Assembly: GCA_045587545.1 (NCBI GenBank) | Contig: JAZNCN010000028.1 | Span: forward strand, 143,425-207,424 | Length of the DNA: 64,000 nucleotides | Reading direction: 5' to 3' | Origin: Candidatus Caccoplasma sp. | GTDB taxonomy: Bacteria > Bacteroidota > Bacteroidia > Bacteroidales > G3-4614 | Shown: positions 1-64,000 of the stretch, piece by piece | Layout of the letters: every line of letters begins with the position of its first letter | How positions within the stretch are numbered: the first letter of the stretch is position 1 | Notes under the pieces: generated by a model | What the model saw: only the letters and a program-made list of their open reading frames with translations | What the model was told of the DNA's origin: nothing | The model's database searches: none | Program-made: the position numbers and the translations under genes

Positions 1-784
1 TAATCTCCCAGAAAATCTTTTCTGGCAATACAGTACTAACTGAACTCCATTCGCCATTTGCAAGCGGAGTGATTGTTGGACTTTTTATTCCGGGAAGAAC
101 TTCAAGAACATTATCAATTGCTACATTGGGGACATTCATTAATACATATTTCTTATTTTCTGCCGCTTGAACTGCCTCTATACGGAACAATAACTCGTCA
201 AGTATCTCTTTCTTCTCTGATGATAAATTTTTATTAGCTATAAGAACAGCATCAGATTCAATTATTATCTCTACCTCTTTTAATCTGTTGCTTACCAAAG
301 TACTACCGGAACTTACTATATCAAAAATTGCATCAGCCAATCCAATTCCCGGTGCAATTTCAACAGAACCGGTTATTACATGAATATCGGCAGAGATACC
401 CTTCTCATCTAAGAATTTCTTTAATATAACAGGGTATGATGTTGCTATTTTCTTACCGTTAAACCACTCTACTCCCGGATAATCAAGATCTTTTGGAATT
501 GCTAATGACAAACGACATTTACTAAAACCTAAATTTTTAACAATATCGGCATTTTTCTCTTTTTCAAGATACTCGTTTAATCCAACAATTCCTATATCTG
601 CAATACCAGAAGCTACCGACTCCGGAATATCATCATCTCTCAAAAATAAAGCCTCCATTGGGAAATTGCGAGATGGGACTAATAATGTACGCTTTGATGA
701 AGAGAATTTTATTCCCGATTCAGTTAATAACTCCATTGTTTCGTCAAAAAGACGACCTTTTGATTGTACAGCAATTCTTAACAT
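1..784 (-). CDS. hisG: ATP phosphoribosyltransferase, long form; 3' end runs off the window
   Basis: Not in the ORF track because there is no stop in the window. Manual translation from the ATG at 784-782 gives MLRIAVQSKGRLFDETMELLTESGIKF...DIGIVGLNEYLEK...SGSTLVSNRLKEVE, which is HisG-like. The frame stays open to position 1. Confidence 0.85.
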   Translation of the reverse strand, partial: MLRIAVQSKGRLFDETMELLTESGIKFSSSKRTLLVPSRNFPMEALFLRDDDIPESVASGIADIGIVGLNEYLEKEKNADIVKNLGFSKCRLSLAIPKDLDYPGVEWFNGKKIATSYPVILKKFLDEKGISADIHVITGSVEIAPGIGLADAIFDIVSSGSTLVSNRLKEVEIIIESDAVLIANKNLSSEKKEILDELLFRIEAVQAAENKKYVLMNVPNVAIDNVLEVLPGIKSPTITPLANGEWSSVSTVLPEKIFWEI

Positions 785-815
785 AGTAGTAATATTTTAA
801 TTTAAATTTTACAAT

Positions 816-847
816 ATAAAAAAGGCTTACCTATGTTTGGTAAGCCT
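816..847 (-). terminator. Rho-independent terminator acting as the his attenuator, between the leader ORF and hisG
   Basis: On the minus strand: aggcttacc-aaacata-ggtaagcct followed by ttttt. That is a 9-bp stem (839-847 with 823-831). The upstream segment gaggtaagc (887-879) can pair with the 5' arm instead, giving an antiterminator. Confidence 0.7.
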
Positions 848-889
848 CTATGTTATTTTATAATTGATACACGAAACCGCTTACCTCGT

Positions 890-937
890 TTATGAGTTAA
901 GATGATGGTGATGTATATGGTTACGTGTTATTATCAT
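890..937 (-). CDS. his operon leader peptide, 15 aa: MIITRNHIHHHHLNS
   Basis: Codon-by-codon reading of the minus strand: atg ata ata aca cgt aac cat ata cat cac cat cat ctt aac tca taa. Five of 15 codons are His. It lies 21 nt downstream of a TATCTTTG box and directly upstream of the attenuator and hisG. Confidence 0.7.
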   Translation of the reverse strand: MIITRNHIHHHHLNS

Positions 938-947
938 TTTAAACTTA

Positions 948-1050
948 TTATCTTCTGCAAAGATAGTGCAAACCGAGAGCAGAGTCAAACAAGTTTGAAC
1001 TATGCCGAGGTGCCACCTATTTTCGCATAAGTTTATCTTCTGCAAAGATA
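948..1050. repeat. 18-bp direct duplication (ttatcttctgcaaagata at 948-965 and 1033-1050) bracketing a 67-nt element
   Basis: Exact 18/18 match read from the sequence. The intervening 966-1032 shares a caaa-N-aagttt...tgccgag core with 9931-9990. Confidence 0.6.
958..965 (-). promoter_or_regulatory. Bacteroidetes -7 promoter box TAnnTTTG (TATCTTTG) for the his leader transcript
   Basis: Plus-strand caaagata at 958-965. An identical box lies at 1043-1050 inside the duplicated 18-mer. Confidence 0.45.
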
Positions 1051-1129
1051 AATAAAATTAGACTCTTAACAAAATATATTTTATAATTTTAATAGCAATT
1101 AATGACACATTGGCAGATATTATGTCATT

Positions 1130-1375
1130 TTATTTATCTTCTTTAATCTCTTCATATTCGACATACTCTCCTTCATTGGGGCCAAATACTTTTGCGCGAC
1201 GTTCTGCTGTCGTATAAGTTCTATCGTTACTTTGTCTGTTGGAATCTGCTCCTCTCTTTGGAGAAAAAAACTTGTTAAATCCGCCAAATAATCCTCTTAT
1301 TATAGACCCGGCAGCAAATAAAACGGCCAACACTATAAAAAGAACAAATATTAATAATCCAAATATTAAATGCAT
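1130..1375 (-). CDS. DUF4834-like small membrane protein
   Basis: 81 aa with an N-terminal TM helix and an acidic C-terminus (GEYVEYEEIKEDK). Sits next to pssA/psd, the usual Bacteroidetes context. Confidence 0.6.
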   Translation of the reverse strand: MHLIFGLLIFVLFIVLAVLFAAGSIIRGLFGGFNKFFSPKRGADSNRQSNDRTYTTAERRAKVFGPNEGEYVEYEEIKEDK

Positions 1376-1479
1376 ATTTAAAACAATTTAAGGCACACTG
1401 AAACATCAGTTGCTGTTATTACATTTATATTGACAAAAAGTGTGCCTAATAAAAAAAACTATATTGCGTCGTTTAAAGT

Positions 1480-2199
1480 TTATTTATTCAAACATTTATT
1501 CTGAATAAATGACAAGATAATATAGAAAAGAATTGTAGGAGCTAATCCTCCAAAGCCCAAGAAAGATACCAGCAATATTGTTCCCAAAACAAGTATATAG
1601 CGGATATAATTATCTTTAATACCATAGTTTGAAAATTTTAATGAAAACATTGGCATTTCAGATACCATCATATATGAAAACAATAGTACAAGTAGAATCC
1701 AAACATAAATATTATCGAGCCACTCATATTTTGCAGCCATAGTGTAATATCCTATCCAAAATAGAGCATTCGCAGGTACAGGCAACCCAATGAAAGATGT
1801 TGACTGTCGAGTATCAATATTGAATTTTGCCAATCTCAATCCAGCAAAAACAGGAATCATAAATGCCAACCATGGAAGATACTCCCACCACCAATCAGTA
1901 TGCGCAGGAGATATTATCATATATGCCAACTGCATTGCAATAACTCCGGGAGCAAAGCCAAATGTAATCAAATCAGCCAATGAATCAAGCTCTTTACCCA
2001 TTGGAGAATAAGCTTTTAACAGACGTGCTGCAAAACCGTCCATAAAATCAAATATGGCACCAGCACATATTAGCATTCCTGCCAAATATACATATTGTGC
2101 ATTTGCATAGCCTTTAAATGCAAACATACATGCTAAACAACCACATAGCAGATTTAGACAGGTTATGCTATTGGGAATATGTTTTTTTATAGAAATCAT
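1480..2199 (-). CDS. pssA: CDP-diacylglycerol--serine O-phosphatidyltransferase
   Basis: CDP-alcohol phosphatidyltransferase motif DFMDGFAARLL...GKELDSLADLITFG. Multi-TM, 239 aa, adjacent to psd. Confidence 0.85.
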   Translation of the reverse strand: MISIKKHIPNSITCLNLLCGCLACMFAFKGYANAQYVYLAGMLICAGAIFDFMDGFAARLLKAYSPMGKELDSLADLITFGFAPGVIAMQLAYMIISPAHTDWWWEYLPWLAFMIPVFAGLRLAKFNIDTRQSTSFIGLPVPANALFWIGYYTMAAKYEWLDNIYVWILLVLLFSYMMVSEMPMFSLKFSNYGIKDNYIRYILVLGTILLVSFLGFGGLAPTILFYIILSFIQNKCLNK

Positions 2200-2211
2200 A
2201 ATAAAACAATC

Positions 2212-2904
2212 TTAATCTTGTAATGGTATTTGAGCTATTTTGGTTACGCCACCTACAGTTTTATCGCCTATATTTACAAGAGTTTCAGTACCTATAGGTA
2301 AATAGATATCAACCCGCGAACCAAATTTTATAAATCCCATATGGTCTTCTATAGAACACTCGTCTCCAACTTCGGCATATGTTACAATACGGCGAGCACA
2401 AGCACCAGCTATTTGACGTGCAAGAATTTGTTCTCCGTTAGGCATCTCCATTACAATAGTTGAACGTTCGTTCTCGGTACTCGACTTGGGAAGATATGCT
2501 GCCATAAATCGTCCGTTTTGATGACTAACATGAACAACCTTTCCTGTTACCGGAAACCAATTGGCGTGAACATTGAAGATGTTCATAAATATTGAAAGTT
2601 GAAGGCGTCTGTCTTTGAAGTACTCATTTTCCATAACCTCTTCAAGAGCCACTACAACTCCATCGGCAGAAGCAATGATATCATGCTCTTCATTAAAATA
2701 TCCCGGATAAGTTCTTCTTGGAGAACGGAAAAAATTCATTACAACAAGGAAAAACAACACCGATAATGAGAGAAAGAATATAAAAATCCACTTGGTATCA
2801 ATTACAAAATACGAAATAGTATTAAGTGCTGCCAATATCAAGAAAAGACCTATCAATATTTCTCTTCCTTCTCTATGAATTTTATGTATTTTTACCTTCA
2901 TCAT
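2212..2904 (-). CDS. psd: phosphatidylserine decarboxylase proenzyme
   Basis: 230 aa with an N-terminal TM and the C-terminal self-cleavage region GFIKFGSRVDIYLP. Confidence 0.85.
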   Translation of the reverse strand: MMKVKIHKIHREGREILIGLFLILAALNTISYFVIDTKWIFIFFLSLSVLFFLVVMNFFRSPRRTYPGYFNEEHDIIASADGVVVALEEVMENEYFKDRRLQLSIFMNIFNVHANWFPVTGKVVHVSHQNGRFMAAYLPKSSTENERSTIVMEMPNGEQILARQIAGACARRIVTYAEVGDECSIEDHMGFIKFGSRVDIYLPIGTETLVNIGDKTVGGVTKIAQIPLQD

Positions 2905-3108
2905 TAAAAAATTATAGAGTATTTATACTTCAAGACTAATCAAAGAAAACTAAATATTAGTTTAGCATTGACCATATTTGAAACAAAGATAATATATTTT
3001 TTATAAATTTGTAGCGATTTTCAAATGATGTTTAAATTTTTATTAAAAAAATTTTTTACGGATATTTGAAAATGTCACATTATGATGTTTTGAAATTTCA
3101 AAAAAAAT

Positions 3109-4020
3109 ATGCGAATTAAACATAAACAAAAGAACTTTGATAAAGGGAAAAATAGAAGTGCTGAAACAATCGTAGAGAACACTGATAGTTTATTAAATTA
3201 CTTATTTAAAATATATTCAGACAGAAGCAAAACCACTGTCAAAAGCTGGCTTTCACATCGTCAGGTTGCTATAAACGGAAATCCGGAAACTGCGTATGAC
3301 GCTCCTTTAATGCCCGGAGACAAAGTGTTGATAAACTTTGAGAAGGGTTTTAAAGTGTTTAAAAACAATAGAATAAAAATTGTTTATGAAGATGACTATA
3401 TAATTGTTGCAAACAAAGGTTATGGATTGTTGTCTGTCTCTTCAGACAGAGTTAAAGAGAATACTGCATACCGAATTTTAAGCGACTATCTAAAAGAGGA
3501 TAATCCGTATGCAAAACTTTTTGTAATTCACCGATTAGACCGAGACACCTCTGGGTTGATAATGTATGCAAAATCAGAAGATGTTCAATTTAAACTTCAA
3601 CGTTCTTGGAATGAGATGGTCCTTGACCGACGATATGTAGCCGTAATTCATGGAGCAATTGAACCATCTGAAGGAGAAATTTCATCTTATCTTACCGAGA
3701 ATAGCGTTCACCACGTATATTCAACTACCGATAAGGAGAATGGTCAGTTTGCATTAACAAAATACAAAACATTACAAAGCAATAGTCGTTTTTCGCTTGT
3801 TGAATTGCAACTATCCACAGGACGTAAAAACCAAATAAGGGTACACATGTCGGAGAGCGGACACCCGATAGCCGGCGATAAAAGATATGGTTCTAAAGAA
3901 AATCCTCTTGGAAGATTATCTCTTCACGCATTCCGTCTTAGATTTGTACACCCAATAACCCGACAGGATATGCTGTTTGAGACTCCTTTGCCTCCGCAAT
4001 TTGTAAAGGTAACAAGGTAA
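3109..4020 (+). CDS. RluA-family 23S rRNA pseudouridine synthase with an N-terminal S4-like domain
   Basis: Catalytic motif HRLDRDTSGLIMYAK and the C-terminal GRKNQIRVH motif. Confidence 0.85.
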   Translation: MRIKHKQKNFDKGKNRSAETIVENTDSLLNYLFKIYSDRSKTTVKSWLSHRQVAINGNPETAYDAPLMPGDKVLINFEKGFKVFKNNRIKIVYEDDYIIVANKGYGLLSVSSDRVKENTAYRILSDYLKEDNPYAKLFVIHRLDRDTSGLIMYAKSEDVQFKLQRSWNEMVLDRRYVAVIHGAIEPSEGEISSYLTENSVHHVYSTTDKENGQFALTKYKTLQSNSRFSLVELQLSTGRKNQIRVHMSESGHPIAGDKRYGSKENPLGRLSLHAFRLRFVHPITRQDMLFETPLPPQFVKVTR

Positions 4021-4054
4021 TTTAGGGGTAAGAAAGTTTTACGAAAAATCCCTT

Positions 4055-6121
4055 CTATTCCGAAATAAGTTTTATAACATTGTAAGCCGGCACCATACCT
4101 AATTCACCTGCCTTGCTTAAATCGGCAATAGCCTTTTCGTTATTACCAATATAGGTATGTACCAATCCTCGATTAAAATATGCTTCAGCAAAATCGGGAT
4201 TAAGTTCTATGGCTCTATTATAATCTGCCAATGCAGCATTGAAATCTTTGCGTTCGCATCTTATATTAGCTCTATTGTAGTATGAGTATGGGAAATTGGG
4301 CGATATGGCAATAACTTTATCATAATCGCGTAAAACCATCTCATACTCAAGTGCTATTGCCTTATCGTTTAAAGCAATATTGGGTTTTGAAAGCATATTA
4401 TCTCCTATGTGAGAGCCTGTCTGTTTATCAACGTTTGTTGATGATAATGTATATTCAATACGTTTATATCTAACAACTGCACGTAAAAAATAAGCAAATA
4501 TAAAGTTATCGCCTGCCGATATAATTCTACTTAAATCCTCAATTGCTCCATTAAAATCTTGTATAAGCATAAAATCTATGGCACGCGCCATATATGGAAC
4601 TGCATTATTCGGATTTATATCTATTAAACGCGTATTGTCCGATATTGAATTAAAATGACGAACTATCTTTAGAGAGTCAAGACTCGCTTCGCGATTGGTA
4701 AGTTTTAATGAGCGTGGCAATATCCTTGCCCTATTCAAATCGTCAAGATCCTTTGAATACTTTTTGGGAAGATTTAATTGAGATGGTTCCTCATAATAGG
4801 TAAGGGTGATTTGTGGCTCAATTTTAAGTTTGTATTTATTATCTTGCACCCTACCCCTTATAGTACTCTCATAACCGGTTTTTATAGAAGTATCATCAGA
4901 GACCAAAAGTCTGTCAAATTTATTTATGCTCTTATCCGACTCGCGACGGACTTTTGTCATATCATCATAGTTTATTGAATCGCCTGACGCTCTTCGCTGT
5001 TTTGCCTCCTCTTCCAACTTCATGGCATAATCAAAATCTTTTTTACCCCCTTTCAGGTCGCCAAGTTTACGAAGAGCTTCGGAACGGGCAAAATATACCC
5101 CTGCAAAATCGGGGTACTCCTCAATAACACGAGTATAATCTTTTACCGCTTTACGGTACATTGCCAAACGGTCATAGAGAATTGCTCTGTTATATACTGC
5201 AAATATATCATCAGGTCGGATATTCAACAATTGCGAAAAATCGTCAATGGCATAATTATACTCTCCTACCTGCATACGTAATAATCCTCTGTTATAAAGA
5301 GCCAGAGTATTTGAAGGCTCTTCCTCAACCACATGATTATAGTCTGCCATTGCACCACGCAAATCGTTTGCATGATATCTCAAAACCGCTCTATTTATGT
5401 AATATGCCAAAATCTTAGGGTCAATTTTAATTGCTTTGCTAAGGTCTGAAATTGCATCGTCCTGAGAGTTTCCAAGCATAAAATTAATCATACCCCTTTG
5501 CGCATATCCATACGAAGAGTATTTATCAATATCAAGAGCTCGTTCAACATCTGACAAAGCCCCAATGGTATCGCCATTTTGAATACGATATTGACTGCGA
5601 CTTATATATGCATTATAATATCCGGGGTGACAATTTATAAGATATGCATATGTACTATCGGCGGCCTCAAATTGTTTATCCTCAACCTGAGCAATAGCCT
5701 TATTAATCAAAAATGTTTTATCCTCCGGTAAATACTCGAGCGCCTTGTTATAATCGGCAATTGCACCTTTGTTATCGCCCATATTTTGGCGAGCTACTCC
5801 TCGTACATGGTATGCTCCGATAATAAATGGATTATACTCAATACAGACCGTACAATCCTCCTCTGCCCCTTTATAATCGTCAAGGCTTAATTTGGCTGCT
5901 CCACGTAAAAAATAGGGTTCTGCCATATAAGGCTTTACCTTAATTACTTGATTAAAGTATTGTATTGCAAGTATATAATCTTCAAAATATAGGGCATTAC
6001 GACCAATATTCATAACCCTATCAGTATTCAGTTGGGCTGAAACACCGATAGGTAACAAAAGCATAATTACAATAAATAAAGCCTTTATAGCAGTTGATAT
6101 ATTGAGTATTAAATCTTTCAT
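4055..6121 (-). CDS. tetratricopeptide (TPR) repeat protein with signal peptide
   Basis: 688 aa with many 34-aa repeats of the form A..Y..AI...P....AY..RG. Confidence 0.8.
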   Translation of the reverse strand: MKDLILNISTAIKALFIVIMLLLPIGVSAQLNTDRVMNIGRNALYFEDYILAIQYFNQVIKVKPYMAEPYFLRGAAKLSLDDYKGAEEDCTVCIEYNPFIIGAYHVRGVARQNMGDNKGAIADYNKALEYLPEDKTFLINKAIAQVEDKQFEAADSTYAYLINCHPGYYNAYISRSQYRIQNGDTIGALSDVERALDIDKYSSYGYAQRGMINFMLGNSQDDAISDLSKAIKIDPKILAYYINRAVLRYHANDLRGAMADYNHVVEEEPSNTLALYNRGLLRMQVGEYNYAIDDFSQLLNIRPDDIFAVYNRAILYDRLAMYRKAVKDYTRVIEEYPDFAGVYFARSEALRKLGDLKGGKKDFDYAMKLEEEAKQRRASGDSINYDDMTKVRRESDKSINKFDRLLVSDDTSIKTGYESTIRGRVQDNKYKLKIEPQITLTYYEEPSQLNLPKKYSKDLDDLNRARILPRSLKLTNREASLDSLKIVRHFNSISDNTRLIDINPNNAVPYMARAIDFMLIQDFNGAIEDLSRIISAGDNFIFAYFLRAVVRYKRIEYTLSSTNVDKQTGSHIGDNMLSKPNIALNDKAIALEYEMVLRDYDKVIAISPNFPYSYYNRANIRCERKDFNAALADYNRAIELNPDFAEAYFNRGLVHTYIGNNEKAIADLSKAGELGMVPAYNVIKLISE

Positions 6122-6267
6122 AAATTTTTACAACGCGAAGATAACTCATTTTTTCTTAACCTCGTTGTTTGTTCTTTTATTTTTATTTGTTACTTTAGCA
6201 CCAGTATTACTAATCAGATGTTTTTAATCTCTGATTATTTGACACAACTCAAATTGATTGGTTTAGT

Positions 6268-6903
6268 ATGTATAATAACAAAATCATAGTTACAATAGGT
6301 CGCCAATTTGGAAGCGGCGGTAGAGTTATAGGCAAAGAGATTGCAAAACGAATGGGCTTTGACTACTTTGATAAGGAGCTTTTGAAAGAGGCTGCAAAGG
6401 TTAGCGGATTGGATTGCCGTTGCTTTGAGCAAGCCGATGAAAAAGAGTTATTTGCCATTCCTAATGTATTCTCCTCAAATTGGTTATCATTTGGGTTGGG
6501 TTCTGATTGCAATAGTTCAATGTCAAGCGAGCAGATATTCAAGAGCCAATCGGACGTTATTAAAATGATTGCAGACAAAGGCAACTGTGTTATTGTTGGC
6601 AGATGTGCCGACTATATATTAAGAGATTATCCAAATTGCATAAATTTTTTCATTCTTGCACCATTTGAAGCAAGAGTTGAGCGAGTAATGTCGCGCGAAA
6701 AAATCAGCGAAAAAGATGCTGCAGCTATTGTAAAGAGACACGACAAACAACGTGCAACATACTATAACTTTTTTACCGACAAAACATGGGGAGATGGTAA
6801 AACATACCACTTCTCAATTGACTCATCTGTTTTAGGTATCCCCGAAACCTGCGATATTATTTGCAGTTACATAAACAAGTATAAATCAACATTATTGATT
6901 TAG
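6268..6903 (+). CDS. cytidylate kinase-like family protein
   Basis: N-terminus IIVTIGRQFGSGGRVIGKEIAKRMGFDYFDKELL is typical of the PF13189-type family. Confidence 0.7.
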   Translation: MYNNKIIVTIGRQFGSGGRVIGKEIAKRMGFDYFDKELLKEAAKVSGLDCRCFEQADEKELFAIPNVFSSNWLSFGLGSDCNSSMSSEQIFKSQSDVIKMIADKGNCVIVGRCADYILRDYPNCINFFILAPFEARVERVMSREKISEKDAAAIVKRHDKQRATYYNFFTDKTWGDGKTYHFSIDSSVLGIPETCDIICSYINKYKSTLLI

Positions 6904-6912
6904 TTTATAGAT

Positions 6913-8208
6913 ATGCAAAACAGACAACCTGCCATAAAAGATTTTGATAATCTCGAGTTTAAGATGCCCTATTTAATAAATTCCGAGGCAGGTATTCCCA
7001 TATATGTATATGAGGGTGAAAAAATAGAGGTTTGCAGAGTTGATGTAATATTCTTCTGCGGTTCGTATAACGAAGATATAATACTTACAGCACAAACTAC
7101 AGCTGAATTAATAACAGAGGCAACATTAAAGAAAAGCTCATCAGTTTTTACCGAGCTAATTGATTTTTATGGTGGGTGGATAACAAAATGTTGTGCCAAA
7201 CACTTTACTACATTTACACTGTATGTCCCTGTAAGAACATATAAAAAACTTCTCCCCCTCTTCTTTGAAGCAATATCATCTCCACGTTTCAGCAAGCGAG
7301 ATTTAGAGAGATATAAACGCCAATTAATAGAGGGAATGAAGATAAACAAAAAAAAGGTTGATGTAATCTCATCAGAGATATTCCGCAAACAACTTTTTGG
7401 ATCTCACCCTTATGGTGTTACGCCCCAACCCGATGATTGCAACGCACTTAACAACGAAATACTTAAAGCATTCCATAACAAATGGTTTTATGCTTCAAAC
7501 TGCAACGTGGTTATATCGGGAGCAGTAACAGAAGATATGGTAAATATGTTACAAAAAGAGCTGTTACGAATACCTCAAAAAGAGCATATTACACCCAATA
7601 AAATTGCTATTGACAATAACATCAGTGAAACACTCTTTGTAAAAGAGGTTGAAAATGCAATGCAAAGTTCTGTTAGGATTGGCGCAAGAGTTATTAATAA
7701 CGATAATGCCGACCACTACAAACTACAAATTGTAAACACTGCATTAGGTGGATATTTTGGTAGCCGACTAAGTAAAAATATCAGAGAAGAGAAAGGTTAT
7801 ACATACGGTATATATTCGGGGATATTGGCTTTGCCTGATGCAGCACATTTTATGATTCTATCTCAAACAGGCATAAATTTTACTAAACCATTAATAAAAG
7901 AGGCAGAAAAAGAGATTATAAGAATTAAAGAAGAGCCTATCCCCAATGACGAATTGACAAGCCTTAAAGGATATATGCTCGGCAGTTATGCAAGAATGTT
8001 TGATACACGCTTCACCCTTGCCGATGCCTTTATATCGTTATTAACAAGTTACAAATCTCTGTCGGGCAAAGAGATTGACTTCAAAGATATATTCAATAAA
8101 CGCATAAACGAGATAAAAAGCATTACAGCAGACACTATTCTTGAAACTGCACAAAAATACCTGCCTGATTACACCGATATGATAACTGTTGTTGCAGGAA
8201 AGTTTTAG
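6913..8208 (+). CDS. M16 (insulinase/pitrilysin) family peptidase-like protein
   Basis: 431 aa with an M16 C-terminal-domain-like sequence. I saw no HxxEH motif, so it may be a non-catalytic subunit. Confidence 0.6.
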   Translation: MQNRQPAIKDFDNLEFKMPYLINSEAGIPIYVYEGEKIEVCRVDVIFFCGSYNEDIILTAQTTAELITEATLKKSSSVFTELIDFYGGWITKCCAKHFTTFTLYVPVRTYKKLLPLFFEAISSPRFSKRDLERYKRQLIEGMKINKKKVDVISSEIFRKQLFGSHPYGVTPQPDDCNALNNEILKAFHNKWFYASNCNVVISGAVTEDMVNMLQKELLRIPQKEHITPNKIAIDNNISETLFVKEVENAMQSSVRIGARVINNDNADHYKLQIVNTALGGYFGSRLSKNIREEKGYTYGIYSGILALPDAAHFMILSQTGINFTKPLIKEAEKEIIRIKEEPIPNDELTSLKGYMLGSYARMFDTRFTLADAFISLLTSYKSLSGKEIDFKDIFNKRINEIKSITADTILETAQKYLPDYTDMITVVAGKF

Positions 8209-8921
8209 TAGTTGTTAGTTATCAGCCAAGTAGGGACACAGCATGCTGTGTCCCTACTTGCATGGTTACAGAATTTTGCACCTCAGCTTATATGATTATC
8301 AATATCTTAATGTAGGGACGTACCATGGTACGTCCGAAAGAATAAAGAATAATAAATAGTTATTAGAGCCTTTATTGCTAATAACTAAGGTGCGTGGGTA
8401 GCACCATACAACTAAAAACTGACAACTTTTGACGCTCTTTTCAGTGGCATTTTAAGGTAATTACAAAGAAATTACCTTAAAATATCCTAAGGGTAGTTTA
8501 CAAACTTTGTCTGAAAGACTTTTGGCAAACCTGTTTGCCATTCAATAGCCGTAGGTTTTCAAACCTACGGAAAGAGTAAGATAGAACAATCACCGTCTGT
8601 AAAGACGGGAAGGTTGAATTTTGTGGTTTCCCGTCCTTCAGACGGACAAAGAAGATGGATCCTTTTCCCGTAGGTTTGAAAACCTACGGCTATTAAGTAG
8701 TTTCGCTTCGCTCAACCTGGTCTTATCAGACCATTTTTGAGAATCATTTACAGATGTAATATATTGTGTTATTTACAAGCAAAAGGTTGTAACGCGTACT
8801 ATTACGTTACAACCTCTTGCTTATTATTGAGTGTTATTCTAAAAACTAAAAACCACCCCGAAGGGGCAACGAAGTTGAAAACTAACAACTAAAAACTAAA
8901 TTTAGACGCTTGCGTTTAAAT
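8209..8921. repeat. 713-bp non-coding island made of concatenated hairpins/palindromes and AACTAAC-type motifs
   Basis: Perfect palindromes at 8229-8258 (agtagggacacagcatgctgtgtccctact) and 8316-8335 (ggacgtaccatggtacgtcc). Hairpins at 8357-8387, 8449-8483 and 8784-8815. Nested 149-bp palindrome at 8545-8693. No ORF of 60 aa or more lies inside it; only the 8910..9206 shadow ORF clips its last 12 bp. Confidence 0.8.
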
Positions 8922-9623
8922 TTATGGGCAAACGGGGCGGACAGAGTGCCCGACGCAACGGTAGCTGTAGTTCCAGTCCACACCGCTCGAATTGAAGTAC
9001 AAGTAGTAAGCGTAGCTGCTGCCACTCGCATCGAGCGAACTCGACCAGTAGGAGCCGTAACTGCCCGAACGGTTGAGATCGCTATCGTAGCGATAGCCCG
9101 CCGCAGGGAGAAATATACTGTTACCGTTCTTCTTACTTGTTACTTTATAACCGTTTACTCCATTTTGTTTGGTCCAAGTCCATGTACAGTTATTTGTATT
9201 TCTTAACTCATCTTGCTCGGCTTTTGTTGGCATACGCCAACTGCCTCCCCAATTTACATGAGCTGCATCGTCTGTGAGTTCAAGCACGGTCTTATTATCT
9301 ACTGTGCCATATTCTGAATCTATACAGTATTTGGTCATTGTATTCCATGTGCCATTACAATATTTATAGGTACTCCAATCGTAAGTTGTTTTTGGTGTGG
9401 TTTCGCCCCATGCAAAGTAATCGCCATATTCTTCGGGAGAGGTTGCGCCTACATTGCATGTTGCCCATTTTACCGATAAGCCGAGGTCTACGTACTCATG
9501 ACCATTATATGGGTCATTATCAGGGTTCAATAGCATCTCTTCTTCGTCTTCACTATAACTTGTTATTATTGGTATACTTAATAACATTGCAATTAGTACG
9601 GTTAGTAATTTTAAGTGTTTCAT
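8922..9623 (-). CDS. secreted FISUMP / DUF1566-like (C-type-lectin-fold) protein
   Basis: Signal peptide, then VKWATCNVGA...YGDYFAWGE...NWGGSWRMPTKAEQDEL...IFLPAAGYR...YWSSS...SVRPV. This is the pattern of the Fibrobacter-succinogenes-major-paralogous / DUF1566 family. Confidence 0.7.
   Translation of the reverse strand: MKHLKLLTVLIAMLLSIPIITSYSEDEEEMLLNPDNDPYNGHEYVDLGLSVKWATCNVGATSPEEYGDYFAWGETTPKTTYDWSTYKYCNGTWNTMTKYCIDSEYGTVDNKTVLELTDDAAHVNWGGSWRMPTKAEQDELRNTNNCTWTWTKQNGVNGYKVTSKKNGNSIFLPAAGYRYDSDLNRSGSYGSYWSSSLDASGSSYAYYLYFNSSGVDWNYSYRCVGHSVRPVCP
8928..9110 (-). other. GC-rich C-terminal block with no third-position A; candidate DGR variable region
   Basis: 61 consecutive codons (ctc cct gcg gcg ggc tat cgc tac gat agc ... 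cgc ccc gtt tgc), none ending in A. In the 23 codons just upstream, 8 end in A. The encoded sequence is rich in Y/S/D/N/G. Confidence 0.4.
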
Positions 9624-9852
9624 ATTTTCTATTTTGGTTTTTGGTTAATAGTTTTTTCTTTGGGTCATTTAAGTCATTAGGGTTGTTAGAGACATTAGGA
9701 ATACTAAAGACTGCGGACTGAGCATGCTCTGTTCCTACTTTAATGCAAAAATATGCTAATTTTATTTAAGATACAATAGCGGCAGCTACGGGGGGGGTAA
9801 ATTACTGATTTACGCTACTTAAGTACTCTATTTTTTTTAAAAAGCTGTTAGT

Positions 9853-9886
9853 ATTAGACTTATTAAGCCAATTGGTCTAATTAGTC
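9853..9886. repeat. ATTAG-rich module, degenerate copy A
   Basis: attagacttattaagccaattggtctaattagtc, followed by caaccaacaactaacaa (9909-9925). Confidence 0.6.
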
Positions 9887-10018
9887 GTATTGAAGAGAAA
9901 CGAAGTTGCAACCAACAACTAACAAATCTGCGAGTAAGCGAGGGCAAAATAAGTTTACTTAAACTTTGCCGAGCGTGAGCAGATTCAACGAACATATGTC
10001 CGTTAACTGACAACTAAC

Positions 10019-11191
10019 CTATTTTTTCATTAGTTTTTTTGATAGCCAACGGCGAACGGGCTCGTCGTATAATTTTAGTACGGCGTATGCCAATAGTATA
10101 CTTGAGAGTACTACTATAAGGGGTATTAACCATGTTTGTTGTAATGAGTAGTACTCTTCTTTTATTAGCCACTTATAGAATACGTACATTATGGGATAGT
10201 GTACTATATAGAGGGGATATGATATATCACCAAGGAATTTGTTTATTCTTCCTGTATAGTTATCGGTTGTGCCTCCGCATGCTCCCAACCACACTATAAA
10301 TGGGAATATGAGTGCTATACATACTACTTCGTATAGTGCGTTGATGCTTATATTTTCGGGTTTATATGCAATGAAAGGCACAGCAAATATAACAATCAGC
10401 ATTAGTGAGCATATCCAAAATGCTCCACCTATTTTGCGCGGTTTAAATGTACGTGCAAGCAACATTCCAACGGTAAATGGGAATAACATTCGCAATAGTC
10501 CGCCCCAGAAGTTTACGGTATCAATTGTCCACCCCACTCCTACACAGTTGTATTGCGATATATCAAATACATAAAACCAAGCGTGTAAAAGAGCCAACAC
10601 CACTACTAATAATGCAAGCAGTTTTGTTGATAAACGACGAATAATGAGTGCATATAGTATGTTGCCTATATATTCAAAGAACAACGACCATGATGGTCCG
10701 TTAAGGGGAAACATCTCGCCGTTTCCTCGCACTTCGTACGATGCTCCGGGTACGGCAGGTATCATAAACATTGTCAATAGCATTGCCAACATTACCCAAC
10801 TTATGGGGGTTGTTTCGCCACTCCATGTTTTAAATCCTTCAAACGCAAAAGCGATTACTCCTATTATGGCTCCCATTATAATCATTGGGTGCAAGCGTAT
10901 TAAACGGCGTTTGAAGAATGCTCCTAATGTCATCTTTTGCCAACGGTCGTCGTAAGCATAGCTTATTACAAAACCTGATAGTATAAAGAAGAAATCTACG
11001 GCTATATGCCCATGATTGAGGATACGAATTATTCCGTCGCCTGCTCCGTTTACTCCTTCGGCAAAGGCAAAGCCTTCAAATATATGATATATCAATACTA
11101 ATAAGGCTGCGACTCCGCGTAAGCCATCAAGTAGTTCGTAATGAGGTTTTGTATCGGCAAAGTTCTGTGATGCCACTAATTTTGTTTGCAT
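10019..11191 (-). CDS. acyltransferase family 3 membrane protein
   Basis: LDGLRGVAALLVLIYH motif with about 10 TM segments. Confidence 0.8.
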   Translation of the reverse strand: MQTKLVASQNFADTKPHYELLDGLRGVAALLVLIYHIFEGFAFAEGVNGAGDGIIRILNHGHIAVDFFFILSGFVISYAYDDRWQKMTLGAFFKRRLIRLHPMIIMGAIIGVIAFAFEGFKTWSGETTPISWVMLAMLLTMFMIPAVPGASYEVRGNGEMFPLNGPSWSLFFEYIGNILYALIIRRLSTKLLALLVVVLALLHAWFYVFDISQYNCVGVGWTIDTVNFWGGLLRMLFPFTVGMLLARTFKPRKIGGAFWICSLMLIVIFAVPFIAYKPENISINALYEVVCIALIFPFIVWLGACGGTTDNYTGRINKFLGDISYPLYIVHYPIMYVFYKWLIKEEYYSLQQTWLIPLIVVLSSILLAYAVLKLYDEPVRRWLSKKLMKK

Positions 11192-11261
11192 AGTTTTTTA
11201 TTAATGATTTAAACTGCAAAATTAATAGTGATATACGAGAATAAATTTGATATAGGTCAAA

Positions 11262-11825
11262 TTATTTTCTTCCGCGCAATCGGCTGAGTGTTGATAGGGT
11301 TATTCCCAAATATGAGGCTACATAAGTAAGGTTTGTGCGCTCTATTACATCGGGGAATTGTTTTATAAACGATTCGTATCGCTCTTTTGCAGGAAGAGTG
11401 AGCCTCTCTTTATGACTGCGATGCAGACGACGATATTCGTTTTGGTGTATTATTCGCGACCATATGCACAACTCCATATTGGTATTCCATAGCTGCATTA
11501 GGTCTGTAAGCAATATGCGATATGCTTCACACTCTTCAAGAGTCTCAACATACTCCTCGCTTCGCTTACCGTAATAGAGTTCGTCCATACTGAATACTAT
11601 TGAGCCTTCAAACGAGAATGATGTTGTTATCTCCTCTCCGTCAACTATCCAATATGAACGTGTCATTCCCTTCTCAATGAAGTAGGCATAGTGGGTATAT
11701 ATGCCAGCTTCTACCAATTTATGTTTTTTAGGGAAATGGCATTTTACAACTTTTGCCTCCAACTCCGATATTGTTTTGTCGGAGAGGGGGCAAAGTTTTT
11801 TTATATTTTCTATTACTTTATTCAT
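11262..11825 (-). CDS. Crp/Fnr family transcriptional regulator
   Basis: 187 aa with a cNMP-binding-like N-terminal domain and a C-terminal HTH (LTYVASYLGITLSTLSRLR). Confidence 0.75.
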   Translation of the reverse strand: MNKVIENIKKLCPLSDKTISELEAKVVKCHFPKKHKLVEAGIYTHYAYFIEKGMTRSYWIVDGEEITTSFSFEGSIVFSMDELYYGKRSEEYVETLEECEAYRILLTDLMQLWNTNMELCIWSRIIHQNEYRRLHRSHKERLTLPAKERYESFIKQFPDVIERTNLTYVASYLGITLSTLSRLRGRK

Positions 11826-11840
11826 TTATATTGATAGGGA

Positions 11841-13817
11841 TTATGCCTCCTCCTTTTTGGCACGCATACTATCCCAACCTAAATATATTATCAAGGCTAT
11901 ATATACTACCAATCCTATTATTTGCGATAGTGTATCGCCTATGGGTGATGTATATTCAAATCCGCCAAACTTCATTGCTGCACTTACCACTCCCATTAAT
12001 GCTCCACCGGCTATAAATCCTGATGCAAGTAGTGTTCCGCGCTCTTGACGTGCTTTGTTCAACTCTTTATCTTTGCTACGAGTGCTTACATACCAGCTTA
12101 TCAAACCTCCTACTACAAGTGGAGTATTTAACTCCAATGGGATAAACATTCCTAATGCGAATGCTAATGCAGGTACTTTCAAGAATGTAAGTATCAATGC
12201 TATTGCTGCTCCTATTCCGTAAAGCAACCAAGGGGCTCCTTGTCCCGACATCATTGGTTCAATAACCGCCTTCATAGCATTTGCTTGTGGTGCTACAAGA
12301 CCATCTTCCCCTGTCCAGCCGTAAGTATCGTTTAATATCATTATTACTCCTCCAACTGTTATTGCCGATACGAGTGTTCCGAGGAACTTCCAACTCTCTT
12401 GTTTGCGCGGTGTTGAACCTAACCAATATCCTATTTTAAGATCGGTTACAAAACCTCCTGCTGTTGATAGGGCTGTACATACAACTCCACCTATGATTAG
12501 GGCTGCCAACATTCCTTTTTCGCCTTCAAGACCTACAGCAACCAATATTACTGACGATATTACAAGGGTCATAAGTGTCATTCCCGATACGGGGTTTGTT
12601 CCTACAATTGCTATGGCATTTGCAGCTACTGTTGTAAATAGGAATGCTATTACAGATACCACAATAAATGCTATTACCGCCTGCATTATGTTACTGATTA
12701 TTCCGAAATAGAAGAATAGGAACATTGCCACAAGTGTTATAACTGCTGAGATTGCTATGAACTTCATAGACAAATCGCGGTCTGTTCTTTTAACGGCAAC
12801 TGCAACTTCGGTTGATTTACCCTTCAACTCACGTCCTGCCAATGTTACGGCACTCTTAATAACGCTCCACGATTTGATAATTCCTATCAATCCTGCCATT
12901 GCTATACCTCCGATACCAATGTATCGTGCATAGTTTGAGAATATCTCTTCGGGCGACATTGCTCCTATTGTTTTTACTGCCTCTGTTACTCCCGTTGAGA
13001 GCATTGTATCAGAGAATATCAATCCCATTCCGGGTATTAAGATAAACCATACAAATATTGAGCCTGCACATATTATTGTACAATATTTTAATCCTACTAT
13101 GTAACCCAATCCGAGAACTGCTGCTCCTGTATTTATTTTAAATACGGTTTTGGCTTTCTCTGCTATTACATCTCCAAATGGTAATACGCGTGTTGTCAAA
13201 ACCTCGCTCCACCAGCCAAAAGTTGATAGGATAAAGTCATATAATCCTCCTACCAATCCGGCAATGATAAGAGGCTTTGCCTGATTTCCCTTTTTCTCGC
13301 CCGAGATAAGTATCTGAGTTGTTGCTGTTGCCTCAGGGAAAGGGTATTTTCCGTGCATATCTGATACAAAATATTTACGGAAAGGTATCAAAAACAATAT
13401 TCCTAATATACCTCCTATAAGCGAACTCATAAATATTTGCATAAATGAGGCATCAAGGTTTAGCATATATAGTGCAGGTAAGGTAAATATTGCTCCTGCC
13501 ACTACGTTACCCGAACATGCTCCTATTGATTGTATTATCACATTTTCGCCTAAAGCATTGTTACGTTTTGAGGCTTTTGATAATCCTACTGCTATTATGG
13601 CAATGGGTATTGCCGCTTCAAATACCTGACCTACTTTAAGTCCAAGATATGCCGCTGCCGCTGAAAAGAGTATTGCCATCAATATACCCCACATGACTGA
13701 CCAAAGGTTTACTTCGGGATATTTTTTGTTGGGCGACATTACAGGGTTGTACTCCTCGCCCAGTTGTAGTTCTCTGAATGCATTTTCAGGAAGCGAATCT
13801 TTTAATTTTTCGTCCAT
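11841..13817 (-). CDS. OPT family oligopeptide transporter
   Basis: 658 aa, polytopic, with OPT-like sequence (YPFPEATATTQILISGEKKG, GYWLGSTPRKQ). Confidence 0.8.
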   Translation of the reverse strand: MDEKLKDSLPENAFRELQLGEEYNPVMSPNKKYPEVNLWSVMWGILMAILFSAAAAYLGLKVGQVFEAAIPIAIIAVGLSKASKRNNALGENVIIQSIGACSGNVVAGAIFTLPALYMLNLDASFMQIFMSSLIGGILGILFLIPFRKYFVSDMHGKYPFPEATATTQILISGEKKGNQAKPLIIAGLVGGLYDFILSTFGWWSEVLTTRVLPFGDVIAEKAKTVFKINTGAAVLGLGYIVGLKYCTIICAGSIFVWFILIPGMGLIFSDTMLSTGVTEAVKTIGAMSPEEIFSNYARYIGIGGIAMAGLIGIIKSWSVIKSAVTLAGRELKGKSTEVAVAVKRTDRDLSMKFIAISAVITLVAMFLFFYFGIISNIMQAVIAFIVVSVIAFLFTTVAANAIAIVGTNPVSGMTLMTLVISSVILVAVGLEGEKGMLAALIIGGVVCTALSTAGGFVTDLKIGYWLGSTPRKQESWKFLGTLVSAITVGGVIMILNDTYGWTGEDGLVAPQANAMKAVIEPMMSGQGAPWLLYGIGAAIALILTFLKVPALAFALGMFIPLELNTPLVVGGLISWYVSTRSKDKELNKARQERGTLLASGFIAGGALMGVVSAAMKFGGFEYTSPIGDTLSQIIGLVVYIALIIYLGWDSMRAKKEEA

Positions 13818-14053
13818 TTTTCTTTACCTGTTTTATATTATTGTTATTTTTTCGTTAAAACTTTCGCGAAGTTACTATAAGATAATCAATTTTCAAAAAA
13901 TTATGTTGGATTGGGAATATTTTTAAAACAATTTTTATTTATCTTTACTGCATGTTTTGTAATTTGGGTAAGTAGTTTTTGTTTTATTAAAACATTAGCA
14001 CACACAGATTATTTATTTGTAAGATTTTCAATAGTTTAAAGCAAACATAAGAT

Positions 14054-14722
14054 ATGAACTGTGATACTTTTAATTTTTTAGAGGAGTTGCGTGATAATAA
14101 TAATCGCGAATGGTTTGCTGCAAACAAAGAGAGATTTGTAAGGATTAAAACCGATTTTGAAAACGACATAAGACTCCTTCTCTCAAAAATGAGCCTTTTT
14201 GACGATGAGTTAAAAGGTTTGCAGATGGAGCGTTGTGTTTACAGGATTTATAAGGATATGAGATTTTCACAAGATAAAACTCCTTACAAAACCAATTTTG
14301 GTTCATTTATGACAAAGTTCGGCAAAAAACTTGACAGAGCCGGATATTACCTCCATATTGAACCCGGCAAATCGATGATTTGTGCAGGATTGTGGTTCCC
14401 CTCTCCTGCTCTGCTTAAAGCCGAGAGACGTGCCATCTATGATAATATTGAAGAGTTTATTGATATTATAAATGAGAAAAATTTTGTAGAGTGCTTTGGT
14501 GGGCTAAACTTTGAAAACTCTTTGAAGAAACTTCCGCTTGGTTTTGATAAGGATTTTGAATATCCCGAACTTCTTAAACTTAAAGATTTTGGGGTTGTAA
14601 AGTATCTGCCCGATAGCTTCTTTTTAGAGAAAGATTGGATTGATATTGTTTGCAAAGAGTTCAGTTACACCAAACCTCTTAACGATTTTTTTAACTTCTT
14701 AATTGACGAAAGAGATTTCTAA
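14054..14722 (+). CDS. DUF2461 (TIGR02453) family protein
   Basis: FLEELRDNNNREWFAANKERF...YRIYKDMRFSQDKTPYKT is typical of the family. Confidence 0.75.
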   Translation: MNCDTFNFLEELRDNNNREWFAANKERFVRIKTDFENDIRLLLSKMSLFDDELKGLQMERCVYRIYKDMRFSQDKTPYKTNFGSFMTKFGKKLDRAGYYLHIEPGKSMICAGLWFPSPALLKAERRAIYDNIEEFIDIINEKNFVECFGGLNFENSLKKLPLGFDKDFEYPELLKLKDFGVVKYLPDSFFLEKDWIDIVCKEFSYTKPLNDFFNFLIDERDF

Positions 14723-14765
14723 ATATTTACAGAATATATAAAACACGAATATAACACTATTATAT

Positions 14766-16670
14766 ATGGAATGCTACGAGAAATACAGGGATATGGTAAG
14801 AGCGCAGAGAGATAACTTCTTTGCTAATGCCGCTAAACGATTTTCAGAAGAGGAGATGGCCCTTATTCGTAAAGGTTTTGCCTTTGCCGAGATGGCTCAT
14901 ATTAATCAAAAGAGAAAGGCAGGAGACCCTTATATTACACACCCTTTGGCTGTTGCTTCAATTGTTTGTGACGAGTTAAAATTGGGTGTCAACCCTATTA
15001 TTGCAGCTCTTTTACACGATGTTGTTGAGGATACAAACCATACAATTGAAGAGATTAAGGCAGGGTTTGGTAGTGATATAGCATTCTTGGTTGATGTACT
15101 TACTAAAAAGAAAAGGGATAAGTATGAGACATCAAAACAGGTTGATAATTTTCAACAGATGTTGAACTCAATCCATTATGATATTCGCGCCCTATTGATT
15201 AAATTGGCTGACCGCTTGCACAATATGCGTACGCTAAAATCAATGAAGCCTGAAAAACAGATTAAGATTGCCGGCGAAACCGACTACTTTTATGCTCCGC
15301 TTGCAAACAGATTAGGCTTGTACAAAATAAAATCGGAATTGGAGAATTTGAGTTTGAGATACCGCTCGCCTCACGAGTATGAAGATATTAAAAATTTGAT
15401 TGACAGCTATGCTGAGGCTCATGCTTCTGCAGCAAGAAAATGGATTAAAGTCATTGACGATAAACTTAAAGAGAACGGTATTAGCGCTCAAATTGATTGT
15501 GATAAACGTACTGTTTACTCTATATGGAGTAAAATGCAGGCTAAAAATATATCGTTTAAAGAGGTTGAGCATATAAGGGTTGTTAATATAACTTTTGATA
15601 ATTGGGAAGAGATGGGATTGACCGAGAAACGTCTTGCTCTTAGAATATACTCTATTCTTACCGACCTTTATATTGAAAAACCCGGTAGCTTAAACAATTA
15701 TATTGATACACCTAAAGAGAACGGATACCATAGTTTACATTGTAAACTGATGGGTAATGAAGGAAGATGGATGGAGGTACATATTCAATCAACAAGCATG
15801 CGCGAACGCTCGTATTATGGTTGCCTTGTTGAACGCGAAACAGGTGTAGAGGGTTGGATTGCAAAGTTCCGTGATATACTTAAAGATATTTCGTTCCATG
15901 GTAAAGATAGCGGTTTTAGTATTGAAAGTGTTGTAAGAACCTTCTATAACGACGATATTGTTGTTTTCTCTCCTAACGGAACTCCTTTTACAATGCCTAA
16001 CGGTTCATCTGCTTTAGATTTTGCATACGAAATTCACTCAAATATTGGTGAGCATGCCCATTATGCCATTATTAACGATAAACTATCTTCAATTTATACA
16101 AAGCTACAACATGGCGATAGAGTGCGTATTGGCTCTGATACTGCTTGCCACCCGAAAGAAGATTGGTTAGACCATGTAGTAAGCTACAAAGCCATTCAAT
16201 ATATTAAACAATATTTACGAAGAGAGAAAGCAAAAGTTGGAGACAATGGAACAGAGTATATCTTATGCCCAAATTGTGAACCTCTACCAGGTGATGAGGT
16301 TATAGGATTCAGACATAATGATAATACTATTACAATTCATAAATGTAATTGTCCTACAGCCATTTCTGTTGCTGCTCAACAGGGCGATATTATTGAAAAT
16401 GTGAGCCTGCCTGCATCAAACAAAGTATATCCTGTTACAGTATTTATAAAAGCTGTTAACCGAGATGGGTTCCTTCTTGATCTGATAGTAGAAATTTCAC
16501 AAAAGAACCTATTAAGTATTGAGAGTATTAAGAGTACTACTGAAGATGAAATTATTGATTGTACAATAGTTTTTTATGTTCACTCAATTAATGAACTTAA
16601 AGATGTTGAAGAAGATATCAGAGGCATGAAAAACATTTATGAGGTAAGACATATTACTCATGCTGTTTAA
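14766..16670 (+). CDS. RelA/SpoT family (p)ppGpp synthetase/hydrolase
   Basis: HD domain (HPLAVASIV...LLHDVVEDT), RelA_SpoT region (PKENGYHSLHCKL), and a TGS-like and ACT-like C-terminus. Confidence 0.85.
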   Translation: MECYEKYRDMVRAQRDNFFANAAKRFSEEEMALIRKGFAFAEMAHINQKRKAGDPYITHPLAVASIVCDELKLGVNPIIAALLHDVVEDTNHTIEEIKAGFGSDIAFLVDVLTKKKRDKYETSKQVDNFQQMLNSIHYDIRALLIKLADRLHNMRTLKSMKPEKQIKIAGETDYFYAPLANRLGLYKIKSELENLSLRYRSPHEYEDIKNLIDSYAEAHASAARKWIKVIDDKLKENGISAQIDCDKRTVYSIWSKMQAKNISFKEVEHIRVVNITFDNWEEMGLTEKRLALRIYSILTDLYIEKPGSLNNYIDTPKENGYHSLHCKLMGNEGRWMEVHIQSTSMRERSYYGCLVERETGVEGWIAKFRDILKDISFHGKDSGFSIESVVRTFYNDDIVVFSPNGTPFTMPNGSSALDFAYEIHSNIGEHAHYAIINDKLSSIYTKLQHGDRVRIGSDTACHPKEDWLDHVVSYKAIQYIKQYLRREKAKVGDNGTEYILCPNCEPLPGDEVIGFRHNDNTITIHKCNCPTAISVAAQQGDIIENVSLPASNKVYPVTVFIKAVNRDGFLLDLIVEISQKNLLSIESIKSTTEDEIIDCTIVFYVHSINELKDVEEDIRGMKNIYEVRHITHAV

Positions 16671-17048
16671 TTGATAAATTTATTTAAAACAGTCTCATAT
16701 AAATTTCACATTTTTGCACAGTCTCTTAAGGTTTGTAAGATTTGATAAAATACAAGGCGTTGAGATTTAGGGCGAAAGGAGTGTACACAGGTACATGACT
16801 GAGCCCTAATATTGAAAACAACACCGTAGTTTGTCAATTATGACACATCTCCTTATATTTTGATATAAATTTTATACGCCTAATATTCAGCACTTTACCC
16901 CCGCATCAAAAAAAAAAGAACTTTTTTTTTGAAAAAATATAAGAAATTTTTACTTTCTTCGTAAAATAAAGAGTAATGATATTGAAATAATGATACTCTA
17001 AATCTTTATATATATCCGAGTTTTTAAGGGTTGACTAACTAAATTAAT

Positions 17049-20000
17049 ATGAAAGAAAGAAGTTTTATTGTTCTGATAATGGCAACTATTGTGTTATTAT
17101 CAAATGAGATGTTTGCAGCATCGGCTCCGACTCCTTTATATCCGTTGCCAAATGCCAGACAAATGTATTATCTTCATAACCCTCATGCCGCATTCATTCA
17201 CTATGGTATGAATACATATACAAACAAGGAATGGGGTACTGGTTATGAGAGTTGTTCTACATTCAATCCTCCCAAAGAGGTTAATACCGACCAATGGGCA
17301 AGAGTTTTAAAGGAGTGCGGATTTGACCGTATTGTACTTACTGGAAAACATCATGATGGTTTCTGCTTGTGGCCATCGAAAGCAAATACGGTAAATCCTC
17401 ATACAATTGCTCAATCGCCCTATAAGAATGGACAAGGAGACTTGTATGAGCAACTTTCAGAGTCGTGTACAAAATACGAAATTGATATGGGTGTTTATCT
17501 TTCGCCTTGGGATGCTTACGAAGAGAATGTAGGAGGTAACTACACATCTTCAAAGTATAACGATTTTTATGTTACACAACTTAACGAGGTTTTGGGTTCT
17601 TATGGACGCTATAACGAAGAGTTAGGACGCCGAGAGTTGGTAGAGATTTGGCTGGATGGAGCAACTGGTTCAAATAACCCTCCCGTCTATGATTTTAATC
17701 GTTTTGTTGACGTTATGAGACAACACCAACCTACTGCATATATTTGGATTGATGCGTTACGAGCATTCCAAACTTGTGTATCGGGCGACACTTGTAAAGT
17801 TGATGGTGCTTGGGCAATGAACGAGGCAGGACAAGCTCCTGACCCATGCTGGAATAAAATGGATACAAACGGATCAAACACAGATGCGTGTAAAAATAAA
17901 CCAAACGGAGAATATTTCTTCCTTCTTGAGGCTGATGTATCTATCCGTAACGGTTGGTTCTATGGCGACGGTGGAGGTCTTAAATCGGCTGTTGACCTAT
18001 TCAAAGAGCGTTATATGAAATCTATTGGTAGAGGTATTCCTCTAATTCTTAACGTTCCACCAGACCAAACAGGAGAATTTACAGATGAGTACATTGCTGT
18101 ACTTCAAAAATATAAAGAGTATCTCGATACTACATTCGGAACAAACCTTGTTCCTCCTTCAGCAAATGCTTCAGCAACAGAAGTTCGCGGAAACGATGCT
18201 ACTTTTGGTGCAGACAAAGTAATGGACAACAATTACGACACATATTGGACTATGAATGATGGTTCAACAACAGGAAGCGTTATTTTGGATTTTGGTGCTG
18301 ATGTTCGTTTTGATATTGTTCAATTCCAAGAATATATTCCGTTGGGACAACGTGTTAGCGGATGGAAAGTTGATGTTAAAGTTAATGGTAATTGGCAAGA
18401 GTTTGCTACTGGTTCTACTATTGGTTATAAACGTATTGTTCAAGCAAAAGAGGTTCAAGCTTCTGCAGTAAGGTTAACTATCACAGGTTCGCTTGCCGTA
18501 CCACTTATTAACTCTTTATCTGTTTTCCGTGCTCACGAGGACCTAATTGAATCTGACCTTCCTCCCGTTGCTGGTGTTGACGGACAATTTGTTATGGACA
18601 AAGAGTACATTACCGCAAAAGAGACTGACGGAACTGTAAGCGTAAAAGTTAAACTTGAAGATCGTAGCGAGAAAGAGGTATCGGTTTATGTTGCAACTGT
18701 TCCTGGAACAGGTGTACAAGGTAAAGTTTATCAAGACAAAACTGCAACTCTCACCTTCCCTGCTGGTGTTAACGAGCAAGAGTTTATCGTAAATCTTATA
18801 AACAACCAAAACAATGAGGGTGGTAAAGATTTCTATATTCAAATATCTAATCCACTTGGTGGTGATGTTACAATCGGCGAGCCTTCAAGTATTAGAGTTT
18901 GGGTTGAAGATGATGAGAATCCTATGCCAGAACGAACTGTAACTATATCAAGCGAAGATAATAGTAAAGGAAGTGTTAAGATACTTGTTCCCGAGACAAC
19001 CGAAACAAGTATTACCTCAAGTTTTCCTGTAATGATAGAGGCGACTCCTGCAAGCGGATATAAGTTTGTTCAATGGGAAAACGCATTAACCAATACTGTT
19101 GTTTCTACAGAAAAATGTTTTACATACGAAAGTAGTAGCACTATAAATTTAATCGCTCGTTTTGATGAAGCATATATTGTAATGACTCATACATATACTA
19201 ATAATACAGGTCAACAAAACAGGTATTTGAGCAAAGTTACCACAACAGGTACAAATACTCCTACTGTTTTTAGTACCTCTTCAACAAACGATCTTCCTTA
19301 TACTGCATTTCCAAGTGGAAGCATAGGTCAATATATTGAATCAGGTGCTTGTATTGATAAAAGAGATAATCCTATCAAAGTTGATTATGGAACAACATCT
19401 TTTAATATCACATTTTATGGATATACATCTTCAATTAATGGAAATGCCACTGAACTAAATTGGACTCAACAAGCTGTTTTCATTGATTGGGGGAAAGACG
19501 GTAGTTTTAACGAATCTGGGGATATATATTCAAAAAGTAGCGATGATATAGGAAACAGCAGTTCGGTTTGTTCTCAATTCATTTCATCAAGCGGTTATAC
19601 AAGAACAATTACTATTCCTGCAAATCAACCTGCTGGTAAATATAGAATGAGAGTTGTTTACCATGAACCAGAATCAAACAGCGATCAATGGCAAAATAGT
19701 ATTATGACAACATCTGGCGAAGGTAAAATTAGAAATGGTGTTTCATATGATTTTGAGATAGAAATTGTTAGTTCCACAGTTCCTTCAAGAACCATTACTG
19801 TATCAGCTAATCCTTCAGAGGGAGGTACTGTGTCAGGTGGAGGAACAGGCGAAGAGGCTATTGCTATTAGGGCTGTTGCCAATGAGGGTTACCAATTCCT
19901 TAACTGGACAGTAAACGGAAATATTGTTTCTTACAATGCTAACTACTCAGATTTTTCAGAGGGAAATAAAGAGTATGTCGCAAATTTTAGATTAATACCA

Positions 20001-21248
20001 ACTTATAGCGTAAGTGTTGCTGTTAATGATGTAATTATGGGTATTGCAACTCTAAATGGAGGAAACTCCGATATTCAAACATTAGAAGGAACAACCGTAA
20101 CTCTTGCCGCTACTGCCAATGAGGGATATAAATTTGCAGGATGGAGATTAAACGGAAGTTTAGTCAGCAATTCAAACCCATATGTTGCCACAATTACAAC
20201 AGAGTCTGAATTTGTCGCATTGTTTGAAGAAGGTGGAGCAGAATATTTCACAAACTTCGGAAACTCTACAAGAACAGATAGAAGCCGTAACTTAAGCAGT
20301 TTCTCATTTTCTGATGGGACTAATAGTAAAACTATATCTGTAAATCAAAGTGCAAACAGCGGAGCTGCCATATACTATGACAAAACAAGTGAGGTTGTTA
20401 CCCTTGAACCTGGGAAAGCAATATCTTCAACAATTAATTGGAATGGATATTGGATGCATACTTTCATATTTGTAGATTGGGATAAGAACGGAGAGTTTAC
20501 TAAAGATTTAGCCTCAACTAACTATAAACCTACAGAAAACAGCGAGTTAATAGCTTTCTCATTCTGGAGCGGTGTAAACGGAAGTTCAAGTGATAGTCAA
20601 GGATATGACCACGCAGGAGCCTATTTAACTGGAGATAACAGAAATGTTCACTCTCTAAAAACATTTACTATTCCTGTAGGAAAGAAACCTGGTTCTTATC
20701 GTGCCCGTCTGAAAATAGACTGGAACAATGTTGATGCAAACTCTATATCATCATTAGGTGATGCTCCTTGTGTTGTTGACTTTACATTAACCATTCCTGG
20801 AACCATTACATTCTCTATTGGTATTACTGCTGGGGAAGGTGGTTCTGCTACAATAAATGGAGAGACTACTACAATTGAAGTTGCTGAGGGCGAAGAGGTA
20901 ATATTGATTGCAACACCTGAAGTTGGTTACGAATTTGAAGGATGGTATGTTGGAGATACTCAAATAAGCAACGAATCTGAATATACTACTGAGGCTACCA
21001 CAAACCGAATTTATGAAGCAAGATTTGTGGTTAGTAGTGGTATGGAAAACAACACAAATACAACAGCAAAAGTATATACTTCAAATGGTACTATTTACAT
21101 TAATGGATACAATGGCACTGCAAAAATTATAAATATGGCAGGGCAAATCATTAAAGAAATCAACGTTGATAATAGTGCTCAAATAGAATTAAGTAGAGGT
21201 ATATACTCTGTTATAATTGATGGAAAAACTATTAAGGTTGTAATATAG
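17049..21248 (+). CDS. multidomain T9SS-secreted GH29 alpha-L-fucosidase
   Basis: GH29 core (FIHYGMNTYTNKEWGTG, GKHHDGFCLWPS). Also an F5/8 type C-like domain, a Calx-beta-like module, and four InlB-B-repeat-like modules (GYKFVQW, GYQFLNW, GYKFAGW, GYEFEGW). Two GEVED-like modules (FIDWGKDGSFNESGD, FVDWDKNGEFTKD). C-terminal T9SS sorting domain ending IIDGKTIKVVI. Confidence 0.85.
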   Translation: MKERSFIVLIMATIVLLSNEMFAASAPTPLYPLPNARQMYYLHNPHAAFIHYGMNTYTNKEWGTGYESCSTFNPPKEVNTDQWARVLKECGFDRIVLTGKHHDGFCLWPSKANTVNPHTIAQSPYKNGQGDLYEQLSESCTKYEIDMGVYLSPWDAYEENVGGNYTSSKYNDFYVTQLNEVLGSYGRYNEELGRRELVEIWLDGATGSNNPPVYDFNRFVDVMRQHQPTAYIWIDALRAFQTCVSGDTCKVDGAWAMNEAGQAPDPCWNKMDTNGSNTDACKNKPNGEYFFLLEADVSIRNGWFYGDGGGLKSAVDLFKERYMKSIGRGIPLILNVPPDQTGEFTDEYIAVLQKYKEYLDTTFGTNLVPPSANASATEVRGNDATFGADKVMDNNYDTYWTMNDGSTTGSVILDFGADVRFDIVQFQEYIPLGQRVSGWKVDVKVNGNWQEFATGSTIGYKRIVQAKEVQASAVRLTITGSLAVPLINSLSVFRAHEDLIESDLPPVAGVDGQFVMDKEYITAKETDGTVSVKVKLEDRSEKEVSVYVATVPGTGVQGKVYQDKTATLTFPAGVNEQEFIVNLINNQNNEGGKDFYIQISNPLGGDVTIGEPSSIRVWVEDDENPMPERTVTISSEDNSKGSVKILVPETTETSITSSFPVMIEATPASGYKFVQWENALTNTVVSTEKCFTYESSSTINLIARFDEAYIVMTHTYTNNTGQQNRYLSKVTTTGTNTPTVFSTSSTNDLPYTAFPSGSIGQYIESGACIDKRDNPIKVDYGTTSFNITFYGYTSSINGNATELNWTQQAVFIDWGKDGSFNESGDIYSKSSDDIGNSSSVCSQFISSSGYTRTITIPANQPAGKYRMRVVYHEPESNSDQWQNSIMTTSGEGKIRNGVSYDFEIEIVSSTVPSRTITVSANPSEGGTVSGGGTGEEAIAIRAVANEGYQFLNWTVNGNIVSYNANYSDFSEGNKEYVANFRLIPTYSVSVAVNDVIMGIATLNGGNSDIQTLEGTTVTLAATANEGYKFAGWRLNGSLVSNSNPYVATITTESEFVALFEEGGAEYFTNFGNSTRTDRSRNLSSFSFSDGTNSKTISVNQSANSGAAIYYDKTSEVVTLEPGKAISSTINWNGYWMHTFIFVDWDKNGEFTKDLASTNYKPTENSELIAFSFWSGVNGSSSDSQGYDHAGAYLTGDNRNVHSLKTFTIPVGKKPGSYRARLKIDWNNVDANSISSLGDAPCVVDFTLTIPGTITFSIGITAGEGGSATINGETTTIEVAEGEEVILIATPEVGYEFEGWYVGDTQISNESEYTTEATTNRIYEARFVVSSGMENNTNTTAKVYTSNGTIYINGYNGTAKIINMAGQIIKEINVDNSAQIELSRGIYSVIIDGKTIKVVI

Positions 21249-21283
21249 ATATATAATTATACTAACATTAAAAAAATGTAATT

Positions 21284-22762
21284 ATGAATATCAAGAGATT
21301 ATTTTTACTTCTTCTTGTTGCATTTACAACAGGAAGTGCGTTTGCTCAACAGACAACGCTATGTGATATCTCTTCGGACGTAAATGAACCCTTACCAGTG
21401 TTCCCTGTTCCGACAGAGACTCAATTAAAATGGCATGACATGGAATTTTACGCCTTTATGCACTTTGGTATTAACACCTTTACTGGTAGAGAATGGGGAT
21501 ATGGAGATGAAAGTATTAATACTTTCAGTCCTACTTCTGCCATAAACGTGGAACAGTGGGTAACTGAAATTAAGAACATAGGCTGTAAGGGTATTATCCT
21601 AACATGTAAACATCACGACGGTTTCTGTACTTGGTTTACTAACACAACAAACCACTCAACTAAAAACAACACCACTACAAACGGAAATGTAGATATACCT
21701 AAAATGCTTTCGGAAGAGTGTGCAAAACAGGGTCTAAAATTTGGAGCATATATCTCTCCTTGGGATAGAAATCATGCAGAATATGGTCGTGCTGGATATG
21801 TTGAGGCTTTCCATGAACAAATTCGTGAAATTTGTACAAACTACGGAGATATATTTGAGATGTGGTTTGATGGTGCAAATGGTGGAGACGGATACTATGG
21901 AGGTGCAAGAGAGAGTCGCAGTATAGATGCTGCTACATATTACGACTTTCCTAACGCTTTTAAAATGATTAAAGATCTTCAACCCGATTGTGCTATATGG
22001 GGTTGGGATCAAGACTGCCACTGGATTGGAAATGAAGAAGGTTGGGCTGGTGAAACCTCTTGGAGTTTATATGATAACGGATATAATGGCGATGGTAGTG
22101 GTAATGAATATGGAGAAGAAAACGGATGGCGTTGGCTACCTGGTGAGGCTGATGCTAAAAATGGACCTGGCTGGTTCTGGACATTCTCTGATAGTCAGTT
22201 AAAGTCTGCTCAAGAGTTATTTACTATATATATGAACTCAGTTGGTAGAAATGCAAACCTTATTCTTAACTTCCCTCCTAATAAAACAGGTAGCTTATCG
22301 GCGACTACTGTAACAAGAATGAGAGAGTTTAAGGCTCTTCTTGATGCTGCTTTTGGCACTGACCTTGCTTTAAATAAAACCGCTACAGCATCAGCAGAAA
22401 GAAGTAGTTCTGTTTCTGGTAAATTTGCGGCTTCTAATGTTACCGACAACAATCCTGAAACATATTGGGCTCTTGAAGATGGAGAGAAAACAGGACATAT
22501 TGACATTGATCTTGGTTCATCAAAACAGGTAAAATATATTCGTTTAGGTGAATATATTAGAAAAGGTCAACGTGTAAAAGGGTTTGAAGTTTATACTTGG
22601 AATGGTTCAAGTTGGGCTAAACAATCTACAACTGAAGAGACAACTACAATAGGTCATAAGAGAATTATAACATTATCTTCTCCTATTACTACTCAAAAAG
22701 TTAGAATTAAAATCACTGATAGTAAGGAGTGTCCTCTTATCAGCAGAATCTCAATATATTAA
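21284..22762 (+). CDS. GH29 alpha-L-fucosidase with C-terminal F5/8 type C (discoidin) domain
   Basis: FMHFGINTFTGREWGYG, CKHHDGFCTW, and the C-terminal NVTDNNPETYWA...VRIKITDS. Confidence 0.85.
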   Translation: MNIKRLFLLLLVAFTTGSAFAQQTTLCDISSDVNEPLPVFPVPTETQLKWHDMEFYAFMHFGINTFTGREWGYGDESINTFSPTSAINVEQWVTEIKNIGCKGIILTCKHHDGFCTWFTNTTNHSTKNNTTTNGNVDIPKMLSEECAKQGLKFGAYISPWDRNHAEYGRAGYVEAFHEQIREICTNYGDIFEMWFDGANGGDGYYGGARESRSIDAATYYDFPNAFKMIKDLQPDCAIWGWDQDCHWIGNEEGWAGETSWSLYDNGYNGDGSGNEYGEENGWRWLPGEADAKNGPGWFWTFSDSQLKSAQELFTIYMNSVGRNANLILNFPPNKTGSLSATTVTRMREFKALLDAAFGTDLALNKTATASAERSSSVSGKFAASNVTDNNPETYWALEDGEKTGHIDIDLGSSKQVKYIRLGEYIRKGQRVKGFEVYTWNGSSWAKQSTTEETTTIGHKRIITLSSPITTQKVRIKITDSKECPLISRISIY

Positions 22763-22783
22763 TAACGAAACAACATAACAAAT

Positions 22784-25700
22784 ATGAAAAAGTTTAAATA
22801 TTATATAGTTGCCCTATTTATAGGGATGTTTGCCTCAGTGGCAAATGCTCAAGTAGTGTTGTCTTCGTTTGAGGACGGTAACAGCAACGGAATCACTTTT
22901 GTTGATACTTGGGAAGATTCTCCTTTTAATGATGGTAGATGTTCAAATACCCCAATGGTTATTGATAACCCCTATTTAGATGATATGAACTCTTCAGAAA
23001 AGGTTTTACATGTAATAAGGCCCTATTATGCAGGAGACAGAAATGGTGTTGAAATTAAATTGGAAAGGCCTTTCAATTTAACAACACAAACTCAATATAT
23101 TCATATATTCATACACAAACCAGTTTCAAGTAGAATACTTCTAAGAGGGAAAAATACAGGATCAGAAGTTATGCAATTTGAGAAACTTTCTCAATCAGAA
23201 TCTCGTGCAAATGCATGGAGTGATGCTGTATTTGCTATTAAAGGAAGTAATTTAGAGATTGACCGTTTGGTTTTATATCCTGATTGCGAAAGTGCATTGG
23301 GTAGAATCAATGGAGATTTGGATATATATATTGATGATATTCTTATAAGCAACTCTCCAGACCCTCGCTCGGTTACTGATTACTGCAAAGTGAATGGAAC
23401 GAAAACTACATCAAGATATATATCGTCAGTTTCTACTACTGGTGCATCAATGAATATTAATGCCGAGTTTGATGGTGTTCCCGAAAATATATACACAAAA
23501 TATAACTCTCAAGCAATTGTTGCTGAAGCAGGTTCTCCATTTACATTGAATATTGTTCAAAAATCTTCTTCAAGATCAAATAAAGTTTGGGCTTTAGATG
23601 TTTATGTTGATTTCAATGCTGATAAAGAGTTTGTATCTGAAGGCGAATATTTGGGACGTTTAGAGGGAGTTACAAGCGGAAAAACTATTGTTTATACAAC
23701 AGAAATTACTGTTCCTGAAGGAACAAACGTATCATCATGTGCCATAAGAATTAAAGCAAATAATCCTGATAATGCTCCGGCAGAACCTGAATATGCAAGT
23801 TGCAATGATGTTACTGACGGTATGGTTTTGAATATTCCAATGGAAATTTCGAAGTATGTTGAAAGACCTATTGTATCAATATCGGGTAGCGATGGACAAA
23901 GCGGTTGGGGGTCAATACGTTTCAAAGGAATTGAGGGTACTGAAATTAAAGTAAATAACGGTACTAAAGTTACTGCTATGGCTACTCCTAACGATGGTTA
24001 TGAGTTTGAAGGTTGGTATAGTCAAGAAACAGGCGGTATATTAAGCGAAAGTGCAGAATTTACATTCTCTGCCGAATTCAGTATTGGACTTGTTGCTAAG
24101 TTTAAAGAGATAGCTTTCTGTACACCAACAGGAACCACTCCTGCTGCAGCATGGCTTGGAAAATTAATGATTACTCCTGAAGGGCAATCGGGATTATACT
24201 TCTTTGGAGATGCTTCAAATGAAATTGGCGAAGTAAGTTCAAATTATTACAAATATTCTGTTTTAGGCGGTGTTAATGTTAAACGTCAAACTACATTTAC
24301 ATTAACAGCAACTAAGAGCTCAACGTCAGGTGGTATCATCGGTAGAAACATAGCTTTATGGGTTGATTGGAATAATGATCACGATTTCTCTGATGATGAG
24401 TTTATATCAGGAACTTCTATTGAAAACGATACAGAGGTTATAAATGTTACTGTTCCAGAGACAGCTGTTTCGGGTAACGTATATGGAAGATTGATAATCA
24501 GTGCAAATAGTATAACAAGCGCTGATGAGTGTTTTGATATGGGCAACGGAATTGCTTATGACCTAATGCTTACCATAACTCCAAACGATAGCGAACGATT
24601 TACATTAAGTGCAACTCCTAACGTTGCGGGTGCTGCTACTTTCACCCTATCTCCTGCTCCGGGCGAAGATGGTAAATATGCAGCTGGTACCAATGTGGAT
24701 ATTACCTGCGTTCCAGCAGAGGGTTATCAGTTTGTTCAATGGATGAAAGATGGTATTCCTTACGGTGCCACTATGACATCAAATAATCCACTTCCTGTTA
24801 CCGCACTTAATCAAGACCTTGCTTTAACAATGAAAGTTGAACCTAAATTCCCTGCATATTGTGCAGGTACTGCTCCTAATAATGGAGATGGAGACCACTA
24901 CGGAATTTCTGAGGGTTATGTAATGGTAAACAGCGTTACTGCTTTTAACTTCACTAAATCTGGTTCAATAACAGACCTTTCAGAGTCATGTATTGCAGAT
25001 GTCTGCCCCGGTGATACTATAAAGATTTTTGTTTCGGGTGCTATGCATACAACTTGGGCTCAAGGTATTGCATATATTGATTGGAATATGGACGGAACTT
25101 GGAGTACGGGAAGCGATGAAGCTTACGAGTTGTTTAATAATCCCGGCTCACAAGTTACAAATAAACAAACCAATATTATTGTACCCGAGAGTGTTGGTAC
25201 CGGCTGTTTCGGTATAAGAATCTGTTCGGGAGAGGCTCCTGCCCACAACTCATTGGGAGGAGGTCCTTGCCAAGCAAGAAAACGCGGAACATTATTTACT
25301 TTCAGAGTTAATTCAACTGCACTTCCCGCAGCAGAACCTAAACTTAATATAACTAAAGGAGGAGGCTGTACCGTTATTATTACTGATGATAACGGTAATG
25401 AACTTGCTAATAAAGATGTTATTGAAAGTGATGCAACATTTAACATAATGATAAACGTTGATGATAACTATATCCTTGACAACGTAAAGGTAAATGGCTT
25501 TGAAATTGCTCTGGAAGAGAACGATGGTGTATATTTTGGGTCATTTACATCAAATAGCACAGGAGCAAAAGTTGTTGTATCCACAAACAAAAAAGAGTAT
25601 TGCGAACCTACTGAGACATTGAGAAGAACAGATAGAACTGATGGGAGTAATGATAACAGATACTTAACAGCTGTTACATTGAGCGGGTCGTCTTATCCCG

Positions 25701-26380
25701 GTTCATCTTCTATTAGCATCAGCGGTTTGTCTCAAGATCCCCATCGTGTAATTTACGAGAACCATACAGATCAAGTTTTAAACTGCTACGCCGGAGATGT
25801 TCTTACTCCTGCCCTCTCTTTTAATGGTTCATGGATGCATAAATATGTTTATGTTGATTGGGACAAAAATTATGTATTTAATGTTGGGAGTAGTGGAAAT
25901 TGGCAAGAACTTGTTTCATTTAACTACATTAATGGCGTAACAAGTACAGGCGCAACAGGGTCAGAACAAGGCTCAAGTGCTTTAGGAGCATTTACTGTTC
26001 CTGCTGATGCCGGAGGTTTGTATCGTATCCGTTATAAATTGGATTGGGACAGTACAGACCCTTGTGGACGCTTTGACGACTCCAATAACATTTTAGATAA
26101 TGGTGGAGGTATTGTTGATTTTTTGTTGAATGTTTATAATCCTGCAACATCTATTGAAGATGCAAAGAGTTCAAATGTTTATATTTTTGGAGCAAACAAT
26201 AAAATTGTTGTTACCGGAATAGAGAATGGTATTGCATATACTTATGCACCAACATCCGGTAAACTTTTAAATAGTACCACAGTAATAGGAACAACATCTA
26301 TTGATATTGAAAACGGGATATATATTGTAAAGGTTATTGAAGACGATTTCTCAACAGTTAACAAGGTTGTTGTAAGATAA
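22784..26380 (+). CDS. large T9SS-secreted surface protein with GEVED-like and InlB-B-repeat-like modules; no recognisable catalytic domain
   Basis: Signal peptide; VDWNNDHDFSDDE, IDWNMDGTWSTGSDE and VDWDKNYVF modules; GYEFEGWY and GYQFVQW repeats; C-terminal sorting domain IENGIYIVKVIEDDFSTVNKVVVR. Confidence 0.7.
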   Translation: MKKFKYYIVALFIGMFASVANAQVVLSSFEDGNSNGITFVDTWEDSPFNDGRCSNTPMVIDNPYLDDMNSSEKVLHVIRPYYAGDRNGVEIKLERPFNLTTQTQYIHIFIHKPVSSRILLRGKNTGSEVMQFEKLSQSESRANAWSDAVFAIKGSNLEIDRLVLYPDCESALGRINGDLDIYIDDILISNSPDPRSVTDYCKVNGTKTTSRYISSVSTTGASMNINAEFDGVPENIYTKYNSQAIVAEAGSPFTLNIVQKSSSRSNKVWALDVYVDFNADKEFVSEGEYLGRLEGVTSGKTIVYTTEITVPEGTNVSSCAIRIKANNPDNAPAEPEYASCNDVTDGMVLNIPMEISKYVERPIVSISGSDGQSGWGSIRFKGIEGTEIKVNNGTKVTAMATPNDGYEFEGWYSQETGGILSESAEFTFSAEFSIGLVAKFKEIAFCTPTGTTPAAAWLGKLMITPEGQSGLYFFGDASNEIGEVSSNYYKYSVLGGVNVKRQTTFTLTATKSSTSGGIIGRNIALWVDWNNDHDFSDDEFISGTSIENDTEVINVTVPETAVSGNVYGRLIISANSITSADECFDMGNGIAYDLMLTITPNDSERFTLSATPNVAGAATFTLSPAPGEDGKYAAGTNVDITCVPAEGYQFVQWMKDGIPYGATMTSNNPLPVTALNQDLALTMKVEPKFPAYCAGTAPNNGDGDHYGISEGYVMVNSVTAFNFTKSGSITDLSESCIADVCPGDTIKIFVSGAMHTTWAQGIAYIDWNMDGTWSTGSDEAYELFNNPGSQVTNKQTNIIVPESVGTGCFGIRICSGEAPAHNSLGGGPCQARKRGTLFTFRVNSTALPAAEPKLNITKGGGCTVIITDDNGNELANKDVIESDATFNIMINVDDNYILDNVKVNGFEIALEENDGVYFGSFTSNSTGAKVVVSTNKKEYCEPTETLRRTDRTDGSNDNRYLTAVTLSGSSYPGSSSISISGLSQDPHRVIYENHTDQVLNCYAGDVLTPALSFNGSWMHKYVYVDWDKNYVFNVGSSGNWQELVSFNYINGVTSTGATGSEQGSSALGAFTVPADAGGLYRIRYKLDWDSTDPCGRFDDSNNILDNGGGIVDFLLNVYNPATSIEDAKSSNVYIFGANNKIVVTGIENGIAYTYAPTSGKLLNSTTVIGTTSIDIENGIYIVKVIEDDFSTVNKVVVR

Positions 26381-26401
26381 AAGACAGAAAAAATTATATG
26401 C

Positions 26402-26436
26402 AATGGAGGTGAAGCAATTCATCTCCATTTTTTTTA
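26402..26436 (+). terminator. Rho-independent terminator after the T9SS protein gene
   Basis: aatggaggtgaa-gcaa-ttcatctccatt (12-bp stem with one G-U pair) followed by ttttttt. Confidence 0.7.
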
Positions 26437-26559
26437 CTATTTTTGTTGAAAACAACGAATATAGTCTGCATTCGCTTTGATAAATATTCAAGTAAACTTG
26501 ATATTTCTCGTTCGTTTGTAACTATATTTGCGATAAACTTAAAATAATAAACTAAAAAT

Positions 26560-27876
26560 ATGATTAAAATATTGCCAATTTTATTGGCTACACTAATATC
26601 ATTAGAAATTGTAGCCAAAGAGTTTAAATACTCCCCTACTACTGAAAATTTAGAACGCCGTAAAGAGTTTGCCGATTCTAAATTTGGTATATTTATTCAT
26701 TGGGGTATTTATAGCATGATGGGGGACGGAGAGTGGGTTATGACAAATCAGAATATTAAACATAAAAGATATTCGCAACTTGCTGCCGGCTTTTATCCAT
26801 CAAAGTTTAATGCCAAAGAGTGGATTGATATTATAAAGAGTTCAGGTGCTAAATATTTATGCTTTACATCGAGACACCACGATGGTTTTTCAATGTTCCA
26901 CTCTGATTTTACCGATTACAACATTGTTGATGCTACTCCGTATAAGAGAGATGTTCTTAAAGAGCTTGCCGAAGAGTGTAACAATCAAGGAATAAAACTT
27001 CATCTATATTACTCTCACATCGATTGGGGAAGAGATGATTTTCCCGTTGGAGGTACAGGACAAAATAGTGGTAGAGATAAAGCAAAGGAGAATTGGGATA
27101 GTTACTATTTGTTTATGAATAACCAGCTAACAGAGTTATTGACCAATTATGGTGAAATTGGAGCTATTTGGTTTGATGGTGTTTGGGATAAGCCAAACTT
27201 TGAGTGGCAATTAGAGAAACAATACAGACTTATTCACTCAATTCAACCACAATGTTTAATAGCAAATAATCATCATAAAGAGATTAGAGAGGGTGAAGAT
27301 TTTCAGATTTTTGAGCGCGATTTGCCCGGACAAAATACAGCTGGATATTCTGAAGGGCAACAAGTTAGCGAACTCCCTTTGGAGTCGTGCCAAACTATGA
27401 ATAATACTTGGGGTTACAATATTGTTGATGACAACTATAAATCAACTAAAGATATTATTCACTTCCTTTTAAGGAATGTTGGTATGGGTGCAAATCTGTT
27501 ATTGAATGTTGGGCCCGGACCTGACGGAAGTTTTCCTGAAGAGGCTGCCACTCGTTTAAAAGAGATTGGCGAATGGTTAGAAAAGTATGGAGAATCGGTT
27601 TATGGAACAACAGCAGGAATAATTCCGCCGCAAGATTGGGGGGTAACTGCCATGAAAAACAACAAAATGTATGTTCATATTCTCAATTTAAATAGTAATT
27701 CTTTACATCTGCCAATTAAAGCCTACAAAGTTAAAAATGCTATTTCTCTAATTAATGGTAAAGCCATTAAGATAAAACAAGATAAAAATGGCATAACTTT
27801 ATACTTTGATGAAATTCCCACCGAAATTGACCATATTATTAAGGTTGAGTTGAAGCCTATTTTAAAATCAGAATAA
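26560..27876 (+). CDS. GH29 alpha-L-fucosidase
   Basis: FGIFIHWGIYSMMGDGEW, SRHHDGFSMF, IWFDG. 438 aa with signal peptide. Confidence 0.9.
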   Translation: MIKILPILLATLISLEIVAKEFKYSPTTENLERRKEFADSKFGIFIHWGIYSMMGDGEWVMTNQNIKHKRYSQLAAGFYPSKFNAKEWIDIIKSSGAKYLCFTSRHHDGFSMFHSDFTDYNIVDATPYKRDVLKELAEECNNQGIKLHLYYSHIDWGRDDFPVGGTGQNSGRDKAKENWDSYYLFMNNQLTELLTNYGEIGAIWFDGVWDKPNFEWQLEKQYRLIHSIQPQCLIANNHHKEIREGEDFQIFERDLPGQNTAGYSEGQQVSELPLESCQTMNNTWGYNIVDDNYKSTKDIIHFLLRNVGMGANLLLNVGPGPDGSFPEEAATRLKEIGEWLEKYGESVYGTTAGIIPPQDWGVTAMKNNKMYVHILNLNSNSLHLPIKAYKVKNAISLINGKAIKIKQDKNGITLYFDEIPTEIDHIIKVELKPILKSE

Positions 27877-27897
27877 CTTTATATTTCGATAAACAAA

Positions 27898-27931
27898 GAA
27901 GCAGGTAAAAACCTAAGTTTTTACCTGCTTC
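27898..27931. terminator. bidirectional terminator hairpin between the fucosidase gene and dnaK
   Basis: gaagcaggtaaaaac-ctaa-gtttttacctgcttc, a 15-bp perfect stem between convergent genes. Confidence 0.7.
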
Positions 27932-27954
27932 GTCATTTATTATGAGAACAGTTT

Positions 27955-29865
27955 TTATTTTACTTCCTCAAAGTCAACATCTTGAACTTTGTCATCGCCA
28001 CCATTGTTAGGAGTGTCGTTTGTTGCTCCTTGTTGTTGAGCTCCTGCTGCACCACCTTGTTGTGCTTGTGCACTATAGAGGTCTTGTGCTGCTGCTTGCA
28101 AAACTGTATTCAACTCACCCATTGCTGTATCAATTGCTGCAATGTCTTGTGATTTGTGTGCATCTTTAAGTTTTGACAATGCTCCCTCAATTGATGATTT
28201 TTTATCTGCAGGAATCTTATCGCCAAGTTCTTTAAGTTGTTTCTCTGTTTGGAAAATCATAGCGTCTGCTTGATTTAGCTTGTCGATACGCTCTTTCTCT
28301 TTTGCATCGGCATCGGCATTTGCAGCGGCTTCATCTTTCATACGTTTAATCTCTTCGTCGCTCAAACCGCTTGAAGCCTCAATACGTATGCTTTGCTCTT
28401 TTCCTGTACCTTTGTCTTTTGCTGATACGTTAAGAATACCGTTTGCGTCAATATCAAATGTTACTTCAATTTGAGGTACTCCACGCATTGCTGCTGGTAT
28501 TCCATCAAGGTGGAAACGTCCGATTGTTTTGTTATCTTTTGCCATTGGACGCTCTCCTTGTAATACGTGTATCTCTACTGAAGGTTGGTTGTCTGCCGCT
28601 GTTGAGAATACCTCTGATTTACGCGTAGGTATTGTTGTGTTTGCATCAATTAGTTTTGTCATTACTCCACCAAGAGTCTCAATACCAAGTGAAAGAGGTG
28701 TTACGTCTAATAATAATACATCTTTTACATCACCAGACAATACAGCTCCTTGAATTGCTGCACCTACTGCAACTACTTCATCAGGGTTGACTCCTTTTGA
28801 AGGTGCTTTACCGAAGAATTTCTCAACTATTGCTTGTACTGCAGGAATACGAGTTGAACCTCCTACAAGAATTACTTCATTGATATCTGATGCTGACAAT
28901 CCTGCATCTTTCAATGCTTGACGGCATGGCTCTATTGTTGATTGAATTAGGTTGTCAGCCAATTGCTCAAATTTTGCACGTGTAAGAGTTTTTACCAAGT
29001 GTTTGGGTATTCCGTTTACAGGCATAATATAAGGCAAGTTTATCTCTGTTGATGTTGTGCTTGACAACTCAATTTTTGCTTTTTCAGCAGCCTCTTTTAA
29101 ACGTTGTAAAGCCATTGGGTCTTGACGAAGGTCAATTCCCTCTTCTGCTTGGAATTGCTCTGCCAACCAGTCAATAATCACATGGTCAAAGTCATCTCCT
29201 CCAAGGTGTGTATCTCCGTTTGTTGATTTTACTTCAAATACACCGTCTCCTAACTCAAGGATTGAAATATCAAATGTTCCTCCACCAAGGTCAAATACTG
29301 CAATTTTCATATCCTTGTCAGATTTGTCAAGACCGTATGCCAAAGCAGCAGCTGTTGGTTCGTTTACAATACGGCGTACTGTCAAACCGGCAATTTCTCC
29401 AGCCTCTTTTGTAGCTTGTCGTTGTGAGTCATTAAAGTATGCCGGTACTGTAATTACTGCCTCTGTTACCTCTTGTCCAAGATAATCCTCTGCAGTTTTT
29501 TTCATTTTTTGAAGTACCATTGCAGATATCTCTTGTGGAGAGTAAAGACGTCCGTCAATATCAATACGTGGTGTATTGTTATCGCTTTTTACTACTTTAT
29601 AAGGTACGCGTTTTAATTCATCTTGTACTTGATTGTACATCTCTCCCATAAAACGTTTGATTGAGAAGATTGTACGTGTGGGGTTAGTGATTGCTTGACG
29701 TTTTGCAGGATCTCCTACTTTACGCTCACCACCATCAACAAATGCAACTACTGAAGGTGTTGTTCTGTGTCCTTCGCTATTTGCAATTACAACCGGTTCT
29801 GTACCTTCCATTACTGATACACATGAGTTGGTTGTTCCTAAGTCTATTCCAATAATTTTTCCCAT
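27955..29865 (-). CDS. dnaK: molecular chaperone DnaK (Hsp70)
   Basis: [18 protein letters not shown]..., DLGGGTFD, and a full-length Hsp70 sequence of 636 aa. Confidence 0.98.
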
Positions 29866-30169
29866 TTTATTGTAAATTTAGTTATTAATATTCTATTGTT
29901 TATGTAATCCCTTTATTGGGCTTGCACTTTACTTACTTCAAACAACGTGCCAAACATTATTGTTGAGTTTTTGTCTGATTTTATATGTGAAAAACTTTTA
30001 TATCTGACATTATTTTATAATTTATCAGGGAATGTTTGTCAGTTTTTATGACTATTTGGCAGTTTTTATATGCAATTATCTAATATTTAGTTGATTCTTA
30101 TATAATTTGTAGATATTTTCATGTTAAAAACTTTTGTAAGTTTGATTGTTTATTATTGATTATATTTTG

Positions 30170-30177
30170 TATATTTG
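30170..30177 (+). promoter_or_regulatory. TAnnTTTG -7 box (TATATTTG) upstream of the mce-mmd operon
   Basis: Motif read at 30170-30177, 49 nt before the ATG at 30226. Confidence 0.35.
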
Positions 30178-30225
30178 CTCAGATTTTATAAAAATGAGTT
30201 ATTTACTTTTTAAATTAATAATATT

Positions 30226-30636
30226 ATGAATTTAACACACATCGAGCATCTTGGTATTGCTGTTAAAAGCATAGAGGCTTGTTTACCTTATTATGAGGGA
30301 GTTCTTGGTTTGAAATGCTACAATATTGAAGAGGTAGCTGACCAAAAAGTAAAAACTGCTTTCTTTAAAGTGGGACAAACTAAAATTGAGCTATTGGAGC
30401 CTACAAGTGAAGATAGTACTATCGCTAAGTTTATTGCTAATAAAGGCGAAGGTATTCATCATATTGCTTTTGCAACAGATAGTGTTACTGAGGCTTTAGC
30501 TGATGCTGCAGAAAAAGGTATCCGTTTAATTGATACAGCTCCTCGCGGTGGTGCAGAGGGATTGCAAATTGCATTTTTGCACCCAAAATCAACTTGCAGT
30601 GTTTTGACAGAACTTTGCGAAGACCCTAATAAATAA
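30226..30636 (+). CDS. mce: methylmalonyl-CoA epimerase
   Basis: 136-aa VOC/glyoxalase fold (IEHLGIAV...GIHHIAF...FLHP), located first in the mmd operon. Confidence 0.85.
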   Translation: MNLTHIEHLGIAVKSIEACLPYYEGVLGLKCYNIEEVADQKVKTAFFKVGQTKIELLEPTSEDSTIAKFIANKGEGIHHIAFATDSVTEALADAAEKGIRLIDTAPRGGAEGLQIAFLHPKSTCSVLTELCEDPNK

Positions 30637-30664
30637 TCTATAAAAAACTTTTAATTAATATTAT

Positions 30665-32218
30665 ATGAGTACTCAACTTGAAAAAATTAAAGAGCTTATT
30701 GCTCTGCGTGCTGAGGCGCGTTTAGGTGGAGGTGAAAAGGCTATTGCCAAACAGCACGAAAAAGGTAAATATACTGCTCGTGAGCGTATTGCAATGCTTT
30801 TAGATGAGGGCAGTTTTGAGGAGATGGATATGTTTGTTAAACACAGATGTACCAACTTTGGTCAAGATAAAAAAACATTCTTGGGCGATGGTGTTGTTAC
30901 CGGTAGTGGAACAATAGATGGTCGTTTGGTTTATGTTTTTGCTCAAGATTTTACCGTATTTGGAGGTTCATTGTCAGAGACTATGGCCATGAAGATTTGT
31001 AAAGTAATGGACCAAGCTATGAAAATGGGTGCACCATGTATTGGTATTAACGATTCAGGTGGTGCTCGTATTCAAGAGGGAATTAACGCATTGGCAGGAT
31101 ATGCTGAAATTTTCCAGCGTAATATTTTGGCATCGGGTGTTATCCCTCAAATTTCAGGTATCTTCGGACCTTGTGCCGGTGGAGCAGTTTACTCTCCTGC
31201 CTTAACAGACTTTACTCTTATGATGGAAGGAACATCATATATGTTCTTGACAGGTCCTAAGGTTGTTAAAACCGTTACAGGAGAAGATGTAAGTCAAGAG
31301 GATTTGGGTGGAGCAAGTGTTCATGCAAGCAAATCGGGTGTTACGCACTTTACTGCTGAAACTGAAGAGGAAGGTTTGGCTCTTATCCGACAATTATTAA
31401 GCTATATTCCTCAAAACAATCTTGAGGAGGCTCCCTATACTGAATGTACCGACCCTATTGACAGATTGGAAGACTCTCTTAACGAGATTATCCCCGATAG
31501 CCCAAACAAGGCATACGATATGTATAATGTTATTGCAGCTATTGTAGATAATGGAGAGTTCCTTGAGGTCCAAAAACAATATGCAACTAACATTATTATA
31601 GGATTTGCTCGTTTCAACGGACAAAGTGTTGGTATTGTTGCTAACCAACCTTGCCGTTATGCAGGTGTATTGGATTGCAACGCATCTCGTAAGGGTGCAC
31701 GTTTTGTTCGCTTCTGCGATGCATTCAATATTCCTATTGTATCGTTGGTTGACGTTCCCGGATTCCTACCCGGAACAGGGCAAGAGTACAACGCTGTTAT
31801 TCTTCATGGAGCTAAATTGCTTTATGCTTACGGAGAGGCTACAGTACCTAAAGTTACTGTTACTTTACGTAAATCATATGGAGGTTCACACATTGTAATG
31901 AGCTGTAAACAATTACGTGGTGATATCAACTACGCATGGCCATCGGCTGAGATTGCTGTTATGGGAGGTGCAGGTGCTGTTGAAGTTCTTTACGCCAAAG
32001 AGGCTAAAACAGCAGAAGATCCTAAAGCATTTATGGCAGAGAAAGAGGCTGAGTACACTAAATTGTTTGCTAATCCTTATAATGCAGCAAAATACGGATA
32101 TATTGACGATGTTATTGAACCACGCAATACTCGTTTCCGTATTATCAGAGCATTACAACAATTACAAACAAAGAAACTCTCTAACCCCGCTAAAAAACAC
32201 GGAAATATTCCTCTATAA
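30665..32218 (+). CDS. mmdA: methylmalonyl-CoA decarboxylase alpha subunit (acyl-CoA carboxyltransferase)
   Basis: 517-aa carboxyl-transferase sequence ([24 protein letters not shown], and so on). Confidence 0.9.
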
Positions 32219-32224
32219 TTATAA

Positions 32225-33172
32225 TTGATTATGAATAACAGAATAAGAATATATCTCTATATATGTATATCTGTGTTTTTGGGTATTACCACTATTTCGT
32301 GCAACAAAAACGATAAGAATGACGAATCGAAACTCGTAATCAACGAAGTACTGATTAAAAACGTATCTAACTTTCAAGATGATTACGGACAACACAGTGC
32401 ATGGATTGAGATATTTAATAAATCATATGGAAGCGAAAACCTTGCCGCTTGCTACCTAAAAGTGAAAAATGATTTAGGAGAGAAAACATATTTTATTCCC
32501 AGAGGTGATGTTCTTACAATTGTAAAACCTCGCCAACACACACTTTTTTGGGCAGACGGACAACCCAATCGCGGAACCTTTCATTTAAATTTCGTTTTAG
32601 ATGCAGAGAGCGACAACTATATTGAACTGCTTGATTCAGGTAAAAAATTGTTAGATTCAGTTACAGTGCCTGCAGGCAGCCTTGAGGCTGATTGCTCATG
32701 GGCTCGCATAACCGATGGAGGGAAAGAGTGGGAAGTTAAGGGGGGTAATAGTGGTAAATACGTTACCCCAAGTACCAATAACCAGACATTAGACAGCAAC
32801 CCCAAAAAGGACAAATTCTCAAAACTTGACAAATATGGTTACGGTATGGCAATATCAGCTATGACAGTTGTATTTTCAGGTCTATTGATATTGTTCATAT
32901 TATTTAAATTTATTGCTAAAACATCAATTTATTTGAGCAAGCGCAATGCAATGAAAGCCAAAGGAGTTACGTGCGAGAAAGAGGCTAAAGAGAAAAAATT
33001 GGGAGAGGCTCAGGGAGAAGTTATCGCAGCCATATCAATGGCATTGCACGAATTACAAAATGGCGACCACGACTACGAAGAAACTGTGCTTACCATAACT
33101 CGTGTTAAACGCAGTTACTCGCCCTGGAGTTCTAAGATTTATTCTTTGCGCGAAACACCAAACAGAAAATAA
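32225..33172 (+). CDS. lamin-tail-domain / OadG-like small subunit of the Na+-translocating decarboxylase (lipoprotein)
   Basis: Lipobox TISC, LTD-like N-terminal half (VINEVL...IEIFN), a TM segment, and an OadG-like C-terminus (AISMALHE...). Operon context supports the call. Confidence 0.6.
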   Translation: MIMNNRIRIYLYICISVFLGITTISCNKNDKNDESKLVINEVLIKNVSNFQDDYGQHSAWIEIFNKSYGSENLAACYLKVKNDLGEKTYFIPRGDVLTIVKPRQHTLFWADGQPNRGTFHLNFVLDAESDNYIELLDSGKKLLDSVTVPAGSLEADCSWARITDGGKEWEVKGGNSGKYVTPSTNNQTLDSNPKKDKFSKLDKYGYGMAISAMTVVFSGLLILFILFKFIAKTSIYLSKRNAMKAKGVTCEKEAKEKKLGEAQGEVIAAISMALHELQNGDHDYEETVLTITRVKRSYSPWSSKIYSLRETPNRK

Positions 33173-33203
33173 ATTCGTTAACCTACAAAAAACACTTTAA
33201 ACA

Positions 33204-33644
33204 ATGAAAGAATACAAATATATTATTAATGGCAATCCATACAAAGTTTCTATTGGAGACATTGACGACAATATTGCTCACGTTGAGGTTAACGGAACCT
33301 CTTATACTGTTGAGTTGGAGAAAGCTCCTGTTGTAGCTCCAAAACCTGTTGTTGTTCGTCAGGCAGTAGCTCCTACAAAACCGGCAGCACAAACAACCGT
33401 TGTTAATAAGCCCTCTGTTGCTACTTCAGGTAAATCAGGAGTTAAATCTCCTCTTCCAGGAGTTATTTTGGACATAAAAGTAAATGTTGGAGATACTGTT
33501 AAGAAAGGTCAAACTGTCATAATCCTTGAAGCTATGAAGATGGAGAATAACATCAATGCCGATAAAGATGGTACAGTAACCGCAATTAGTGTTAATAAAG
33601 GAGACTCTGTTCTTGAAGGCAGCGTTCTTGTAACAATTGAGTAA
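33204..33644 (+). CDS. mmdC: biotin carboxyl carrier subunit of the decarboxylase
   Basis: Biotinyl motif ILEAMKMEN plus an Ala/Pro-rich linker. Confidence 0.9.
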   Translation: MKEYKYIINGNPYKVSIGDIDDNIAHVEVNGTSYTVELEKAPVVAPKPVVVRQAVAPTKPAAQTTVVNKPSVATSGKSGVKSPLPGVILDIKVNVGDTVKKGQTVIILEAMKMENNINADKDGTVTAISVNKGDSVLEGSVLVTIE

Positions 33645-34806
33645 TATGGGCGATTTTTTAAGTTTTTTAAGTCAAAACCTTGCTGATTTCTGGACCTATA
33701 CCGGATTTGCCAACGCAACACCCGGACATATTATAATGATTCTTGTCGGTTTGGTTTTCATATACTTGGCTATTGCCAAGGAGTTTGAACCTATGTTGCT
33801 TATACCCATAGGCTTTGGTATGCTAATTGGAAATATTCCTTTTAATATGGATGCAGGTCTGCAAATAGGAATATATGAAGAGAACTCGGTATTAAACATT
33901 CTTTATGGGGGAGTTAAATCAGGCTGGTATCCACCTTTGATTTTCTTAGGCATTGGAGCTATGACCGATTTCTCAGCCCTTATCTCTAACCCAAAATTAT
34001 TATTGATTGGCGCTGCTGCTCAATTTGGTATTTTTGGAGCATATATGATTGCTTTGGCAATGGGATTTGACCCAATGCAGGCTGCTGCTATCGGTATTAT
34101 TGGTGGAGCAGACGGACCTACAGCAATATTCTTATCATCAAAACTTGCTCCTAATCTAATGGGTGCAATTGCAGTTTCGGCATACTCATATATGGCTCTT
34201 GTTCCTGTTATTCAACCGCCGGTAATGCGATTGCTAACTAACAAAAAAGAGCGTCTGATAAGAATGAAAGCTCCTCGAGCAGTATCACACACTGAAAAAG
34301 TAATATTCCCAATAGTAGGGTTGTTGTTAACTTGTTTCCTCGTACCTTCGGGTCTTCCATTGTTGGGTATGCTATTCTTCGGAAACTTATTGAAAGAGAG
34401 TGGTGTTACTCGCCGTTTGGCAGAGACTGCCCGTGGTCCGTTGATTGACACTATCACAATTTTATTAGGTGTAACAGTTGGTGCTTCAACACAAGCATCA
34501 GAGTTCTTGACGTTAGATTCTGTTAAGATTTTTGCTCTTGGAGCATTGTCATTTGTTATTGCTACTGCATCAGGAATCTTATTTGTCAAATTCTTTAACC
34601 TATTCCTAAAGAAGGATAATAAAATTAATCCGCTTATTGGAAATTCAGGAGTATCTGCGGTACCCGACTCAGCCCGAATATCTCAAGCAGTTGGATTGGA
34701 ATATGACCCAACAAACTACCTATTGATGCATGCAATGGGACCAAACGTTGCCGGCGTGATTGGTTCTGCTGTAGCAGCAGGTATCCTATTGGGATTCTTA
34801 ATTTAA
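33637..34806 (+). CDS. mmdB: Na+-translocating decarboxylase beta subunit
   Basis: OadB/MmdB-like polytopic sequence. The track start is a TTG at 33637; the ATG at 33646 (MGDFLSF...) is the more likely start. Confidence 0.9.
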   Translation: MSNMGDFLSFLSQNLADFWTYTGFANATPGHIIMILVGLVFIYLAIAKEFEPMLLIPIGFGMLIGNIPFNMDAGLQIGIYEENSVLNILYGGVKSGWYPPLIFLGIGAMTDFSALISNPKLLLIGAAAQFGIFGAYMIALAMGFDPMQAAAIGIIGGADGPTAIFLSSKLAPNLMGAIAVSAYSYMALVPVIQPPVMRLLTNKKERLIRMKAPRAVSHTEKVIFPIVGLLLTCFLVPSGLPLLGMLFFGNLLKESGVTRRLAETARGPLIDTITILLGVTVGASTQASEFLTLDSVKIFALGALSFVIATASGILFVKFFNLFLKKDNKINPLIGNSGVSAVPDSARISQAVGLEYDPTNYLLMHAMGPNVAGVIGSAVAAGILLGFLI

Positions 34807-34825
34807 GAAAGATTATAATAAGTTT

Positions 34826-34856
34826 AAAGGTGGTGTGGCAATGTCATACCACCTTT
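34826..34856 (+). terminator. terminator hairpin after the mmd operon
   Basis: aaaggtggt...accaccttt, a 9-bp stem followed by a T-rich run. Confidence 0.5.
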
Positions 34857-34947
34857 CTTATGTGATTACAGATAGTAAATTTACCCTTATAAATAACATA
34901 TATATGTAAATTTTATCTTACTTTTGTATAAATAAACTTATAATAAT

Positions 34948-35403
34948 ATGGCTGAAACTCGAACAAAGAAGAGGCATAAAGGCGAAGTTCTCAGATTTGC
35001 TATTACAGGCGCATTAGTTACGTTTATACTCTATGCCGTATATCTTCCTTTATCATATATAATGCCAAACTATGTTGGAATTGCTTACTCTATTGGTTTT
35101 ATTGTGAGCTTTATTACCAATTTTGTTTTATCAAATTACTATACATTCCGCACTAAACCTACAATTGATAGAGCTATATTATTTTGTATAGTACAATTCA
35201 TAAACTATATGTTACAGATAATATGCTTTAAATTCTTTATATGGATTGGAGTAAGCAACGTATGGGCTCCTGTTCCTGTATGGGCTTTTATATTCCCTAT
35301 AAACTTTTTAATGATGAGAGTTGCACTGAAATCGGAATCAATAAAAGATTTAATGCATCGTATAATGAATATTGAAAGAAGGAATATCAACACAAAAGAT
35401 TAA
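34948..35403 (+). CDS. GtrA family membrane protein
   Basis: 151 aa, 4 TM, with the GtrA-like motif RFAITGALVTFI...NYYTFR. Confidence 0.75.
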   Translation: MAETRTKKRHKGEVLRFAITGALVTFILYAVYLPLSYIMPNYVGIAYSIGFIVSFITNFVLSNYYTFRTKPTIDRAILFCIVQFINYMLQIICFKFFIWIGVSNVWAPVPVWAFIFPINFLMMRVALKSESIKDLMHRIMNIERRNINTKD

Positions 35404-35485
35404 TATTTAAATTAGCATATATTTTTAATAAAAGATTTATTATTTTTGTAGTTAATAGAGTTTATATAAATAAATTATAATAATT

Positions 35486-35770
35486 ATGGCAAACAAACGT
35501 AACTTAAAAAAAGAGATTAATTTTATTGCTGAAGAGTTAATAGCAAGTTGTCTGTTAAGTGGCGCTTTTATGAGCGGTAACAACGACGATAAGATAGATG
35601 AATTGATAGGACGCACTTTAGATCTTCAAGTAGAGTTTTTATCAAGAATAAATCACCCAAACGGAACTAAAGATACAAAATTGGTAAAAAGCTATTACAA
35701 AGCTTTGATAGCCGATTTTGATAAAAAGGTTGAAGAGATATTAAACGAACTTGAAGCACTAAATAAATAA
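35486..35770 (+). CDS. hypothetical small helical protein
   Basis: 94-aa ORF with good coding appearance and no recognised motif. Confidence 0.5.
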   Translation: MANKRNLKKEINFIAEELIASCLLSGAFMSGNNDDKIDELIGRTLDLQVEFLSRINHPNGTKDTKLVKSYYKALIADFDKKVEEILNELEALNK

Positions 35771-35775
35771 TAAAG

Positions 35776-36228
35776 ATGAAAAAAGTACTTTTTATATCGG
35801 TAATTGCACTATCTGCTATGTTTGCAAGTTGTGCAAAAAAGCAAGCTCAAGCTACAGACGAACCAACAATTTGTGGTAAATGGGAATTGGCGGCAATTAA
35901 TAACAAAGCTATAAATACAACTGAAAATCAAGAATCAGCTTATGTAATTTTTAACCTAAAAGATAGTACTGTTGCAGCGTTTGACGGTTGTAACAATATT
36001 GGCGGTTGGGTTGTTAAAGCAGATAGCGGGAACTTGGTAATGGTCGACTTGGCATCAACACTTCAATTCTGCCCCGAGCAAGGAGAGAGCGCTATGCTTG
36101 GTGCAATCTTAAATGTTGCTGATAAATACAAAATTAATGAGTGCGCAGAACACGGCAAATTCCTTGTATTATCAAGCAGTACCGACTCAATCTCAGCAAT
36201 ATTCAAAGATGTAGCTAAAACTGAATAA
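35776..36228 (+). CDS. META domain lipoprotein (HslJ-like)
   Basis: Lipobox MFASC; GKWELAAINNKAI...FDGCNNIGG is typical of META domains. Confidence 0.7.
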   Translation: MKKVLFISVIALSAMFASCAKKQAQATDEPTICGKWELAAINNKAINTTENQESAYVIFNLKDSTVAAFDGCNNIGGWVVKADSGNLVMVDLASTLQFCPEQGESAMLGAILNVADKYKINECAEHGKFLVLSSSTDSISAIFKDVAKTE

Positions 36229-36249
36229 TAGGCTCTAAAAGAGCAAGCG

Positions 36250-37368
36250 ATGGATTTTTTAAATCTAAATAAAATATCGGAACCATACCGCAAAGAACTT
36301 GTTAAAGCAGCAACAGAAGTTATAAATAGCGGGTGCTACATAAGAGGAGAAAAATGTAAAGAATTTGAAGACCTCTTATGCCGATATTTAGGTTGCAACT
36401 ATGCAGTTGGCACAGGCAATGGATTAGATGCACTGAAACTGATATTCAGAGCCTACATTGAAATGGGAGTAATGACAGAAGGAGACGAGGTGATACTCCC
36501 TGCCAATACATTTATAGCAACAATGATTGCTGTAACAGAAAACAGATTAAAACCTGTAATAGCAGATATAGATGCAACAACACTCAATCTTGACATCAAC
36601 AATATTGAGAAACTAATAACTCCACGAACCAAAGCAATAATCCCCGTACACCTGTACGGGCGATGTTGCTGGAGCAATAAACTCAAAAATATTGCTCAAA
36701 AATACAATCTAAAAATAGTAGAAGACAATGCACAAGCAATGGGAGCTAAAAGCATGGTTTGTGGATTGAAAGAGAGTTATATGTGCGGAGCTTTAGGCGA
36801 TGCTGCCAGTACAAGTTTTTACCCCGTAAAAAACCTTGGTGCATTAGGCGACGGTGGTGCTGTAACTACAAACGATGCCAAATTGGCAGAGGTAGTTAGA
36901 GCATTAAGCAACTATGGGTCAGAAGAAAAATACATACACAAATACGTTGGCATAAATAGCCGATTAGACGAAATTCAGGCAGCAATGCTATGCGTAAAAC
37001 TCAAATATCTTGACCAAGAGAACAGACGCAGAATTGAAATTGCTGAACAATACAACAAAAACATTACTAACAATAAAATAATAAAACCATTATTAGGAGA
37101 GAATGGCGAATATGTATGGCATCAGTATGTTATACGCACAGAAAATCGTAACTATTTGATGCAAAAATTAGAGGAGCAAGGTATTCCAACAATGATACAC
37201 TACCCCACTCCTTTACATAAACACAAAGCCTATAAAGAGTTTAACTCATTATATTTACCTATTGCGGAGAGATGTGCTACTGAAATTCTCAGTTTACCCA
37301 TTAACCCCGCAATGAGTAATAGTGAGGTACTAAAAGTAGCAAAAGCGGTTAATATTAGTTGTAACTAA
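36250..37368 (+). CDS. DegT/DnrJ/EryC1/StrS family sugar aminotransferase
   Basis: 372 aa with [18 protein letters not shown] and [15 protein letters not shown] (PLP lysine region). The stop codon lies inside the heptad array. Confidence 0.85.
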
Positions 37369-37408
37369 CAACTAACAACTAACAACTAACAACTAACAAC
37401 TAACAACT
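37363..37408. repeat. tandem heptanucleotide array (AACTAAC) x6 plus aact
   Basis: Counted directly: units at 37363, 37370, 37377, 37384, 37391 and 37398. Contains TAA or TAG in all six frames. Confidence 0.95.
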
Positions 37409-37418
37409 GATACCTGAC

Positions 37419-38861
37419 ATGGCAGAATCATTAAGAGGAAAAACACTGAAAGGTATGATATGGAGTTTTGCAGAGAATTTTTCTCTGCAAGGTATTCAAT
37501 TTATCATTGGTATTCTGCTTGCTCGCGTTCTTTCTCCATCGGACTACGGTATGGTTGGAATGTTAGCAATATTCACTGCCGTTTCACAAACACTTATTAA
37601 TAGTGGTTTTAGTACTGCTCTTGTCAGGAAAAACGATAGAACTCAAGCAGACCTTTCAACTACCTTCTATTTTAATATAGTTGTCGGTTTTGTATTATAC
37701 TTTGTACTATTTTTCTCAGGTCCATTAATTGCAGACTTTTATAATACCCCACTCCTCTCAGATTTGATAAAAGTTACCGCAATATCTCTGATACTTAACT
37801 CATTATGTATTGTTCAACAAGCCCTCTTTACAATAAAGATGGACTTTAAGACCCAAGCCAAAATTTCAGTTATTGGAGCATTGGTTACGGGTGCTGGAGG
37901 AATAGCAATGGCATATACAGGATTTGGCGTATGGTCTATTGTATGGCCCGGAGTATTTGGCGGAGCAGTAAGATGTATTTTGCTATGGATATGGGGTAAA
38001 TGGCGACCAACATGGGAATATTCTTGGAAATCGTTTAAAGAGTTATTTGGTTTTGGGTCAAAGCTATTGGCATCAGGACTGATTGATACCATATACAACA
38101 ATATATATCCAATTATAATCGGTAAAAAATTCTCTGCTGCTGATTTGGGACAATACACCAGAGCTGACGGATATGCAAACCTTCCAGCAACAACAGTTAC
38201 CGGAGTGTTAGGCAGGGTTACGTTCCCTTTGCTATGTCAAATACAAGATGACGATAATAGGCTACAATCAACATACCGTCAATTAATAAAACTATCGGCA
38301 TACGTTGTATTTCCCATTATGATTGGTCTTGCAGCATTAGCTAAACCGCTAATCATATTTATGATAACAGCAAAGTGGGCTGAATGCGTTCCTTATTTAC
38401 AAATACTATGCTTTAGTTTAATGTGGTACCCTATACACGCATTAAACCTTAATCTATTACAAGTTAAAGGGCGAAGTGACCTGTTTTTAAAACTCGAAAT
38501 AATTAAAAAAATTCTTGGAGTTGCAGTCTTGATTATTGCTATACCTTTTGGAATTATATGGATGTGTGTTGGACGAATATTTACCTCTATAATTTGTTTA
38601 GCAATAAATACATATTATACAGGAAGACTCATTAATGTTGGTTTTTTCAAACAGATGGGAGATTTACTACCTATATTAATCCTTTCATTATCAATGGGAG
38701 CAATAGTTATTGCTGTAAACCTATTTATTAACGGATTGTTATTACAAATAATTATCGGATTAATTACAGGATTAGTCTATTATTTATCAATATCATACAT
38801 AATTAAATCAAAAGAATTGTTATATTTGCTTTCGTTATTGAAAAAGAATAAGAGTTGTTAG
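37419..38861 (+). CDS. wzx: polysaccharide flippase (MOP/Wzx family)
   Basis: 480 aa, about 12-14 TM, with a polysaccharide-biosynthesis-protein-like N-terminus (GMIWSFAENFSLQGIQFIIGILLARVLSPSDYG). Confidence 0.8.
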   Translation: MAESLRGKTLKGMIWSFAENFSLQGIQFIIGILLARVLSPSDYGMVGMLAIFTAVSQTLINSGFSTALVRKNDRTQADLSTTFYFNIVVGFVLYFVLFFSGPLIADFYNTPLLSDLIKVTAISLILNSLCIVQQALFTIKMDFKTQAKISVIGALVTGAGGIAMAYTGFGVWSIVWPGVFGGAVRCILLWIWGKWRPTWEYSWKSFKELFGFGSKLLASGLIDTIYNNIYPIIIGKKFSAADLGQYTRADGYANLPATTVTGVLGRVTFPLLCQIQDDDNRLQSTYRQLIKLSAYVVFPIMIGLAALAKPLIIFMITAKWAECVPYLQILCFSLMWYPIHALNLNLLQVKGRSDLFLKLEIIKKILGVAVLIIAIPFGIIWMCVGRIFTSIICLAINTYYTGRLINVGFFKQMGDLLPILILSLSMGAIVIAVNLFINGLLLQIIIGLITGLVYYLSISYIIKSKELLYLLSLLKKNKSC

Positions 38862-38882
38862 TTGTTGGTTGTTAGTTGTTAG
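38855..38882. repeat. inverted copy of the heptad array: (TTGTTAG) x4, one unit ttgttgg
   Basis: ttgttag ttgttgg ttgttag ttgttag. The first unit contains the wzx stop codon (38859-38861). Confidence 0.9.
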
Positions 38883-38934
38883 ATTTAGGGAACAAACTAA
38901 TAAAAAGCATTAAATAACTAATAGTTAAAATAAT

Positions 38935-40476
38935 ATGGATAAAAATAAGACTATAACAGTTACATCTCCCCTATTACCATCATTAGAGGAGTTGATGCCA
39001 TATCTTCAAGATATTTGGGACAGAAAGTGGCTGACTAATAACGGACACTATCATCAGGAGTTAGAGAAGGCTCTTTGCGAATATCTTAAAGTGCCATATA
39101 TAAGTTTGTTTACAAACGGAACACTTCCTTTAATAACTGCACTACAAGCATTGAGAGTGACAGGAGAGGTTATTACAACTCCATATAGTTTTGTGGCAAC
39201 TACACACTCGTTATGGTGGAATGGCATAAAACCTGTTTTTGTTGATATTGATCCTGAAACTTGCAATTTGGATCCTGCTAAAATTGAGGCAGCAATAACC
39301 CCTAAAACCACAGCCATAATGCCTGTTCACTGCTACGGAAAACCTTGTGATGTTAAAGGTATTCAAGAGGTAGCAGATAAATACGGATTGAAAGTTATTT
39401 ACGATGCAGCTCACGCATTTGGGGTGGAAGTTCTCCTCTCCCCTAACCCCTCTCCAGTAGAGAGGGGAATATATGGCTATAACAGAAGAACTGGAAACCC
39501 TGATATTTATGCACTTCTTAAGGGATATGCAATAGACAATAGAAAAAATCCCACAGAGGCAGAAAATATATTATGGCAAGTTCTTCGTAATAATCAATTA
39601 GGAACTAAATGGAGAAGACAACACATGATCCTTGATTTTATTGTAGATTTTGTATGTTTAGAAAAATCATTTATTATTGAAATAGATGGAGGATACCATA
39701 ACAATCCTAAACAAAAAGAAGCAGACAAAATAAGAGATAAGATTTTAGAAGAAAAAGGATTTTATGTTTTGCGTCTAACCAACGAAGAAGTAATTTCAAA
39801 CATTGATGAAACTATTGCTATAATTAAATCACAAATACAAAACCTCCCCCTACTGGGGGGAATGAGGGGGGAGTCCATTCTCAATTTCGGAGATATGAGT
39901 ACTTTGAGTTTCCATGCGACAAAGGTATATAACACTGTTGAAGGTGGTGCATTGATAATGCACGATGAGGAGACAAAAAAACGCATCGACTATCTTAAAA
40001 ACTTTGGATTTGCCGGAGAGACAGAGGTTATTGCTCCCGGTATAAATAGTAAAATGGACGAGATTCGCTCGGCATACGGATTATTGAGTTTAAAGAAAGT
40101 TGATGACTCAATAGCTGCACGAAAAAGAGTAGCCGAGATATATCGCAGTGAGTTACGCAACATACCTGGAATACGCTTTTTTGATGATATGCCGGGAGTT
40201 AAACATAACTACTCATATTTCCCAATTTTTGTTGAGAAAGATTATGGAATGAGTCGCGATGAACTATACTTTAAGATGAAAGCGAATAACGTTCTTGGCA
40301 GACGCTATTTTTATCCATTAATAAGTACATTCTCAACTTATAGAGGATTGGAGTCGTCAGATCCCAAGAACTTACCAATAGCAACACGCATTGCCGATGA
40401 GGTTATTTGCCTACCAATGCACAATGCTTTAAGCGAAAACGATATTCAAAGAGTAATTGATTGTATAAAGAAGTAA
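38935..40476 (+). CDS. DegT-family sugar aminotransferase carrying an internal in-frame DUF559 endonuclease domain
   Basis: N-terminal part ...KVIYDAAHAFGVEV and C-terminal part GESILNFGDMSTLSFHATKVYNTVEGGALI... are aminotransferase sequence. Codons 167-312 are DUF559-like. Confidence 0.85.
   Translation: MDKNKTITVTSPLLPSLEELMPYLQDIWDRKWLTNNGHYHQELEKALCEYLKVPYISLFTNGTLPLITALQALRVTGEVITTPYSFVATTHSLWWNGIKPVFVDIDPETCNLDPAKIEAAITPKTTAIMPVHCYGKPCDVKGIQEVADKYGLKVIYDAAHAFGVEVLLSPNPSPVERGIYGYNRRTGNPDIYALLKGYAIDNRKNPTEAENILWQVLRNNQLGTKWRRQHMILDFIVDFVCLEKSFIIEIDGGYHNNPKQKEADKIRDKILEEKGFYVLRLTNEEVISNIDETIAIIKSQIQNLPLLGGMRGESILNFGDMSTLSFHATKVYNTVEGGALIMHDEETKKRIDYLKNFGFAGETEVIAPGINSKMDEIRSAYGLLSLKKVDDSIAARKRVAEIYRSELRNIPGIRFFDDMPGVKHNYSYFPIFVEKDYGMSRDELYFKMKANNVLGRRYFYPLISTFSTYRGLESSDPKNLPIATRIADEVICLPMHNALSENDIQRVIDCIKK
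39433..39870 (+). mobile_element. DUF559 (Vsr-like PD-(D/E)xK endonuclease) cassette, 438 bp, in frame, with G/C-rich hairpin termini
   Basis: Encodes NPTEAENILWQVLRNNQLGTKWRRQHMILDFIVDFVCLEKSFIIEIDGGYH...VLRLTNEEV. Terminal hairpins cccctct/agagggg (39447-39467) and tccccc/ggggga (39845-39861). The ends are imperfect inverted repeats sharing CCAGTAG. Boundaries are good to within a few bp. Confidence 0.65.
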
Positions 40477-40480
40477 AAAT

Positions 40481-41410
40481 ATGAAACATTTACTTTTTAA
40501 TACAACTCCTGTTAATAAATTAAATTATTTTTCAAATAAATTAGGAGTTAATTTATATGTAAAAAGGGATGATTTATTTTTAGAAGCAGGAGGAGGTAGT
40601 AAAGCAAGAATGTTACAATACATTTTATCCGATATAAAATCAGAAAATTATGATGTATTATTAACAGCTGGAGGTCCATGTTCAAATTTCAATAGAGCTT
40701 GTGCATTAATGTGTGCAAAAATTGGGATACCAATGCATTTAGTTGAATACACTGATAATCCAAATGAATATAAGTCTTCTCTTAATTATTATATATGCCA
40801 ATTAGCAGGAATAAAGACAACTCGATGTAAGAAATCAGAAGTTCCAGAAACTATCTCTAAAGTACTTAACCAATATCAAAGTAAAGGAGAAAAGGTTAAA
40901 TTTATATATGGTGGCGGTAAATCAATTGAAGGGATATATTCTTATTATGAAGCTGTCAAAGAATTATATACTCAGATTCAAGATATAGACCATATATTCA
41001 TTGCATGCGGAACAGGGACAACACTGAGCGGGATATGTGCAGGAGTCCAAAAATATTATCCCAATACAAAAATACACGCGATATCTACTGCTCGTAATTA
41101 TGATGCAGAGTTACCGGTATTAACAGATAATATTAAACTTCTAAATAAGTATTTAGGCACAAAATACTCATTAGACAATTTAAAATTTTATGACGAATAT
41201 ATTTGTGGAGGATATGCAAAATATAATAATTCAATAATGAATATAATAAAAGAATGTATTAGTAACGAAGGAATGATTATTGACCCGACATACTCAGGTA
41301 AAGCATTTTGGGGAATGAATAATATAATCGAATCATCTGAAACATTTAAGGATAAAAACATTCTTTTTTGGAATACAGGAGGAATCATGAATCTATTATC
41401 AGCACATTAA
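40481..41410 (+). CDS. PLP-dependent enzyme of the ACC deaminase / D-cysteine desulfhydrase family
   Basis: GGGSKARMLQYIL (compare GGNKxRKLEYL) and the fold-type II PLP pattern CGTGTTLSG. Confidence 0.65.
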   Translation: MKHLLFNTTPVNKLNYFSNKLGVNLYVKRDDLFLEAGGGSKARMLQYILSDIKSENYDVLLTAGGPCSNFNRACALMCAKIGIPMHLVEYTDNPNEYKSSLNYYICQLAGIKTTRCKKSEVPETISKVLNQYQSKGEKVKFIYGGGKSIEGIYSYYEAVKELYTQIQDIDHIFIACGTGTTLSGICAGVQKYYPNTKIHAISTARNYDAELPVLTDNIKLLNKYLGTKYSLDNLKFYDEYICGGYAKYNNSIMNIIKECISNEGMIIDPTYSGKAFWGMNNIIESSETFKDKNILFWNTGGIMNLLSAH

Positions 41411-41419
41411 ATCGTTCAA

Positions 41420-41848
41420 ATGAAAACAATAGAACACATAACAAATAAAAAAGAATTAGAAGATTACCTTAATGAAGTAGATAAAGACTTTAATACTCCA
41501 TTAAGTAATAAAATATCAATAAGCATATTTGCATCTAAATTAGTTGAATATGGTAAAGTTTTCGTAATTAAAGAAAATAAAGAAACGTTAGCTATGATAA
41601 GTTTTTATTGTAATGATACAATAACCCATAAAGCATATCTTACTATATTATCAACAAAAGAACGAGCAAGAGGGAAAGGTTATGCTCGCTTATTAATTAC
41701 CAAAATGATAAGTATCTGTAAAGAGAATAAAATGCAACACATATATTGTGATTCCGTAAATCCTATTGCAATATCATTATATAAATCATTTGGGTTTACT
41801 GAATACAAAAAAGAAGAAAATAAAAGTTATTTAGAACTAAAATTATAA
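41420..41848 (+). CDS. GNAT family N-acetyltransferase
   Basis: 142 aa with the acetyl-CoA motif ERARGKGYARLLI. Confidence 0.75.
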   Translation: MKTIEHITNKKELEDYLNEVDKDFNTPLSNKISISIFASKLVEYGKVFVIKENKETLAMISFYCNDTITHKAYLTILSTKERARGKGYARLLITKMISICKENKMQHIYCDSVNPIAISLYKSFGFTEYKKEENKSYLELKL

Positions 41849-41858
41849 AATAAGCGAT

Positions 41859-42794
41859 ATGAATATATTGGTAACAGCAATTGGTTCATTTTCGGCAGAT
41901 TGTGTAATAAAAACATTAAAAAGGAAAAATCACAACGTAGTCGGATGTGATATATATCCTACCATTTGGCATGCTATATCAAAAGAGTGTGACAAAACAT
42001 ATCAAGTACCTTATGCTATAGATAAAGAATATGTAAATTTTTTATGTAGTATATGTATCAATGAAAAAATAGATTGTATAATACCCCTAACAGACTTGGA
42101 AATTGATGTTCTAAATAACAACAGAAAGAGTTTCAAAGATATTGGTGTTAACGTATATATACAATCTGAATCATGTTTAAATATTGCAAGAGATAAGTAT
42201 GCAATGTATAATATATTTAAAGATGATATAATTGTAAACGTACCAAATTCTATTTCTTCATCAAACCTTACTACAAACTTTCCATTACCCGCAATAGCAA
42301 AACCAATAAACGGTAGAAGTAGTGAAGGATTAAAAATAATTGAAAACATAAAAGAACTTGAACAATTAATTAATATACCAAAGTATATTATTCAAGAAAA
42401 GATATCTGGCTCTGTAATAACAGTGGATTACGTCAGAGACAAGCATGGTAATGATTTTGCTATTCCTCGAGAAGAATTATTAAGGACGAAGAATGGAGCA
42501 GGAACAACAATAAAGATCATTAATAATAAAGAACTAAATGAAACAGTCTCATATATAGGTAATAAGTTAAATGTAGTTGGATGTGTTAATATGGAATTTA
42601 TTCACAACAATGACAAATTTTATCTAATAGACATAAATCCAAGATTCTCTGCGGGAGTGGCATTCAGTAACTTTATTGGATTTGATATGATTACTAGTCA
42701 TATAAATTCTTTTATAGGGAAGGAAATATGCAATAAAATAGAAATTATTGAGCAAATAATTTGTAAACGATATTACGAAGAAAAATTAGATTAA
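41859..42794 (+). CDS. ATP-grasp domain protein
   Basis: 311 aa with AKPINGRSSEGLKII...IIQEKISG...NMEFI...YLIDINPRFS (ATP-grasp signature). Confidence 0.75.
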   Translation: MNILVTAIGSFSADCVIKTLKRKNHNVVGCDIYPTIWHAISKECDKTYQVPYAIDKEYVNFLCSICINEKIDCIIPLTDLEIDVLNNNRKSFKDIGVNVYIQSESCLNIARDKYAMYNIFKDDIIVNVPNSISSSNLTTNFPLPAIAKPINGRSSEGLKIIENIKELEQLINIPKYIIQEKISGSVITVDYVRDKHGNDFAIPREELLRTKNGAGTTIKIINNKELNETVSYIGNKLNVVGCVNMEFIHNNDKFYLIDINPRFSAGVAFSNFIGFDMITSHINSFIGKEICNKIEIIEQIICKRYYEEKLD

Positions 42795-42802
42795 TATAAA
42801 TA

Positions 42803-43762
42803 ATGTCAGAAAAAACACCATTAGTAAGCGTATTAACATTAGCATATAACCATGCTCCATATATAAGAGAGTGTTTGGACGGAATTCTTATGCAAAAAAC
42901 AAATTTTGCATTTGAATTACTAATTCATGATGATGCCTCAACCGATGGCACTGCCGATATAATTAGAGAATACGAAGCAAAATACCCTGATATAGTAAAG
43001 CCCATATACCAAACCGAAAATCAATATAGTAAAGGAGTGAAAATAACAATAACATATCAGTTCCCCAGAGTAAAGGGTAAGTATATTGCTTTATGCGAAG
43101 GTGATGATTATTGGACTGACCCTCTAAAACTCCAAAAACAAGTTGATTTTATGGAGGCAAATCCTGATTATGGATTGTGTTATACAAGCATAAATATGCT
43201 TCATTTGGATAAATCATTTTCTCATGAATATAATTTCTCAAACGATTTTGAGCCCACAATAAAAGAATTAATGATTAGTAATCCTATATGTACTTTAACA
43301 ACTCTATTTAGAAAAGATTTATATGCCCAATATATTGAAGAGGTAGAACCCCAAAATCAAAATTGGAAGATGGGTGATTATCCAATATGGATATGGTTCT
43401 CGCTACATTTAAAAATAAAATACCTAAGTGATATCACTGGTGTATATAGGAGAACAATAGGCAGTGCAAGTAATAGCAGTGATAAAAACAAACAATTATC
43501 ATTTCTATTAAATGTTATTGATATTAAAACATTCTTTAAAGAGAAATATGATATATGTAATTCTCTCTATTTATATGGCACAGCTAATACATATACTCAA
43601 TGCCGAGGAATTGCAATTGATATTGGCAGGTGGGATATTATAAAAAAAGAGATTAAAACGGCAAGACTCCTAAAAAATTGGAAAAGAGTTATAAAACTTA
43701 AAGTTTTATATATAGCCAGATATAATAAACGTATACTAAATTTTATAAATAGCCAAATATGA
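42803..43762 (+). CDS. glycosyltransferase family 2
   Basis: VSVLTLAYNHAPYIRECLDGILMQ...LIHDDASTDGT...CEGDDYW. Confidence 0.85.
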   Translation: MSEKTPLVSVLTLAYNHAPYIRECLDGILMQKTNFAFELLIHDDASTDGTADIIREYEAKYPDIVKPIYQTENQYSKGVKITITYQFPRVKGKYIALCEGDDYWTDPLKLQKQVDFMEANPDYGLCYTSINMLHLDKSFSHEYNFSNDFEPTIKELMISNPICTLTTLFRKDLYAQYIEEVEPQNQNWKMGDYPIWIWFSLHLKIKYLSDITGVYRRTIGSASNSSDKNKQLSFLLNVIDIKTFFKEKYDICNSLYLYGTANTYTQCRGIAIDIGRWDIIKKEIKTARLLKNWKRVIKLKVLYIARYNKRILNFINSQI

Positions 43763-43784
43763 TAAAAGATGCTTTTTACTTAAT

Positions 43785-44534
43785 ATGGCAACAGGAATAA
43801 TAATACAAGCAAGGACTGGTTCAAGTAGATTACCTCAAAAAATGGTGATACCTTTCTTTGACGGTATGGGAATACTTGAGATCTTACTCAAACGATTAAA
43901 GAATAATATTGATTGTAAAATTATTATTGCAACAACTGATAACGAAAGAGACAATATTATTGAAAATGTTGCAATAAAAAATGATTGTCTATGTTATCGA
44001 GGATCAGAAGATGATGTATTATTAAGATTTATTGAAGCTGCTGAATTTCATAATATCTCAAAAATTATTAGGATATGTGCCGATAACCCATTTTTAGATA
44101 TGCGATCTCTAAGGGAGTTAATAAACTATAGCGAAAATAGAGACGAGGATTATATATCTTTCTGCACATCAGATGGTACTCCCACTATAAAAACTCATTA
44201 TGGATTTTGGGCTGAATATGTTACATTAGATGCTTTAAAGAGAGTAAATTCTTTAACAAGTGAAAAGCTCTATCATGAACATGTAACAAATTATATATAT
44301 GCAAATAAAAATATATTTAGCACAAACTTTATTCAAATTCCAAAATGGATTGAAGACAAACCTATAAGATTGACATTAGATACTCAAGAGGATTTTGAGA
44401 TGCAACAAAACATATTTAAATATGTTATAGATAATAATTTAAATATTAAGATAGATGATGTTATTAACTATTTAAATAGTAATAATGATTACTATTTAAA
44501 AATGAGTTCTATTATATCTCAAAATAAAAAATAA
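43785..44534 (+). CDS. SpsF/PseF-like cytidylyltransferase family protein
   Basis: IIIQARTGSSRLPQKM...RGSEDDVLLRF...ICADNPF, the CTP_transf_3-type pattern. Confidence 0.65.
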   Translation: MATGIIIQARTGSSRLPQKMVIPFFDGMGILEILLKRLKNNIDCKIIIATTDNERDNIIENVAIKNDCLCYRGSEDDVLLRFIEAAEFHNISKIIRICADNPFLDMRSLRELINYSENRDEDYISFCTSDGTPTIKTHYGFWAEYVTLDALKRVNSLTSEKLYHEHVTNYIYANKNIFSTNFIQIPKWIEDKPIRLTLDTQEDFEMQQNIFKYVIDNNLNIKIDDVINYLNSNNDYYLKMSSIISQNKK

Positions 44535-44538
44535 TTTT

Positions 44539-46045
<1,507 letters not shown>

Positions 46046-46090
46046 TATTATCTTCGCATACAAATCATCACATAATTTAATTAATACAAT

Positions 46091-46786
46091 ATGATAAACA
46101 ATTTAAAAGTATTAGCTTTAATTCCTGCACGAGGTGGCAGTAAGGGTATTAAAGATAAAAATATATACGATATTAATGGTAAGCCTCTTATTGCATACTC
46201 TATTATTGCTGCCCAGAATAGTAAATATGTTGATGATGTTGTAATTACTACTGATTCTGAAAAGATTAAAAAGGTTGCAGAGAGCTTTGGAGCTAATGTC
46301 CCTTTTTTAAGACCTGCTGAATTGGCATCAGACAACTCCAAAACAATTGATGCTGTTGTCCATGCTGCTAATACTTTAAAAGAGTTAGGAAGGGATTATG
46401 ATATATTATTGCTTCTTCAACCCACTTGTCCCTTAAGAACAACAGAAGACATTGATAATTCATTAGAGTTGTTTGTATCTAAAGGGTGCGTTGCTCTTGT
46501 TTCGGTAAATAAAGTTAAAGAGCACCCTATCCTGATGAGAAAGATTAACGAAGATGGAATGATGGATAATCTTCTCAATCTACCATCAACTATAAGACGT
46601 CAAGATATGCCTCCTATTTATAAAGTTAACGGAAGTATATATATCAATCTTGTTAAAGAGTTGAGCAACGATACAAGTCTCAACGATAACCCATTGGCTT
46701 ACATTACAGACGATGAGCACTCGGTTGATATTGACGATTTAGACGATATTGAAAGGGTAAAAAATATTTTAAGAAAAAATGTTTAA
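46091..46786 (+). CDS. neuA: acylneuraminate cytidylyltransferase (CMP-nonulosonate synthetase)
   Basis: LALIPARGGSKGIKDKNI...LLQPTCPLR motif. Confidence 0.85.
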   Translation: MINNLKVLALIPARGGSKGIKDKNIYDINGKPLIAYSIIAAQNSKYVDDVVITTDSEKIKKVAESFGANVPFLRPAELASDNSKTIDAVVHAANTLKELGRDYDILLLLQPTCPLRTTEDIDNSLELFVSKGCVALVSVNKVKEHPILMRKINEDGMMDNLLNLPSTIRRQDMPPIYKVNGSIYINLVKELSNDTSLNDNPLAYITDDEHSVDIDDLDDIERVKNILRKNV

Positions 46787-47948
46787 ACTAAAAAACATAC
46801 TTATCTCATTCTTTCAGATTTACTCTCAAATAATATTTAAAAAGAGAGTAGAAGTTATATTCTACTATCCTCAACATTTTAACAGGTCAAAAGAGGGTAC
46901 AAACCCATATTTTGATCCTCTTATAGGGGTATGCAATGAAAATGGAATAAGATATGTGGTTATTGAAGAACCTGCGGGAGGTACTGACAAGCCACACAAC
47001 TCAAAAACTTTAAGAGGAGATGCTCTGCTATTAACTATTTTAATTATTCGCAAACTTATTAGAACCATATTAAAATACGATTATATTAAACAAGAGCGTA
47101 TAGTAGCCAAAATCATAAATATCATTACTTTTGGTAAACTTAAAGTAAAAAAATATATTACCATTTCGGGTAGCATGGAGCACCTGTTCTGCTTTATTAA
47201 TAAAAACGGAAAAGTTTATGACATACAACATGGTATAATATATTCTAAACACCAAGGGTACTTTTATAAAGATGGGAAGATAAGAGATGAACATAATATA
47301 AGCAACCTGAACTTTTTGGTTTATGGAGAGGGAACATACAATGCCTTTTTTAGAAATAAAGATAATATAAACATATTAAAAGATAGGGTTAAAATAATAG
47401 GTTGTCCATTAGAGAATGGAGATAAAGAGATTAAAGAAGGGGGTGAAAATATATTCTATTCTCTGCAATACACAAGTGATGATTTGTGGGATAAAAATGA
47501 ATTTACGAACCTCTTTATTGACTCTGTTAAACGCATAAATAGATACAACATTAAAGTTGAATATAAACACCACCCACGTTTTGATAACTCTGTCGATTTA
47601 CAAAAAGAGTGTAATGGTTATGATATAACAGAGACAAAAGATAGAATTGATGAGATTATAAAACGTACTAAACTTCATATAACATATTTTTCAACTACTG
47701 CTTTTGAGTTTGCAGCACACGGAGTTCCAACATATTTTTTAATATCAGATATTATTCCTGATGGTAAAATAATCTTTTATGACGAATATGAATATCCTTT
47801 ATACATGGATAATACAATTGAAGAGGTTCTTGAAAGATTAGATAATCCTAAATATTCAGAAGAGGACTCTAAAATAGTTAAAGAGTGGTATAATAAGTTT
47901 TATACGCCTTTTAACAAACAGGCTTTTTATGATATTATAAAGTCGTAA
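46779..47948 (+). CDS. hypothetical protein; possible nonulosonate (sialyl/KDN) transferase
   Basis: 389 aa, overlaps neuA by 8 nt, and contains KHHPRF (an HP motif as in bacterial sialyltransferases). No firm family assignment. Confidence 0.35.
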   Translation: MFKLKNILISFFQIYSQIIFKKRVEVIFYYPQHFNRSKEGTNPYFDPLIGVCNENGIRYVVIEEPAGGTDKPHNSKTLRGDALLLTILIIRKLIRTILKYDYIKQERIVAKIINIITFGKLKVKKYITISGSMEHLFCFINKNGKVYDIQHGIIYSKHQGYFYKDGKIRDEHNISNLNFLVYGEGTYNAFFRNKDNINILKDRVKIIGCPLENGDKEIKEGGENIFYSLQYTSDDLWDKNEFTNLFIDSVKRINRYNIKVEYKHHPRFDNSVDLQKECNGYDITETKDRIDEIIKRTKLHITYFSTTAFEFAAHGVPTYFLISDIIPDGKIIFYDEYEYPLYMDNTIEEVLERLDNPKYSEEDSKIVKEWYNKFYTPFNKQAFYDIIKS

Positions 47949-47951
47949 AGT

Positions 47952-49016
47952 ATGCAGAAACATAAGAAAATTAAACTTTTTTTGGGAGGTTTTATAAATA
48001 GCACTAATGCTCAAAACCTTAATTGTCTTGCTCTTGCCAAATATTTAGACAAAAGCAAGTATGAAGTATATACTATGGCTTTTGAGAATGGAGATTTTAA
48101 TGTTGAGCCTATTGAAGGTGTGAAAATTATAAAAGCAAGATTACCTTATCGAATATTTAAATATTGGTGCTGGCTTAAAGGTGTAATATTATGCGATATA
48201 CTTTATCTACCCAAAGAGCAACTTGTTAAATATATTTACTTCTGGAAAAAGATATTAGGCAAAAAATCATTCTTTACAGTTGAGGGTGTTTATTCAGGTA
48301 CAAATTACAAAAAATTGATAGCAAGATTGGGAAGCAATGAGAATGCAGTAAAATTTTATAGTTTGTATGATAATGTATTTTCCATTACAAAATATATGCA
48401 AATTTATAATAGTGAAAATATAGGTATAAAATCAAATGGTGTTTTATATCTTGGAATAGACTTTAATAGATTTGTAAACGATACAAAAAGAGAGAAACTT
48501 ACAGATATTATCTTTATTGGCAACAATATGAGAGATAAGGGCATTACCGATTTCTTTATGTGTGCCGAGAGTTTTAAGGATATTAATTTTCATATTGTTG
48601 GCGGTGGTGGTAATTACGATATTATAAACGAGACAAAGAAACGTAATTTACCAAATGTTACTTTGCATGGTTCGCTATCGCACGATAAATTATCGGTGAT
48701 ATTAAAAAAGGTGCAACTTATGTTTTTCCCATCAAGAAGCGAGGGGTTCCCAAAAGTTACATTAGAGTGTGCAGCAGCAGGAGTTCCGTCAATTGTATAT
48801 GGAGATTATGGCGCAGACGAATGGATAACGACAGGGGAAGATGGTTTTGTTGTAAATACTTTAGATGAAGCTAAAAATATTATAAAAGATTTAATTGCAA
48901 ACCCAGCTAAAGTTTCAGAATTATCAAGAAATGCTGTTGAATTAGGTAAAAGATTTGATTGGAAAAGTGTAATTAAAGATTGGGAAACAGAGATTGATAA
49001 ACTTGCAAATTCATAA
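47952..49016 (+). CDS. glycosyltransferase family 4 (GT-B)
   Basis: C-terminal FPSRSEGFPKVTLECAAAGVPSIV motif. Confidence 0.8.
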   Translation: MQKHKKIKLFLGGFINSTNAQNLNCLALAKYLDKSKYEVYTMAFENGDFNVEPIEGVKIIKARLPYRIFKYWCWLKGVILCDILYLPKEQLVKYIYFWKKILGKKSFFTVEGVYSGTNYKKLIARLGSNENAVKFYSLYDNVFSITKYMQIYNSENIGIKSNGVLYLGIDFNRFVNDTKREKLTDIIFIGNNMRDKGITDFFMCAESFKDINFHIVGGGGNYDIINETKKRNLPNVTLHGSLSHDKLSVILKKVQLMFFPSRSEGFPKVTLECAAAGVPSIVYGDYGADEWITTGEDGFVVNTLDEAKNIIKDLIANPAKVSELSRNAVELGKRFDWKSVIKDWETEIDKLANS

Positions 49017-49025
49017 GATGGTAAG

Positions 49026-50165
49026 ATGGTATATATAGTTGTAACTCCATTTTTCCCCGAGCCTGATAATTTTAGAGGTCCTTATGTATATGATCAGGTA
49101 AAGGCTATTATTAAAAGCAATAAATATGACAAGGTTATTGTTTTTAAACCTTCTTTACTACAAAACAATGAGAAAGACTATATTTATGATGGTATAGAGG
49201 TATATAGATTTAATACCCTTCAAGTACCTTCTGCCATATTGCCCGGAGCCTTTGATTGCTATAATATATGTTCTTTCAAGAAAAAGCTTAAGGGTTTAAA
49301 TATTGATATTAAAGATATTGCAGTTATACATTGCCACGTTACAGGACTTGGCATATATGCAAATGCTCTTAAAAATAAAAATCCCCAAATTAGGACTATT
49401 CTTCAACATCACGGTTTTGATGTTTTAAGCCTTAAAAACGGACGCTGTGCCAATATGGGTTGGCATAAAAAATATATGGTTTGGTATGGCAGCAGAATAT
49501 GTAATAAAATTGATATTAATGTTGGGGTTAGTAATAAAACTTTAGAGTACCTGACTTTATATAAAGATGTTACTCCCAAACAAACATATACGCTGTATAA
49601 TGGGGTTGACCTTTCAAAGTTCTACCCTACCCAACCTAAAAAAGAGTCTGATAAATTTATTATTGGGTGTGTCGGAAATTTTTGGAAATTAAAAGACCAA
49701 ATCACACTAATTAAGGCAGTTGAGATTTTAAAAAGTAAAGGATATCACAATATACTCGTCAGATTTATTGGTAGTGGGGCAACTTTGAATGAATGTAAAG
49801 AGTATGTTGAAAATAACAATCTAAATGAACAAATAAGTTTTGAGACTGAAATATCTCATAGGGAACTGAACAACTATTACAACTCTCTTGATTTATTTGT
49901 TCTTCCATCATATTGGGAGGCCTTCGGTTGTGTATATACCGAAGCATACGCATGTGGTATTCCATTTATCGCAGTTAAAGGGCAAGGTATTTCTGAACTT
50001 ATTCCTGAAAAAGATAGTGATAAATGGTTAATAGATAAAGGAGATTTTGTATCTTTGAGTAATAATATTGAAAAGTATATAAATAACAGATATAAGCAAG
50101 AACTTACTATTGATATTAATATAGATACTCTTGTAAATGAGTTTTTACAGAGAATCAGTTGTTAG
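49026..50165 (+). CDS. glycosyltransferase family 4 (GT-B)
   Basis: LPSYWEAFGCVYTEAYACGIPFIA motif. The stop codon lies inside an agttgttagttgtt motif. Confidence 0.8.
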   Translation: MVYIVVTPFFPEPDNFRGPYVYDQVKAIIKSNKYDKVIVFKPSLLQNNEKDYIYDGIEVYRFNTLQVPSAILPGAFDCYNICSFKKKLKGLNIDIKDIAVIHCHVTGLGIYANALKNKNPQIRTILQHHGFDVLSLKNGRCANMGWHKKYMVWYGSRICNKIDINVGVSNKTLEYLTLYKDVTPKQTYTLYNGVDLSKFYPTQPKKESDKFIIGCVGNFWKLKDQITLIKAVEILKSKGYHNILVRFIGSGATLNECKEYVENNNLNEQISFETEISHRELNNYYNSLDLFVLPSYWEAFGCVYTEAYACGIPFIAVKGQGISELIPEKDSDKWLIDKGDFVSLSNNIEKYINNRYKQELTIDINIDTLVNEFLQRISC

Positions 50166-50171
50166 TTGTTC

Positions 50172-50213
50172 AAATTAGTCCTATTAGTCTAATTAGTCAA
50201 ATTGGACAAATTA
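50172..50213. repeat. ATTAG-rich ~40-bp module, copy B
   Basis: aaattagtcctattagtctaattagtcaaattggacaaatta, left flank of the four-helix-bundle gene. Confidence 0.85.
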
Positions 50214-50222
50214 TAATAAGTT

Positions 50223-50780
50223 ATGACAAAAAAGTTTTTAAAACAAAAAGGTAATTATCGTAATTTAATTGCATATCAAAAGGCTGAGTGCATTTATGAT
50301 ATTACATACTATTTTGTACATAAATTTCTTGAAAAAGGAGATAGGACTATTGACCAAATGATTCAGGCAGCAAGAAGTGGGAAACAAAATATTGCAGAAG
50401 GGTCCTCTGCATCTACAACTTCAAGCGAAACTGAAATTAAATTAATTAATGTTGCTAAGGCAAGTTTACAAGAACTTTTAATCGACTATGAAGATTATTT
50501 AAGAGTTAGAGGTCTTGAACAATGGAATTATAATTGCGACAAAGCAACACAAACTCGTAAAATATGCTCAAAACATAATGAATCTGAATTTTACAGAAAT
50601 GCTATTTTAACAAGAAACGATGAAACAATAGCAAATATAGCTATTACTCTAATTCACCAAGAAGATGTTTTCTTGAGAAAATTACTTGATTCCTTACAAG
50701 AAACTTTTGTTGAAGATGGTGGAATAAGGGAACAAATGAGTAAAGCCAGAATAGAACATCGCAAAAATAATAAAGAATAA
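50223..50780 (+). CDS. four-helix-bundle protein (23S rRNA intervening-sequence protein / Avd family) with C-terminal extension
   Basis: YRNLIAYQKAECIYDITYYF...DQMIQAARSGKQNIAEG...LINVAKASLQELL is typical of the PF05635/TIGR02436 family. Confidence 0.75.
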   Translation: MTKKFLKQKGNYRNLIAYQKAECIYDITYYFVHKFLEKGDRTIDQMIQAARSGKQNIAEGSSASTTSSETEIKLINVAKASLQELLIDYEDYLRVRGLEQWNYNCDKATQTRKICSKHNESEFYRNAILTRNDETIANIAITLIHQEDVFLRKLLDSLQETFVEDGGIREQMSKARIEHRKNNKE

Positions 50781-50784
50781 TATT

Positions 50785-50826
50785 ATTAGACCAATTAGTC
50801 TAATTAGTCCAATTGGACCAATTAAT
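50785..50826. repeat. ATTAG-rich ~40-bp module, copy C
   Basis: attagaccaattagtctaattagtccaattggaccaattaat, right flank of the four-helix-bundle gene, followed by caactaacaact. Confidence 0.85.
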
Positions 50827-50852
50827 AAAATACAACTAACAACTTAAAAAAG

Positions 50853-52073
50853 GTGAAAACTAATATTCTTAAAAATATAAATACTTGTACTATTATTGCA
50901 TTAATTACTGCACTTGCAGTAGTTAATCAGGCAGTAACATTGCAAACATTTGATTTAGGTAATTTATACTATGCAATATTAATTTTTACTCTTTTTATTA
51001 CATTCTTTCAATCAACTATACGTAAACTTGATATTGGAATGACAATAATATACATAGCTTGTATATTAAGTATATTACTAAATGATATTAGTGCTGTTTA
51101 CAGACCTTGGGAAAGGTTTATATTATTTGTAATTGTAACTTTCACGGCCTCACCCTTTATACAATCTGATTTTTATGATAAATTTAGAGTTAATACTTTT
51201 AAATATATCCAGAATCTATGGATTATAGTTGTAATTCTATCAATTCCTGCATTACTTTTTCGAGAACAAGGCAGAACAGGTTTTGAAGGTTTTACAAGCC
51301 ACTCAATGATAATGTCATCAACAGCAGCAATGGCTATTGTAACTTTATTATATAAGTTGTATGCAAAAAAACTGACAAAAATTATAGCAATCCCTCTGAT
51401 TATTGTAGCTTTTCTTTGTATGCTATTAGCCGGTTCAAGAATTGCATTGACAGCATGTATTGGTGGGACTATATTCTTTTTATTCAGGGTATATCGTAAA
51501 AGAATGGATATATTTATAAGAATTGCAGCAACTATTATTGTTGCTATTGTTATTACATTTCCTTTGTGGGATTCTTATTTGGAAAAAATTGAACAAAAAA
51601 ATTCTGCAATTAACCAACAAACAGGAGAGGTTGACATACTTTCTTCAAGAACTCTTATTTGGGATCAACGTATTAGAGAGTTCAAAGAGAGTCCTTTAGT
51701 TGGTATAGGATTTGGATATGCCCCATATATTACCGCGTATAACGAAAGAACAGGGAAAGCTTCTTTTTTAAAGACAGAAACAGGTGTTGTTGAACCAGGT
51801 TCAGGGTGGTTGGCAATTATGTCAATGACAGGATTGTTAGGGTTGCTTGGCTTCATCTTGCTTTGGGGCAGTTCTTTTAAAAAGTGTATTCAATGTGAGA
51901 AAAAAGATAAATTATGGGGTTCTTATCTTTTTGCCATGCTGATATTTGTATCAATACAAATGATTGCTGAAGGTGGAATATATGCAGCCGGGGGTATTGA
52001 TTGTTTTAGAGTATGGATCTTAATTGGAGCTATACATGGCTCACACTCTATACTAAAAAAATATAATACATAA
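50853..52073 (+). CDS. wzy: O-antigen/capsule repeat-unit polymerase (Wzy / O-antigen ligase-like)
   Basis: 406 aa, about 10 TM, with a large loop and LLAGSRIALTAC (Wzy_C-like). GTG start as given in the ORF track. Confidence 0.7.
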   Translation: MKTNILKNINTCTIIALITALAVVNQAVTLQTFDLGNLYYAILIFTLFITFFQSTIRKLDIGMTIIYIACILSILLNDISAVYRPWERFILFVIVTFTASPFIQSDFYDKFRVNTFKYIQNLWIIVVILSIPALLFREQGRTGFEGFTSHSMIMSSTAAMAIVTLLYKLYAKKLTKIIAIPLIIVAFLCMLLAGSRIALTACIGGTIFFLFRVYRKRMDIFIRIAATIIVAIVITFPLWDSYLEKIEQKNSAINQQTGEVDILSSRTLIWDQRIREFKESPLVGIGFGYAPYITAYNERTGKASFLKTETGVVEPGSGWLAIMSMTGLLGLLGFILLWGSSFKKCIQCEKKDKLWGSYLFAMLIFVSIQMIAEGGIYAAGGIDCFRVWILIGAIHGSHSILKKYNT

Positions 52074-52078
52074 AATAT

Positions 52079-53146
52079 ATGATTTCTGTAATTGAAAATA
52101 TTAACGATTTTGAAAAACTTAAAAATGATTGGGATATGATATACAATTCAGGAAAAGAATATACCATTTTTCAATCATTTGACTATAACTATATCTCATG
52201 GAAATCTTTATTAAGAAATAATTCCACAAATAAATTATACATTTTAACATACTACCAATGCGAAGGATACAATAAATGTGAAGCTATATTTCCATTTTAC
52301 CTAAATAAAAATAGACAATTACATTTCATCAATGAAGCTCATTCAGATATATGTGATTGTATAATATCTTCTGAAATTGAAAATTGCTTTGATATAATAT
52401 GGGAATTACATTCATTCATTAAAGATGATAAAAATATTAAGAGTATATTTCTTGATAATATGAGATATAATTCACCCTTAATCTCATATTACAAAGTTTT
52501 TTGTTCTAATGCTTTTTTATTTTCTCAAACAGAATATTCATATATAAAAAGAGAAATCTCTGATGATCCCATACAGGATTTATCATATCTAAAAGCAAAA
52601 AACAGGAAAAATATTAAATGTAGATATAATGAAAGTTGTAAGTTCTCATATAAATTATTTTTAAAGAAAGAAAATTACAACTTCCCTAATAATGAAATTA
52701 ATTATCTTGTATCTGAAATGATAAAAACAGGTATTCGCTCAAAAGAATATTTTAATCCCTTGATGATTAATTTCTGGAAAGAGCTATACAATAATAACCT
52801 TTTAGAGATACCCATTCTTTATGATGGCAGCAACAATCCAATATCAGCAGGATTAATATTTTCAAATACTAAAAAAAATGAATATATAAGATGGATTGTT
52901 TTATATAAAGAGAGTAAATACAATTTGTATAACGTAATAAGACATTGGATTGAAAGAAATAAAAACTCTGAGACAACTATTAATTTTGGACGGGGGGGAT
53001 ATGAATATAAGATGACGTTATTTAAACCTAATGTTGAACCTTTATTCCGATTAATGTATTCAAAAACTCTTTGGGGCAACTTATATATTTTCTTTAAGAT
53101 CAATATCTCTCATTTAAGGAAAACAATTAATACATTACGAAAATGA
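52079..53146 (+). CDS. GNAT-like (CelD/BioF2-like) acyltransferase family protein
   Basis: 355 aa with N-terminal W..L......IFQS.DY. The family call is tentative. Contains a G7 tract at 52992-52998. Confidence 0.45.
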   Translation: MISVIENINDFEKLKNDWDMIYNSGKEYTIFQSFDYNYISWKSLLRNNSTNKLYILTYYQCEGYNKCEAIFPFYLNKNRQLHFINEAHSDICDCIISSEIENCFDIIWELHSFIKDDKNIKSIFLDNMRYNSPLISYYKVFCSNAFLFSQTEYSYIKREISDDPIQDLSYLKAKNRKNIKCRYNESCKFSYKLFLKKENYNFPNNEINYLVSEMIKTGIRSKEYFNPLMINFWKELYNNNLLEIPILYDGSNNPISAGLIFSNTKKNEYIRWIVLYKESKYNLYNVIRHWIERNKNSETTINFGRGGYEYKMTLFKPNVEPLFRLMYSKTLWGNLYIFFKINISHLRKTINTLRK

Positions 53147-54201
53147 AAACATTTGCAATATTAATGGAGCCTGCATCATATACAATCGATAGGAATAAAG
53201 CTGTATATGATAAATTGGGTATTGAATATTGTTATATGCGTTCAGCGTCTGAAGCATCAAATATCAAAGATGATGCAATATGTATTGAAAATTATAACTT
53301 CTTCAAGAAGTTTTCATTCTTAAAGAAAGTATTATCAAAATACGATTGTATAATTATGAATGGGTATGTATCAATTGAATTTTACATACTTTTTATCTTA
53401 AATTTATTTTATAAAAAGACAATAGGCATTGATTCTGACACGCGATATTCTCGCCCAAAATCATTTATCAAATATCAAATAAAAAAATTTATTTTAAAAA
53501 TAATTTTTTCAAATAAATATATACATGGTTTAGCCGGAGGGACACAAACTCATTTTGATTTATTCACAAAATATGGAATGAATAAAAAAAGAGTTCTACT
53601 AATGCCAATGATGATAGATAATAATAAATTTAGAGATGAAAATTATTTAAATAAACCATATAGTCCTTTCACATTTTTATACGTCGGCAGACTCATTGAA
53701 TGTAAAAATTTAGATGTAATGTTTAAGGCATTTTTTAAATTATCTAAAACAAATAATAATGTAAAACTTAATATTGTTGGTGGGGGGATATTAGAAGATT
53801 ATTATAAAGAAAAATATAGAAACGACAATCTCATTTTTAAAGGAAAAAAATTTGGAAATGATTTGCATAATGAATATAAAAATGCAAATGCTTTTATTCT
53901 TCCTTCAAGTAGCGAAGAGTGGGGATTGGTAATAAATGAAGCAATGTCTGCCGGATTACCTGTTATTGTAAGCAATGAGGTTGGAGCAAAGTATGATTTA
54001 GTGGATAATAAAAAGACAGGATATGTTTTCAACTATAATTCTGAAGATGAATTATATAAATATATGTGCAATATAATATCTGATGAAAAGGGTTATAGAG
54101 AGATGAGTAGCAATGCTTATAATCTTATGCATAATTATTGGAATTATAGTCTATATGAGAAGTGTTTGAAAGATTTTATAAATATTGCCTCTAATAAATA
54201 A
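53143..54201 (+). CDS. glycosyltransferase family 4
   Basis: LPSSSEEWGLVINEAMSAGLPVIVS motif. Confidence 0.85.
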   Translation: MKTFAILMEPASYTIDRNKAVYDKLGIEYCYMRSASEASNIKDDAICIENYNFFKKFSFLKKVLSKYDCIIMNGYVSIEFYILFILNLFYKKTIGIDSDTRYSRPKSFIKYQIKKFILKIIFSNKYIHGLAGGTQTHFDLFTKYGMNKKRVLLMPMMIDNNKFRDENYLNKPYSPFTFLYVGRLIECKNLDVMFKAFFKLSKTNNNVKLNIVGGGILEDYYKEKYRNDNLIFKGKKFGNDLHNEYKNANAFILPSSSEEWGLVINEAMSAGLPVIVSNEVGAKYDLVDNKKTGYVFNYNSEDELYKYMCNIISDEKGYREMSSNAYNLMHNYWNYSLYEKCLKDFINIASNK

Positions 54202-54218
54202 TTTGATAATTTCACGCT

Positions 54219-54944
54219 ATGAACCCAATAAAAGAAATTCTTTTAAAAGTATCAGCTATGTTAAACAAGAATAGAGAGAGTAAAATTCTATTCTATCACG
54301 ATGTTTTTAGCCATACTCAATATACCGATATGGGTACAGATATTGAGTTGTTTAAACAACATATTGATACTATCGTAAAGTGCAGGTTTGATATTGTTCC
54401 TAAAATTACTGAAAAGAAAAATCAAATTCAAATATGTTTTGATGACGGATTTAAAGGTATATATGATACAAAAGATGTTTTTGAGAAATATAATATAAAA
54501 CCTACCGTATTTTTAGCTGTTAACCTTATTGGTAAAGAGGGATACTTAAATAATAATGAGATTTTAGAGTTGCAAGATTGCGGGTTCATTTTTCAATCAC
54601 ACGCTTGGTCGCATAAAAATCTTACTGAATTTTCAGGGCAAGATTTAGAGAGGGAAATTTCGGGTAGTAAAAAGTATATTTCAGAGTTACTAAACAAAGA
54701 GGTGGACGAAATATGTTTCCCGATAGGTTTTTTCTCAAAAGAGGTATATGATAGCTGCATTAATGCAGGATATAAGATATTATATTCTAGTATTCCCGGC
54801 AACTATTACGATTTTATAATATATGATAAAATAAAAACCCGAAATTTAATACAATTTTATTCTCCCAAGATTGTTAAATCAGTTCTGTTTGGAGCTTTAA
54901 AACCTTTTAAGATGAGATATATCAAGAATCACTTTATAAAATAG
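54219..54944 (+). CDS. polysaccharide deacetylase (CE4) family protein
   Basis: ICFDDGFKG...FQSHAWSH...ICFPIG pattern. Confidence 0.75.
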   Translation: MNPIKEILLKVSAMLNKNRESKILFYHDVFSHTQYTDMGTDIELFKQHIDTIVKCRFDIVPKITEKKNQIQICFDDGFKGIYDTKDVFEKYNIKPTVFLAVNLIGKEGYLNNNEILELQDCGFIFQSHAWSHKNLTEFSGQDLEREISGSKKYISELLNKEVDEICFPIGFFSKEVYDSCINAGYKILYSSIPGNYYDFIIYDKIKTRNLIQFYSPKIVKSVLFGALKPFKMRYIKNHFIK

Positions 54945-54954
54945 ATTTGTATTA

Positions 54955-56007
54955 ATGCCAAAGCCAATATACGACATAGTATTTTTAACCGGGACTCCTT
55001 CGTTCTACAAAACCAATCTCTTTAATTGCATTGCAAATGAGAGAAAGGTTTTAGTTGTATATTGCGGGTACTATGACGGTGCTGAAAATTCTTCGGAAGA
55101 TGAATTAAACGAGTGTAAATTTGATTATAAATTTATTTACAAAAGAGATATTGAACAACGTAATAAAATAAAGTGTTTCTTTAAACTCATTTCTGTTTTA
55201 AGAAAGATTAAATACAAAAAGATTATTCATGAGGGGTGGTATATTCCCGAATATATTATTCTTTCATTCCTCACCCCAAAGCGTAAAAATGCGACTATGT
55301 GCGAAAGCACAATTTATGAATCAAATATTTCGGGTTTAAGAGGTTTTATTAAACGAGTTATTATAAACAGGTGTTCTACTGCCCTACCCTCAGGAACTGC
55401 TCATAAAGCTATTTTCGATGCTATTGGGTTTAAAGGTGATATTTATATTACAGGCGGGGTTGGCATTTTTCATAAACCTGAAAGGTTTATTGATAAAGAT
55501 AAAATATCAATAGAAAAAAAATACCTTTATGTTGGCAGATTGATTGAATGTAAGAACTTGCGATTCTTAATTGAACGCTTTAACAAGAACGGAAAACATC
55601 TGACTATTGTTGGAAAAGGAGAACTAGAACAAGAGTTAAAGACTTTATCAAAAGATAATATTACTTTTAAAGGCTTTGTTGAAAACGACAAACTACCCGA
55701 AGTTTACAAAGAGCATGATATTTTTATTTTGCCATCAAGAACCGAGACATGGGGTTTGGTTGTTGAAGAGGCTATTTATTGGGGATTACCTGTTGTTGTA
55801 AGCGACAGAGTTGGTTGCGGTAATGAAATGGTTATCACACCAAAGACAGGTGTTACTTTTGAATTGGATAATATTGACTCTTTCAACTTGGCAATTAACG
55901 ACATAGAACAAAATTATAAGCAATACCGAGATAATGCCATTGCTGTTGATTTTGAGGAAAGAGATACAAAGCAGATAAAATGCTTTGTATCAGTTGTTAG
56001 AAATTAA
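54955..56007 (+). CDS. glycosyltransferase family 4
   Basis: LPSRTETWGLVVEEAIYWGLPVVVS motif. Confidence 0.85.
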   Translation: MPKPIYDIVFLTGTPSFYKTNLFNCIANERKVLVVYCGYYDGAENSSEDELNECKFDYKFIYKRDIEQRNKIKCFFKLISVLRKIKYKKIIHEGWYIPEYIILSFLTPKRKNATMCESTIYESNISGLRGFIKRVIINRCSTALPSGTAHKAIFDAIGFKGDIYITGGVGIFHKPERFIDKDKISIEKKYLYVGRLIECKNLRFLIERFNKNGKHLTIVGKGELEQELKTLSKDNITFKGFVENDKLPEVYKEHDIFILPSRTETWGLVVEEAIYWGLPVVVSDRVGCGNEMVITPKTGVTFELDNIDSFNLAINDIEQNYKQYRDNAIAVDFEERDTKQIKCFVSVVRN

Positions 56008-56074
56008 ATAAGGTCAATAATAAAAGTTGTTAGTTTTCAACTTCGTTGCCCTACGGGTAGTTGTTAGATTTATT

Positions 56075-56113
56075 ATGACAAAAAAGTTTTTAAAGCAAAT
56101 TAATGCCGTTTAA
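56075..56113 (+). pseudogene. 5' remnant of a four-helix-bundle gene (12 codons, MTKKFLKQINAV*)
   Basis: atgacaaaaaagtttttaaagcaaa matches the first 25 nt of the intact gene at 50223 in 24 of 25 positions. It then joins directly to an ATTAG module (56118-56151). Confidence 0.7.
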
Positions 56114-56117
56114 GTTT

Positions 56118-56151
56118 TTAGACTAATTAGTCTAATTGGACAAATTAATAG
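56118..56151. repeat. ATTAG-rich module, copy D
   Basis: ttagactaattagtctaattggacaaattaatag. Confidence 0.8.
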
Positions 56152-56188
56152 ATTTAATAATAACGTACTAATTCCTAATTTAACAATT

Positions 56189-57280
56189 ATGAAAGTACTA
56201 CATACAATATCAGGATTGAGTAAGAGTAGCGGAGGGCCGTCTTCGTGTACTTATAATCTGCTTAAAGGGTTGAATAATGCAGGGGTAGAGGCTGATGTGC
56301 TAACTATTAATAGTGGTGATGTTATTGGTGATGATAACTTTATTATTGCTGTTGATAACGATGCTCAAAACCCATTTGTTTATAGTAAAAATTTTAAGGA
56401 TAAACTTCGCACAGGCAAACAATATGATATTTACCATGCCAATGGTTTATGGACATATCCTTCGCATGCTACTGCGGAATGGGCAATGAGAAACAACAAG
56501 CCTTTTATTATTGCTCCTCATGGTATGCTATACCCTGCCGGATTGGATTCTAAACCTTGGAAAAAGAGATTGGCTCTTGCTCTTTTTCAACGCAGAGATT
56601 TGAATAATGCTACTCTTATTCAGGCTACATGCAGTAAAGAGGCAGAATATATTGAAGCTCTTGGTTTTAAAACACCTATTGAGATTATCCCAAACTGCTT
56701 GGATATAAAACTTTCTCCTATAAGAGAGAAAGAGAATTCTGTTAAACGTTTTGGTTTTGTAGGTAGAATCAACCCTATAAAAAATATTCACCTACTATTA
56801 GAGGCTTGGGCAAAACTTGGCAGTAAAACTGATAACTGCGAACTTATAATTGCTGGTGATGGAGATGTTTTATATAAGAAACATCTTACCGACTTTGTTG
56901 CAGACAAAGAGTTGAACAATGTTGTTTTTTGTGGTTTTTTAAGTGGTAATGAACTGACTGAAATGGTTAGCAGTTTTGATTATCAACTATTGGTAAGTAA
57001 ATCAGAGAACTTTGGTATGGTTATTCCTGAGGCCCTTATTTGTGGTGTACCATGCATTGCAACTCAAGGCACTCCATGGGGAGAGCTAAACTCTCATAAC
57101 TGCGGTTGGTGGATTAATGATGGTATTGACAATATTGCATCTGCCATCGAAAATGCAATATCTACTACTGAAACTGACCGTAAAGCAATGGGATTGCGTG
57201 GCAGACAACTTGTTATTGATAACTACTCGGTATCCGCTGTTACTGATAAACTTATATCTGTTTACAAGAAACTGATATAA
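56189..57280 (+). CDS. glycosyltransferase family 4
   Basis: SENFGMVIPEALICGVPCIATQGTPWGELNSHNCGWWI. Paralogue of the next gene. Confidence 0.85.
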   Translation: MKVLHTISGLSKSSGGPSSCTYNLLKGLNNAGVEADVLTINSGDVIGDDNFIIAVDNDAQNPFVYSKNFKDKLRTGKQYDIYHANGLWTYPSHATAEWAMRNNKPFIIAPHGMLYPAGLDSKPWKKRLALALFQRRDLNNATLIQATCSKEAEYIEALGFKTPIEIIPNCLDIKLSPIREKENSVKRFGFVGRINPIKNIHLLLEAWAKLGSKTDNCELIIAGDGDVLYKKHLTDFVADKELNNVVFCGFLSGNELTEMVSSFDYQLLVSKSENFGMVIPEALICGVPCIATQGTPWGELNSHNCGWWINDGIDNIASAIENAISTTETDRKAMGLRGRQLVIDNYSVSAVTDKLISVYKKLI

Positions 57281-57322
57281 GTTTTTTAGAATTAGAAATT
57301 AGGGATAAGGAATTAGATGTTT

Positions 57323-57365
57323 AAATTAGACCAATTAGACTAATTAGTCCAATTTGACAAATTAG
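57323..57365. repeat. ATTAG-rich module, copy E
   Basis: aaattagaccaattagactaattagtccaatttgacaaattag, preceded by further aattag motifs at 57289-57316. Confidence 0.85.
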
Positions 57366-57370
57366 AAGCG

Positions 57371-57416
57371 CAACTAACAACTAACAACTAACAACTAACA
57401 ACTAACAACTAACAAC
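57371..57416. repeat. tandem heptanucleotide array (CAACTAA) x6 plus caac, directly abutting a TTG start
   Basis: Units at 57371, 57378, 57385, 57392, 57399 and 57406. Same sequence and orientation as 37363-37408. Confidence 0.95.
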
Positions 57417-58526
57417 TTGAAGATTCTTGAAACCATAACTGATTTGAATTTGTCGAGCGGAGGGGCTGTTACCTCTACTCTGAATAGTTATGGACTTTTG
57501 AGAGATAGGGGTATTGATATTGATATGGTTACTCTACTGCCCTACTCTGATGATGATGCATATTTGGGAGATAGTTATGATGGTATTAATGCTTTGCCTT
57601 TTGATGGTAAAACTCAATTTGTTTATAGCAAGAATTTGAAAAAATTCTTGGAATCAAATAGAGTTTATGATATTTATCACGCTAATGGTATTTGGACTTA
57701 CCCTACTTATAAAACCATACGAGTTGCAAGAAAAGAGGATAAACCATGTATTGTTACAATTCATGGCATGCTCAATAGAGATGCTCTTAAGATGACATCT
57801 TTTAAGAAACAACTCTTTCTTAAACTTTTTCAAAAACAAGATTTGCAAAGTGTTGCATATATACATGCCACAAGTGAATATGAGGCTGAATGTATAAGAG
57901 AGTTGGGGATTACCACCTCTATTGCTGTTATTCCTAACGGAGTTGTTGATTATGGGAAAAAACACTTAATAAGTAGTGATGGCATTATTCGGTTTGGATT
58001 TGTTGGAAGAACTGACCCTGTAAAAAATATTGATGTACTTCTTTCGGCTTGGCAAAAGCTTGGTAATTACACAAAAAATTGTCAACTAACTATTATTGGT
58101 GGTGGGAACGACCCCGAATATTCAAAAAAATTACATACCTTTGTAAGTGAGCATAATATGAACAATGTTGTGTTTACAGGATTACTCTCAAAAGAGAATG
58201 CATTACAAGAGATGGCAAAATTGGATTATCTGATTTTGCCAAGCCGTTCTGAAAATTTTGGTATGGTTATTCCTGAAGCTTTAAGTATGGGTATTCCTTG
58301 TATTGCATCAAAAGGTACTCCTTGGAATGAGTTAAACACTCACAATTGCGGTTGGTGGATTGATGGTAACGAAAAGAGTTTATGTGGTACTATTAAAAAC
58401 GCATTAAATACTCCAACAGAAGAGTATAATTTAATGGCAACAAATGGTGTTAATTTAGTTAAGGAGAAATACTCTATTGATAAAACTGTTGACGGATTAA
58501 TTAATTTGTATAAAGCTTTAATTTAA
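57417..58526 (+). CDS. glycosyltransferase family 4 (TTG start)
   Basis: SENFGMVIPEALSMGIPCIASKGTPWNELNTHNCGWWI. The N-terminus MKILETITDL aligns with MKVLHTISGL of the paralogue, which supports the TTG at 57417. Confidence 0.8.
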   Translation: MKILETITDLNLSSGGAVTSTLNSYGLLRDRGIDIDMVTLLPYSDDDAYLGDSYDGINALPFDGKTQFVYSKNLKKFLESNRVYDIYHANGIWTYPTYKTIRVARKEDKPCIVTIHGMLNRDALKMTSFKKQLFLKLFQKQDLQSVAYIHATSEYEAECIRELGITTSIAVIPNGVVDYGKKHLISSDGIIRFGFVGRTDPVKNIDVLLSAWQKLGNYTKNCQLTIIGGGNDPEYSKKLHTFVSEHNMNNVVFTGLLSKENALQEMAKLDYLILPSRSENFGMVIPEALSMGIPCIASKGTPWNELNTHNCGWWIDGNEKSLCGTIKNALNTPTEEYNLMATNGVNLVKEKYSIDKTVDGLINLYKALI

Positions 58527-58535
58527 TAATATATT

Positions 58536-59099
58536 ATGGGTAATGAATTACTGATAGGCAAAGATTATAAAAACAATCTCTCAGTTAAGAACAAATTGGG
58601 CAGATTAATTTGGAATATCTGTTATTGGTTTTTATTTAGACCATTACCAACAAAATTTTTCAATTGGTGGAGAGCTTTTATATTAAAATTGTTTGGTGCT
58701 AAAATTGGCAAAAACAATACAATATACCCTTCTGCAAGGGTTTGGGCTCCTTGGAACTTAATTATTGGCAATAATAGTTGTATTAGCAATGGTGTAAATT
58801 TATATAATACAGGACCAATTATAATAGGTAATAATACTATTATATCTGAAAGGGTCTTCATTTGTCCAGGAAGTCATGATATTTCTGATCCAAATTTTCC
58901 TATGATACCTTCCTCTATTAAAATAGAAGATAAAGTATGGATTGCAGCCGAAGCATTTATTGGTCCAAAAGTTACTATTGGAGAAGGGGCGGTTGTTGGA
59001 GCAAGGGCTGCCGTTTTTAAAGATGTTGAACCTTGGAGTGTTGTAGGTGGTAATCCTGCAGTATTTTTGAAAAAACGTGTAATTAAAGAGCAATGTTAG
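58536..59099 (+). CDS. hexapeptide-repeat O-acetyltransferase (WcaF-like)
   Basis: Left-handed beta-helix repeats (IGNNSCISNGVNLYN..IIIGNNTIISERV...IGEGAVVGARAAV). Confidence 0.8.
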   Translation: MGNELLIGKDYKNNLSVKNKLGRLIWNICYWFLFRPLPTKFFNWWRAFILKLFGAKIGKNNTIYPSARVWAPWNLIIGNNSCISNGVNLYNTGPIIIGNNTIISERVFICPGSHDISDPNFPMIPSSIKIEDKVWIAAEAFIGPKVTIGEGAVVGARAAVFKDVEPWSVVGGNPAVFLKKRVIKEQC

Positions 59100-59977
59100 A
59101 TTTAACAGTAATAGTTCTGACATATAATGAAGAGTTGCATATTCGCCGTTGTTTGGAGAATATAAAAATGTTCTGTAACAAAATATATGTTATAGACTCT
59201 TTTTCTACAGACAAAACGGTTGAAATTTGTAAAGATTTAGGAGCAGTTGTTCTACAAAACAGATGGCCAGGCAACCAAGCAGAACAGTTTAATTGGGCAT
59301 TAGATAATATTAATATTAAAACAGAATGGATATTACGTTTAGATGCTGATGAATACCTACTCCCTGAATTAATTGATGAATTAAAAAACAGACTACCTAA
59401 AATTCCAGAAAATATATCAGGTGTTAGCCTTAAAAGACGCCATATATTTTTAGGGAAATGGATAAAAAAAGGAACATATCCTGTTATTATTTTAAGAATG
59501 TTTAGAAATGGCAAAGGCAGATGCGAACAAAGATTGATGGATGAGCATCTGATTTTGTCAGAAGGAGAGACAATTACTTTTGAAAATGATTTTGTTGACC
59601 ACAACTTAAATACATTAATGTGGTGGATAGAGAAACATAATAACTACGCCATAAGAGAAGCAGTTGAGTTATTAGATTTGGAATTAAATTTATCTCAGAA
59701 ACAATCAGACAAAGAAATTTCAAGGAAAGAAAAGGACAAAAAACTATATATAAAAATCCCTATTTTCATAAGAGCTTTTATATATTTCTGCATAAGATAT
59801 TTTATAAAAGGTGGATTTTTAGAAGGCAAAGAGGGCTTTCTTTGGCATTTTTTACAAGGGTTATGGTATCGCACTCTTGTTGATGCAAAAGTTTTTGAAA
59901 TAAAAAAACATTGCAACGGTAATAAGCAGGAAATTATAAATTATATTAATACTACATATAATATCCGCCTTAACTGA
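59093..59977 (+). CDS. glycosyltransferase family 2
   Basis: VIVLTYNEELHIRRCLENI...VIDSFSTDKT...RLDADE. Confidence 0.85.
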   Translation: MLDLTVIVLTYNEELHIRRCLENIKMFCNKIYVIDSFSTDKTVEICKDLGAVVLQNRWPGNQAEQFNWALDNINIKTEWILRLDADEYLLPELIDELKNRLPKIPENISGVSLKRRHIFLGKWIKKGTYPVIILRMFRNGKGRCEQRLMDEHLILSEGETITFENDFVDHNLNTLMWWIEKHNNYAIREAVELLDLELNLSQKQSDKEISRKEKDKKLYIKIPIFIRAFIYFCIRYFIKGGFLEGKEGFLWHFLQGLWYRTLVDAKVFEIKKHCNGNKQEIINYINTTYNIRLN

Positions 59978-59986
59978 TAAATTATT

Positions 59987-60874
59987 ATGGCTAATATATC
60001 TGCAATTGTATTAACATATAACGAAGAAATACATATTAAGAGATGTATTGAAAATTTAAAACTAATAACAAATAAAATATTTGTTATTGATAGTTTTTCA
60101 ACGGATTCAACCATAAATATAGCTAAAGAGTTAGGAGCTGAGGTCTTATTCAATAAATGGGAGAATAGTTATTCAAAACAATTTAACTGGGCCTTAAAGA
60201 ATGCACCAATAAAAACAGATTGGGTTATCAGAATTGATGCAGACGAATATCTTGATAATAAATTGATTGACGAAATAAACAATAAACTACCAAAAGTTTC
60301 TGATAATGTATCAGGAATAGAAATATGTTTAGATCGTTTTTTCCTAAAAAGAAGAATAAAATTTGGATTAGGTAAAATATCTCAAATCAGATTATTCAGA
60401 TACGGGAAAGCTATATGTGAACCAAGAATGATGGATGAACACATAATGGTAGATGGAGAGATTATATCATTTAAAGGAAAATGGATTGACAATAATCTAT
60501 CTACATTACAAGAATGGAGTAGTAAACACAATAAATATGCAATTAGAGAGGCTATTGATTATTTAAATTTATATTCCGATAATGATATAAATATTAAATA
60601 TAATTATTCTTATAATGCCAAAAATAAGCATAAGAATAAAACACGATATAGTAAGATGCCTCTTTTCTGGAGGGCATTTATATATTTCTGTATCAGATAC
60701 TTTATTCGTGGTGGTTTTTTAGATGGCAAAGAGGGTTTTTTGTGGCATTTTCTTCAAGGTTGGTGGTACAGGACTCTTGTTGATGCAAAGATCTTTGAGA
60801 TAAAGAAACGTTGTGGCAACGATAAGAATAAAATAAAAAAGTATATTAAAGATAATTATAATATTGAATTGTAA
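59987..60874 (+). CDS. glycosyltransferase family 2 (tandem paralogue of 59093..59977)
   Basis: AIVLTYNEEIHIKRCIENL...VIDSFSTDST...RIDADE, and a shared C-terminus GFLDGKEGFLWHFLQGWWYRTLVDAK. Confidence 0.85.
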   Translation: MANISAIVLTYNEEIHIKRCIENLKLITNKIFVIDSFSTDSTINIAKELGAEVLFNKWENSYSKQFNWALKNAPIKTDWVIRIDADEYLDNKLIDEINNKLPKVSDNVSGIEICLDRFFLKRRIKFGLGKISQIRLFRYGKAICEPRMMDEHIMVDGEIISFKGKWIDNNLSTLQEWSSKHNKYAIREAIDYLNLYSDNDINIKYNYSYNAKNKHKNKTRYSKMPLFWRAFIYFCIRYFIRGGFLDGKEGFLWHFLQGWWYRTLVDAKIFEIKKRCGNDKNKIKKYIKDNYNIEL

Positions 60875-61960
60875 ATGATTAATATAACTGAAAATAACAA
60901 ACAACACTATTATTGGTTAGACCTAATAAGATTTTTGGCTGCGTTTGAGGTAATGTTATGTCATTACAGAGGATTCTTTTTTGTTGAATACGGATTACTC
61001 CCTGCGGAACAACAAAATATTTTTTCTCAAATATTCTATTTCTCTACAAGATTGGGAGAAGAGGCTGTTCTTATATTCTTTGTATTAAGTGGACTTTTGG
61101 TTGGAGGTAAAGCACTTGATAAAGCTCGTTTAGGAACATTCAACTTAAAAAGTTATGCTATAGACCGTTTTGTAAGAATAATGCTTCCATTAATATCTGT
61201 TTTATTGCTTATTATACCTATCACATACTCCCTTGGAGGTAAAATTGACTGGATTAATTGGGTTGGAAACTTGTTTTCTCTACAAGGTGTTTTAGTTGGT
61301 TTTATACCTCATTGTGAACCTTTATGGTCTTTAGCATACGAGGTATGGTTTTATATTATAATAGGAGCTATTATCGCTCATATTAAAAATAAGAACAAGA
61401 CTATTCCTTCTGTAATTTTAATTATTTGTGCATTAGTTTTCCTTAAATTAGAATTTAAATATTTGGTAATTTGGGGAATGGGAGCCTTAACATTCTTTAC
61501 ATTAAATAGCAAAAAGAGTAAAATATATTTATATCTTGCAATCATTGGTGCAATACTCTCAATTTTTGCATTACAATTAACAAGTGGATCTCGAACATTA
61601 AAATACAGTGTTAGTGAAATTACATTTGACGCTTTACAATATATGCTATCTTTATCATTTTGCATAATAATAAGTTTTATAGCTAACAGCAAACCTAAAA
61701 ACAAAATAGCAACTTTCATAAATAATTTAGGCTCAAAACTTGCTGTCTTTTCATATACTCTCTATTTAGTACACAATCCTCTTGGCTGGTTAATGGAGAG
61801 TATTGGATTACCCAAAAGCGAAAGTATAAATATATATTCAATTGGAATTTATATTGTTGCAATAGTAATATGTATGTTAATAACATACGGTATATACTGG
61901 TGCTTTGAAAAACGTACATACGCAGTTAAAGCATACATAAAAAATAAATTACTAAAATAA
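60875..61960 (+). CDS. acyltransferase family 3 membrane protein
   Basis: WLDLIRFLAAFEVMLCHY..., about 10 TM. Confidence 0.8.
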   Translation: MINITENNKQHYYWLDLIRFLAAFEVMLCHYRGFFFVEYGLLPAEQQNIFSQIFYFSTRLGEEAVLIFFVLSGLLVGGKALDKARLGTFNLKSYAIDRFVRIMLPLISVLLLIIPITYSLGGKIDWINWVGNLFSLQGVLVGFIPHCEPLWSLAYEVWFYIIIGAIIAHIKNKNKTIPSVILIICALVFLKLEFKYLVIWGMGALTFFTLNSKKSKIYLYLAIIGAILSIFALQLTSGSRTLKYSVSEITFDALQYMLSLSFCIIISFIANSKPKNKIATFINNLGSKLAVFSYTLYLVHNPLGWLMESIGLPKSESINIYSIGIYIVAIVICMLITYGIYWCFEKRTYAVKAYIKNKLLK

Positions 61961-61969
61961 TTTATATCA

Positions 61970-62734
61970 ATGAAAGTATCTATAATTACTTGTACATATA
62001 ATAGTGCAGCGACTATTGCTGATACCATTAAATCGGTTAATGCTCAAACTTACCACAATATTGAGCATATTATTGTTGATGGTCTTTCAAAAGATAATAC
62101 TTTAGAGATTGTTAAACAATCAGCAAGTGATAGACAAATTATAAAATCAGAGAAAGACAACGGCATTTACGATGCCTTTAACAAGGGTATCGGAATGGCA
62201 ACAGGAGATATTATTGGCGTGCTTAACTCTGATGATTTTTTTACTTCTGATACTATTATTGAGCAAGTAGTTAATGCTTTTAACAAAGAAAGTATTGATG
62301 CCGTTTATGGTGATATACACTTTGTTAACACGGAGAACTTAAACAAATGCGTTAGATACTATTCCTCAAAAAATTTTAGGCCATATATGATGCGAATGGG
62401 ATTTATGTTTGCCCACCCATCTTTCTACGTTAAACGTGAGCATTATGAGACTTTAGGGTTATATAAAACCGATTATAAGATTGCCGCTGATTTTGAGTTA
62501 CTCCTCCGCTTTGTTGTAAAAGCTAAAATAAACTGCAAATACTTACCATTGGATTTTGTTACTATGCGTACCGGAGGAGCAAGCACAGAGGGTTTCAGAA
62601 GTAAGAATATTATAAACAAAGAGTGCCTAAGAGCTTGCAAAGAAAACAACTATTACTCTAATATACTTTTTATGTGGCTACGCCTTGTTTATAAAGCATT
62701 TGAATTACTTTTGTTTAAGATTAAATCTAAATAG
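61970..62734 (+). CDS. glycosyltransferase family 2
   Basis: VSIITCTYNSAATIADTIKSV...IIVDGLSKDNT...NSDD. Confidence 0.85.
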   Translation: MKVSIITCTYNSAATIADTIKSVNAQTYHNIEHIIVDGLSKDNTLEIVKQSASDRQIIKSEKDNGIYDAFNKGIGMATGDIIGVLNSDDFFTSDTIIEQVVNAFNKESIDAVYGDIHFVNTENLNKCVRYYSSKNFRPYMMRMGFMFAHPSFYVKREHYETLGLYKTDYKIAADFELLLRFVVKAKINCKYLPLDFVTMRTGGASTEGFRSKNIINKECLRACKENNYYSNILFMWLRLVYKAFELLLFKIKSK

Positions 62735-62835
62735 TTTTTTAGTTGTTAGTTGTCAGCTTTGAGATAAAGTTCCCCGTCGCACAGAGCACTGATTTCCTCC
62801 GTCGCATAGGAGTTATGCTCCCCCATACTGCGGTC

Positions 62836-62962
62836 GGATTAACATTCAGTTAATCCTATTTGCTAAAGCAAATACCTTGTATGCCCCATTTTAAGGCACA
62901 AATTGACATTTAGTCAATTTTAATTACATAGTAATTACCTTAAACTACCCCATATGGGGTAG
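62836..62962. repeat. chain of five back-to-back short hairpins
   Basis: 62836-62856 ggattaac/gttaatcc; 62857-62874 tatttgc/gcaaata; 62900-62920 aaattgac/gtcaattt; 62921-62937 taattac/gtaatta; 62945-62962 perfect palindrome ctaccccatatggggtag. Confidence 0.8.
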
Positions 62963-63044
62963 TTGTTAGCAAAAAATTTGTTTAACAAACATGAATATTT
63001 ATTAGTTATTTATTATTAGAGATATAATTTTTTTTGATAATATT

Positions 63045-64000
63045 ATGTATAAACGCAACCAACCAACCAACCAACCAACCAACCAACCAACCAACCAACC
63101 AACCAACCAACCAACCACCACAATTAAATAATAGAGAATCAGGACTTGACATAATAAGAGTTACTGCCATTCTTTTTGTAATTGCAGGGCATTTCTTTTA
63201 TCTGCATACAAACTTTATGGATACTCCTATTACAGATACAAATTTATTTTTTCAAGGAGTTTTAATGTCTCTATTCTATGTATCTGTTCCTCTTTTTGTA
63301 TTGCTGACTGGTTATTTGCATAGGAGGAAAAGATATGATGAAATAAATTTAAAAACATTTAAAGGTATCTGGAAGGTTATAAATCCATACATATTCTATT
63401 CAGTACTATTCGTTTTATTTAAAATATTCTATCTAAATCAAAATTTTTCAGCTTTTCAATACTTGAAATCATTATTAAATTTTACAGCTATACCTTATGG
63501 CTGGTATATTGAACTATATATAGGACTATTTTTATTAATGCCTTTTTTAAATATCCTATTTGAAAAATTAGAGACAAAAAAGAATAGATTATTTTTAATT
63601 GGAATTTGCATATTTAATAGCGCTATTCCCTTATTTGTTAATAGAGGAGGGGTTCAAGTCTTTCCAAATTATTTTGATATAATTGGAGCTATTACATTCT
63701 ATTTCGTTGGTTCGTATATTGCAGAATATAAGCCTAAAATCAAGAAAATATTTTTAGTATTAGGTATCGTTGCTTTATGTTTATCTGATGCAGGAGTCAG
63801 TTTGATATTAAACAAAACCTTTACACCAGTTGGAGGACAGGTTTGGAGTATATATTATTTAGCAATAGCTACTGCTATATTTTTAATTCTATACAACAAA
63901 AAAAGTAATTCTAAAATTCTATCAAAACTTTCTATATATACTTTAGATATATACCTTTGTTGTGGAATGTTTGATATTTTATACTATTCATATTTTAAAA
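63045..64000 (+). CDS. acyltransferase family 3 (O-acyltransferase), 3' end off the window; the ATG is separated from the body by a frame-shifting (AACC)15 tract
   Basis: Not in the ORF track. The body frame (codons in phase with 63127) reads NNRESGLDIIRVTAILFVIAGHFF... and stays open to 64000. The ATG at 63045 reads MYKR(NQPT)x5TTIK* and stops at 63129-63131. Confidence 0.7.
63057..63116 (+). repeat. tetranucleotide simple-sequence repeat (AACC) x15
   Basis: Counted directly: one unit at 63057-63060 plus 14 units at 63061-63116. Confidence 0.95.

Follow-up and report, generated by a model that had tools for sequence, protein, structure and literature searches.

Intergenic heptamer repeats were already known in 1990; to our knowledge, nobody has shown a function for them. 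The STRR of heterocystous cyanobacteria, reportedly described by Mazel et al. in that year, are said to be tandem heptanucleotides dispersed at many non-coding sites. STRR (short tandemly repeated repetitive) sequences are mentioned in PMC2670836 and PMC4046671. The TAACTGA repeats are intergenic heptamers of Beggiatoaceae, Cyanobacteria, and some Bacteroidetes (MacGregor, 2015; PMC4679880). Approximately 90% of the copies of GGGAATC in Xanthomonas and of GGGGA(T/C)T in Nostoc PCC 7120 are intergenic (Rehm et al., 2015; PMC4692102). Among the long simple sequence repeats (LSSR) of prokaryotes, heptanucleotides are the commonest long-unit class, and polymerase slippage was proposed as their origin (Mrazek et al., 2007, as related in PMC4679880); in that account LSSR is a purely statistical category that is silent on polarity or function. 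Finally, the copy number of the heptamer SSR situated 5′ of hmw1A and hmw2A in Haemophilus influenzae affects promoter/5′-UTR processing and gives graded expression, according to PMC8262952 and PMC12721329.

The window (i.e., the whole 64-kb stretch of DNA that was analyzed) contains a repeat that had originally been regarded as not assignable to any described family. It can be placed among the intergenic heptamer repeats (PMC4679880, PMC4692102), since its copies are head-to-tail 7-mers found only in non-coding sequence or at gene ends, differ between strains in 7-nt steps, and are polar relative to genes. The AACTAAC arrays are thus intergenic heptanucleotide repeats, a class already described. 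Within the window, the unit AACTAAC recurs at 14 sites in 64 kb. None of the papers searched had the AACTAAC repeat as a string, and Rfam 15 gave no match at gathering score in the whole window. As with the TAACTGA repeats (PMC4679880), the arrays are tandem intergenic 7-mers that are mostly forward and a few nt from a start codon, with occasional reverse copies right after a stop; in both, the forward frames contain stops, no RNA structure is predicted, and strains differ by 7-nt indels, and both occur in Bacteroidetes, long arrays included. The forward orientation before starts that characterizes TAACTGA sensu MacGregor (2015) is found in the leaders of the window, but the TAACTGA unit is not, as only single, ATG-proximal AACTGAT units occur; rotating TAACTGA gives the one in the wzx leader. 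Here TAACAAC/AACTAAC predominates, the complement of which carries stop codons whereas TCAGTTA has none, and the sites cluster in a polysaccharide locus of an uncultured, gut-type Bacteroidales. The arrays also have a polarity identical to that of GGGAATC/GGGGATT, where the C-rich strand is in sense 0–50 bp 5′ of ORFs and the G-rich strand 0–50 bp 3′ of ORFs, stop-codon overlap included (PMC4692102). The G-rich heptamers can form G-quadruplexes, the mechanism proposed in that paper, whereas GTTAGTT, with its isolated G, cannot; the shared polarity therefore cannot depend on quadruplexes. The STRR1–3 units (CCCCAGT, TTGGTCA, CAACAGT) differ from that of the window, and the STRR family was defined for cyanobacteria, whereas the Pfam content and relatives of the window are Bacteroidales-like.

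Analysis with TRF identified AACTAAC x6.6 at 37363–37408 and CAACTAA x6.6–6.7 at 57371–57417 (100% matches in both), as well as an inverted AGTTGTT x4.3 at 38853–38882 (91% matches, one A>G change). Only three arrays have at least three units. The exact 7-mer AACTAAC occurs 27 times in the window, compared to 12.0 ± 3.4 times in shuffles (maximum 20), and the 9-mer AGTTGTTAG occurs 24 times, compared to 0.74 ± 0.93. A periodic 14-mer scan of the window, tolerating up to two mismatches, gave 14 motif sites (4.9 ± 2.2 in shuffles), every one in a spacer or on a gene end despite a coding fraction of 89% for the window. These results bear out the original prediction that the motif is strongly non-random and confined to gene junctions. 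All positions at which it had been predicted hold the motif, which is degenerate at 8410, 8871, 9909, and 10005 and amounts to single 9–10-mers at 55992–56000 and 62960–62969. Of the spacers >40 nt, 6/7 carry it within the polysaccharide locus vs. 2/13 outside (p = 0.004). The sites and the features around them are as follows.

8205–8225, minus strand: trailer of the M16 peptidase gene 6913–8208, followed by a strong hairpin at 8227–8258
8407–8427, plus strand: degenerate units AACTAAA AACTGAC AACT in a 713-nt convergent spacer
8839–8900, plus strand: trailer of the minus-strand gene 8922–9623; GTTAGTT-type units flank the hairpin CCCCTTCGGGG
9908–9928, plus strand: degenerate units CAACCAACAACTAACAA, adjoining a 9-mer array (9851–9890)
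10004–10019, plus strand: trailer of the minus-strand acyltransferase gene 10019–11191; in gene sense, TAG followed by GTTAGTTGTCAGTTA
37355–37362, minus strand: single inverted unit TTAGTTGT, encoding the last residues of DegT, I-S-C
37363–37418, plus strand: wzx leader, (AACTAAC)x6 followed by degenerate AACTGAT and ACCTGAC
38853–38882, minus strand: wzx trailer, (GTTAGTT)x4.3 in mRNA sense, containing the wzx stop TAG (38859–38861)
50154–50172, minus strand: GT4 trailer GTTGTTAGTTGTT, giving the TAG stop of gene 49026–50165
50171–50213, plus strand: 9-mer array (AATTAGTCY) from the GT4 trailer to the 23S-rRNA-IVP-type ORF
50223–50780, plus strand: small ORF for a 23S-rRNA-IVP-type four-helix-bundle protein, PF05635-like, under the Pfam cut-off
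50785–50824, plus strand: 9-mer array 3′ of the IVP-type ORF
50830–50849, plus strand: wzy leader ACAACTAACAACTT, ending 7 nt from the GTG start (50853)
55992–56071, minus strand: trailer region of the GT4 gene 54955–56007, three AGTTGTTAG pieces
56118–56147, plus strand: 9-mer array 5′ of the GT4 gene 56189–57280
57323–57366, plus strand: 9-mer array 3′ of the GT4 gene 56189–57280
57371–57416, plus strand: leader (CAACTAA)x6.6 of the GT4 gene 57417–58526, abutting its TTG start (57417)
62735–62758, minus strand: trailer TTTTTTAGTTGTTAGTTGTCAGCT after the GT2 gene 61970–62734
62949–62969, minus strand: small hairpin CCCCATATGGGG, then TAGTTGTTAG

The TTG start at 57417 was set by alignment with a paralog from residue 1. 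The IVP-type ORF is flanked by 9-mer arrays and, outside them, by inverted heptads. A tblastn search of 120 loci for 23S-rRNA-IVP-type genes beside the arrays added a single case (L086), which is too few to claim a link. The same polysaccharide locus has a classical phase-variable tract, (CAAC)x15.5 at 63056–63117, that leaves an acyltransferase ORF out of frame; by contrast, the heptad arrays lie outside ORFs.

Integron attC sites combine a core, GTTRRRY, and an inverse core, RYYYAAC, in an imperfect palindrome (R″-L″...L′-R′) that follows each cassette, and an IntI integrase is encoded nearby. The arrays share with attC a short GTTAG/CTAAC resemblance and a position between gene cassettes, yet they are tandem repeats rather than one imperfect palindrome and have the opposite order relative to the ORF, and attC was rejected. 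No integrase or recombinase gene was recognized among the scanned ORFs, which are part of the ORFs of the window. MITE or transposon ends were rejected on account of the tandem arrays, the gene-relative polarity, and this lack of a recombinase in the scanned ORFs.

As had been claimed, stop codons lie within the motif or adjoin it. In four genes the repeat provides the stop or begins right at the gene end, and the ends of DegT (ATT AGT TGT AAC TAA; gene 36250–37368), wzx (AAG AGT TGT TAG; 37419–38861), and the GT4 gene 49026–50165 (ATC AGT TGT TAG) were confirmed in sequence. The motif starts 0–6 nt past the stop in genes 6913–8208 and 61970–62734 and in the minus-strand gene 10019–11191, and the units at 9908–9928 are of the GTTAGTT type when read in the sense of the minus-strand genes. 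The idea of a six-frame stop element stood in part. Its arithmetic is correct, but only three arrays are long enough, and stops do not define the element, as AACCAAC arrays occur in the same contexts without any.

Some trailers adjoin hairpins. The trailer at 8205–8225 with its hairpin folds at −31.7 kcal/mol (z −5.4), the hairpin CCCCTTCGGGG is terminator-like, and 56025–56051 is an exact 27-nt inverted copy of 8864–8890. Small GC hairpins, each followed by a U-rich heptad tail, are found at 56045–56061, within the trailer region 55992–56071, at 62949–62969, and at 8853–8866 (minus strand), as would be expected if the arrays were transcription terminators or insulators between cassettes. The large arrays, though, have no hairpin of their own and lie in 50–73-nt gaps within an apparently co-directional operon; no intrinsic terminator (GC-rich hairpin plus U tract) was found at any of the three, and leader arrays sit where transcription must go on. 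Terminator-like sites numbered 5 vs. 4.7 in shuffles for 36900–51000 and 10 vs. 3.3 ± 1.7 for 55800–63200, where only one of the ten coincided with a heptad site. With no enrichment at arrays and the motif in 0/4 divergent (promoter) spacers of the window, the proposed role as a transcriptional insulator is not supported, and we consider a terminator or insulator function extremely unlikely.

At the DegT-wzx junction, eight in-phase heptads (37363–37418) exactly span the distance from the penultimate codon of DegT to the ATG of wzx (37419), such that the DegT stop TAA (37366–37368) sits inside the wzx leader array. In the MFE fold, the leader is unpaired except for 37365–37372 (the first one to two units), which pairs with the last codons of DegT; the inverted unit at 37355–37362, which is present in some close strains and absent from others, is predicted to pair with the first leader unit (−13.1 kcal/mol, z −2.4). 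The wzx trailer is 97% complementary to the wzx leader, and its predicted partner is the A/C-rich stretch 38897–38924, just 5′ of the next ATG (38935; −19.3 kcal/mol, z −2.96).

Comparison with relatives showed that the wzx leader, with eight units in the window, has five, five, and four in L244, L248, and L249, where DegT is 97–100% identical, five in L121 (91%), and three in the more distant L126. Lengths changed by whole 7-nt units; conservation and degeneracy mark the ATG-proximal units, and the perfect units, which are the youngest, are those farthest from the start codon. Among DegT proteins 90–100% identical, the C-terminus is either repeat-derived (...NISCN*, ...NISCS*, ...NISC*) or ...VNK*, the latter coming from a different filler, a GC hairpin. 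Similarly, wzx ends in ...KNKSC* in the window and in ...KNK* in L244 and L247, where, as in L126, a GC hairpin occupies the position of the wzx trailer. These findings uphold the claim that native 3′ ends are replaced. In L247, an AATTACT-type heptad precedes wzx instead of AACTAAC.

Since close strains differ in copy number, the arrays could be contingency (phase- or rheostat-type) repeats in which copy number tunes wzx, wzy, and the glycosyltransferases and thereby diversifies the surface polysaccharide. The (CAAC)x15.5 tract of the same locus speaks for this, as do the 5′-UTR heptamers of hmw, which, according to PMC12721329 and PMC8262952, act in this manner and likewise are variable-number 7-nt repeats 5′ of surface-structure genes. 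Relative to hmw as described there, however, the arrays are located within an operon and adjoin start codons, and no promoter is known to flank them. Moreover, the 20–40 nt before the start are unchanged by unit number in a periodic, start-abutting array, and the same arrays precede housekeeping genes in free-living bacteria and occur in phages. We regard a contingency function as unlikely.

The relatives also bear on the proposal that the arrays are junctions at which polysaccharide cassettes are exchanged or inserted by recombination. DegT is followed by wzx, by an unrelated acyltransferase-like gene (L245/L246), or by convergent genes (L122–L125), with heptad units at the junction in all three arrangements, and the new gene in L245 retains the heptad leader of wzx and its first five codons (MAESL). 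The motif is enriched in spacers of the polysaccharide locus, and wzx, the IVP-type ORF, and the GT4 gene 56189 are each bracketed by inverted arrays. Nevertheless, only two of five gene-content breakpoints touch the motif, and both are the DegT junction, which at the same time forms the natural border of the variable region. The other three in the same relatives (35390/35436, 40471, 42782) have 4–45-nt junctions with no motif. Gene-relative polarity and housekeeping neighbors in other phyla would be unexpected for a DNA recombination site, and no recombinase was recognized among the scanned ORFs. The cassette-junction reading is thus weakly supported, and we judge it quite unlikely.

The (AACTAAC)x3 sequence was found at no fewer than 120 loci in many phyla and in 56 viral contigs. 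In other genomes, 0/133 arrays lie inside a called gene, and the adjacent genes, as read from their sequences, are functionally miscellaneous and include housekeeping genes. The fetched loci hold 313 other heptamer arrays; a unit matching STRR3, CAACAGT, co-occurs with AACTAAC arrays in the cyanobacterial loci. Control scans of viral loci gave 39 for the reversed unit and 20 for a permuted unit vs. 56 for the target; because control units also recur, recurrence across phyla is weakened as a sign of a special shared sequence.

Polarity relative to genes was consistent. In the window, AACTAAC is in sense in 3/3 leaders and GTTAGTT in 10/10 trailers (leaving out 8407–8427, in the convergent spacer), and the G-free AACTAAC strand lies in mRNA sense 0–10 nt 5′ of the wzx, wzy, and glycosyltransferase starts (0 nt and in phase for the ATG of wzx, 7 nt for the GTG of wzy, 0 nt for the TTG of GT4). 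In other genomes, AACTAAC polarity was 25 vs. 5 in leaders and 41 vs. 8 in trailers, or about 22–23:4 and 36–39:2 with a stricter gene map, under which unrelated heptads gave 28:4 and 69:3. In viral contigs, leaders were 15:0 for the target and 11:0 and 9:0 for the composition-matched controls CAATCAA and ACACTAA (35:0 as the overall figure), while the trailer polarity of genomes was absent (7:5). In fold predictions, pairing with sequence downstream was seen for 20/41 and 46/79 trailer arrays, and pairing with sequence upstream for 8/26 and 17/38 leader arrays.

This polarity could reflect purifying selection only, acting against the G/U-rich strand near starts, where it would be harmful since it carries UUG and is able to pair elsewhere; the arrays themselves would then have no use. 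It is possible, if doubtful, that the arrays are functionless slippage products that arise in any untranslated gap and from which selection removes only the harmful orientation. Turnover is indeed rapid, with swaps for other fillers between strains 96–99% identical, composition-matched control heptads occur at 0.4–0.7 times the frequency with the same leader polarity, and adjacent genes are functionally unrelated, as also in PMC4679880. Random seeds should, however, yield many units, yet one recurs at 14 sites in 64 kb, which slippage alone does not account for; heptads are kept at the wzx start in four lineages, and no cost model readily explains the very strong trailer bias. The dominance of one unit, and its presence within the ribosome footprint of three genes, would be expected if a protein specific for this RNA or ssDNA sequence (S1-, Csp-, or CsrA-like) bound the arrays and they defined a post-transcriptional regulon, as was proposed for the TAACTGA repeats (PMC4679880); a partner protein was also suggested in bioRxiv 10.1101/2022.06.06.494920. 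Because different heptads replace each other at one site in close strains, control heptads behave alike, and the window offers no candidate gene linked to the arrays, we find such a protein very unlikely.

The explanation that we favor, and to which we give an even chance, is that the arrays are slippage-made repeats retained both as unstructured initiation spacers and as hairpin arms between cistrons. In Bacteroidetes, translation starts without a Shine-Dalgarno sequence; mRNA structure and A residues upstream tune initiation, and the vicinity of start codons is depleted in AUG (PMC6847099). The arrays change length by whole 7-nt units and persist only, polar to genes, in untranslated gaps of operon mRNA, where the AACUAAC strand has no G, no AUG, GUG, or UUG, and a stop in every frame. 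Judging from position and composition, this essentially unpaired strand, occupying the 0–50 nt 5′ of SD-less starts (wzx ATG, wzy GTG, GT4 TTG), would provide an open ribosome landing and standby region and would terminate translation arriving from upstream; as the array is periodic, gain or loss of units would leave the start-codon context unchanged. The GUUAGUU strand would be tolerated or used right past stops, often providing the stop and hence a -Ser-Cys tail. In about half of cases, it may act as the 5′ arm of a hairpin of which the A/C-rich leader of the next gene is the 3′ arm, and such a hairpin would couple translation of neighboring cistrons or stabilize processed mRNA ends. Against the spacer model, the arrays are dispensable, as relatives have another heptad, three units, or a GC hairpin in their place, position −3 of wzx is G, not A, trailer polarity is lacking in viral contigs, and the leader idea leaves trailer polarity unexplained where the partner arm is absent.

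An extension that we consider rather unlikely is that the arrays and their GU-rich complements each form one half of a translation device that needs no Shine-Dalgarno sequence and is widespread, serving Bacteroidota, cyanobacteria, other phyla, and their phages. The A/C-rich array would act as a landing pad immediately 5′ of the start codon, masked by the complementary array at the preceding stop until the upstream cistron has been translated, which would couple the two; alternatively, the complementary array would mark a processing site. Slippage would tune unit number freely, and leader plus first codons would form a portable module, as suggested by L245 (MAESL).

Taken as a whole, the AACTAAC arrays are a new example of a known heptamer-repeat class and not a new kind of element. 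For annotation, repeats and GC-hairpin filler overwrite last codons and stops, resulting in -SC, -SCN, and -NK tails, and AACTAAC-type arrays may break short-read assemblies. The consistent polarity of a unit that cannot form quadruplexes, together with the 35:0 leader polarity in phage contigs, argues against quadruplexes and for a constraint at the level of mRNA or translation. In a member of the Bacteroidales that does not use Shine-Dalgarno sequences, the repeat directly adjoins three start codons, including two that are not ATG, and strain alleles that differ only in unit number would allow a translational role to be tested cleanly by experiment.

Judged by its Pfam content, the window is from a Bacteroidales-type genome, and its closest proteins are from uncultured Bacteroidales. 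The Pfam matches comprised the following features:

Methylmalonyl-CoA decarboxylase operon, in the window
Flg_new/GEVED/DUF6383 surface proteins, in the window
36250 to beyond 62734, polysaccharide locus with DegT, Wzx, Wzy and many glycosyltransferases

The 7-mer AACTAAC (complement GTTAGTT; hereafter, the heptad) occurred 27 times in the window versus 12.0 +/- 3.4 in shuffles, and the 9-mer AGTTGTTAG 24 times against an expected 0.74 +/- 0.93. Using TRF, we found a perfect AACTAAC array of 6.6 units (37363-37408), a perfect CAACTAA array of 6.7 units (57371-57417) and an inverted array of 4.3 units (38853-38882). A degenerate-site scan (periodic 14-mers, up to 2 mismatches) yielded 14 sites compared to 4.9 +/- 2.2 in shuffles, and all 14 lay either in spacers or over the final codons of genes in a window that is 89% coding. 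The recurrence of AACTAAC at gene junctions noted in the original prediction was confirmed; every position it listed holds the motif, two as single 9-10-mers and four in degenerate form. The motif was present in six of the seven spacers longer than 40 nt of the polysaccharide locus versus 2 of 13 elsewhere in the window (Fisher p = 0.004), and in none of the window's four divergent spacers. The arrays are restricted to untranslated gaps. At the junction of DegT (36250-37368) and wzx, DegT terminates ATT AGT TGT AAC TAA. Its stop falls in the leading unit of an in-phase run of eight heptads, of which six are perfect and the last two are AACTGAT and ACCTGAC; the run reaches the wzx ATG at 37419.

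Two other repeats accompany the heptads:

9851-9890, 50171-50213, 50785-50824, 56118-56147 and 57323-57366, 9-mer arrays (AATTAGTCY)
8864-8890 and 56025-56051, exact 27-nt inverted copies within the trailer consensus AGTTGTTAGTTNTCARCTT, which often has a small GC hairpin after it

A small ORF at 50223-50780 encodes a four-helix-bundle protein of the 23S-rRNA-intervening-sequence type, and is flanked by 9-mer arrays and, outside them, by inverted heptads (50154-50849). At 56075-56098, upstream of another gene, there is a 24-nt remnant of the 5′ end of this ORF (ATGACAAAAAAGTTTTTAAA...), and a homolog in another Bacteroidales MAG (L086, 3565-4420) has a 9-mer array (AAATCGAAT) and an (AACAACT)x4 leader in front of it. 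Tandem GT4 paralogs with 45% amino-acid identity (56189-58526) are separated by a 9-mer array and a 46-nt heptad array, and the second of them has a TTG start. The 713-nt convergent spacer at 8209-8921 contains a very stable hairpin (8227-8258; -31.7 kcal/mol, z -5.4), a 33-nt inverted repeat with arms 94% complementary (8544-8576 / 8662-8694) and more palindromes (8312-8336 and 8787-8816); it matched no Rfam family and may harbor small RNAs or mobile elements of miniature type. A (CAAC)x15.5 tract (63056-63117) lies within the coding sequence of an acyltransferase-3-like ORF, at its 5′ end. The frame of the ATG at 63045 passes through the tract and stops directly after it, and the long ORF, in a different frame, has no ATG of its own; a change of -1 or +2 CAAC units would restore the frame. 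The arrangement at 63045-63130 looks like a classical phase-variable gene in its OFF state.

Arrays were classed as leaders (before a start codon) or trailers (at or after a stop codon). In all three leaders of the window, AACTAAC is in mRNA sense directly before the start codon:

wzx leader, start ATG, array in phase up to the start
wzy leader, start GTG, 7 nt from the array
Leader of the GT4 gene at 57417, start TTG adjoined by the array and set by paralog alignment from residue 1

All ten trailers have GTTAGTT in sense, at or just past the stop codon. A scan of a species-representative genome collection for (AACTAAC)x3 gave at least 120 loci, with hosts among the matches listed that included filamentous cyanobacteria, many Bacteroidota, Thermoanaerobaculia, Firmicutes, Planctomycetes and Nitrospirae. 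Among the matches listed, 112 arrays lay away from locus ends; an ATG-ORF started within 40 nt past the array in AACTAAC sense 25 times versus 5 in GTTAGTT sense, and an ORF ended in or within 10 nt of the array in GTTAGTT sense 41 times versus 8 in AACTAAC sense. A stricter gene map of the same listed loci gave 22:4 for leaders and 39:2 for trailers, and other heptamer arrays in these loci gave 28:4 (G<C before starts) and 69:3 (G>C after stops). The polarity rule of the window also holds outside it. An independent set of viral contigs (n = 56) had leaders at 15:0, with 11:0 and 9:0 for two composition-matched control heptads, and lacked the trailer bias. The (AACTAAC)x3 motif also occurred in viral contigs labeled giant-virus MAGs (GVMAG; L131, L154, L157, L158), in addition to phage-like contigs. 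Perfect AACTAAC arrays reached 161, 151, 110 and 107 nt (L080 7069-7229, L107 2698-2848, L007 6420-6529 and the contig end of L066, respectively), and hosts of very long arrays included Winogradskyella pacifica, a Stigonema MAG and a Peptococcaceae MAG. Several arrays lie at contig ends, which suggests that they break assemblies.

Syntenic contigs from related genomes were compared by DegT identity (L244/L248/L249, 97-98%; L247, 96%; L245/L246, 94%; L121, 91%; L122-L125, 77%; L126-L128, 74%), with flanks of L244, L248 and L249 up to 99% identical to the window at the DNA level. The wzx leader varied in length:

Window, 8 units
L244, L248 and L121, 5 units each
L249, 4 units
L126, 3 units

The ATG-proximal AACTGAT and ACCTGAC were conserved and the perfect units were distal to the start, which, as read from these leaders, is the pattern expected of slippage. 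The arrays are slippage-type heptamer repeats, polar to genes and variable among strains. In L247, the region before wzx has no AACTAAC units; a GC-rich hairpin element is followed by an AATTACT-type heptad array. After wzx, the window has a GTTAGTT trailer versus a GC hairpin in L244, L247 and L126. Where the repeat is present, DegT ends in ...NISCN*, ...NISCS* or ...NISC*, and where the hairpin element is present, in ...VNK*; wzx ends in ...KNKSC* in the window versus ...KNK* in L244 and L247. Judging from these termini, both fillers overwrite gene ends, and the proposal that the element runs over native 3′ ends or takes their place proved right. The arrays can take over stop codons, and the related C-termini follow mechanically, since the repeat's TAG always has AGT TGT before it. 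Solo copies of the GC hairpin fill intergenic junctions in related strains (L126 11126, 12644 and 13214; L244 and L247 after wzx) and give DegT and wzx an AAT AAA TAG (-NK*) ending. In the second DegT aminotransferase (38935-40476), residues 198-301 form a DUF559 (Vsr-like endonuclease) domain inserted in frame, and this insert is conserved in relatives; the hairpin element (cccctctccagtagagagggg) is located about 25 residues before the domain (window ~39440-39470) and a second hairpin at its C-terminal edge (about 39844-39862). The GC hairpin looks like a second, mobile filler element.

It had also been proposed that the heptads mark junctions at which gene cassettes are exchanged. Two of five distinct gene-content breakpoints located against relatives touched heptads, both at the DegT junction. 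In L122-L125, where DegT ends AGT TGT TAG TTG, the genes past DegT are convergent and unrelated. In L245/L246, homology to the window ends inside the array (37377) and wzx is replaced by an acyltransferase-like gene whose leader is still (AACTAAC)x4 AACTGAT and whose first five codons are still MAESL. No motif was found at the other three breakpoints (35390/35436, where an acyltransferase gene is present or absent; 40471; 42782), and both positives come from a single junction that doubles as the edge of the variable region. Since heptad spacers make up ~16% of gene junctions, two of five is not significant (estimated p ~0.18), and the case for heptads as cassette-exchange sites is weak. The acyltransferase-3 gene (~1.1 kb, between GtrA-like and META-domain genes) was present in L121, L244, L122 and L126 and absent from the window, L245 and L247; the 35390-35436 junction has an 18-nt A/T-rich tandem repeat (35394-35441) and no heptads. 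In L244, whose flanking DNA is 96-99% identical to the window, a DDE transposase gene (12056-13273) lies on the opposite strand within the variable segment that replaces window 40472-42781.

A role as transcriptional insulator is not supported. No canonical terminators were found at the large arrays. Terminator-like sites were no commoner than in shuffles at 36900-51000; at 55800-63200 there were 10 versus 3.3 +/- 1.7 in shuffles, only one of them at a heptad site. A composite of GC hairpin and U-rich heptad tail occurred at only three small sites. What stood of the original interpretation was the takeover of stop codons and the location at junctions. In predicted folds, the wzx leader is unpaired except for its first one to two units; the last DegT codons UUAGUUGU pair with the first leader unit (-13.1 kcal/mol, z -2.4), and the wzx trailer with A/C-rich sequence immediately ahead of the ATG of the next gene (-19.3 kcal/mol, z -2.96). 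Leader and trailer of wzx are 97% complementary over 30 nt, and the single mismatch, read from sequence, would be a G-U pair in RNA. Among the matches listed from other genomes, trailers paired mainly downstream in 20/41 AACTAAC-type and 46/79 other heptad arrays, and leaders paired upstream in 8/26 and 17/38, respectively. These counts point to a common architecture of stop codon, GU-rich arm, loop, AC-rich arm and start codon.

The heptad arrays are another member of an already described phenomenon, of which the cyanobacterial STRR sequences (Mazel, in 1990) are said to be the oldest example. CAACAGT, which we take to be the STRR3 unit, adjoins AACTAAC arrays in the fetched loci. The AACTAAC repeat itself was not found in the literature searched, and Rfam gave no match in the window. 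Direct repeats of TAACTGA in Beggiatoaceae, Cyanobacteria and five Bacteroidetes are mostly forward and a few nucleotides from start codons, sometimes reversed right after a stop, and differ between strains by 7-nt indels; their function is unknown, with S1, Csp and CsrA as candidate binders (MacGregor, 2015, PMC4679880). As summarized there, a survey by Mrazek found heptamers to be the commonest long-unit repeats. Polarity to genes was also described for GGGAATC (Xanthomonas) and GGGGATT (Nostoc) repeats, with G-quadruplexes proposed as the mechanism (Rehm et al., 2015, PMC4692102). Their polarity is the same as that of AACTAAC arrays. Quadruplexes cannot be what this shared polarity rests on, since GTTAGTT is unable to form them.

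Ribosomes of this phylum ignore Shine-Dalgarno sequences and rely for initiation on mRNA that is open and has A residues upstream (PMC6847099). An array free of G and of start codons, with a stop in every frame, would be an ideal or at least harmless initiation region, and its periodicity would make the start-codon context immune to slippage. The main weakness of this initiation-region reading is that selection might act against the wrong orientation only, with no positive function; purely negative selection predicts the same leader polarity. The complementary strand at the preceding stop may form the other arm of an intercistronic hairpin, a geometry by which translation might be coupled or processed ends protected. 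This reading does not account for the strong trailer bias of cellular genomes at sites that lack a partner arm. The heptad arrays of this locus offer a clean test of what heptamer repeats do.

Follow-up and report, generated by a model that had tools for sequence, protein, structure and literature searches.

A nuclease cassette nested in an aminotransferase gene

The window that we analyzed, the whole 64-kb stretch of DNA (64,000 nt, 34% GC), carries at 38935..40476 (+) a single uninterrupted ORF translating into 513 aa. It encodes a DegT-family sugar aminotransferase whose PLP motifs are separated by a block of 147 codons (39433..39873). Pfam recognizes PF01041 (DegT_DnrJ_EryC1) in two stretches of the protein (E 9e-96), the best spanning aa 18-165, which bears out the split between PLP motifs proposed in a preliminary description of this DNA. 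The 5' part of the host, a DegT/DnrJ/EryC1-family aminotransferase (codons 1-166, 38935..39432, +), stops at ...YDAAHAFGVEV (codon 166). The 3' part (39874..40476, +) restarts at (GE)SILNFGDMSTLSFHATK, the Schiff-base lysine motif, and ends with the stop codon of the ORF; it comprises the second PF01041 stretch and a match to TIGR04427 (aa 311-512), and the NCBIfam and Pfam architectures agree. The two parts show 94-96% and 93.5-96% nucleotide identity, respectively, with the empty alleles L001, L007 and L008. Both here and in most relatives, the block is stop-free, has a length that is a multiple of three and appears to lie in a surface turn. An AlphaFold model of the fusion is of moderate confidence (pLDDT 73) and predicts the catalytic-lysine segment poorly, so that activity of the host enzyme is not assured by the model.

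The block, hereafter the cassette, extends over 39433..39873 (+) and counts 441 nt, or 147 codons, with no stop, translated in the frame of the host. Its limits are given by its precise absence from L007, L001, L002 and L008, and by the inverted repeats at its ends. The preliminary description had seen the cassette itself correctly but placed its end at 39870; the inverted repeat puts it at 39873. The last six bases, GGGGAG, encode Gly-Glu, a pair that the empty site (GVE[IV]-NGE-S) has as well, and the right boundary is therefore uncertain by up to 6 nt.

The left terminal inverted repeat (39433..39467, +, translated as LLSPNPSPVERG) consists of a C-rich leader, CTCCTCTCCCCTAA (39433-39446), and a hairpin, CCCCTCTC-cagta-GAGAGGGG (39447-39467), with an 8-bp stem and a folding energy of -9.7 kcal/mol (z = -2.4 versus shuffles). 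The right terminal inverted repeat (39842..39873, +, translated as LPLLGGMRGE) contains the hairpin TCCCCC-tactg-GGGGGA (39845-39861), of 5-6 bp and taken alone no better than shuffles (z = 0.0), followed by a G-rich trailer, ATGAGGGGGGAG (39862-39873). Each hairpin occurs only once in the 64-kb window, with matches in 0/100 shuffles. When the left leader CTCCTCTCCCCTAA plus hairpin is compared with the reverse complement of the right end (CTCCCCCCTCATT plus hairpin), the two form an imperfect inverted repeat with an identity of ~0.69, in agreement with the hairpin coordinates and the imperfect terminal repeats reported before. The two cassette ends are also the sole pyrimidine-arm GC hairpins in the 34% GC window; their supposed peculiarity to this locus did not hold, as they belong to a large family of ~32-nt inverted repeats. 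The exact left hairpin with a gcctcacccc-type leader is present in most of 14 metagenome contigs, twice at the same DegT site. Elsewhere in the 64-kb window, tblastn and hairpin scans found neither the nuclease nor the ends again. Relative to the family, the ends of the window copy are rather decayed (0.69 versus a mean identity of 0.81), and with an intact nuclease and diverged ends it may be an ageing resident.

The cassette encodes a DUF559 nuclease

The only domain encoded by the cassette according to Pfam is DUF559, and no DDE, HUH, or serine or tyrosine recombinase domain is found. The left repeat is followed by a spacer and an N-terminal helix (..NPDIYALLKGYAIDNRK; 39468..39525, +), which is kept in stand-alone DUF559 relatives. 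The consensus of this region in our family alignment (A1) reads Y.LLKE.A..NRKNPT, and AlphaFold predicts a helix at aa 189-204. Next comes a DUF559/Vsr-like (EDxHD-type) PD-(D/E)XK nuclease core (aa 198-301, 39526..39837, +). Its match to PF04480 (E 5.8e-29, 100.6 bits versus a gathering cutoff of 20.6) covers model positions 6-108 of 109, and confirms the nested DUF559 domain that had been proposed from the motifs. All family-invariant residues are kept (W48, Q63, D72, E83, D85, G86, H89, D98, R114, N117 and E118, in insert numbering, alignment A1), with the catalytic-type residues D72, E83, D85, H89 and D98 among the invariant columns. Searched against PDB, the A1 profile matches 3hrl (E 3e-30) and 3r3p, the C-terminal domain of I-Bth0305I (E 1e-6). 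Between the window and the related locus L003, dN/dS is 0.16 for the nuclease and 0.03-0.05 for the host. These data indicate that the nuclease is of a homing-family type, that it is under purifying selection, and that it is probably functional. Only ~30 aa, a single helix, precede the core, with no additional N-terminal DNA-binding domain. A nuclease of ~110 aa with one short N-terminal helix is small for recognition of a long specific site, and this counts against homing. The family is very large: more than 21,000 representative clusters match the query at E <= 1e-3. Our counts of relatives are based on an exhaustive phmmer search; the word-indexed protein search is not exhaustive, and missed the near-identical P0121.

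Gain, loss, and replacement at the DegT site

The filled DegT architecture recurs in assemblies of ENA, JGI, NCBI and Logan, where ~48 independent protein clusters show it, and at the loci L003, L090 and L095; the nearest related loci are Bacteroidales metagenome contigs. The empty sites that the preliminary description had proposed to look for exist, and read GVEI-NGE-SVLN in alleles with 98-99% amino acid identity in the host part. At the position of the cassette, L007 reads GTGGAA/ATAAATGGAGAA/AGT (E-I-NGE-S), and the DNA of empty sites contains ...GCATTTGGGGTGGAAATAAATGGAGAAAGTGTG... Two further alleles, L001 and L002, possess a footprint of 26-30 nt without nuclease, corresponding to the right end (...CCCATTGGGGGGAATGAGGGGGGAG), and L008 has an AT-decayed form of it.

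Cassettes are also exchanged among occupied alleles. P0145 and P0182 differ by about five host residues, and carry at the same codon cassettes that are only 42% identical. Conversely, the host parts of P0161 and P0169 are 79.7% identical and their cassettes 97.5%. In P0121, the cassette is 100% identical within an identical tract (aa 109-334) and the outer host flanks differ, which fits the pattern expected of a co-conversion tract. Over 48 filled alleles, identity of host and insert correlates only with r = 0.36. Part of the cassette diversity at the DegT site reflects vertical co-descent, since dS between the window and L003 (~1.0) is about equal in host and cassette. For this pair we thus dropped the lower conservation of the insert as evidence of transfer, and retained the clear-cut pairs above; higher amino acid divergence of inserts is not on its own evidence of transfer. 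The presence/absence polymorphism at one site and the conflict between host and element phylogenies, the marks of homing-type elements, indicate that the cassette is mobile rather than a fixed fusion: at a single site it comes, goes and is replaced without following the history of the host. Ordinary homologous recombination among alleles of polysaccharide loci, with no action of the nuclease, could also swap cassettes.

In-frame cassettes across Bacteroidota

In 49 of the 150 best representative clusters, at least 70 aa of another protein flank the domain on both sides. Pfam confirms the nesting in LeuRS, IleRS, RecQ, UvrB, RecJ, Tgt, SpoIID, a PP2C phosphatase, a CapF-like protein and another DegT protein, and further hosts include ValRS, RecG and MetH. 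Altogether, cassettes occupy more than 20 functionally unrelated genes, and dozens of housekeeping genes across Bacteroidota. Nested cassettes are present in the cultured isolates Aequorivita todarodis, Flavobacterium difficile, Wocania arenilitoris and Pedobacter miscanthi. In a frame census of 80 loci, from genomes of different Bacteroidota species, 50 were open on both sides, and four more were cut by a contig end or fell just below threshold. At least 54 of the 58 intragenic copies are in frame (P ~1e-21 versus an expectation of 1/3). The question raised earlier, whether other copies are always in frame, is thus answered with nearly always: in the counter-example, L006, the downstream part of the host is out of frame, and this gene is probably dispensable. 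We left L005 (MetH host) out of the frame analysis, as it comes from a 3x long-read assembly full of frameshifts. Together with the empty sites, this recurring in-frame architecture supports the earlier proposal of a discrete insertion that keeps the host frame and would be translated as an internal domain.

The nearest neighbor of a cassette is usually located in the same host gene (RecG 10/10, IleRS 5/5, MetH-b 4/4, LeuRS 9/12, DegT 47/48), and cassette lineages are thus largely faithful to a single host gene and site. The RecG insertion is kept in ~10 Flavobacteriaceae genomes. We identified inverted repeats of ~32 nt in 54 cassettes; ends of this family are common to nested and stand-alone copies. 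The left end and the reverse-complemented right end have a mean identity of 0.81 within a cassette and of 0.65 between cassettes, and in 24 of the 54 the best partner of the left end is the cassette's own right end. Within a cassette, the loop of one hairpin is the reverse complement of the other (e.g., cgac/gtcg, gtg/cac) and the two are not identical, which excludes that the ends are a direct duplication of one palindromic target. All three reading phases of the hairpin are used (13/11/10), and it is therefore the DNA that is conserved, not the peptide. Inspection by eye showed no target-site duplication, whether around the window copy, around cassettes with clean boundaries or around the miniatures present in two copies, nor was a common target motif seen among the cassettes examined. 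Among 50,697 phage records, only two weak matches (33-35% identity) were found, and on this ground we rejected a phage as the vector.

Apparently free-standing copies are located at gene starts and keep their own stop codon. In most of them, the ATG from which the host resumes coincides with the nuclease stop or shortly precedes it. In L018, L040, L053, L054, L077 and L087 the two overlap as ATGA; in L049 and L058 the host ATG lies 7 nt before the end of the nuclease stop, and in L025, L075 and L079 it follows the stop by 31-128 nt. After the restart, translation of the host protein would pass through the right end.

Other elements have the same ends and no nuclease. Such miniatures occur as two near-identical copies each in L015, where both are inside long ORFs, and in L043, where they sit at gene junctions; they appear to have recently copied themselves to new sites. 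Solo end units are dispersed in intergenic DNA, and hairpins also occur as inverted pairs. For the miniatures, more than one recent copy was seen within single loci (L015, L043); the full cassette is single in the window.

A probable selfish cassette, proposed to be translated rather than spliced

In our view, the element is probably a homing-type selfish cassette that would avoid harm through translation instead of splicing. The comparative sequence evidence favors the new homing or selfish element that the preliminary description had envisaged, and lends no support to the other possibility raised there, that aminotransferase and nuclease were fused to serve a new function. Such a cassette would consist of ~32-nt inverted repeats, each with a C-rich leader and a perfect GC hairpin, around one ~120-aa DUF559 nuclease gene. 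With a length divisible by three, no stop and a location in a surface turn, it should be read through by the ribosome, yielding in order the host N-part, a linker, the nuclease domain, another linker and the host C-part. It would spread between alleles by homing: the nuclease would cut an unoccupied allele, and repair from the occupied one would copy the cassette along with some flanking host sequence. The inverted repeats would act as DNA-level signals, either as binding sites of the nuclease or as cruciforms or hairpins, and would serve rare moves to new sites as well as excision; the peptides that they encode would be merely tolerated linkers. Since a homing endonuclease can do without inverted repeats, homing by itself does not account for the co-varying ends, which hint at a transposon-like or structure-dependent step. 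The chances seem to us evenly balanced that these cassettes make up a class of mobile elements so far unrecognized in bacteria, a kind of "spliceless intein" whose ends resemble those of transposons. The ~120-aa EDxHD nuclease would be the sole mobility protein, driving both the homing of cassettes and the spread of miniatures. The cassettes would then have evolved dedicated devices for life in coding sequence, namely ends that can be read in any frame, a number of nucleotides that is a multiple of three, and an ATG close to or overlapping their stop from which the host gene restarts.

It is rather unlikely that the element is instead a true transposon, whose DUF559 nuclease would recognize the inverted repeats, perhaps as hairpins or cruciforms, and excise and reinsert the element and its miniatures anywhere, with the in-frame copies, in loops that tolerate them, left over after selection, and with no homing involved. 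The co-varying ends with reverse-complement loops, the near-identical miniatures that share these ends at unrelated sites without DUF559, the intergenic solo end units, and the many and different host genes that are occupied would all be expected of a transposon, as would the out-of-frame copy in the probably dispensable gene of L006. However, target-site duplications were not seen, and the cassette encodes no strand-transfer protein known from transposons (DDE, HUH, serine or tyrosine recombinase). To our knowledge, no PD-(D/E)XK nuclease is known to transpose DNA by itself; TnsA depends on TnsB. Furthermore, cassettes show strong fidelity to one gene and one codon, and random insertion followed by selection explains poorly how two unrelated cassette families came to lie at the same DegT codon in near-identical hosts. 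An artefact of assembly, or a chimeric contig, is practically negligible as an explanation, refuted by the recurrence of the architecture in ~48 independent filled clusters, at L003, L090 and L095, and in cultured isolates.

We consider very improbable a domesticated domain fusion, in which the nuclease was recruited for a host function (e.g., tethered defense or repair) and inherited vertically. Purifying selection on the nuclease core, the equal dS of host and insert between the window and L003, and the RecG insertion conserved in ~10 Flavobacteriaceae genomes are compatible with it, but presence and absence vary between alleles 98-99% identical, cassettes are replaced at one site, and the same cassette is found in hosts of more than 20 unrelated functions. 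The existence of inverted repeats at the ends, of footprints and of miniatures also speaks against recruitment, as do the identical ends of stand-alone versions. The block might also be removed after transcription or translation, as an unrecognized intron-like RNA closed by pairing of the ends, or as a new protein-splicing element; the complementary leader and trailer could close a stem around the insert, and an in-frame requirement is compatible with protein splicing. This too is most unlikely. We rejected an intron, since an Rfam scan of 38800-40600 with permissive filters gave no significant intron or other family, only two chance-level matches, and since an RNA intron would have no need of so strong an in-frame, stop-free bias; we also know of no bacterial ligation pathway for mRNA cut at such stems. 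An intein was rejected as well: no Hint/intein domain was detected (Pfam, E < 0.01), and the junctions (V/LLSP and RGE/S here) vary among homologues, with S, T, I, A, E or V as the residue after the insert and no His-Asn, in keeping with the earlier remark that intein hallmarks are lacking. The preliminary description had named three findings that would count against a mobile cassette, namely no PF04480 match, an ancient fixed fusion or an assembly artefact, and we encountered none of them.

Implications

In the open-access literature, to which our search was limited, we found no description of in-frame DUF559 cassettes or of such an intein-like lifestyle without splicing. If our interpretation of a translated homing-type cassette is correct, being translated and tolerated would represent a third route for selfish DNA into essential genes, beside the splicing of RNA by introns and of proteins by inteins. 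If the cassettes are moreover the unrecognized class of mobile element outlined above, an active nuclease domain would be present in thousands of housekeeping proteins of Bacteroidota, such as LeuRS, IleRS, RecG and MetH, and DUF559, a large family without known function, would gain one. Enzymes of Bacteroidota contain many unexplained 120-150-aa inserts and P/G-rich "linkers" that at present mislead annotation and the assignment of orthologues, and these would be accounted for. The occupied sites would also form a catalogue of permissive positions for protein engineering, as whole extra domains are accommodated in loops of aminoacyl-tRNA synthetases, helicases and PLP enzymes, and the small site-specific nucleases and portable stop/restart modules could become tools for Bacteroidota genetics. 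Strain typing calls for caution, as cassette turnover would be part of the variation that Bacteroidales from gut and rumen show at their capsule and O-antigen loci.

Comparison with known systems

The nuclease shares its catalytic fold and the E-D-H-D residues with homologous EDxHD/Vsr-like homing endonucleases, a family known from "fractured genes" (Dassa et al. 2009; PMC2677866), to which I-Bth0305I belongs, a multidomain enzyme with an extra DNA-binding domain whose homing activity was demonstrated by experiment (Taylor et al. 2011; PMC3239194). Both kinds reside inside conserved housekeeping or DNA-metabolism genes, and the lineages of both are site-specific. However, EDxHD enzymes sit in group I introns, between the halves of split inteins, or break a gene into two ORFs, none of which applies to the cassette, whose nuclease is an internal domain of the host protein bounded by inverted repeats. 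They also possess an extra N-terminal DNA-binding domain and a footprint of ~60 bp, whereas the cassette nuclease, of ~120 aa, has no such domain. Stand-alone DUF559 proteins (E. coli YcjD; N. gonorrhoeae 3HRL) belong to the same Pfam family but are annotated as isolated genes of unknown function; in the searchable literature we found no description of a mobile context, inverted repeats or nesting for them. With inverted-repeat transposons and MITEs the cassette shares terminal inverted repeats, but it has no transposase of a known class.

A homing-endonuclease gene placed directly in coding sequence, fused to its host with no intron or intein of its own, has a parallel in the LAGLIDADG genes reportedly found in frame in fungal mitochondrial rps3, a single host gene in an organelle; these belong to another nuclease family, and have no inverted repeats, miniatures or stop/restart module. 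Rickettsia palindromic elements (RPE) are likewise translated in frame within host ORFs, and the cassette miniatures behave alike. RPEs are said to be 100-150 bp long, to encode nothing, to have no known mobilizing enzyme and to be confined to Rickettsia. The cassette differs in its 441 nt, its own nuclease gene and its occurrence in Bacteroidota; only the miniatures resemble RPEs. The REP/RAYT systems (REPINs, "REPtrons") also consist of one small gene between inverted GC-rich hairpins, with hairpins dispersed as solo units and inverted pairs; RAYT is reportedly an HUH Y1 transposase, and REPs extragenic. In contrast, the cassette enzyme is a PD-(D/E)XK nuclease (DUF559, not Y1_Tnp), and the elements lie mostly within coding sequence. 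As for inteins, they are selfish, occupy conserved positions of essential proteins without disturbing the frame, frequently carry a homing nuclease, and show presence/absence polymorphism and horizontal transfer between alleles, all in common with the cassette; unlike them, the cassette lacks a Hint domain, conserved junction nucleophiles and His-Asn, and the insert apparently stays in the mature protein.

A nuclease cassette splits a DegT aminotransferase gene

The 513-aa ORF of the preliminary description (38935..40476, + strand) is present as described there, and both Pfam and NCBIfam give the architecture that had been proposed for it, a DUF559 domain nested in a DegT-family sugar aminotransferase. 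When the 513-aa protein is searched against Pfam, DegT_DnrJ_EryC1 matches in two stretches (E = 9e-96; best, aa 18-165), with the DUF559 match between them (aa 198-301, E = 5.8e-29). The two GC-rich hairpins lie where they had been placed, each unique in the window, and a scan of the 64 kb (34% GC) found no others of the cassette-end kind. The stem of the left hairpin is 8 bp long (z = -2.4 versus shuffled sequence); the right hairpin by itself does no better than shuffles. The imperfect terminal inverted repeats are likewise found: the left end reads CTCCTCTCCCCTAA followed by the hairpin, and the reverse complement of the right end reads CTCCCCCCTCATT followed by the hairpin. This inverted repeat sets the bounds of the cassette at 39433..39873, that is, 441 nt or 147 codons.

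Around the cassette (36250-43762) is a cluster of genes for the biosynthesis of a polysaccharide, O-antigen or capsule, with a second DegT aminotransferase, a flippase, a PLP enzyme, a GNAT, an ATP-grasp protein, and a GT2 glycosyltransferase. Directly 5' of the split gene, an AT-rich spacer carries a run of GTTGTTA/GTTGGTT-like heptamers (38848-38890). Genes 3' of the split gene differ among three otherwise syntenic compared loci (L001, L002, L003), which indicates that the locus is mosaic.

Filled and empty alleles

A whole-protein search returned about 48 filled clusters (507-557 aa), with DUF559 always after AAHAFGVE[VILCS], and many insert-free homologues of 369-377 aa. Empty sites exist; the canonical one is GVE[IV]-NGE-S[IV]LN, with the DNA GTGGAA/ATAAATGGAGAA/AGT in one such locus (L007). 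The host halves in the window are 98-99% identical to empty alleles in protein and 94-96% in DNA, and upstream gene order is common to the window and the compared loci. Some otherwise empty alleles retain the right end of a cassette (ATAAACCCATTGGGGGGAATGAGGGGGGAG in L001, a similar sequence in L002, an AT-decayed version in L008), and we read these remnants as deletion footprints. By these comparisons, the cassette is a discrete, polymorphic element bounded by inverted repeats.

Across the 48 filled alleles, identity in the host part is only weakly correlated with that in the nuclease core (r = 0.36). About five host residues distinguish the filled proteins P0145 and P0182, and at the same codon their cassettes are 42% identical, with different ends; in P0161 versus P0169 the cassette is 97.5% identical and the host part 79.7%. 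P0121 carries a cassette 100% identical to that of the window within an identical tract (aa 109-334) whose outer flanks differ, and which looks like a co-conversion tract. Part of the cassette diversity is plain co-descent, since synonymous divergence between the window and L003 is about 1.0 in host and cassette alike; the lower amino acid identity of the inserts cannot by itself be taken as a sign of transfer. Taken together, the comparisons show cassette turnover independent of the host gene.

The nuclease

All family-invariant residues are kept in the insert, including D72, E83, D85, H89, and D98 (insert numbering), and the DUF559 core has a dN/dS of 0.16 (host halves, 0.03-0.05). A profile built from the cassette nuclease together with stand-alone relatives gives PDB matches to the DUF559 protein 3hrl (E = 3e-30) and to 3r3p (E = 1e-6), which is the I-Bth0305I catalytic domain. 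That enzyme has been characterised by experiment as a homing endonuclease and serves as prototype of the EDxHD family (PMC3239194), a family first predicted from "fractured genes" (PMC2677866). The cassette nuclease looks functional and, judged by these matches, belongs to a homing family, and purifying selection acts on it. An AlphaFold model of the fusion (mean pLDDT 73) has a folded nuclease domain (aa 190-303) and two low-confidence linkers (aa 160-190 and 305-336); it fits a tethered extra domain and is no proof of an active enzyme.

Spread across host genes and genomes

Searched exhaustively with phmmer, 1.84 billion representatives gave 21,065 matches at E <= 1e-3. Among the best 150, at least 70 aa of other protein flank the nuclease on both sides in 49, on the N side only in 19, and on the C side only in 14; 68 stand alone. 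Pfam confirms nesting in LeuRS, IleRS, RecQ, UvrB, RecJ, Tgt, SpoIID, a PP2C phosphatase, and a CapF-like epimerase-cupin, and also, at the same structural position, in a distant DegT paralogue. Since LeuRS and IleRS are essential, the filled genes must be functional. Scanning one genome per species gave >594 loci; the best 80 are nearly all from Bacteroidota, with Aequorivita, Flavobacterium, Wocania, Winogradskyella, Pedobacter, and Daejeonella as cultured carriers. In 50 of these 80 the nuclease frame extends without a stop over at least 80 codons on the upstream side and at least 60 downstream, and in four more a contig end intervenes or the threshold is narrowly missed. The claim that the insertion keeps the host frame stands for 54/58 intragenic copies among the best 80 (P ~1e-21 versus one third) and fails in L006, where the host part beyond the cassette is no longer in frame. 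Nested DUF559 cassettes are, on this evidence, a general phenomenon. Their lineages are largely site-faithful: the nearest relative lies in the same host gene for RecG (10/10), IleRS (5/5), MetH-b (4/4), LeuRS (9/12), and DegT (47/48), with occasional host jumps (e.g., SpoIID and IleRS cassettes, 64% identity).

At a MetH locus (L005), a DUF559 cassette lies within the activation domain. This locus comes from a 3x long-read assembly, and frameshift errors break all of MetH into >9 ORFs; such assemblies would hide in-frame nesting. Shortly downstream of the cassettes in two unrelated polysaccharide loci are PDDEXK_3 (PF13366) ORFs of 123-132 aa (L004, 3642-4013; L006, 3085-3483), which may be another small selfish nuclease family.

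Cassette ends, restart, and miniatures

Nested and stand-alone copies have the same ends. The left end consists of a C-rich leader, most often gcctcaccccaa, and then a perfect GC hairpin with 6-10 bp; the right end is its reverse complement. Stems vary between cassettes and match within one, with loops that are reverse complements of each other; mean end-to-end identity is 0.81 within versus 0.65 between cassettes, and in 24/54 a cassette's own right end is the best match to its left. The hairpin occurs in all three reading phases (13/11/10), so it is the DNA that is conserved, not the peptide; the Pro/Gly/Ser/Glu/Arg "linkers" are end DNA translated in whichever frame applies. P0145 and P0158, another filled DegT, carry two to three tandem copies of a 39-nt left-end unit, translated as LTPxPSPxERGES repeats; this unit can amplify in multiples of 13 codons.

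"Free-standing" copies likewise lie within genes, placed either at the very 5' end or at operon junctions. In six loci the nuclease stop and the host ATG overlap as ATGA; in two more the ATG precedes the end of the stop by 7 nt, and in three it lies 31-128 nt downstream of the stop. Restarted hosts (ArgC, ArgB, LeuC, AsnS, FolD, KorB, and others) begin with a short leader and the translated right end. One cassette (L018, 3936-4418) separates two neighbouring genes of a 2-oxoacid:ferredoxin oxidoreductase-like operon. The ORF before it terminates within the left repeat (...SPLLTSPLGEE*), and the ORF after it begins at an ATGA overlap and continues across the right repeat. Cassettes are accommodated in their hosts by in-frame read-through or by stop and restart.

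Miniatures of ~130-145 nt that lack the nuclease and have cassette-type inverted repeats come in near-identical pairs whose members lie at unrelated positions, inside long ORFs (L015, ~5176-5305 and ~7599-7728) or at gene junctions, carrying a stop and ATG restart leader (L043, 4937-5077 and 5637-5777); such derivatives have evidently been mobile. In most of 14 metagenome contigs the window's exact left hairpin recurs as a solo unit after a gcctcacccc-type leader; in two of them it lies in DegT, at the same site. Solo copies of this hairpin with a gcctc(a/t)cccc leader (L096, 8620-8640; L097, 1109-1129; L100, 1333-1353) precede a T-run in AT-rich intergenic DNA and resemble intrinsic terminators.

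Mechanism and relation to known systems

We suggest that repair triggered by this nuclease of about 120 aa spreads the cassette among alleles by homing, and that the inverted repeats would serve as DNA-level signals for excision and for rarer moves to new sites. The main rival is a pure transposon model. A fixed fusion is rejected on the near-identical empty alleles and on the different cassettes of P0145 and P0182, and an assembly artefact on the ~48 filled clusters and the nested copies in genomes of cultured isolates. An Rfam scan of 38800-40600, with two hits at chance level, led us to reject an intron, and a search of 50,697 phage records, with two weak hits (33-35% identity), a phage-borne cassette. 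Nor is this an intein, as had been noted from the outset: there is no Hint domain, and junction residues vary.

Full-text searches across 8 million open-access papers and preprints returned no description of gene-nested DUF559 cassettes; older papers describe isolated fusions only, such as a C-terminal DUF559 on a SPOUT methyltransferase. The ingredients, a homing-type nuclease and inverted repeats, are known, and the cassette has in common with inteins and Rickettsia palindromic elements that it is in-frame selfish DNA. Their combination falls outside what defines each of the known families, and we therefore rate the cassette as a new kind of element.

Follow-up and report, generated by a model that had tools for sequence, protein, structure and literature searches.

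A hypermutable AACC tract as a probable phase-variation switch of an acyltransferase gene in a Coprobacter-like gut Bacteroidales

The last gene of a polysaccharide locus of about 28 kb encodes an acyltransferase whose start codon is separated from the enzyme body by a perfect tetranucleotide repeat. This raises the question of whether the repeat is incidental coding sequence or a length-dependent switch that decides whether the enzyme is made. The window, as the whole analysed stretch of 64,000 nucleotides is called here, has a confirmed Bacteroidales origin, and the 90% clusters of the neighbouring genes have members named Coprobacter sp. Besides the gene under study, the locus includes a Wzx-type flippase (37419-38861), a Wzy-like polymerase (50853-52073), aminotransferases, GT4 and GT2 glycosyltransferases, a hexapeptide acetyltransferase, a polysaccharide deacetylase, and a second AT3 gene. 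From this Wzx/Wzy-type context, the acylation target is predicted to be a surface glycan.

The reading favoured here, at a probability of about 85%, is that (AACC)n serves as a hypermutable translational phase-variation switch of the AT3 O-acyltransferase of a Wzx/Wzy-type locus in a Coprobacter-like gut Bacteroidales. Slippage as the mechanism, its rate, and its reversibility within a population are inferred, as are any consequences for the acylation of the polysaccharide and for its recognition by phages or antibodies.

Start region, tract, and acyltransferase body

The first start codon, ATG1, is followed by the codons TAT AAA CGC and then, on direct reading of the sequence, by 15 perfect AACC units (63057-63116), a count that may be one unit off, the window being a MAG consensus. 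TRF delimits the tract at 63056-63117, with period 4, 15.5 copies, 100% matches, and a score of 124. It is the sole tetranucleotide repeat of at least four units in the 64-kb window, and a perfect 60-nt AACC repeat cannot be of chance origin. On its 3′ side, the sequence ACC ACA ATT AAA TAA brings the ATG1 frame to a stop at 63129-63131. The coordinates of these and the surrounding features are collected in Table 1.

Table 1. Features of the acyltransferase start region and its upstream flank, in window coordinates.
Feature	Position	Strand	Remarks
Family-2 glycosyltransferase gene, upstream	61970-62734	+	Pfam PF00535, E=5e-29; anchor for fetching related loci
Variable intergenic spacer	62735-63000	+	Longer than the spacer of relatives
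Terminator-like hairpin in spacer	62836-62856	+	
Palindrome AACTACCCCATATGGGGTAGTT in spacer	62943-62964	+	
Conserved leader TTATTAGTTATTTATTATTAGAGATATAATTTTTTTTGATAATATT, abutting the start codon	63001-63044	+	Common to all alleles, with any acyltransferase body
TTG in body frame	63034-63036	+	Possible alternative start, unsupported; most relatives have TTTTTAAAG
ATG1, native start codon	63045-63047	+	Out of frame with body at n=15; in frame in L002, L003, L109, and L108
Short 28-codon ATG1 frame	63045-63131	+	Present (OFF) phase; translation MYKR(NQPT)5TTIK*
ATA at the ATG2 position of relatives	63049-63051	+	In body frame at n=15; start lost by G to A
(AACC)15, hypermutable tetranucleotide tract setting the reading frame	63057-63116	+	
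AT3 (Acyl_transf_3) O-acyltransferase body	63127-64000	+	Pfam; cut by the window end; full orthologue 345 aa
R-X10-H motif, transmembrane helix 1	63157-63192	+	R at 63157-63159, H at 63190-63192; motif RVTAILFVIAGH
First in-frame Met past the tract	63217-63219	+	3′ of the R-X10-H motif; called start of the long-tract orthologue P0004

The enzyme body, NNRESGLDIIRVTAILFVIAGHFF..., begins at 63127 in the +1 frame relative to ATG1 and meets no stop before the window end. Its match to Pfam Acyl_transf_3 (PF01757) covers profile positions 3-297 of 326 with E=1.9e-29 and 103.2 bits, the cut-off being 31, and its amino-acid identity to the full-length orthologue of locus L002 is 96.6%. Orthologous proteins are 337-347 aa long and have PF01757 as their single domain. 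AT3 enzymes possess an essential R/K-X10-H motif, and R14A and H25A mutants of Salmonella OafA retain less than 1% activity (PMC7448272). The corresponding residues, R20 and H31, are invariant in 15 homologues (alignment A1). The first methionine of the body frame lies 3′ of this motif, so an internal restart would yield an enzyme that lacks it.

Fusion of ATG1 to the body requires n mod 3 = 2, that is, 14 or 17 AACC units. Direct reading, translation, the Pfam match, and this frame arithmetic agree with the initial annotation, which had described an ATG at 63045 opening MYKR(NQPT)5 over 15 units with a stop at 63129-63131, an acyltransferase-3 body that runs in the +1 frame without a stop as far as the window end, fusion at 14 or 17 units, and a first Met beyond the conserved R/H region. 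Transcriptional slippage and programmed frameshifting were also considered and were set aside; to our knowledge, a tetranucleotide AACC tract is not among the recognised slippery sites.

The region upstream of the gene was searched for other forms of control. An Rfam search of 62500-63300 returned chance-level matches only, a sigma-70 promoter scan of the upstream region stayed at background level, and the Bacteroidetes -7 motif TAnnTTTG does not occur on the + strand of the intergenic region. Invertible promoters are a documented Bacteroides mechanism (PMC11868660), and one might govern this gene as it does other Bacteroidales capsule genes, with the repeat being incidental. This is a highly improbable explanation here, given that the inverted-repeat search of the upstream region found weak AT-rich pairs only and no convincing flanking pair. 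The best of them, an AT-rich pair of 21 nt with 81% complementarity, has one of its arms within the glycosyltransferase gene's coding sequence. Inverton control of the acyltransferase gene was rejected for want of good inverted repeats upstream. An inverton upstream of the whole locus could exist, which would add to the repeat switch and not replace it.

Copy number and start codons in related loci

If the tract is a switch, its length should differ between otherwise matching alleles. Loci L086-L107 were reached via members of the 90% cluster of the upstream glycosyltransferase, a route blind to the state of the acyltransferase gene; type-A alleles, those with the window's type of body, were fetched via called proteins, and that sample is skewed towards ON. 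Elsewhere, AACC copy numbers of 1, 2, about 4 (interrupted), at least 7, 8, 10, 17, and at least 27 occur. Two loci (L086 and L087) carry 10 units and a third (L088) carries 8, with flanks 100% identical over 912 nt upstream and 600 nt downstream. In a second group, two loci (L090 and L091) carry 17 units and one (L089) carries at least 27 around a scaffold gap, with flanks 100% identical over 912 and 542 nt. The tract is the sole variable site in about 1.5 kb of these identical-flank contigs, and all the copy-number differences are between samples or assemblies. The window and L002 differ by 15 versus 2 units, with 99.5% identity over the 597 nt downstream. Locus L105 has 8 units, and the contig of L106 ends in the tract after 7. 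The acyltransferase gene is absent from the strains of loci L096-L104.

Assemblies gap or break at the tract in L001, L089, and L106, and such scaffold gaps and contig ends are suggestive of length change. In the contig that encodes the orthologue P0004 (L001), the leader ATGTATGAGCGC is followed by (AACC)13, a 100-N scaffold gap, (AACC)14, and then the body. With 13 and 14 units flanking the gap, this tract has at least 27 units and was not spanned by the assembler. The P0004 protein is called from an internal methionine, MDTPITD, because the tract is unresolved in the assembly.

Orthologues of the window gene start with MY[ED]RNQPQLNNRESGLD from the ATG1 position and have two AACC units. The N-termini of the closest homologues, P0001 and P0002 (87-91% identity), are MYERNQPQLNNRESGLD (MYERNQPQL...) and MYDHNQPQLNNRESGLD, and their DNA reads ATGTATGAACGC(AACC)2ACAATT and ATGTATGATCAC(AACC)2ACAATT, respectively. 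Three loci (L002, L003, and L109) combine a window-type leader with two units and are in frame with the body. ATG 63045 is taken as the native start because these two-unit orthologues read in frame from it. A 74%-identical homologue (L108) has an interrupted tract, ACCAACCAACCAGCCAACC, that is likewise in frame, as are all the short or interrupted tracts (L004, L108, L002, L003, and L109). Both in-frame alleles (L002, L003, L109, and L108) and an out-of-frame allele (the window, from ATG1) are therefore represented. The initial annotation had proposed slipped-strand phase variation and had suggested examining unit number across strains. The native-start orthologues and the unit-only differences between identical flanks (8 versus 10, and 17 versus at least 27) support that proposal.

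Most relatives share the leader ATGTATGAGCGC, which contains a second ATG (ATG2) 4 nt beyond ATG1 and in a different frame. ATG2 is the called start in L004 (MSATNSINNRESGLD), L088, L090, and L105, and also in a tract-less AT3 gene at L001:1498. Among alleles with type-B bodies, those with n=10 are called from ATG1 and those with n=8 and n=17 from ATG2. As each ATG opens a different frame, relatives are ON in two of three phases, and the state of the resolved type-B alleles, ON in six of six, is compatible with a two-thirds expectation. Start codons in more than one frame ahead of a repeat, with graded or ON states in two phases, were reportedly described for lic1 by Weiser et al. in 1989.

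In the proposed mechanism, replication slippage would add or remove 4-nt AACC units, and each change would shift a start codon into or out of frame with the body and its R-X10-H motif. The ancestral leader ATGTATGAGCGC would yield the ON tails MYER(NQPT)k or MSA(TNQP)k in two of the three phases. In the window allele, where ATG2 has been lost, a change of minus one unit or plus two would turn the gene ON.

The window allele, at 15 units, is probably OFF. In this gene type, ATG2 would read into the body at n mod 3 = 0; at n=15 its position is in frame but mutated to ATA, so the allele is OFF only because the second start was lost. The initial annotation had called the gene currently OFF relative to ATG1. 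That frame relation stands, with the correction that the OFF state hinges on the loss of ATG2.

The state of the window allele could also be read differently, in that the tract is hypervariable but the allele is ON from the TTG at 63034 (or from the ATA at 63049), with the product LIILCINA(TNQP)5PQLNN.... Tract length would then still control expression, with a non-ATG codon as the start. Followed backwards, the body frame has no stop as far as 63028, just after a TAA at 63025-63027, and takes in the TTG; n=15 is exactly the phase that is ON through the ATG2 position. In addition, the GT4 gene at 57417 seems to start with TTG in the window genome, as the initial annotation had noted, and with GTG in relatives. 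This reading is nevertheless unlikely. Most relatives with the same leader lack the TTG, and L002 and L003 possess it, but its frame runs into a TAA stop after their two-unit tract. ATA is no recognised efficient start codon, and ATG1, the start of the orthologues, lies 11 nt downstream of the TTG and would compete with it. Of the earlier caveat about a TTG start, the open frame holds, and the comparison with relatives speaks against its use.

A further possibility is that the window count is an assembly error, with a true majority of 14 or 17 units (ON) and an OFF state that is an artefact of the MAG consensus. The window does come from a MAG, and assemblers leave gaps or end contigs at the tract elsewhere. 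A 60-nt tract fits inside ordinary short reads, however, other assemblies resolve 8-17 units, and independent samples agree (L086 with L087, and L090 with L091), which makes a miscount improbable. It would alter the called state, not the nature of the switch.

Metagenome contig scans with the downstream flank CCACAATTAAATAATAGRGAATC and the leader TTATGTATRARCGCAACCAACC gave no match and are uninformative on abundance; the JGI contigs of L086-L088 carry the exact leader TTATGTATRARCGCAACCAACC despite the empty scan. An exact look-up with the glycosyltransferase of the window itself led to no indexed contig. In a scan of one genome per species, close orthologues of the window gene were absent and the best match was 57% identical, so the representative of the window species does not carry the gene.

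The leader and tract before other acyltransferase bodies

The leader is conserved beyond the orthologues of the window gene. Its last 35 nt or so before the ATG are nearly invariant in eight of eight aligned loci (alignment A2), and the same leader with (AACC)n precedes at least three AT3 bodies that are unrelated to one another, designated A, B1/B2, and C. Type A is that of the window, types B1/B2 are characterised by RLEYIDA[ML]RGF..., and type C is without the tract. In BLASTP comparisons, the A, B, and C bodies have little or no similarity to one another. The best pair, A versus B1, reaches E=5e-4 with 32% identity over 79 aa, and the other pairs give E values of 0.17 or more. Between the window and the type-B loci, the 900 nt upstream are 86-91% identical; homology ends at the tract, with none downstream.

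This arrangement may point to a portable cassette made up of the leader, the two ATGs, and the tract, which would be exchanged between acyltransferase genes in the Coprobacter-like lineage, with the tract as its recombination boundary. Taken jointly with the second tier of capsule variation discussed below, this extension of the main reading has about even odds.

Repeats across the family and relation to known switches

A survey of one genome per species, scanned with the family alignment, yielded 80 loci. In the 130 nt ahead of the conserved GLD codons, these loci have 24 repeats, against 0.89 expected from the repeat density in the remaining 489 kb (Poisson P=3.8e-26), so that the density at the 5′ position is about 27 times background. 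Twenty of the 24 are poly-G or poly-C runs of 8-10 nt located 29-76 nt before the GLD motif, with lengths that derive from short-read MAGs and carry some error; the other four are one (GA)17, in a single MAG, and three short, weak repeats. A homologue with a poly-G/C run (8-10 nt) or (GA)17 at the 5′ position is found in 21 of 80 species representatives. Among the hosts are Bacteroides salyersiae DSM 18765, other Bacteroides, Prevotellaceae, Muribaculaceae, Alistipes, Porphyromonadaceae, and one Akkermansia MAG (L071), which has a C9 run at the 5′ end of its homologue.

In the assemblies, seven of these 21 alleles are ON and 14 are OFF, with L071 turning OFF under a stricter check. Seven of 21 is about one third, as expected for random phase. 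Of the 14 OFF alleles, 12 need just one nucleotide more or less for an upstream ATG to read into the body, and ATGs in two frames occur at several of the surveyed loci. Among the 120 homologous proteins listed, N-termini vary by G, GG, GGG, or GGGG, or by PP or PPP, at the position of the tract, the pattern expected of in-frame length variants. These repeats may form a widespread, hitherto unrecognised second tier of capsule variation in gut Bacteroidales and some Akkermansia, at the balanced odds given above for the joint reading. Invertible promoters would choose the polysaccharide, and beneath them, repeat tracts would stochastically switch its fine-structure acylation.

The survey also bears on the view that no regulation is involved, in which the tract would be low-complexity coding sequence at the N-terminus that changes neutrally, or the gene a pseudogene in decay. 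The tetrapeptide tail does appear dispensable, orthologues having one or two units, and neutral expansion is conceivable. However, a neutral coding repeat would be expected to change in multiples of three units, whereas the alleles with 8, 10, and 17 units and those with 2 and 15 shift the frame, with shifts compensated by the second ATG. The intact body, with its 96.6% identity to full-length orthologues, argues against decay. Independent repeat types (G8-10, C8-10, and (GA)17) at the same position in 21 of 80 species, at about 27 times background, and the retention of the module before unrelated AT3 bodies also argue for a regulatory role, making the neutral view very improbable.

As a candidate phase-variation switch, the tract resembles the tetranucleotide contingency genes of Haemophilus influenzae, which include licA and lic2A (CAAT) and, above all, genes with CCAA, a rotation of AACC. 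In that species, 5′-CCAA tracts closely follow the start codons of hgp genes and of a putative glycosyltransferase gene, with 4-39 units across strains (PMC2651432). Shared features are the position of the tract right after the start, a hydrophilic N-terminal tetrapeptide repeat, comparable copy numbers, and some interrupted alleles. The present case differs in belonging to Bacteroidota and not Pseudomonadota, in its targets, and in having one module before several unrelated bodies.

A second parallel is H. influenzae oafA, an AT3 lipooligosaccharide O-acetyltransferase gene that is phase variable via a GCAA repeat. Its ON/OFF switching of surface-glycan O-acetylation is documented and is under selection in infection (PMC9558356; see also PMC6479036 and PMC3938747). 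The repeat of oafA lies mid-gene (PMC2651432), has another unit, and comes without a dual-ATG leader, whereas the window tract lies between the start and helix 1. Common to both are the AT3 family and a tetranucleotide repeat inside the reading frame.

NeuO of Escherichia coli K1 is a soluble hexapeptide-repeat acetyltransferase encoded on a prophage, with a repeat unit of 7 nt. It differs from the window enzyme in unit length and solubility and would share with it the repeat-driven on/off control of capsule O-acetylation. The switching of capsule O-acetylation by heptanucleotide repeats in neuO is cited in PMC3090145, and capsule form variation in E. coli K1 is treated in PMC2184817. In Campylobacter jejuni, intragenic poly-G tracts gate capsule and lipooligosaccharide modification genes (PMC8437040). 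These tracts resemble the 8-10 nt poly-G/C runs in the 20 Bacteroidales and Akkermansia loci, whereas the window gene has a tetranucleotide in place of a homopolymer and belongs to another phylum.

Within gut commensals, the established comparison is with the invertible promoters of Bacteroidales, which share with the proposed switch both the organism group and the target, capsular polysaccharide heterogeneity. Those promoters act on a whole locus by site-specific inversion, whereas the window tract would frame-shift a single modification gene. For Bacteroides, a 2025 review names only invertase-based variation (PMC11868660). Long mononucleotide repeats, with slip-strand mispairing as the suggested mechanism, are described for the acyltransferase gene amuc_2098 in cps1 of Akkermansia muciniphila (PMC13343947). 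This too is an acyltransferase gene with repeats in the capsule locus of a gut commensal, but its repeat lies at the gene end and its protein is different and larger. For a Bacteroides fragilis acetyltransferase, a run of C was the subject of speculation in 2010 (PMC3090145). Apart from that speculation and the Akkermansia remark, a literature search of incomplete coverage turned up nothing on phase variation by repeats in Bacteroidales.

The initial annotation had considered such a switch unusual for Bacteroidales. This fits the literature but not the 5′ repeats in 21 of 80 species representatives. The mechanism itself is classical; what would be new is its occurrence in this host group, the dual-ATG module as a portable unit, and the breadth of 5′ repeats in Bacteroidales acyltransferases.

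Susceptibility to phages, recognition by antibodies (IgA), and colonisation are all influenced by the capsule heterogeneity of gut Bacteroidales, which is at present attributed almost entirely to invertible promoters. If the reading is correct, a repeat switch of O-acylation would provide a cheaper and finer layer of variation, in which epitopes change and the polysaccharide backbone stays. Such a switch would escape inverton-finding software and be masked by the 'partial' gene calls of OFF alleles, and AT3 genes annotated as truncated in these genomes may be in the OFF phase and not pseudogenes. The survey suggests that a 5′ repeat layer is common, which would open it to direct testing in cultivated strains. 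One of these is Bacteroides salyersiae DSM 18765, with a G9 tract in its homologue that the reference assembly shows in the OFF phase.

AT3 genes without the tract

A second AT3 O-acyltransferase gene in the related strain represented by contig L001 (1494-2655) has a body unrelated to that of the switch gene. It carries the module leader ATGTATGAGCGCAAC and lacks the AACC tract. From ATG1, the reading frame ends after five codons (MYERN*); the gene is read from ATG2, located 4 nt downstream in a different frame, as MSATDKQSYYNH.... This tract-less gene may be a "locked" or ancestral version of the module.

AT3 paralogues resembling type B and lacking the module are found in two other relatives' contigs, L089 (4540-4600) and L004 (4180-4230), and their starts read ...AACAACCAAAGACTTGAGTATATTGATGC and ...AGCAACCAAAGGCTTGAGTACATTGATGC. 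In both, AACCAA, encoding Asn-Gln, immediately precedes the conserved RLEYIDA. It may represent a proto-repeat that expanded into (AACC)n.

Poly-G runs in AT3 homologues

In Bacteroides salyersiae DSM 18765, a type strain available in culture, a G9 tract lies at the 5' end of the AT3 homologue, and the reference assembly has it out of frame. Because ATGs are present in two frames, a change of +/-1 returns it to frame. The strain is an experimental system at hand. The related proteins P0016 and P0018 are named "acyltransferase, partial" by NCBI.

Additional poly-G runs of 8-9 nt lie within or just past AT3 homologues from distant taxa, at fixed positions relative to the conserved GLD codons (see table). 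The three loci with a run at about +605 are from MAGs of Akkermansia, Desulfovibrionaceae, and Methanomethylophilaceae. These internal and 3' runs may act as extra frame-shifting sites.

Coordinates of repeats and other features (window positions, or positions in the related loci designated L)
Feature	Position	Context
DegT/DnrJ/EryC1 aminotransferase, 513 aa	window 38935-40476	family match split into two stretches
(AACTAAC)6.6	window 37363-37408	forward unit; 11 nt from array end to ATG 37419 (Wzx flippase)
(CAACTAA)6.7	window 57371-57417	forward unit; reaches into TTG start of GT4 gene at 57417
(AGTTGTT)4.3	window 38853-38882	reverse orientation; 3' of stop codon
(TTAGTTG)2	window 62739-62753	reverse orientation; 3' of stop codon
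9-nt array	window 50171-50213	intergenic spacer
9-nt array	window 50785-50824	intergenic spacer
9-nt array	window 56118-56147	intergenic spacer
9-nt array	window 57323-57366	intergenic spacer; heptamer array adjoins directly downstream
Terminator-like hairpin	window 62836-62856	GGATTAAC...GTTAATCC, then T-rich tail
Perfect 22-nt palindrome	window 62943-62964	AACTACCCCATATGGGGTAGTT
G9 tract, 5' end of AT3 homologue	L009 2994-3002	B. salyersiae DSM 18765, NZ_KB905467.1
Poly-G, ~+605 nt from GLD codons	L034 3614-3622, L039 785-792, L069 3619-3627	
Poly-G, +90 from GLD codons	L041 3091-3099, L043 3091-3098	two Prevotella
Poly-G, about +990 from GLD codons	L007 4034-4042, L070 3996-4003	near 3' end

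Repeat arrays in the polysaccharide locus

Intergenic DNA of the switch gene's own locus contains direct-repeat arrays of a heptanucleotide, pointing towards the next gene. The forward unit places a TAA in every reading frame. Copy number is polymorphic, since in six related contigs (L110-L115), where the GT4 gene starts with GTG, the array preceding it is just 2.6 units long, versus 6.7 in the window. Similar TAACTGA arrays, positioned just 5' of start codons, are known from Beggiatoaceae, cyanobacteria, and a few Bacteroidetes (PMC4679880). A 9-nt unit, AATTAGACC, AATTAGTCC, or TTAGACTAA, is also arrayed in four intergenic spacers of this polysaccharide locus, in 3-5 copies with 76-81% matches.

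Other features of the locus

The spacer between the family-2 glycosyltransferase gene and the switch gene, which contains a terminator-like hairpin and a palindrome, exceeds that of the relative's contig L002 by ~190 nt. Elsewhere in the window, the DegT/DnrJ/EryC1 sugar aminotransferase is interrupted at residues 198-301 by an endonuclease-like DUF559 domain (E=6e-29), apparently either an inserted domain or what is left of a mobile element.
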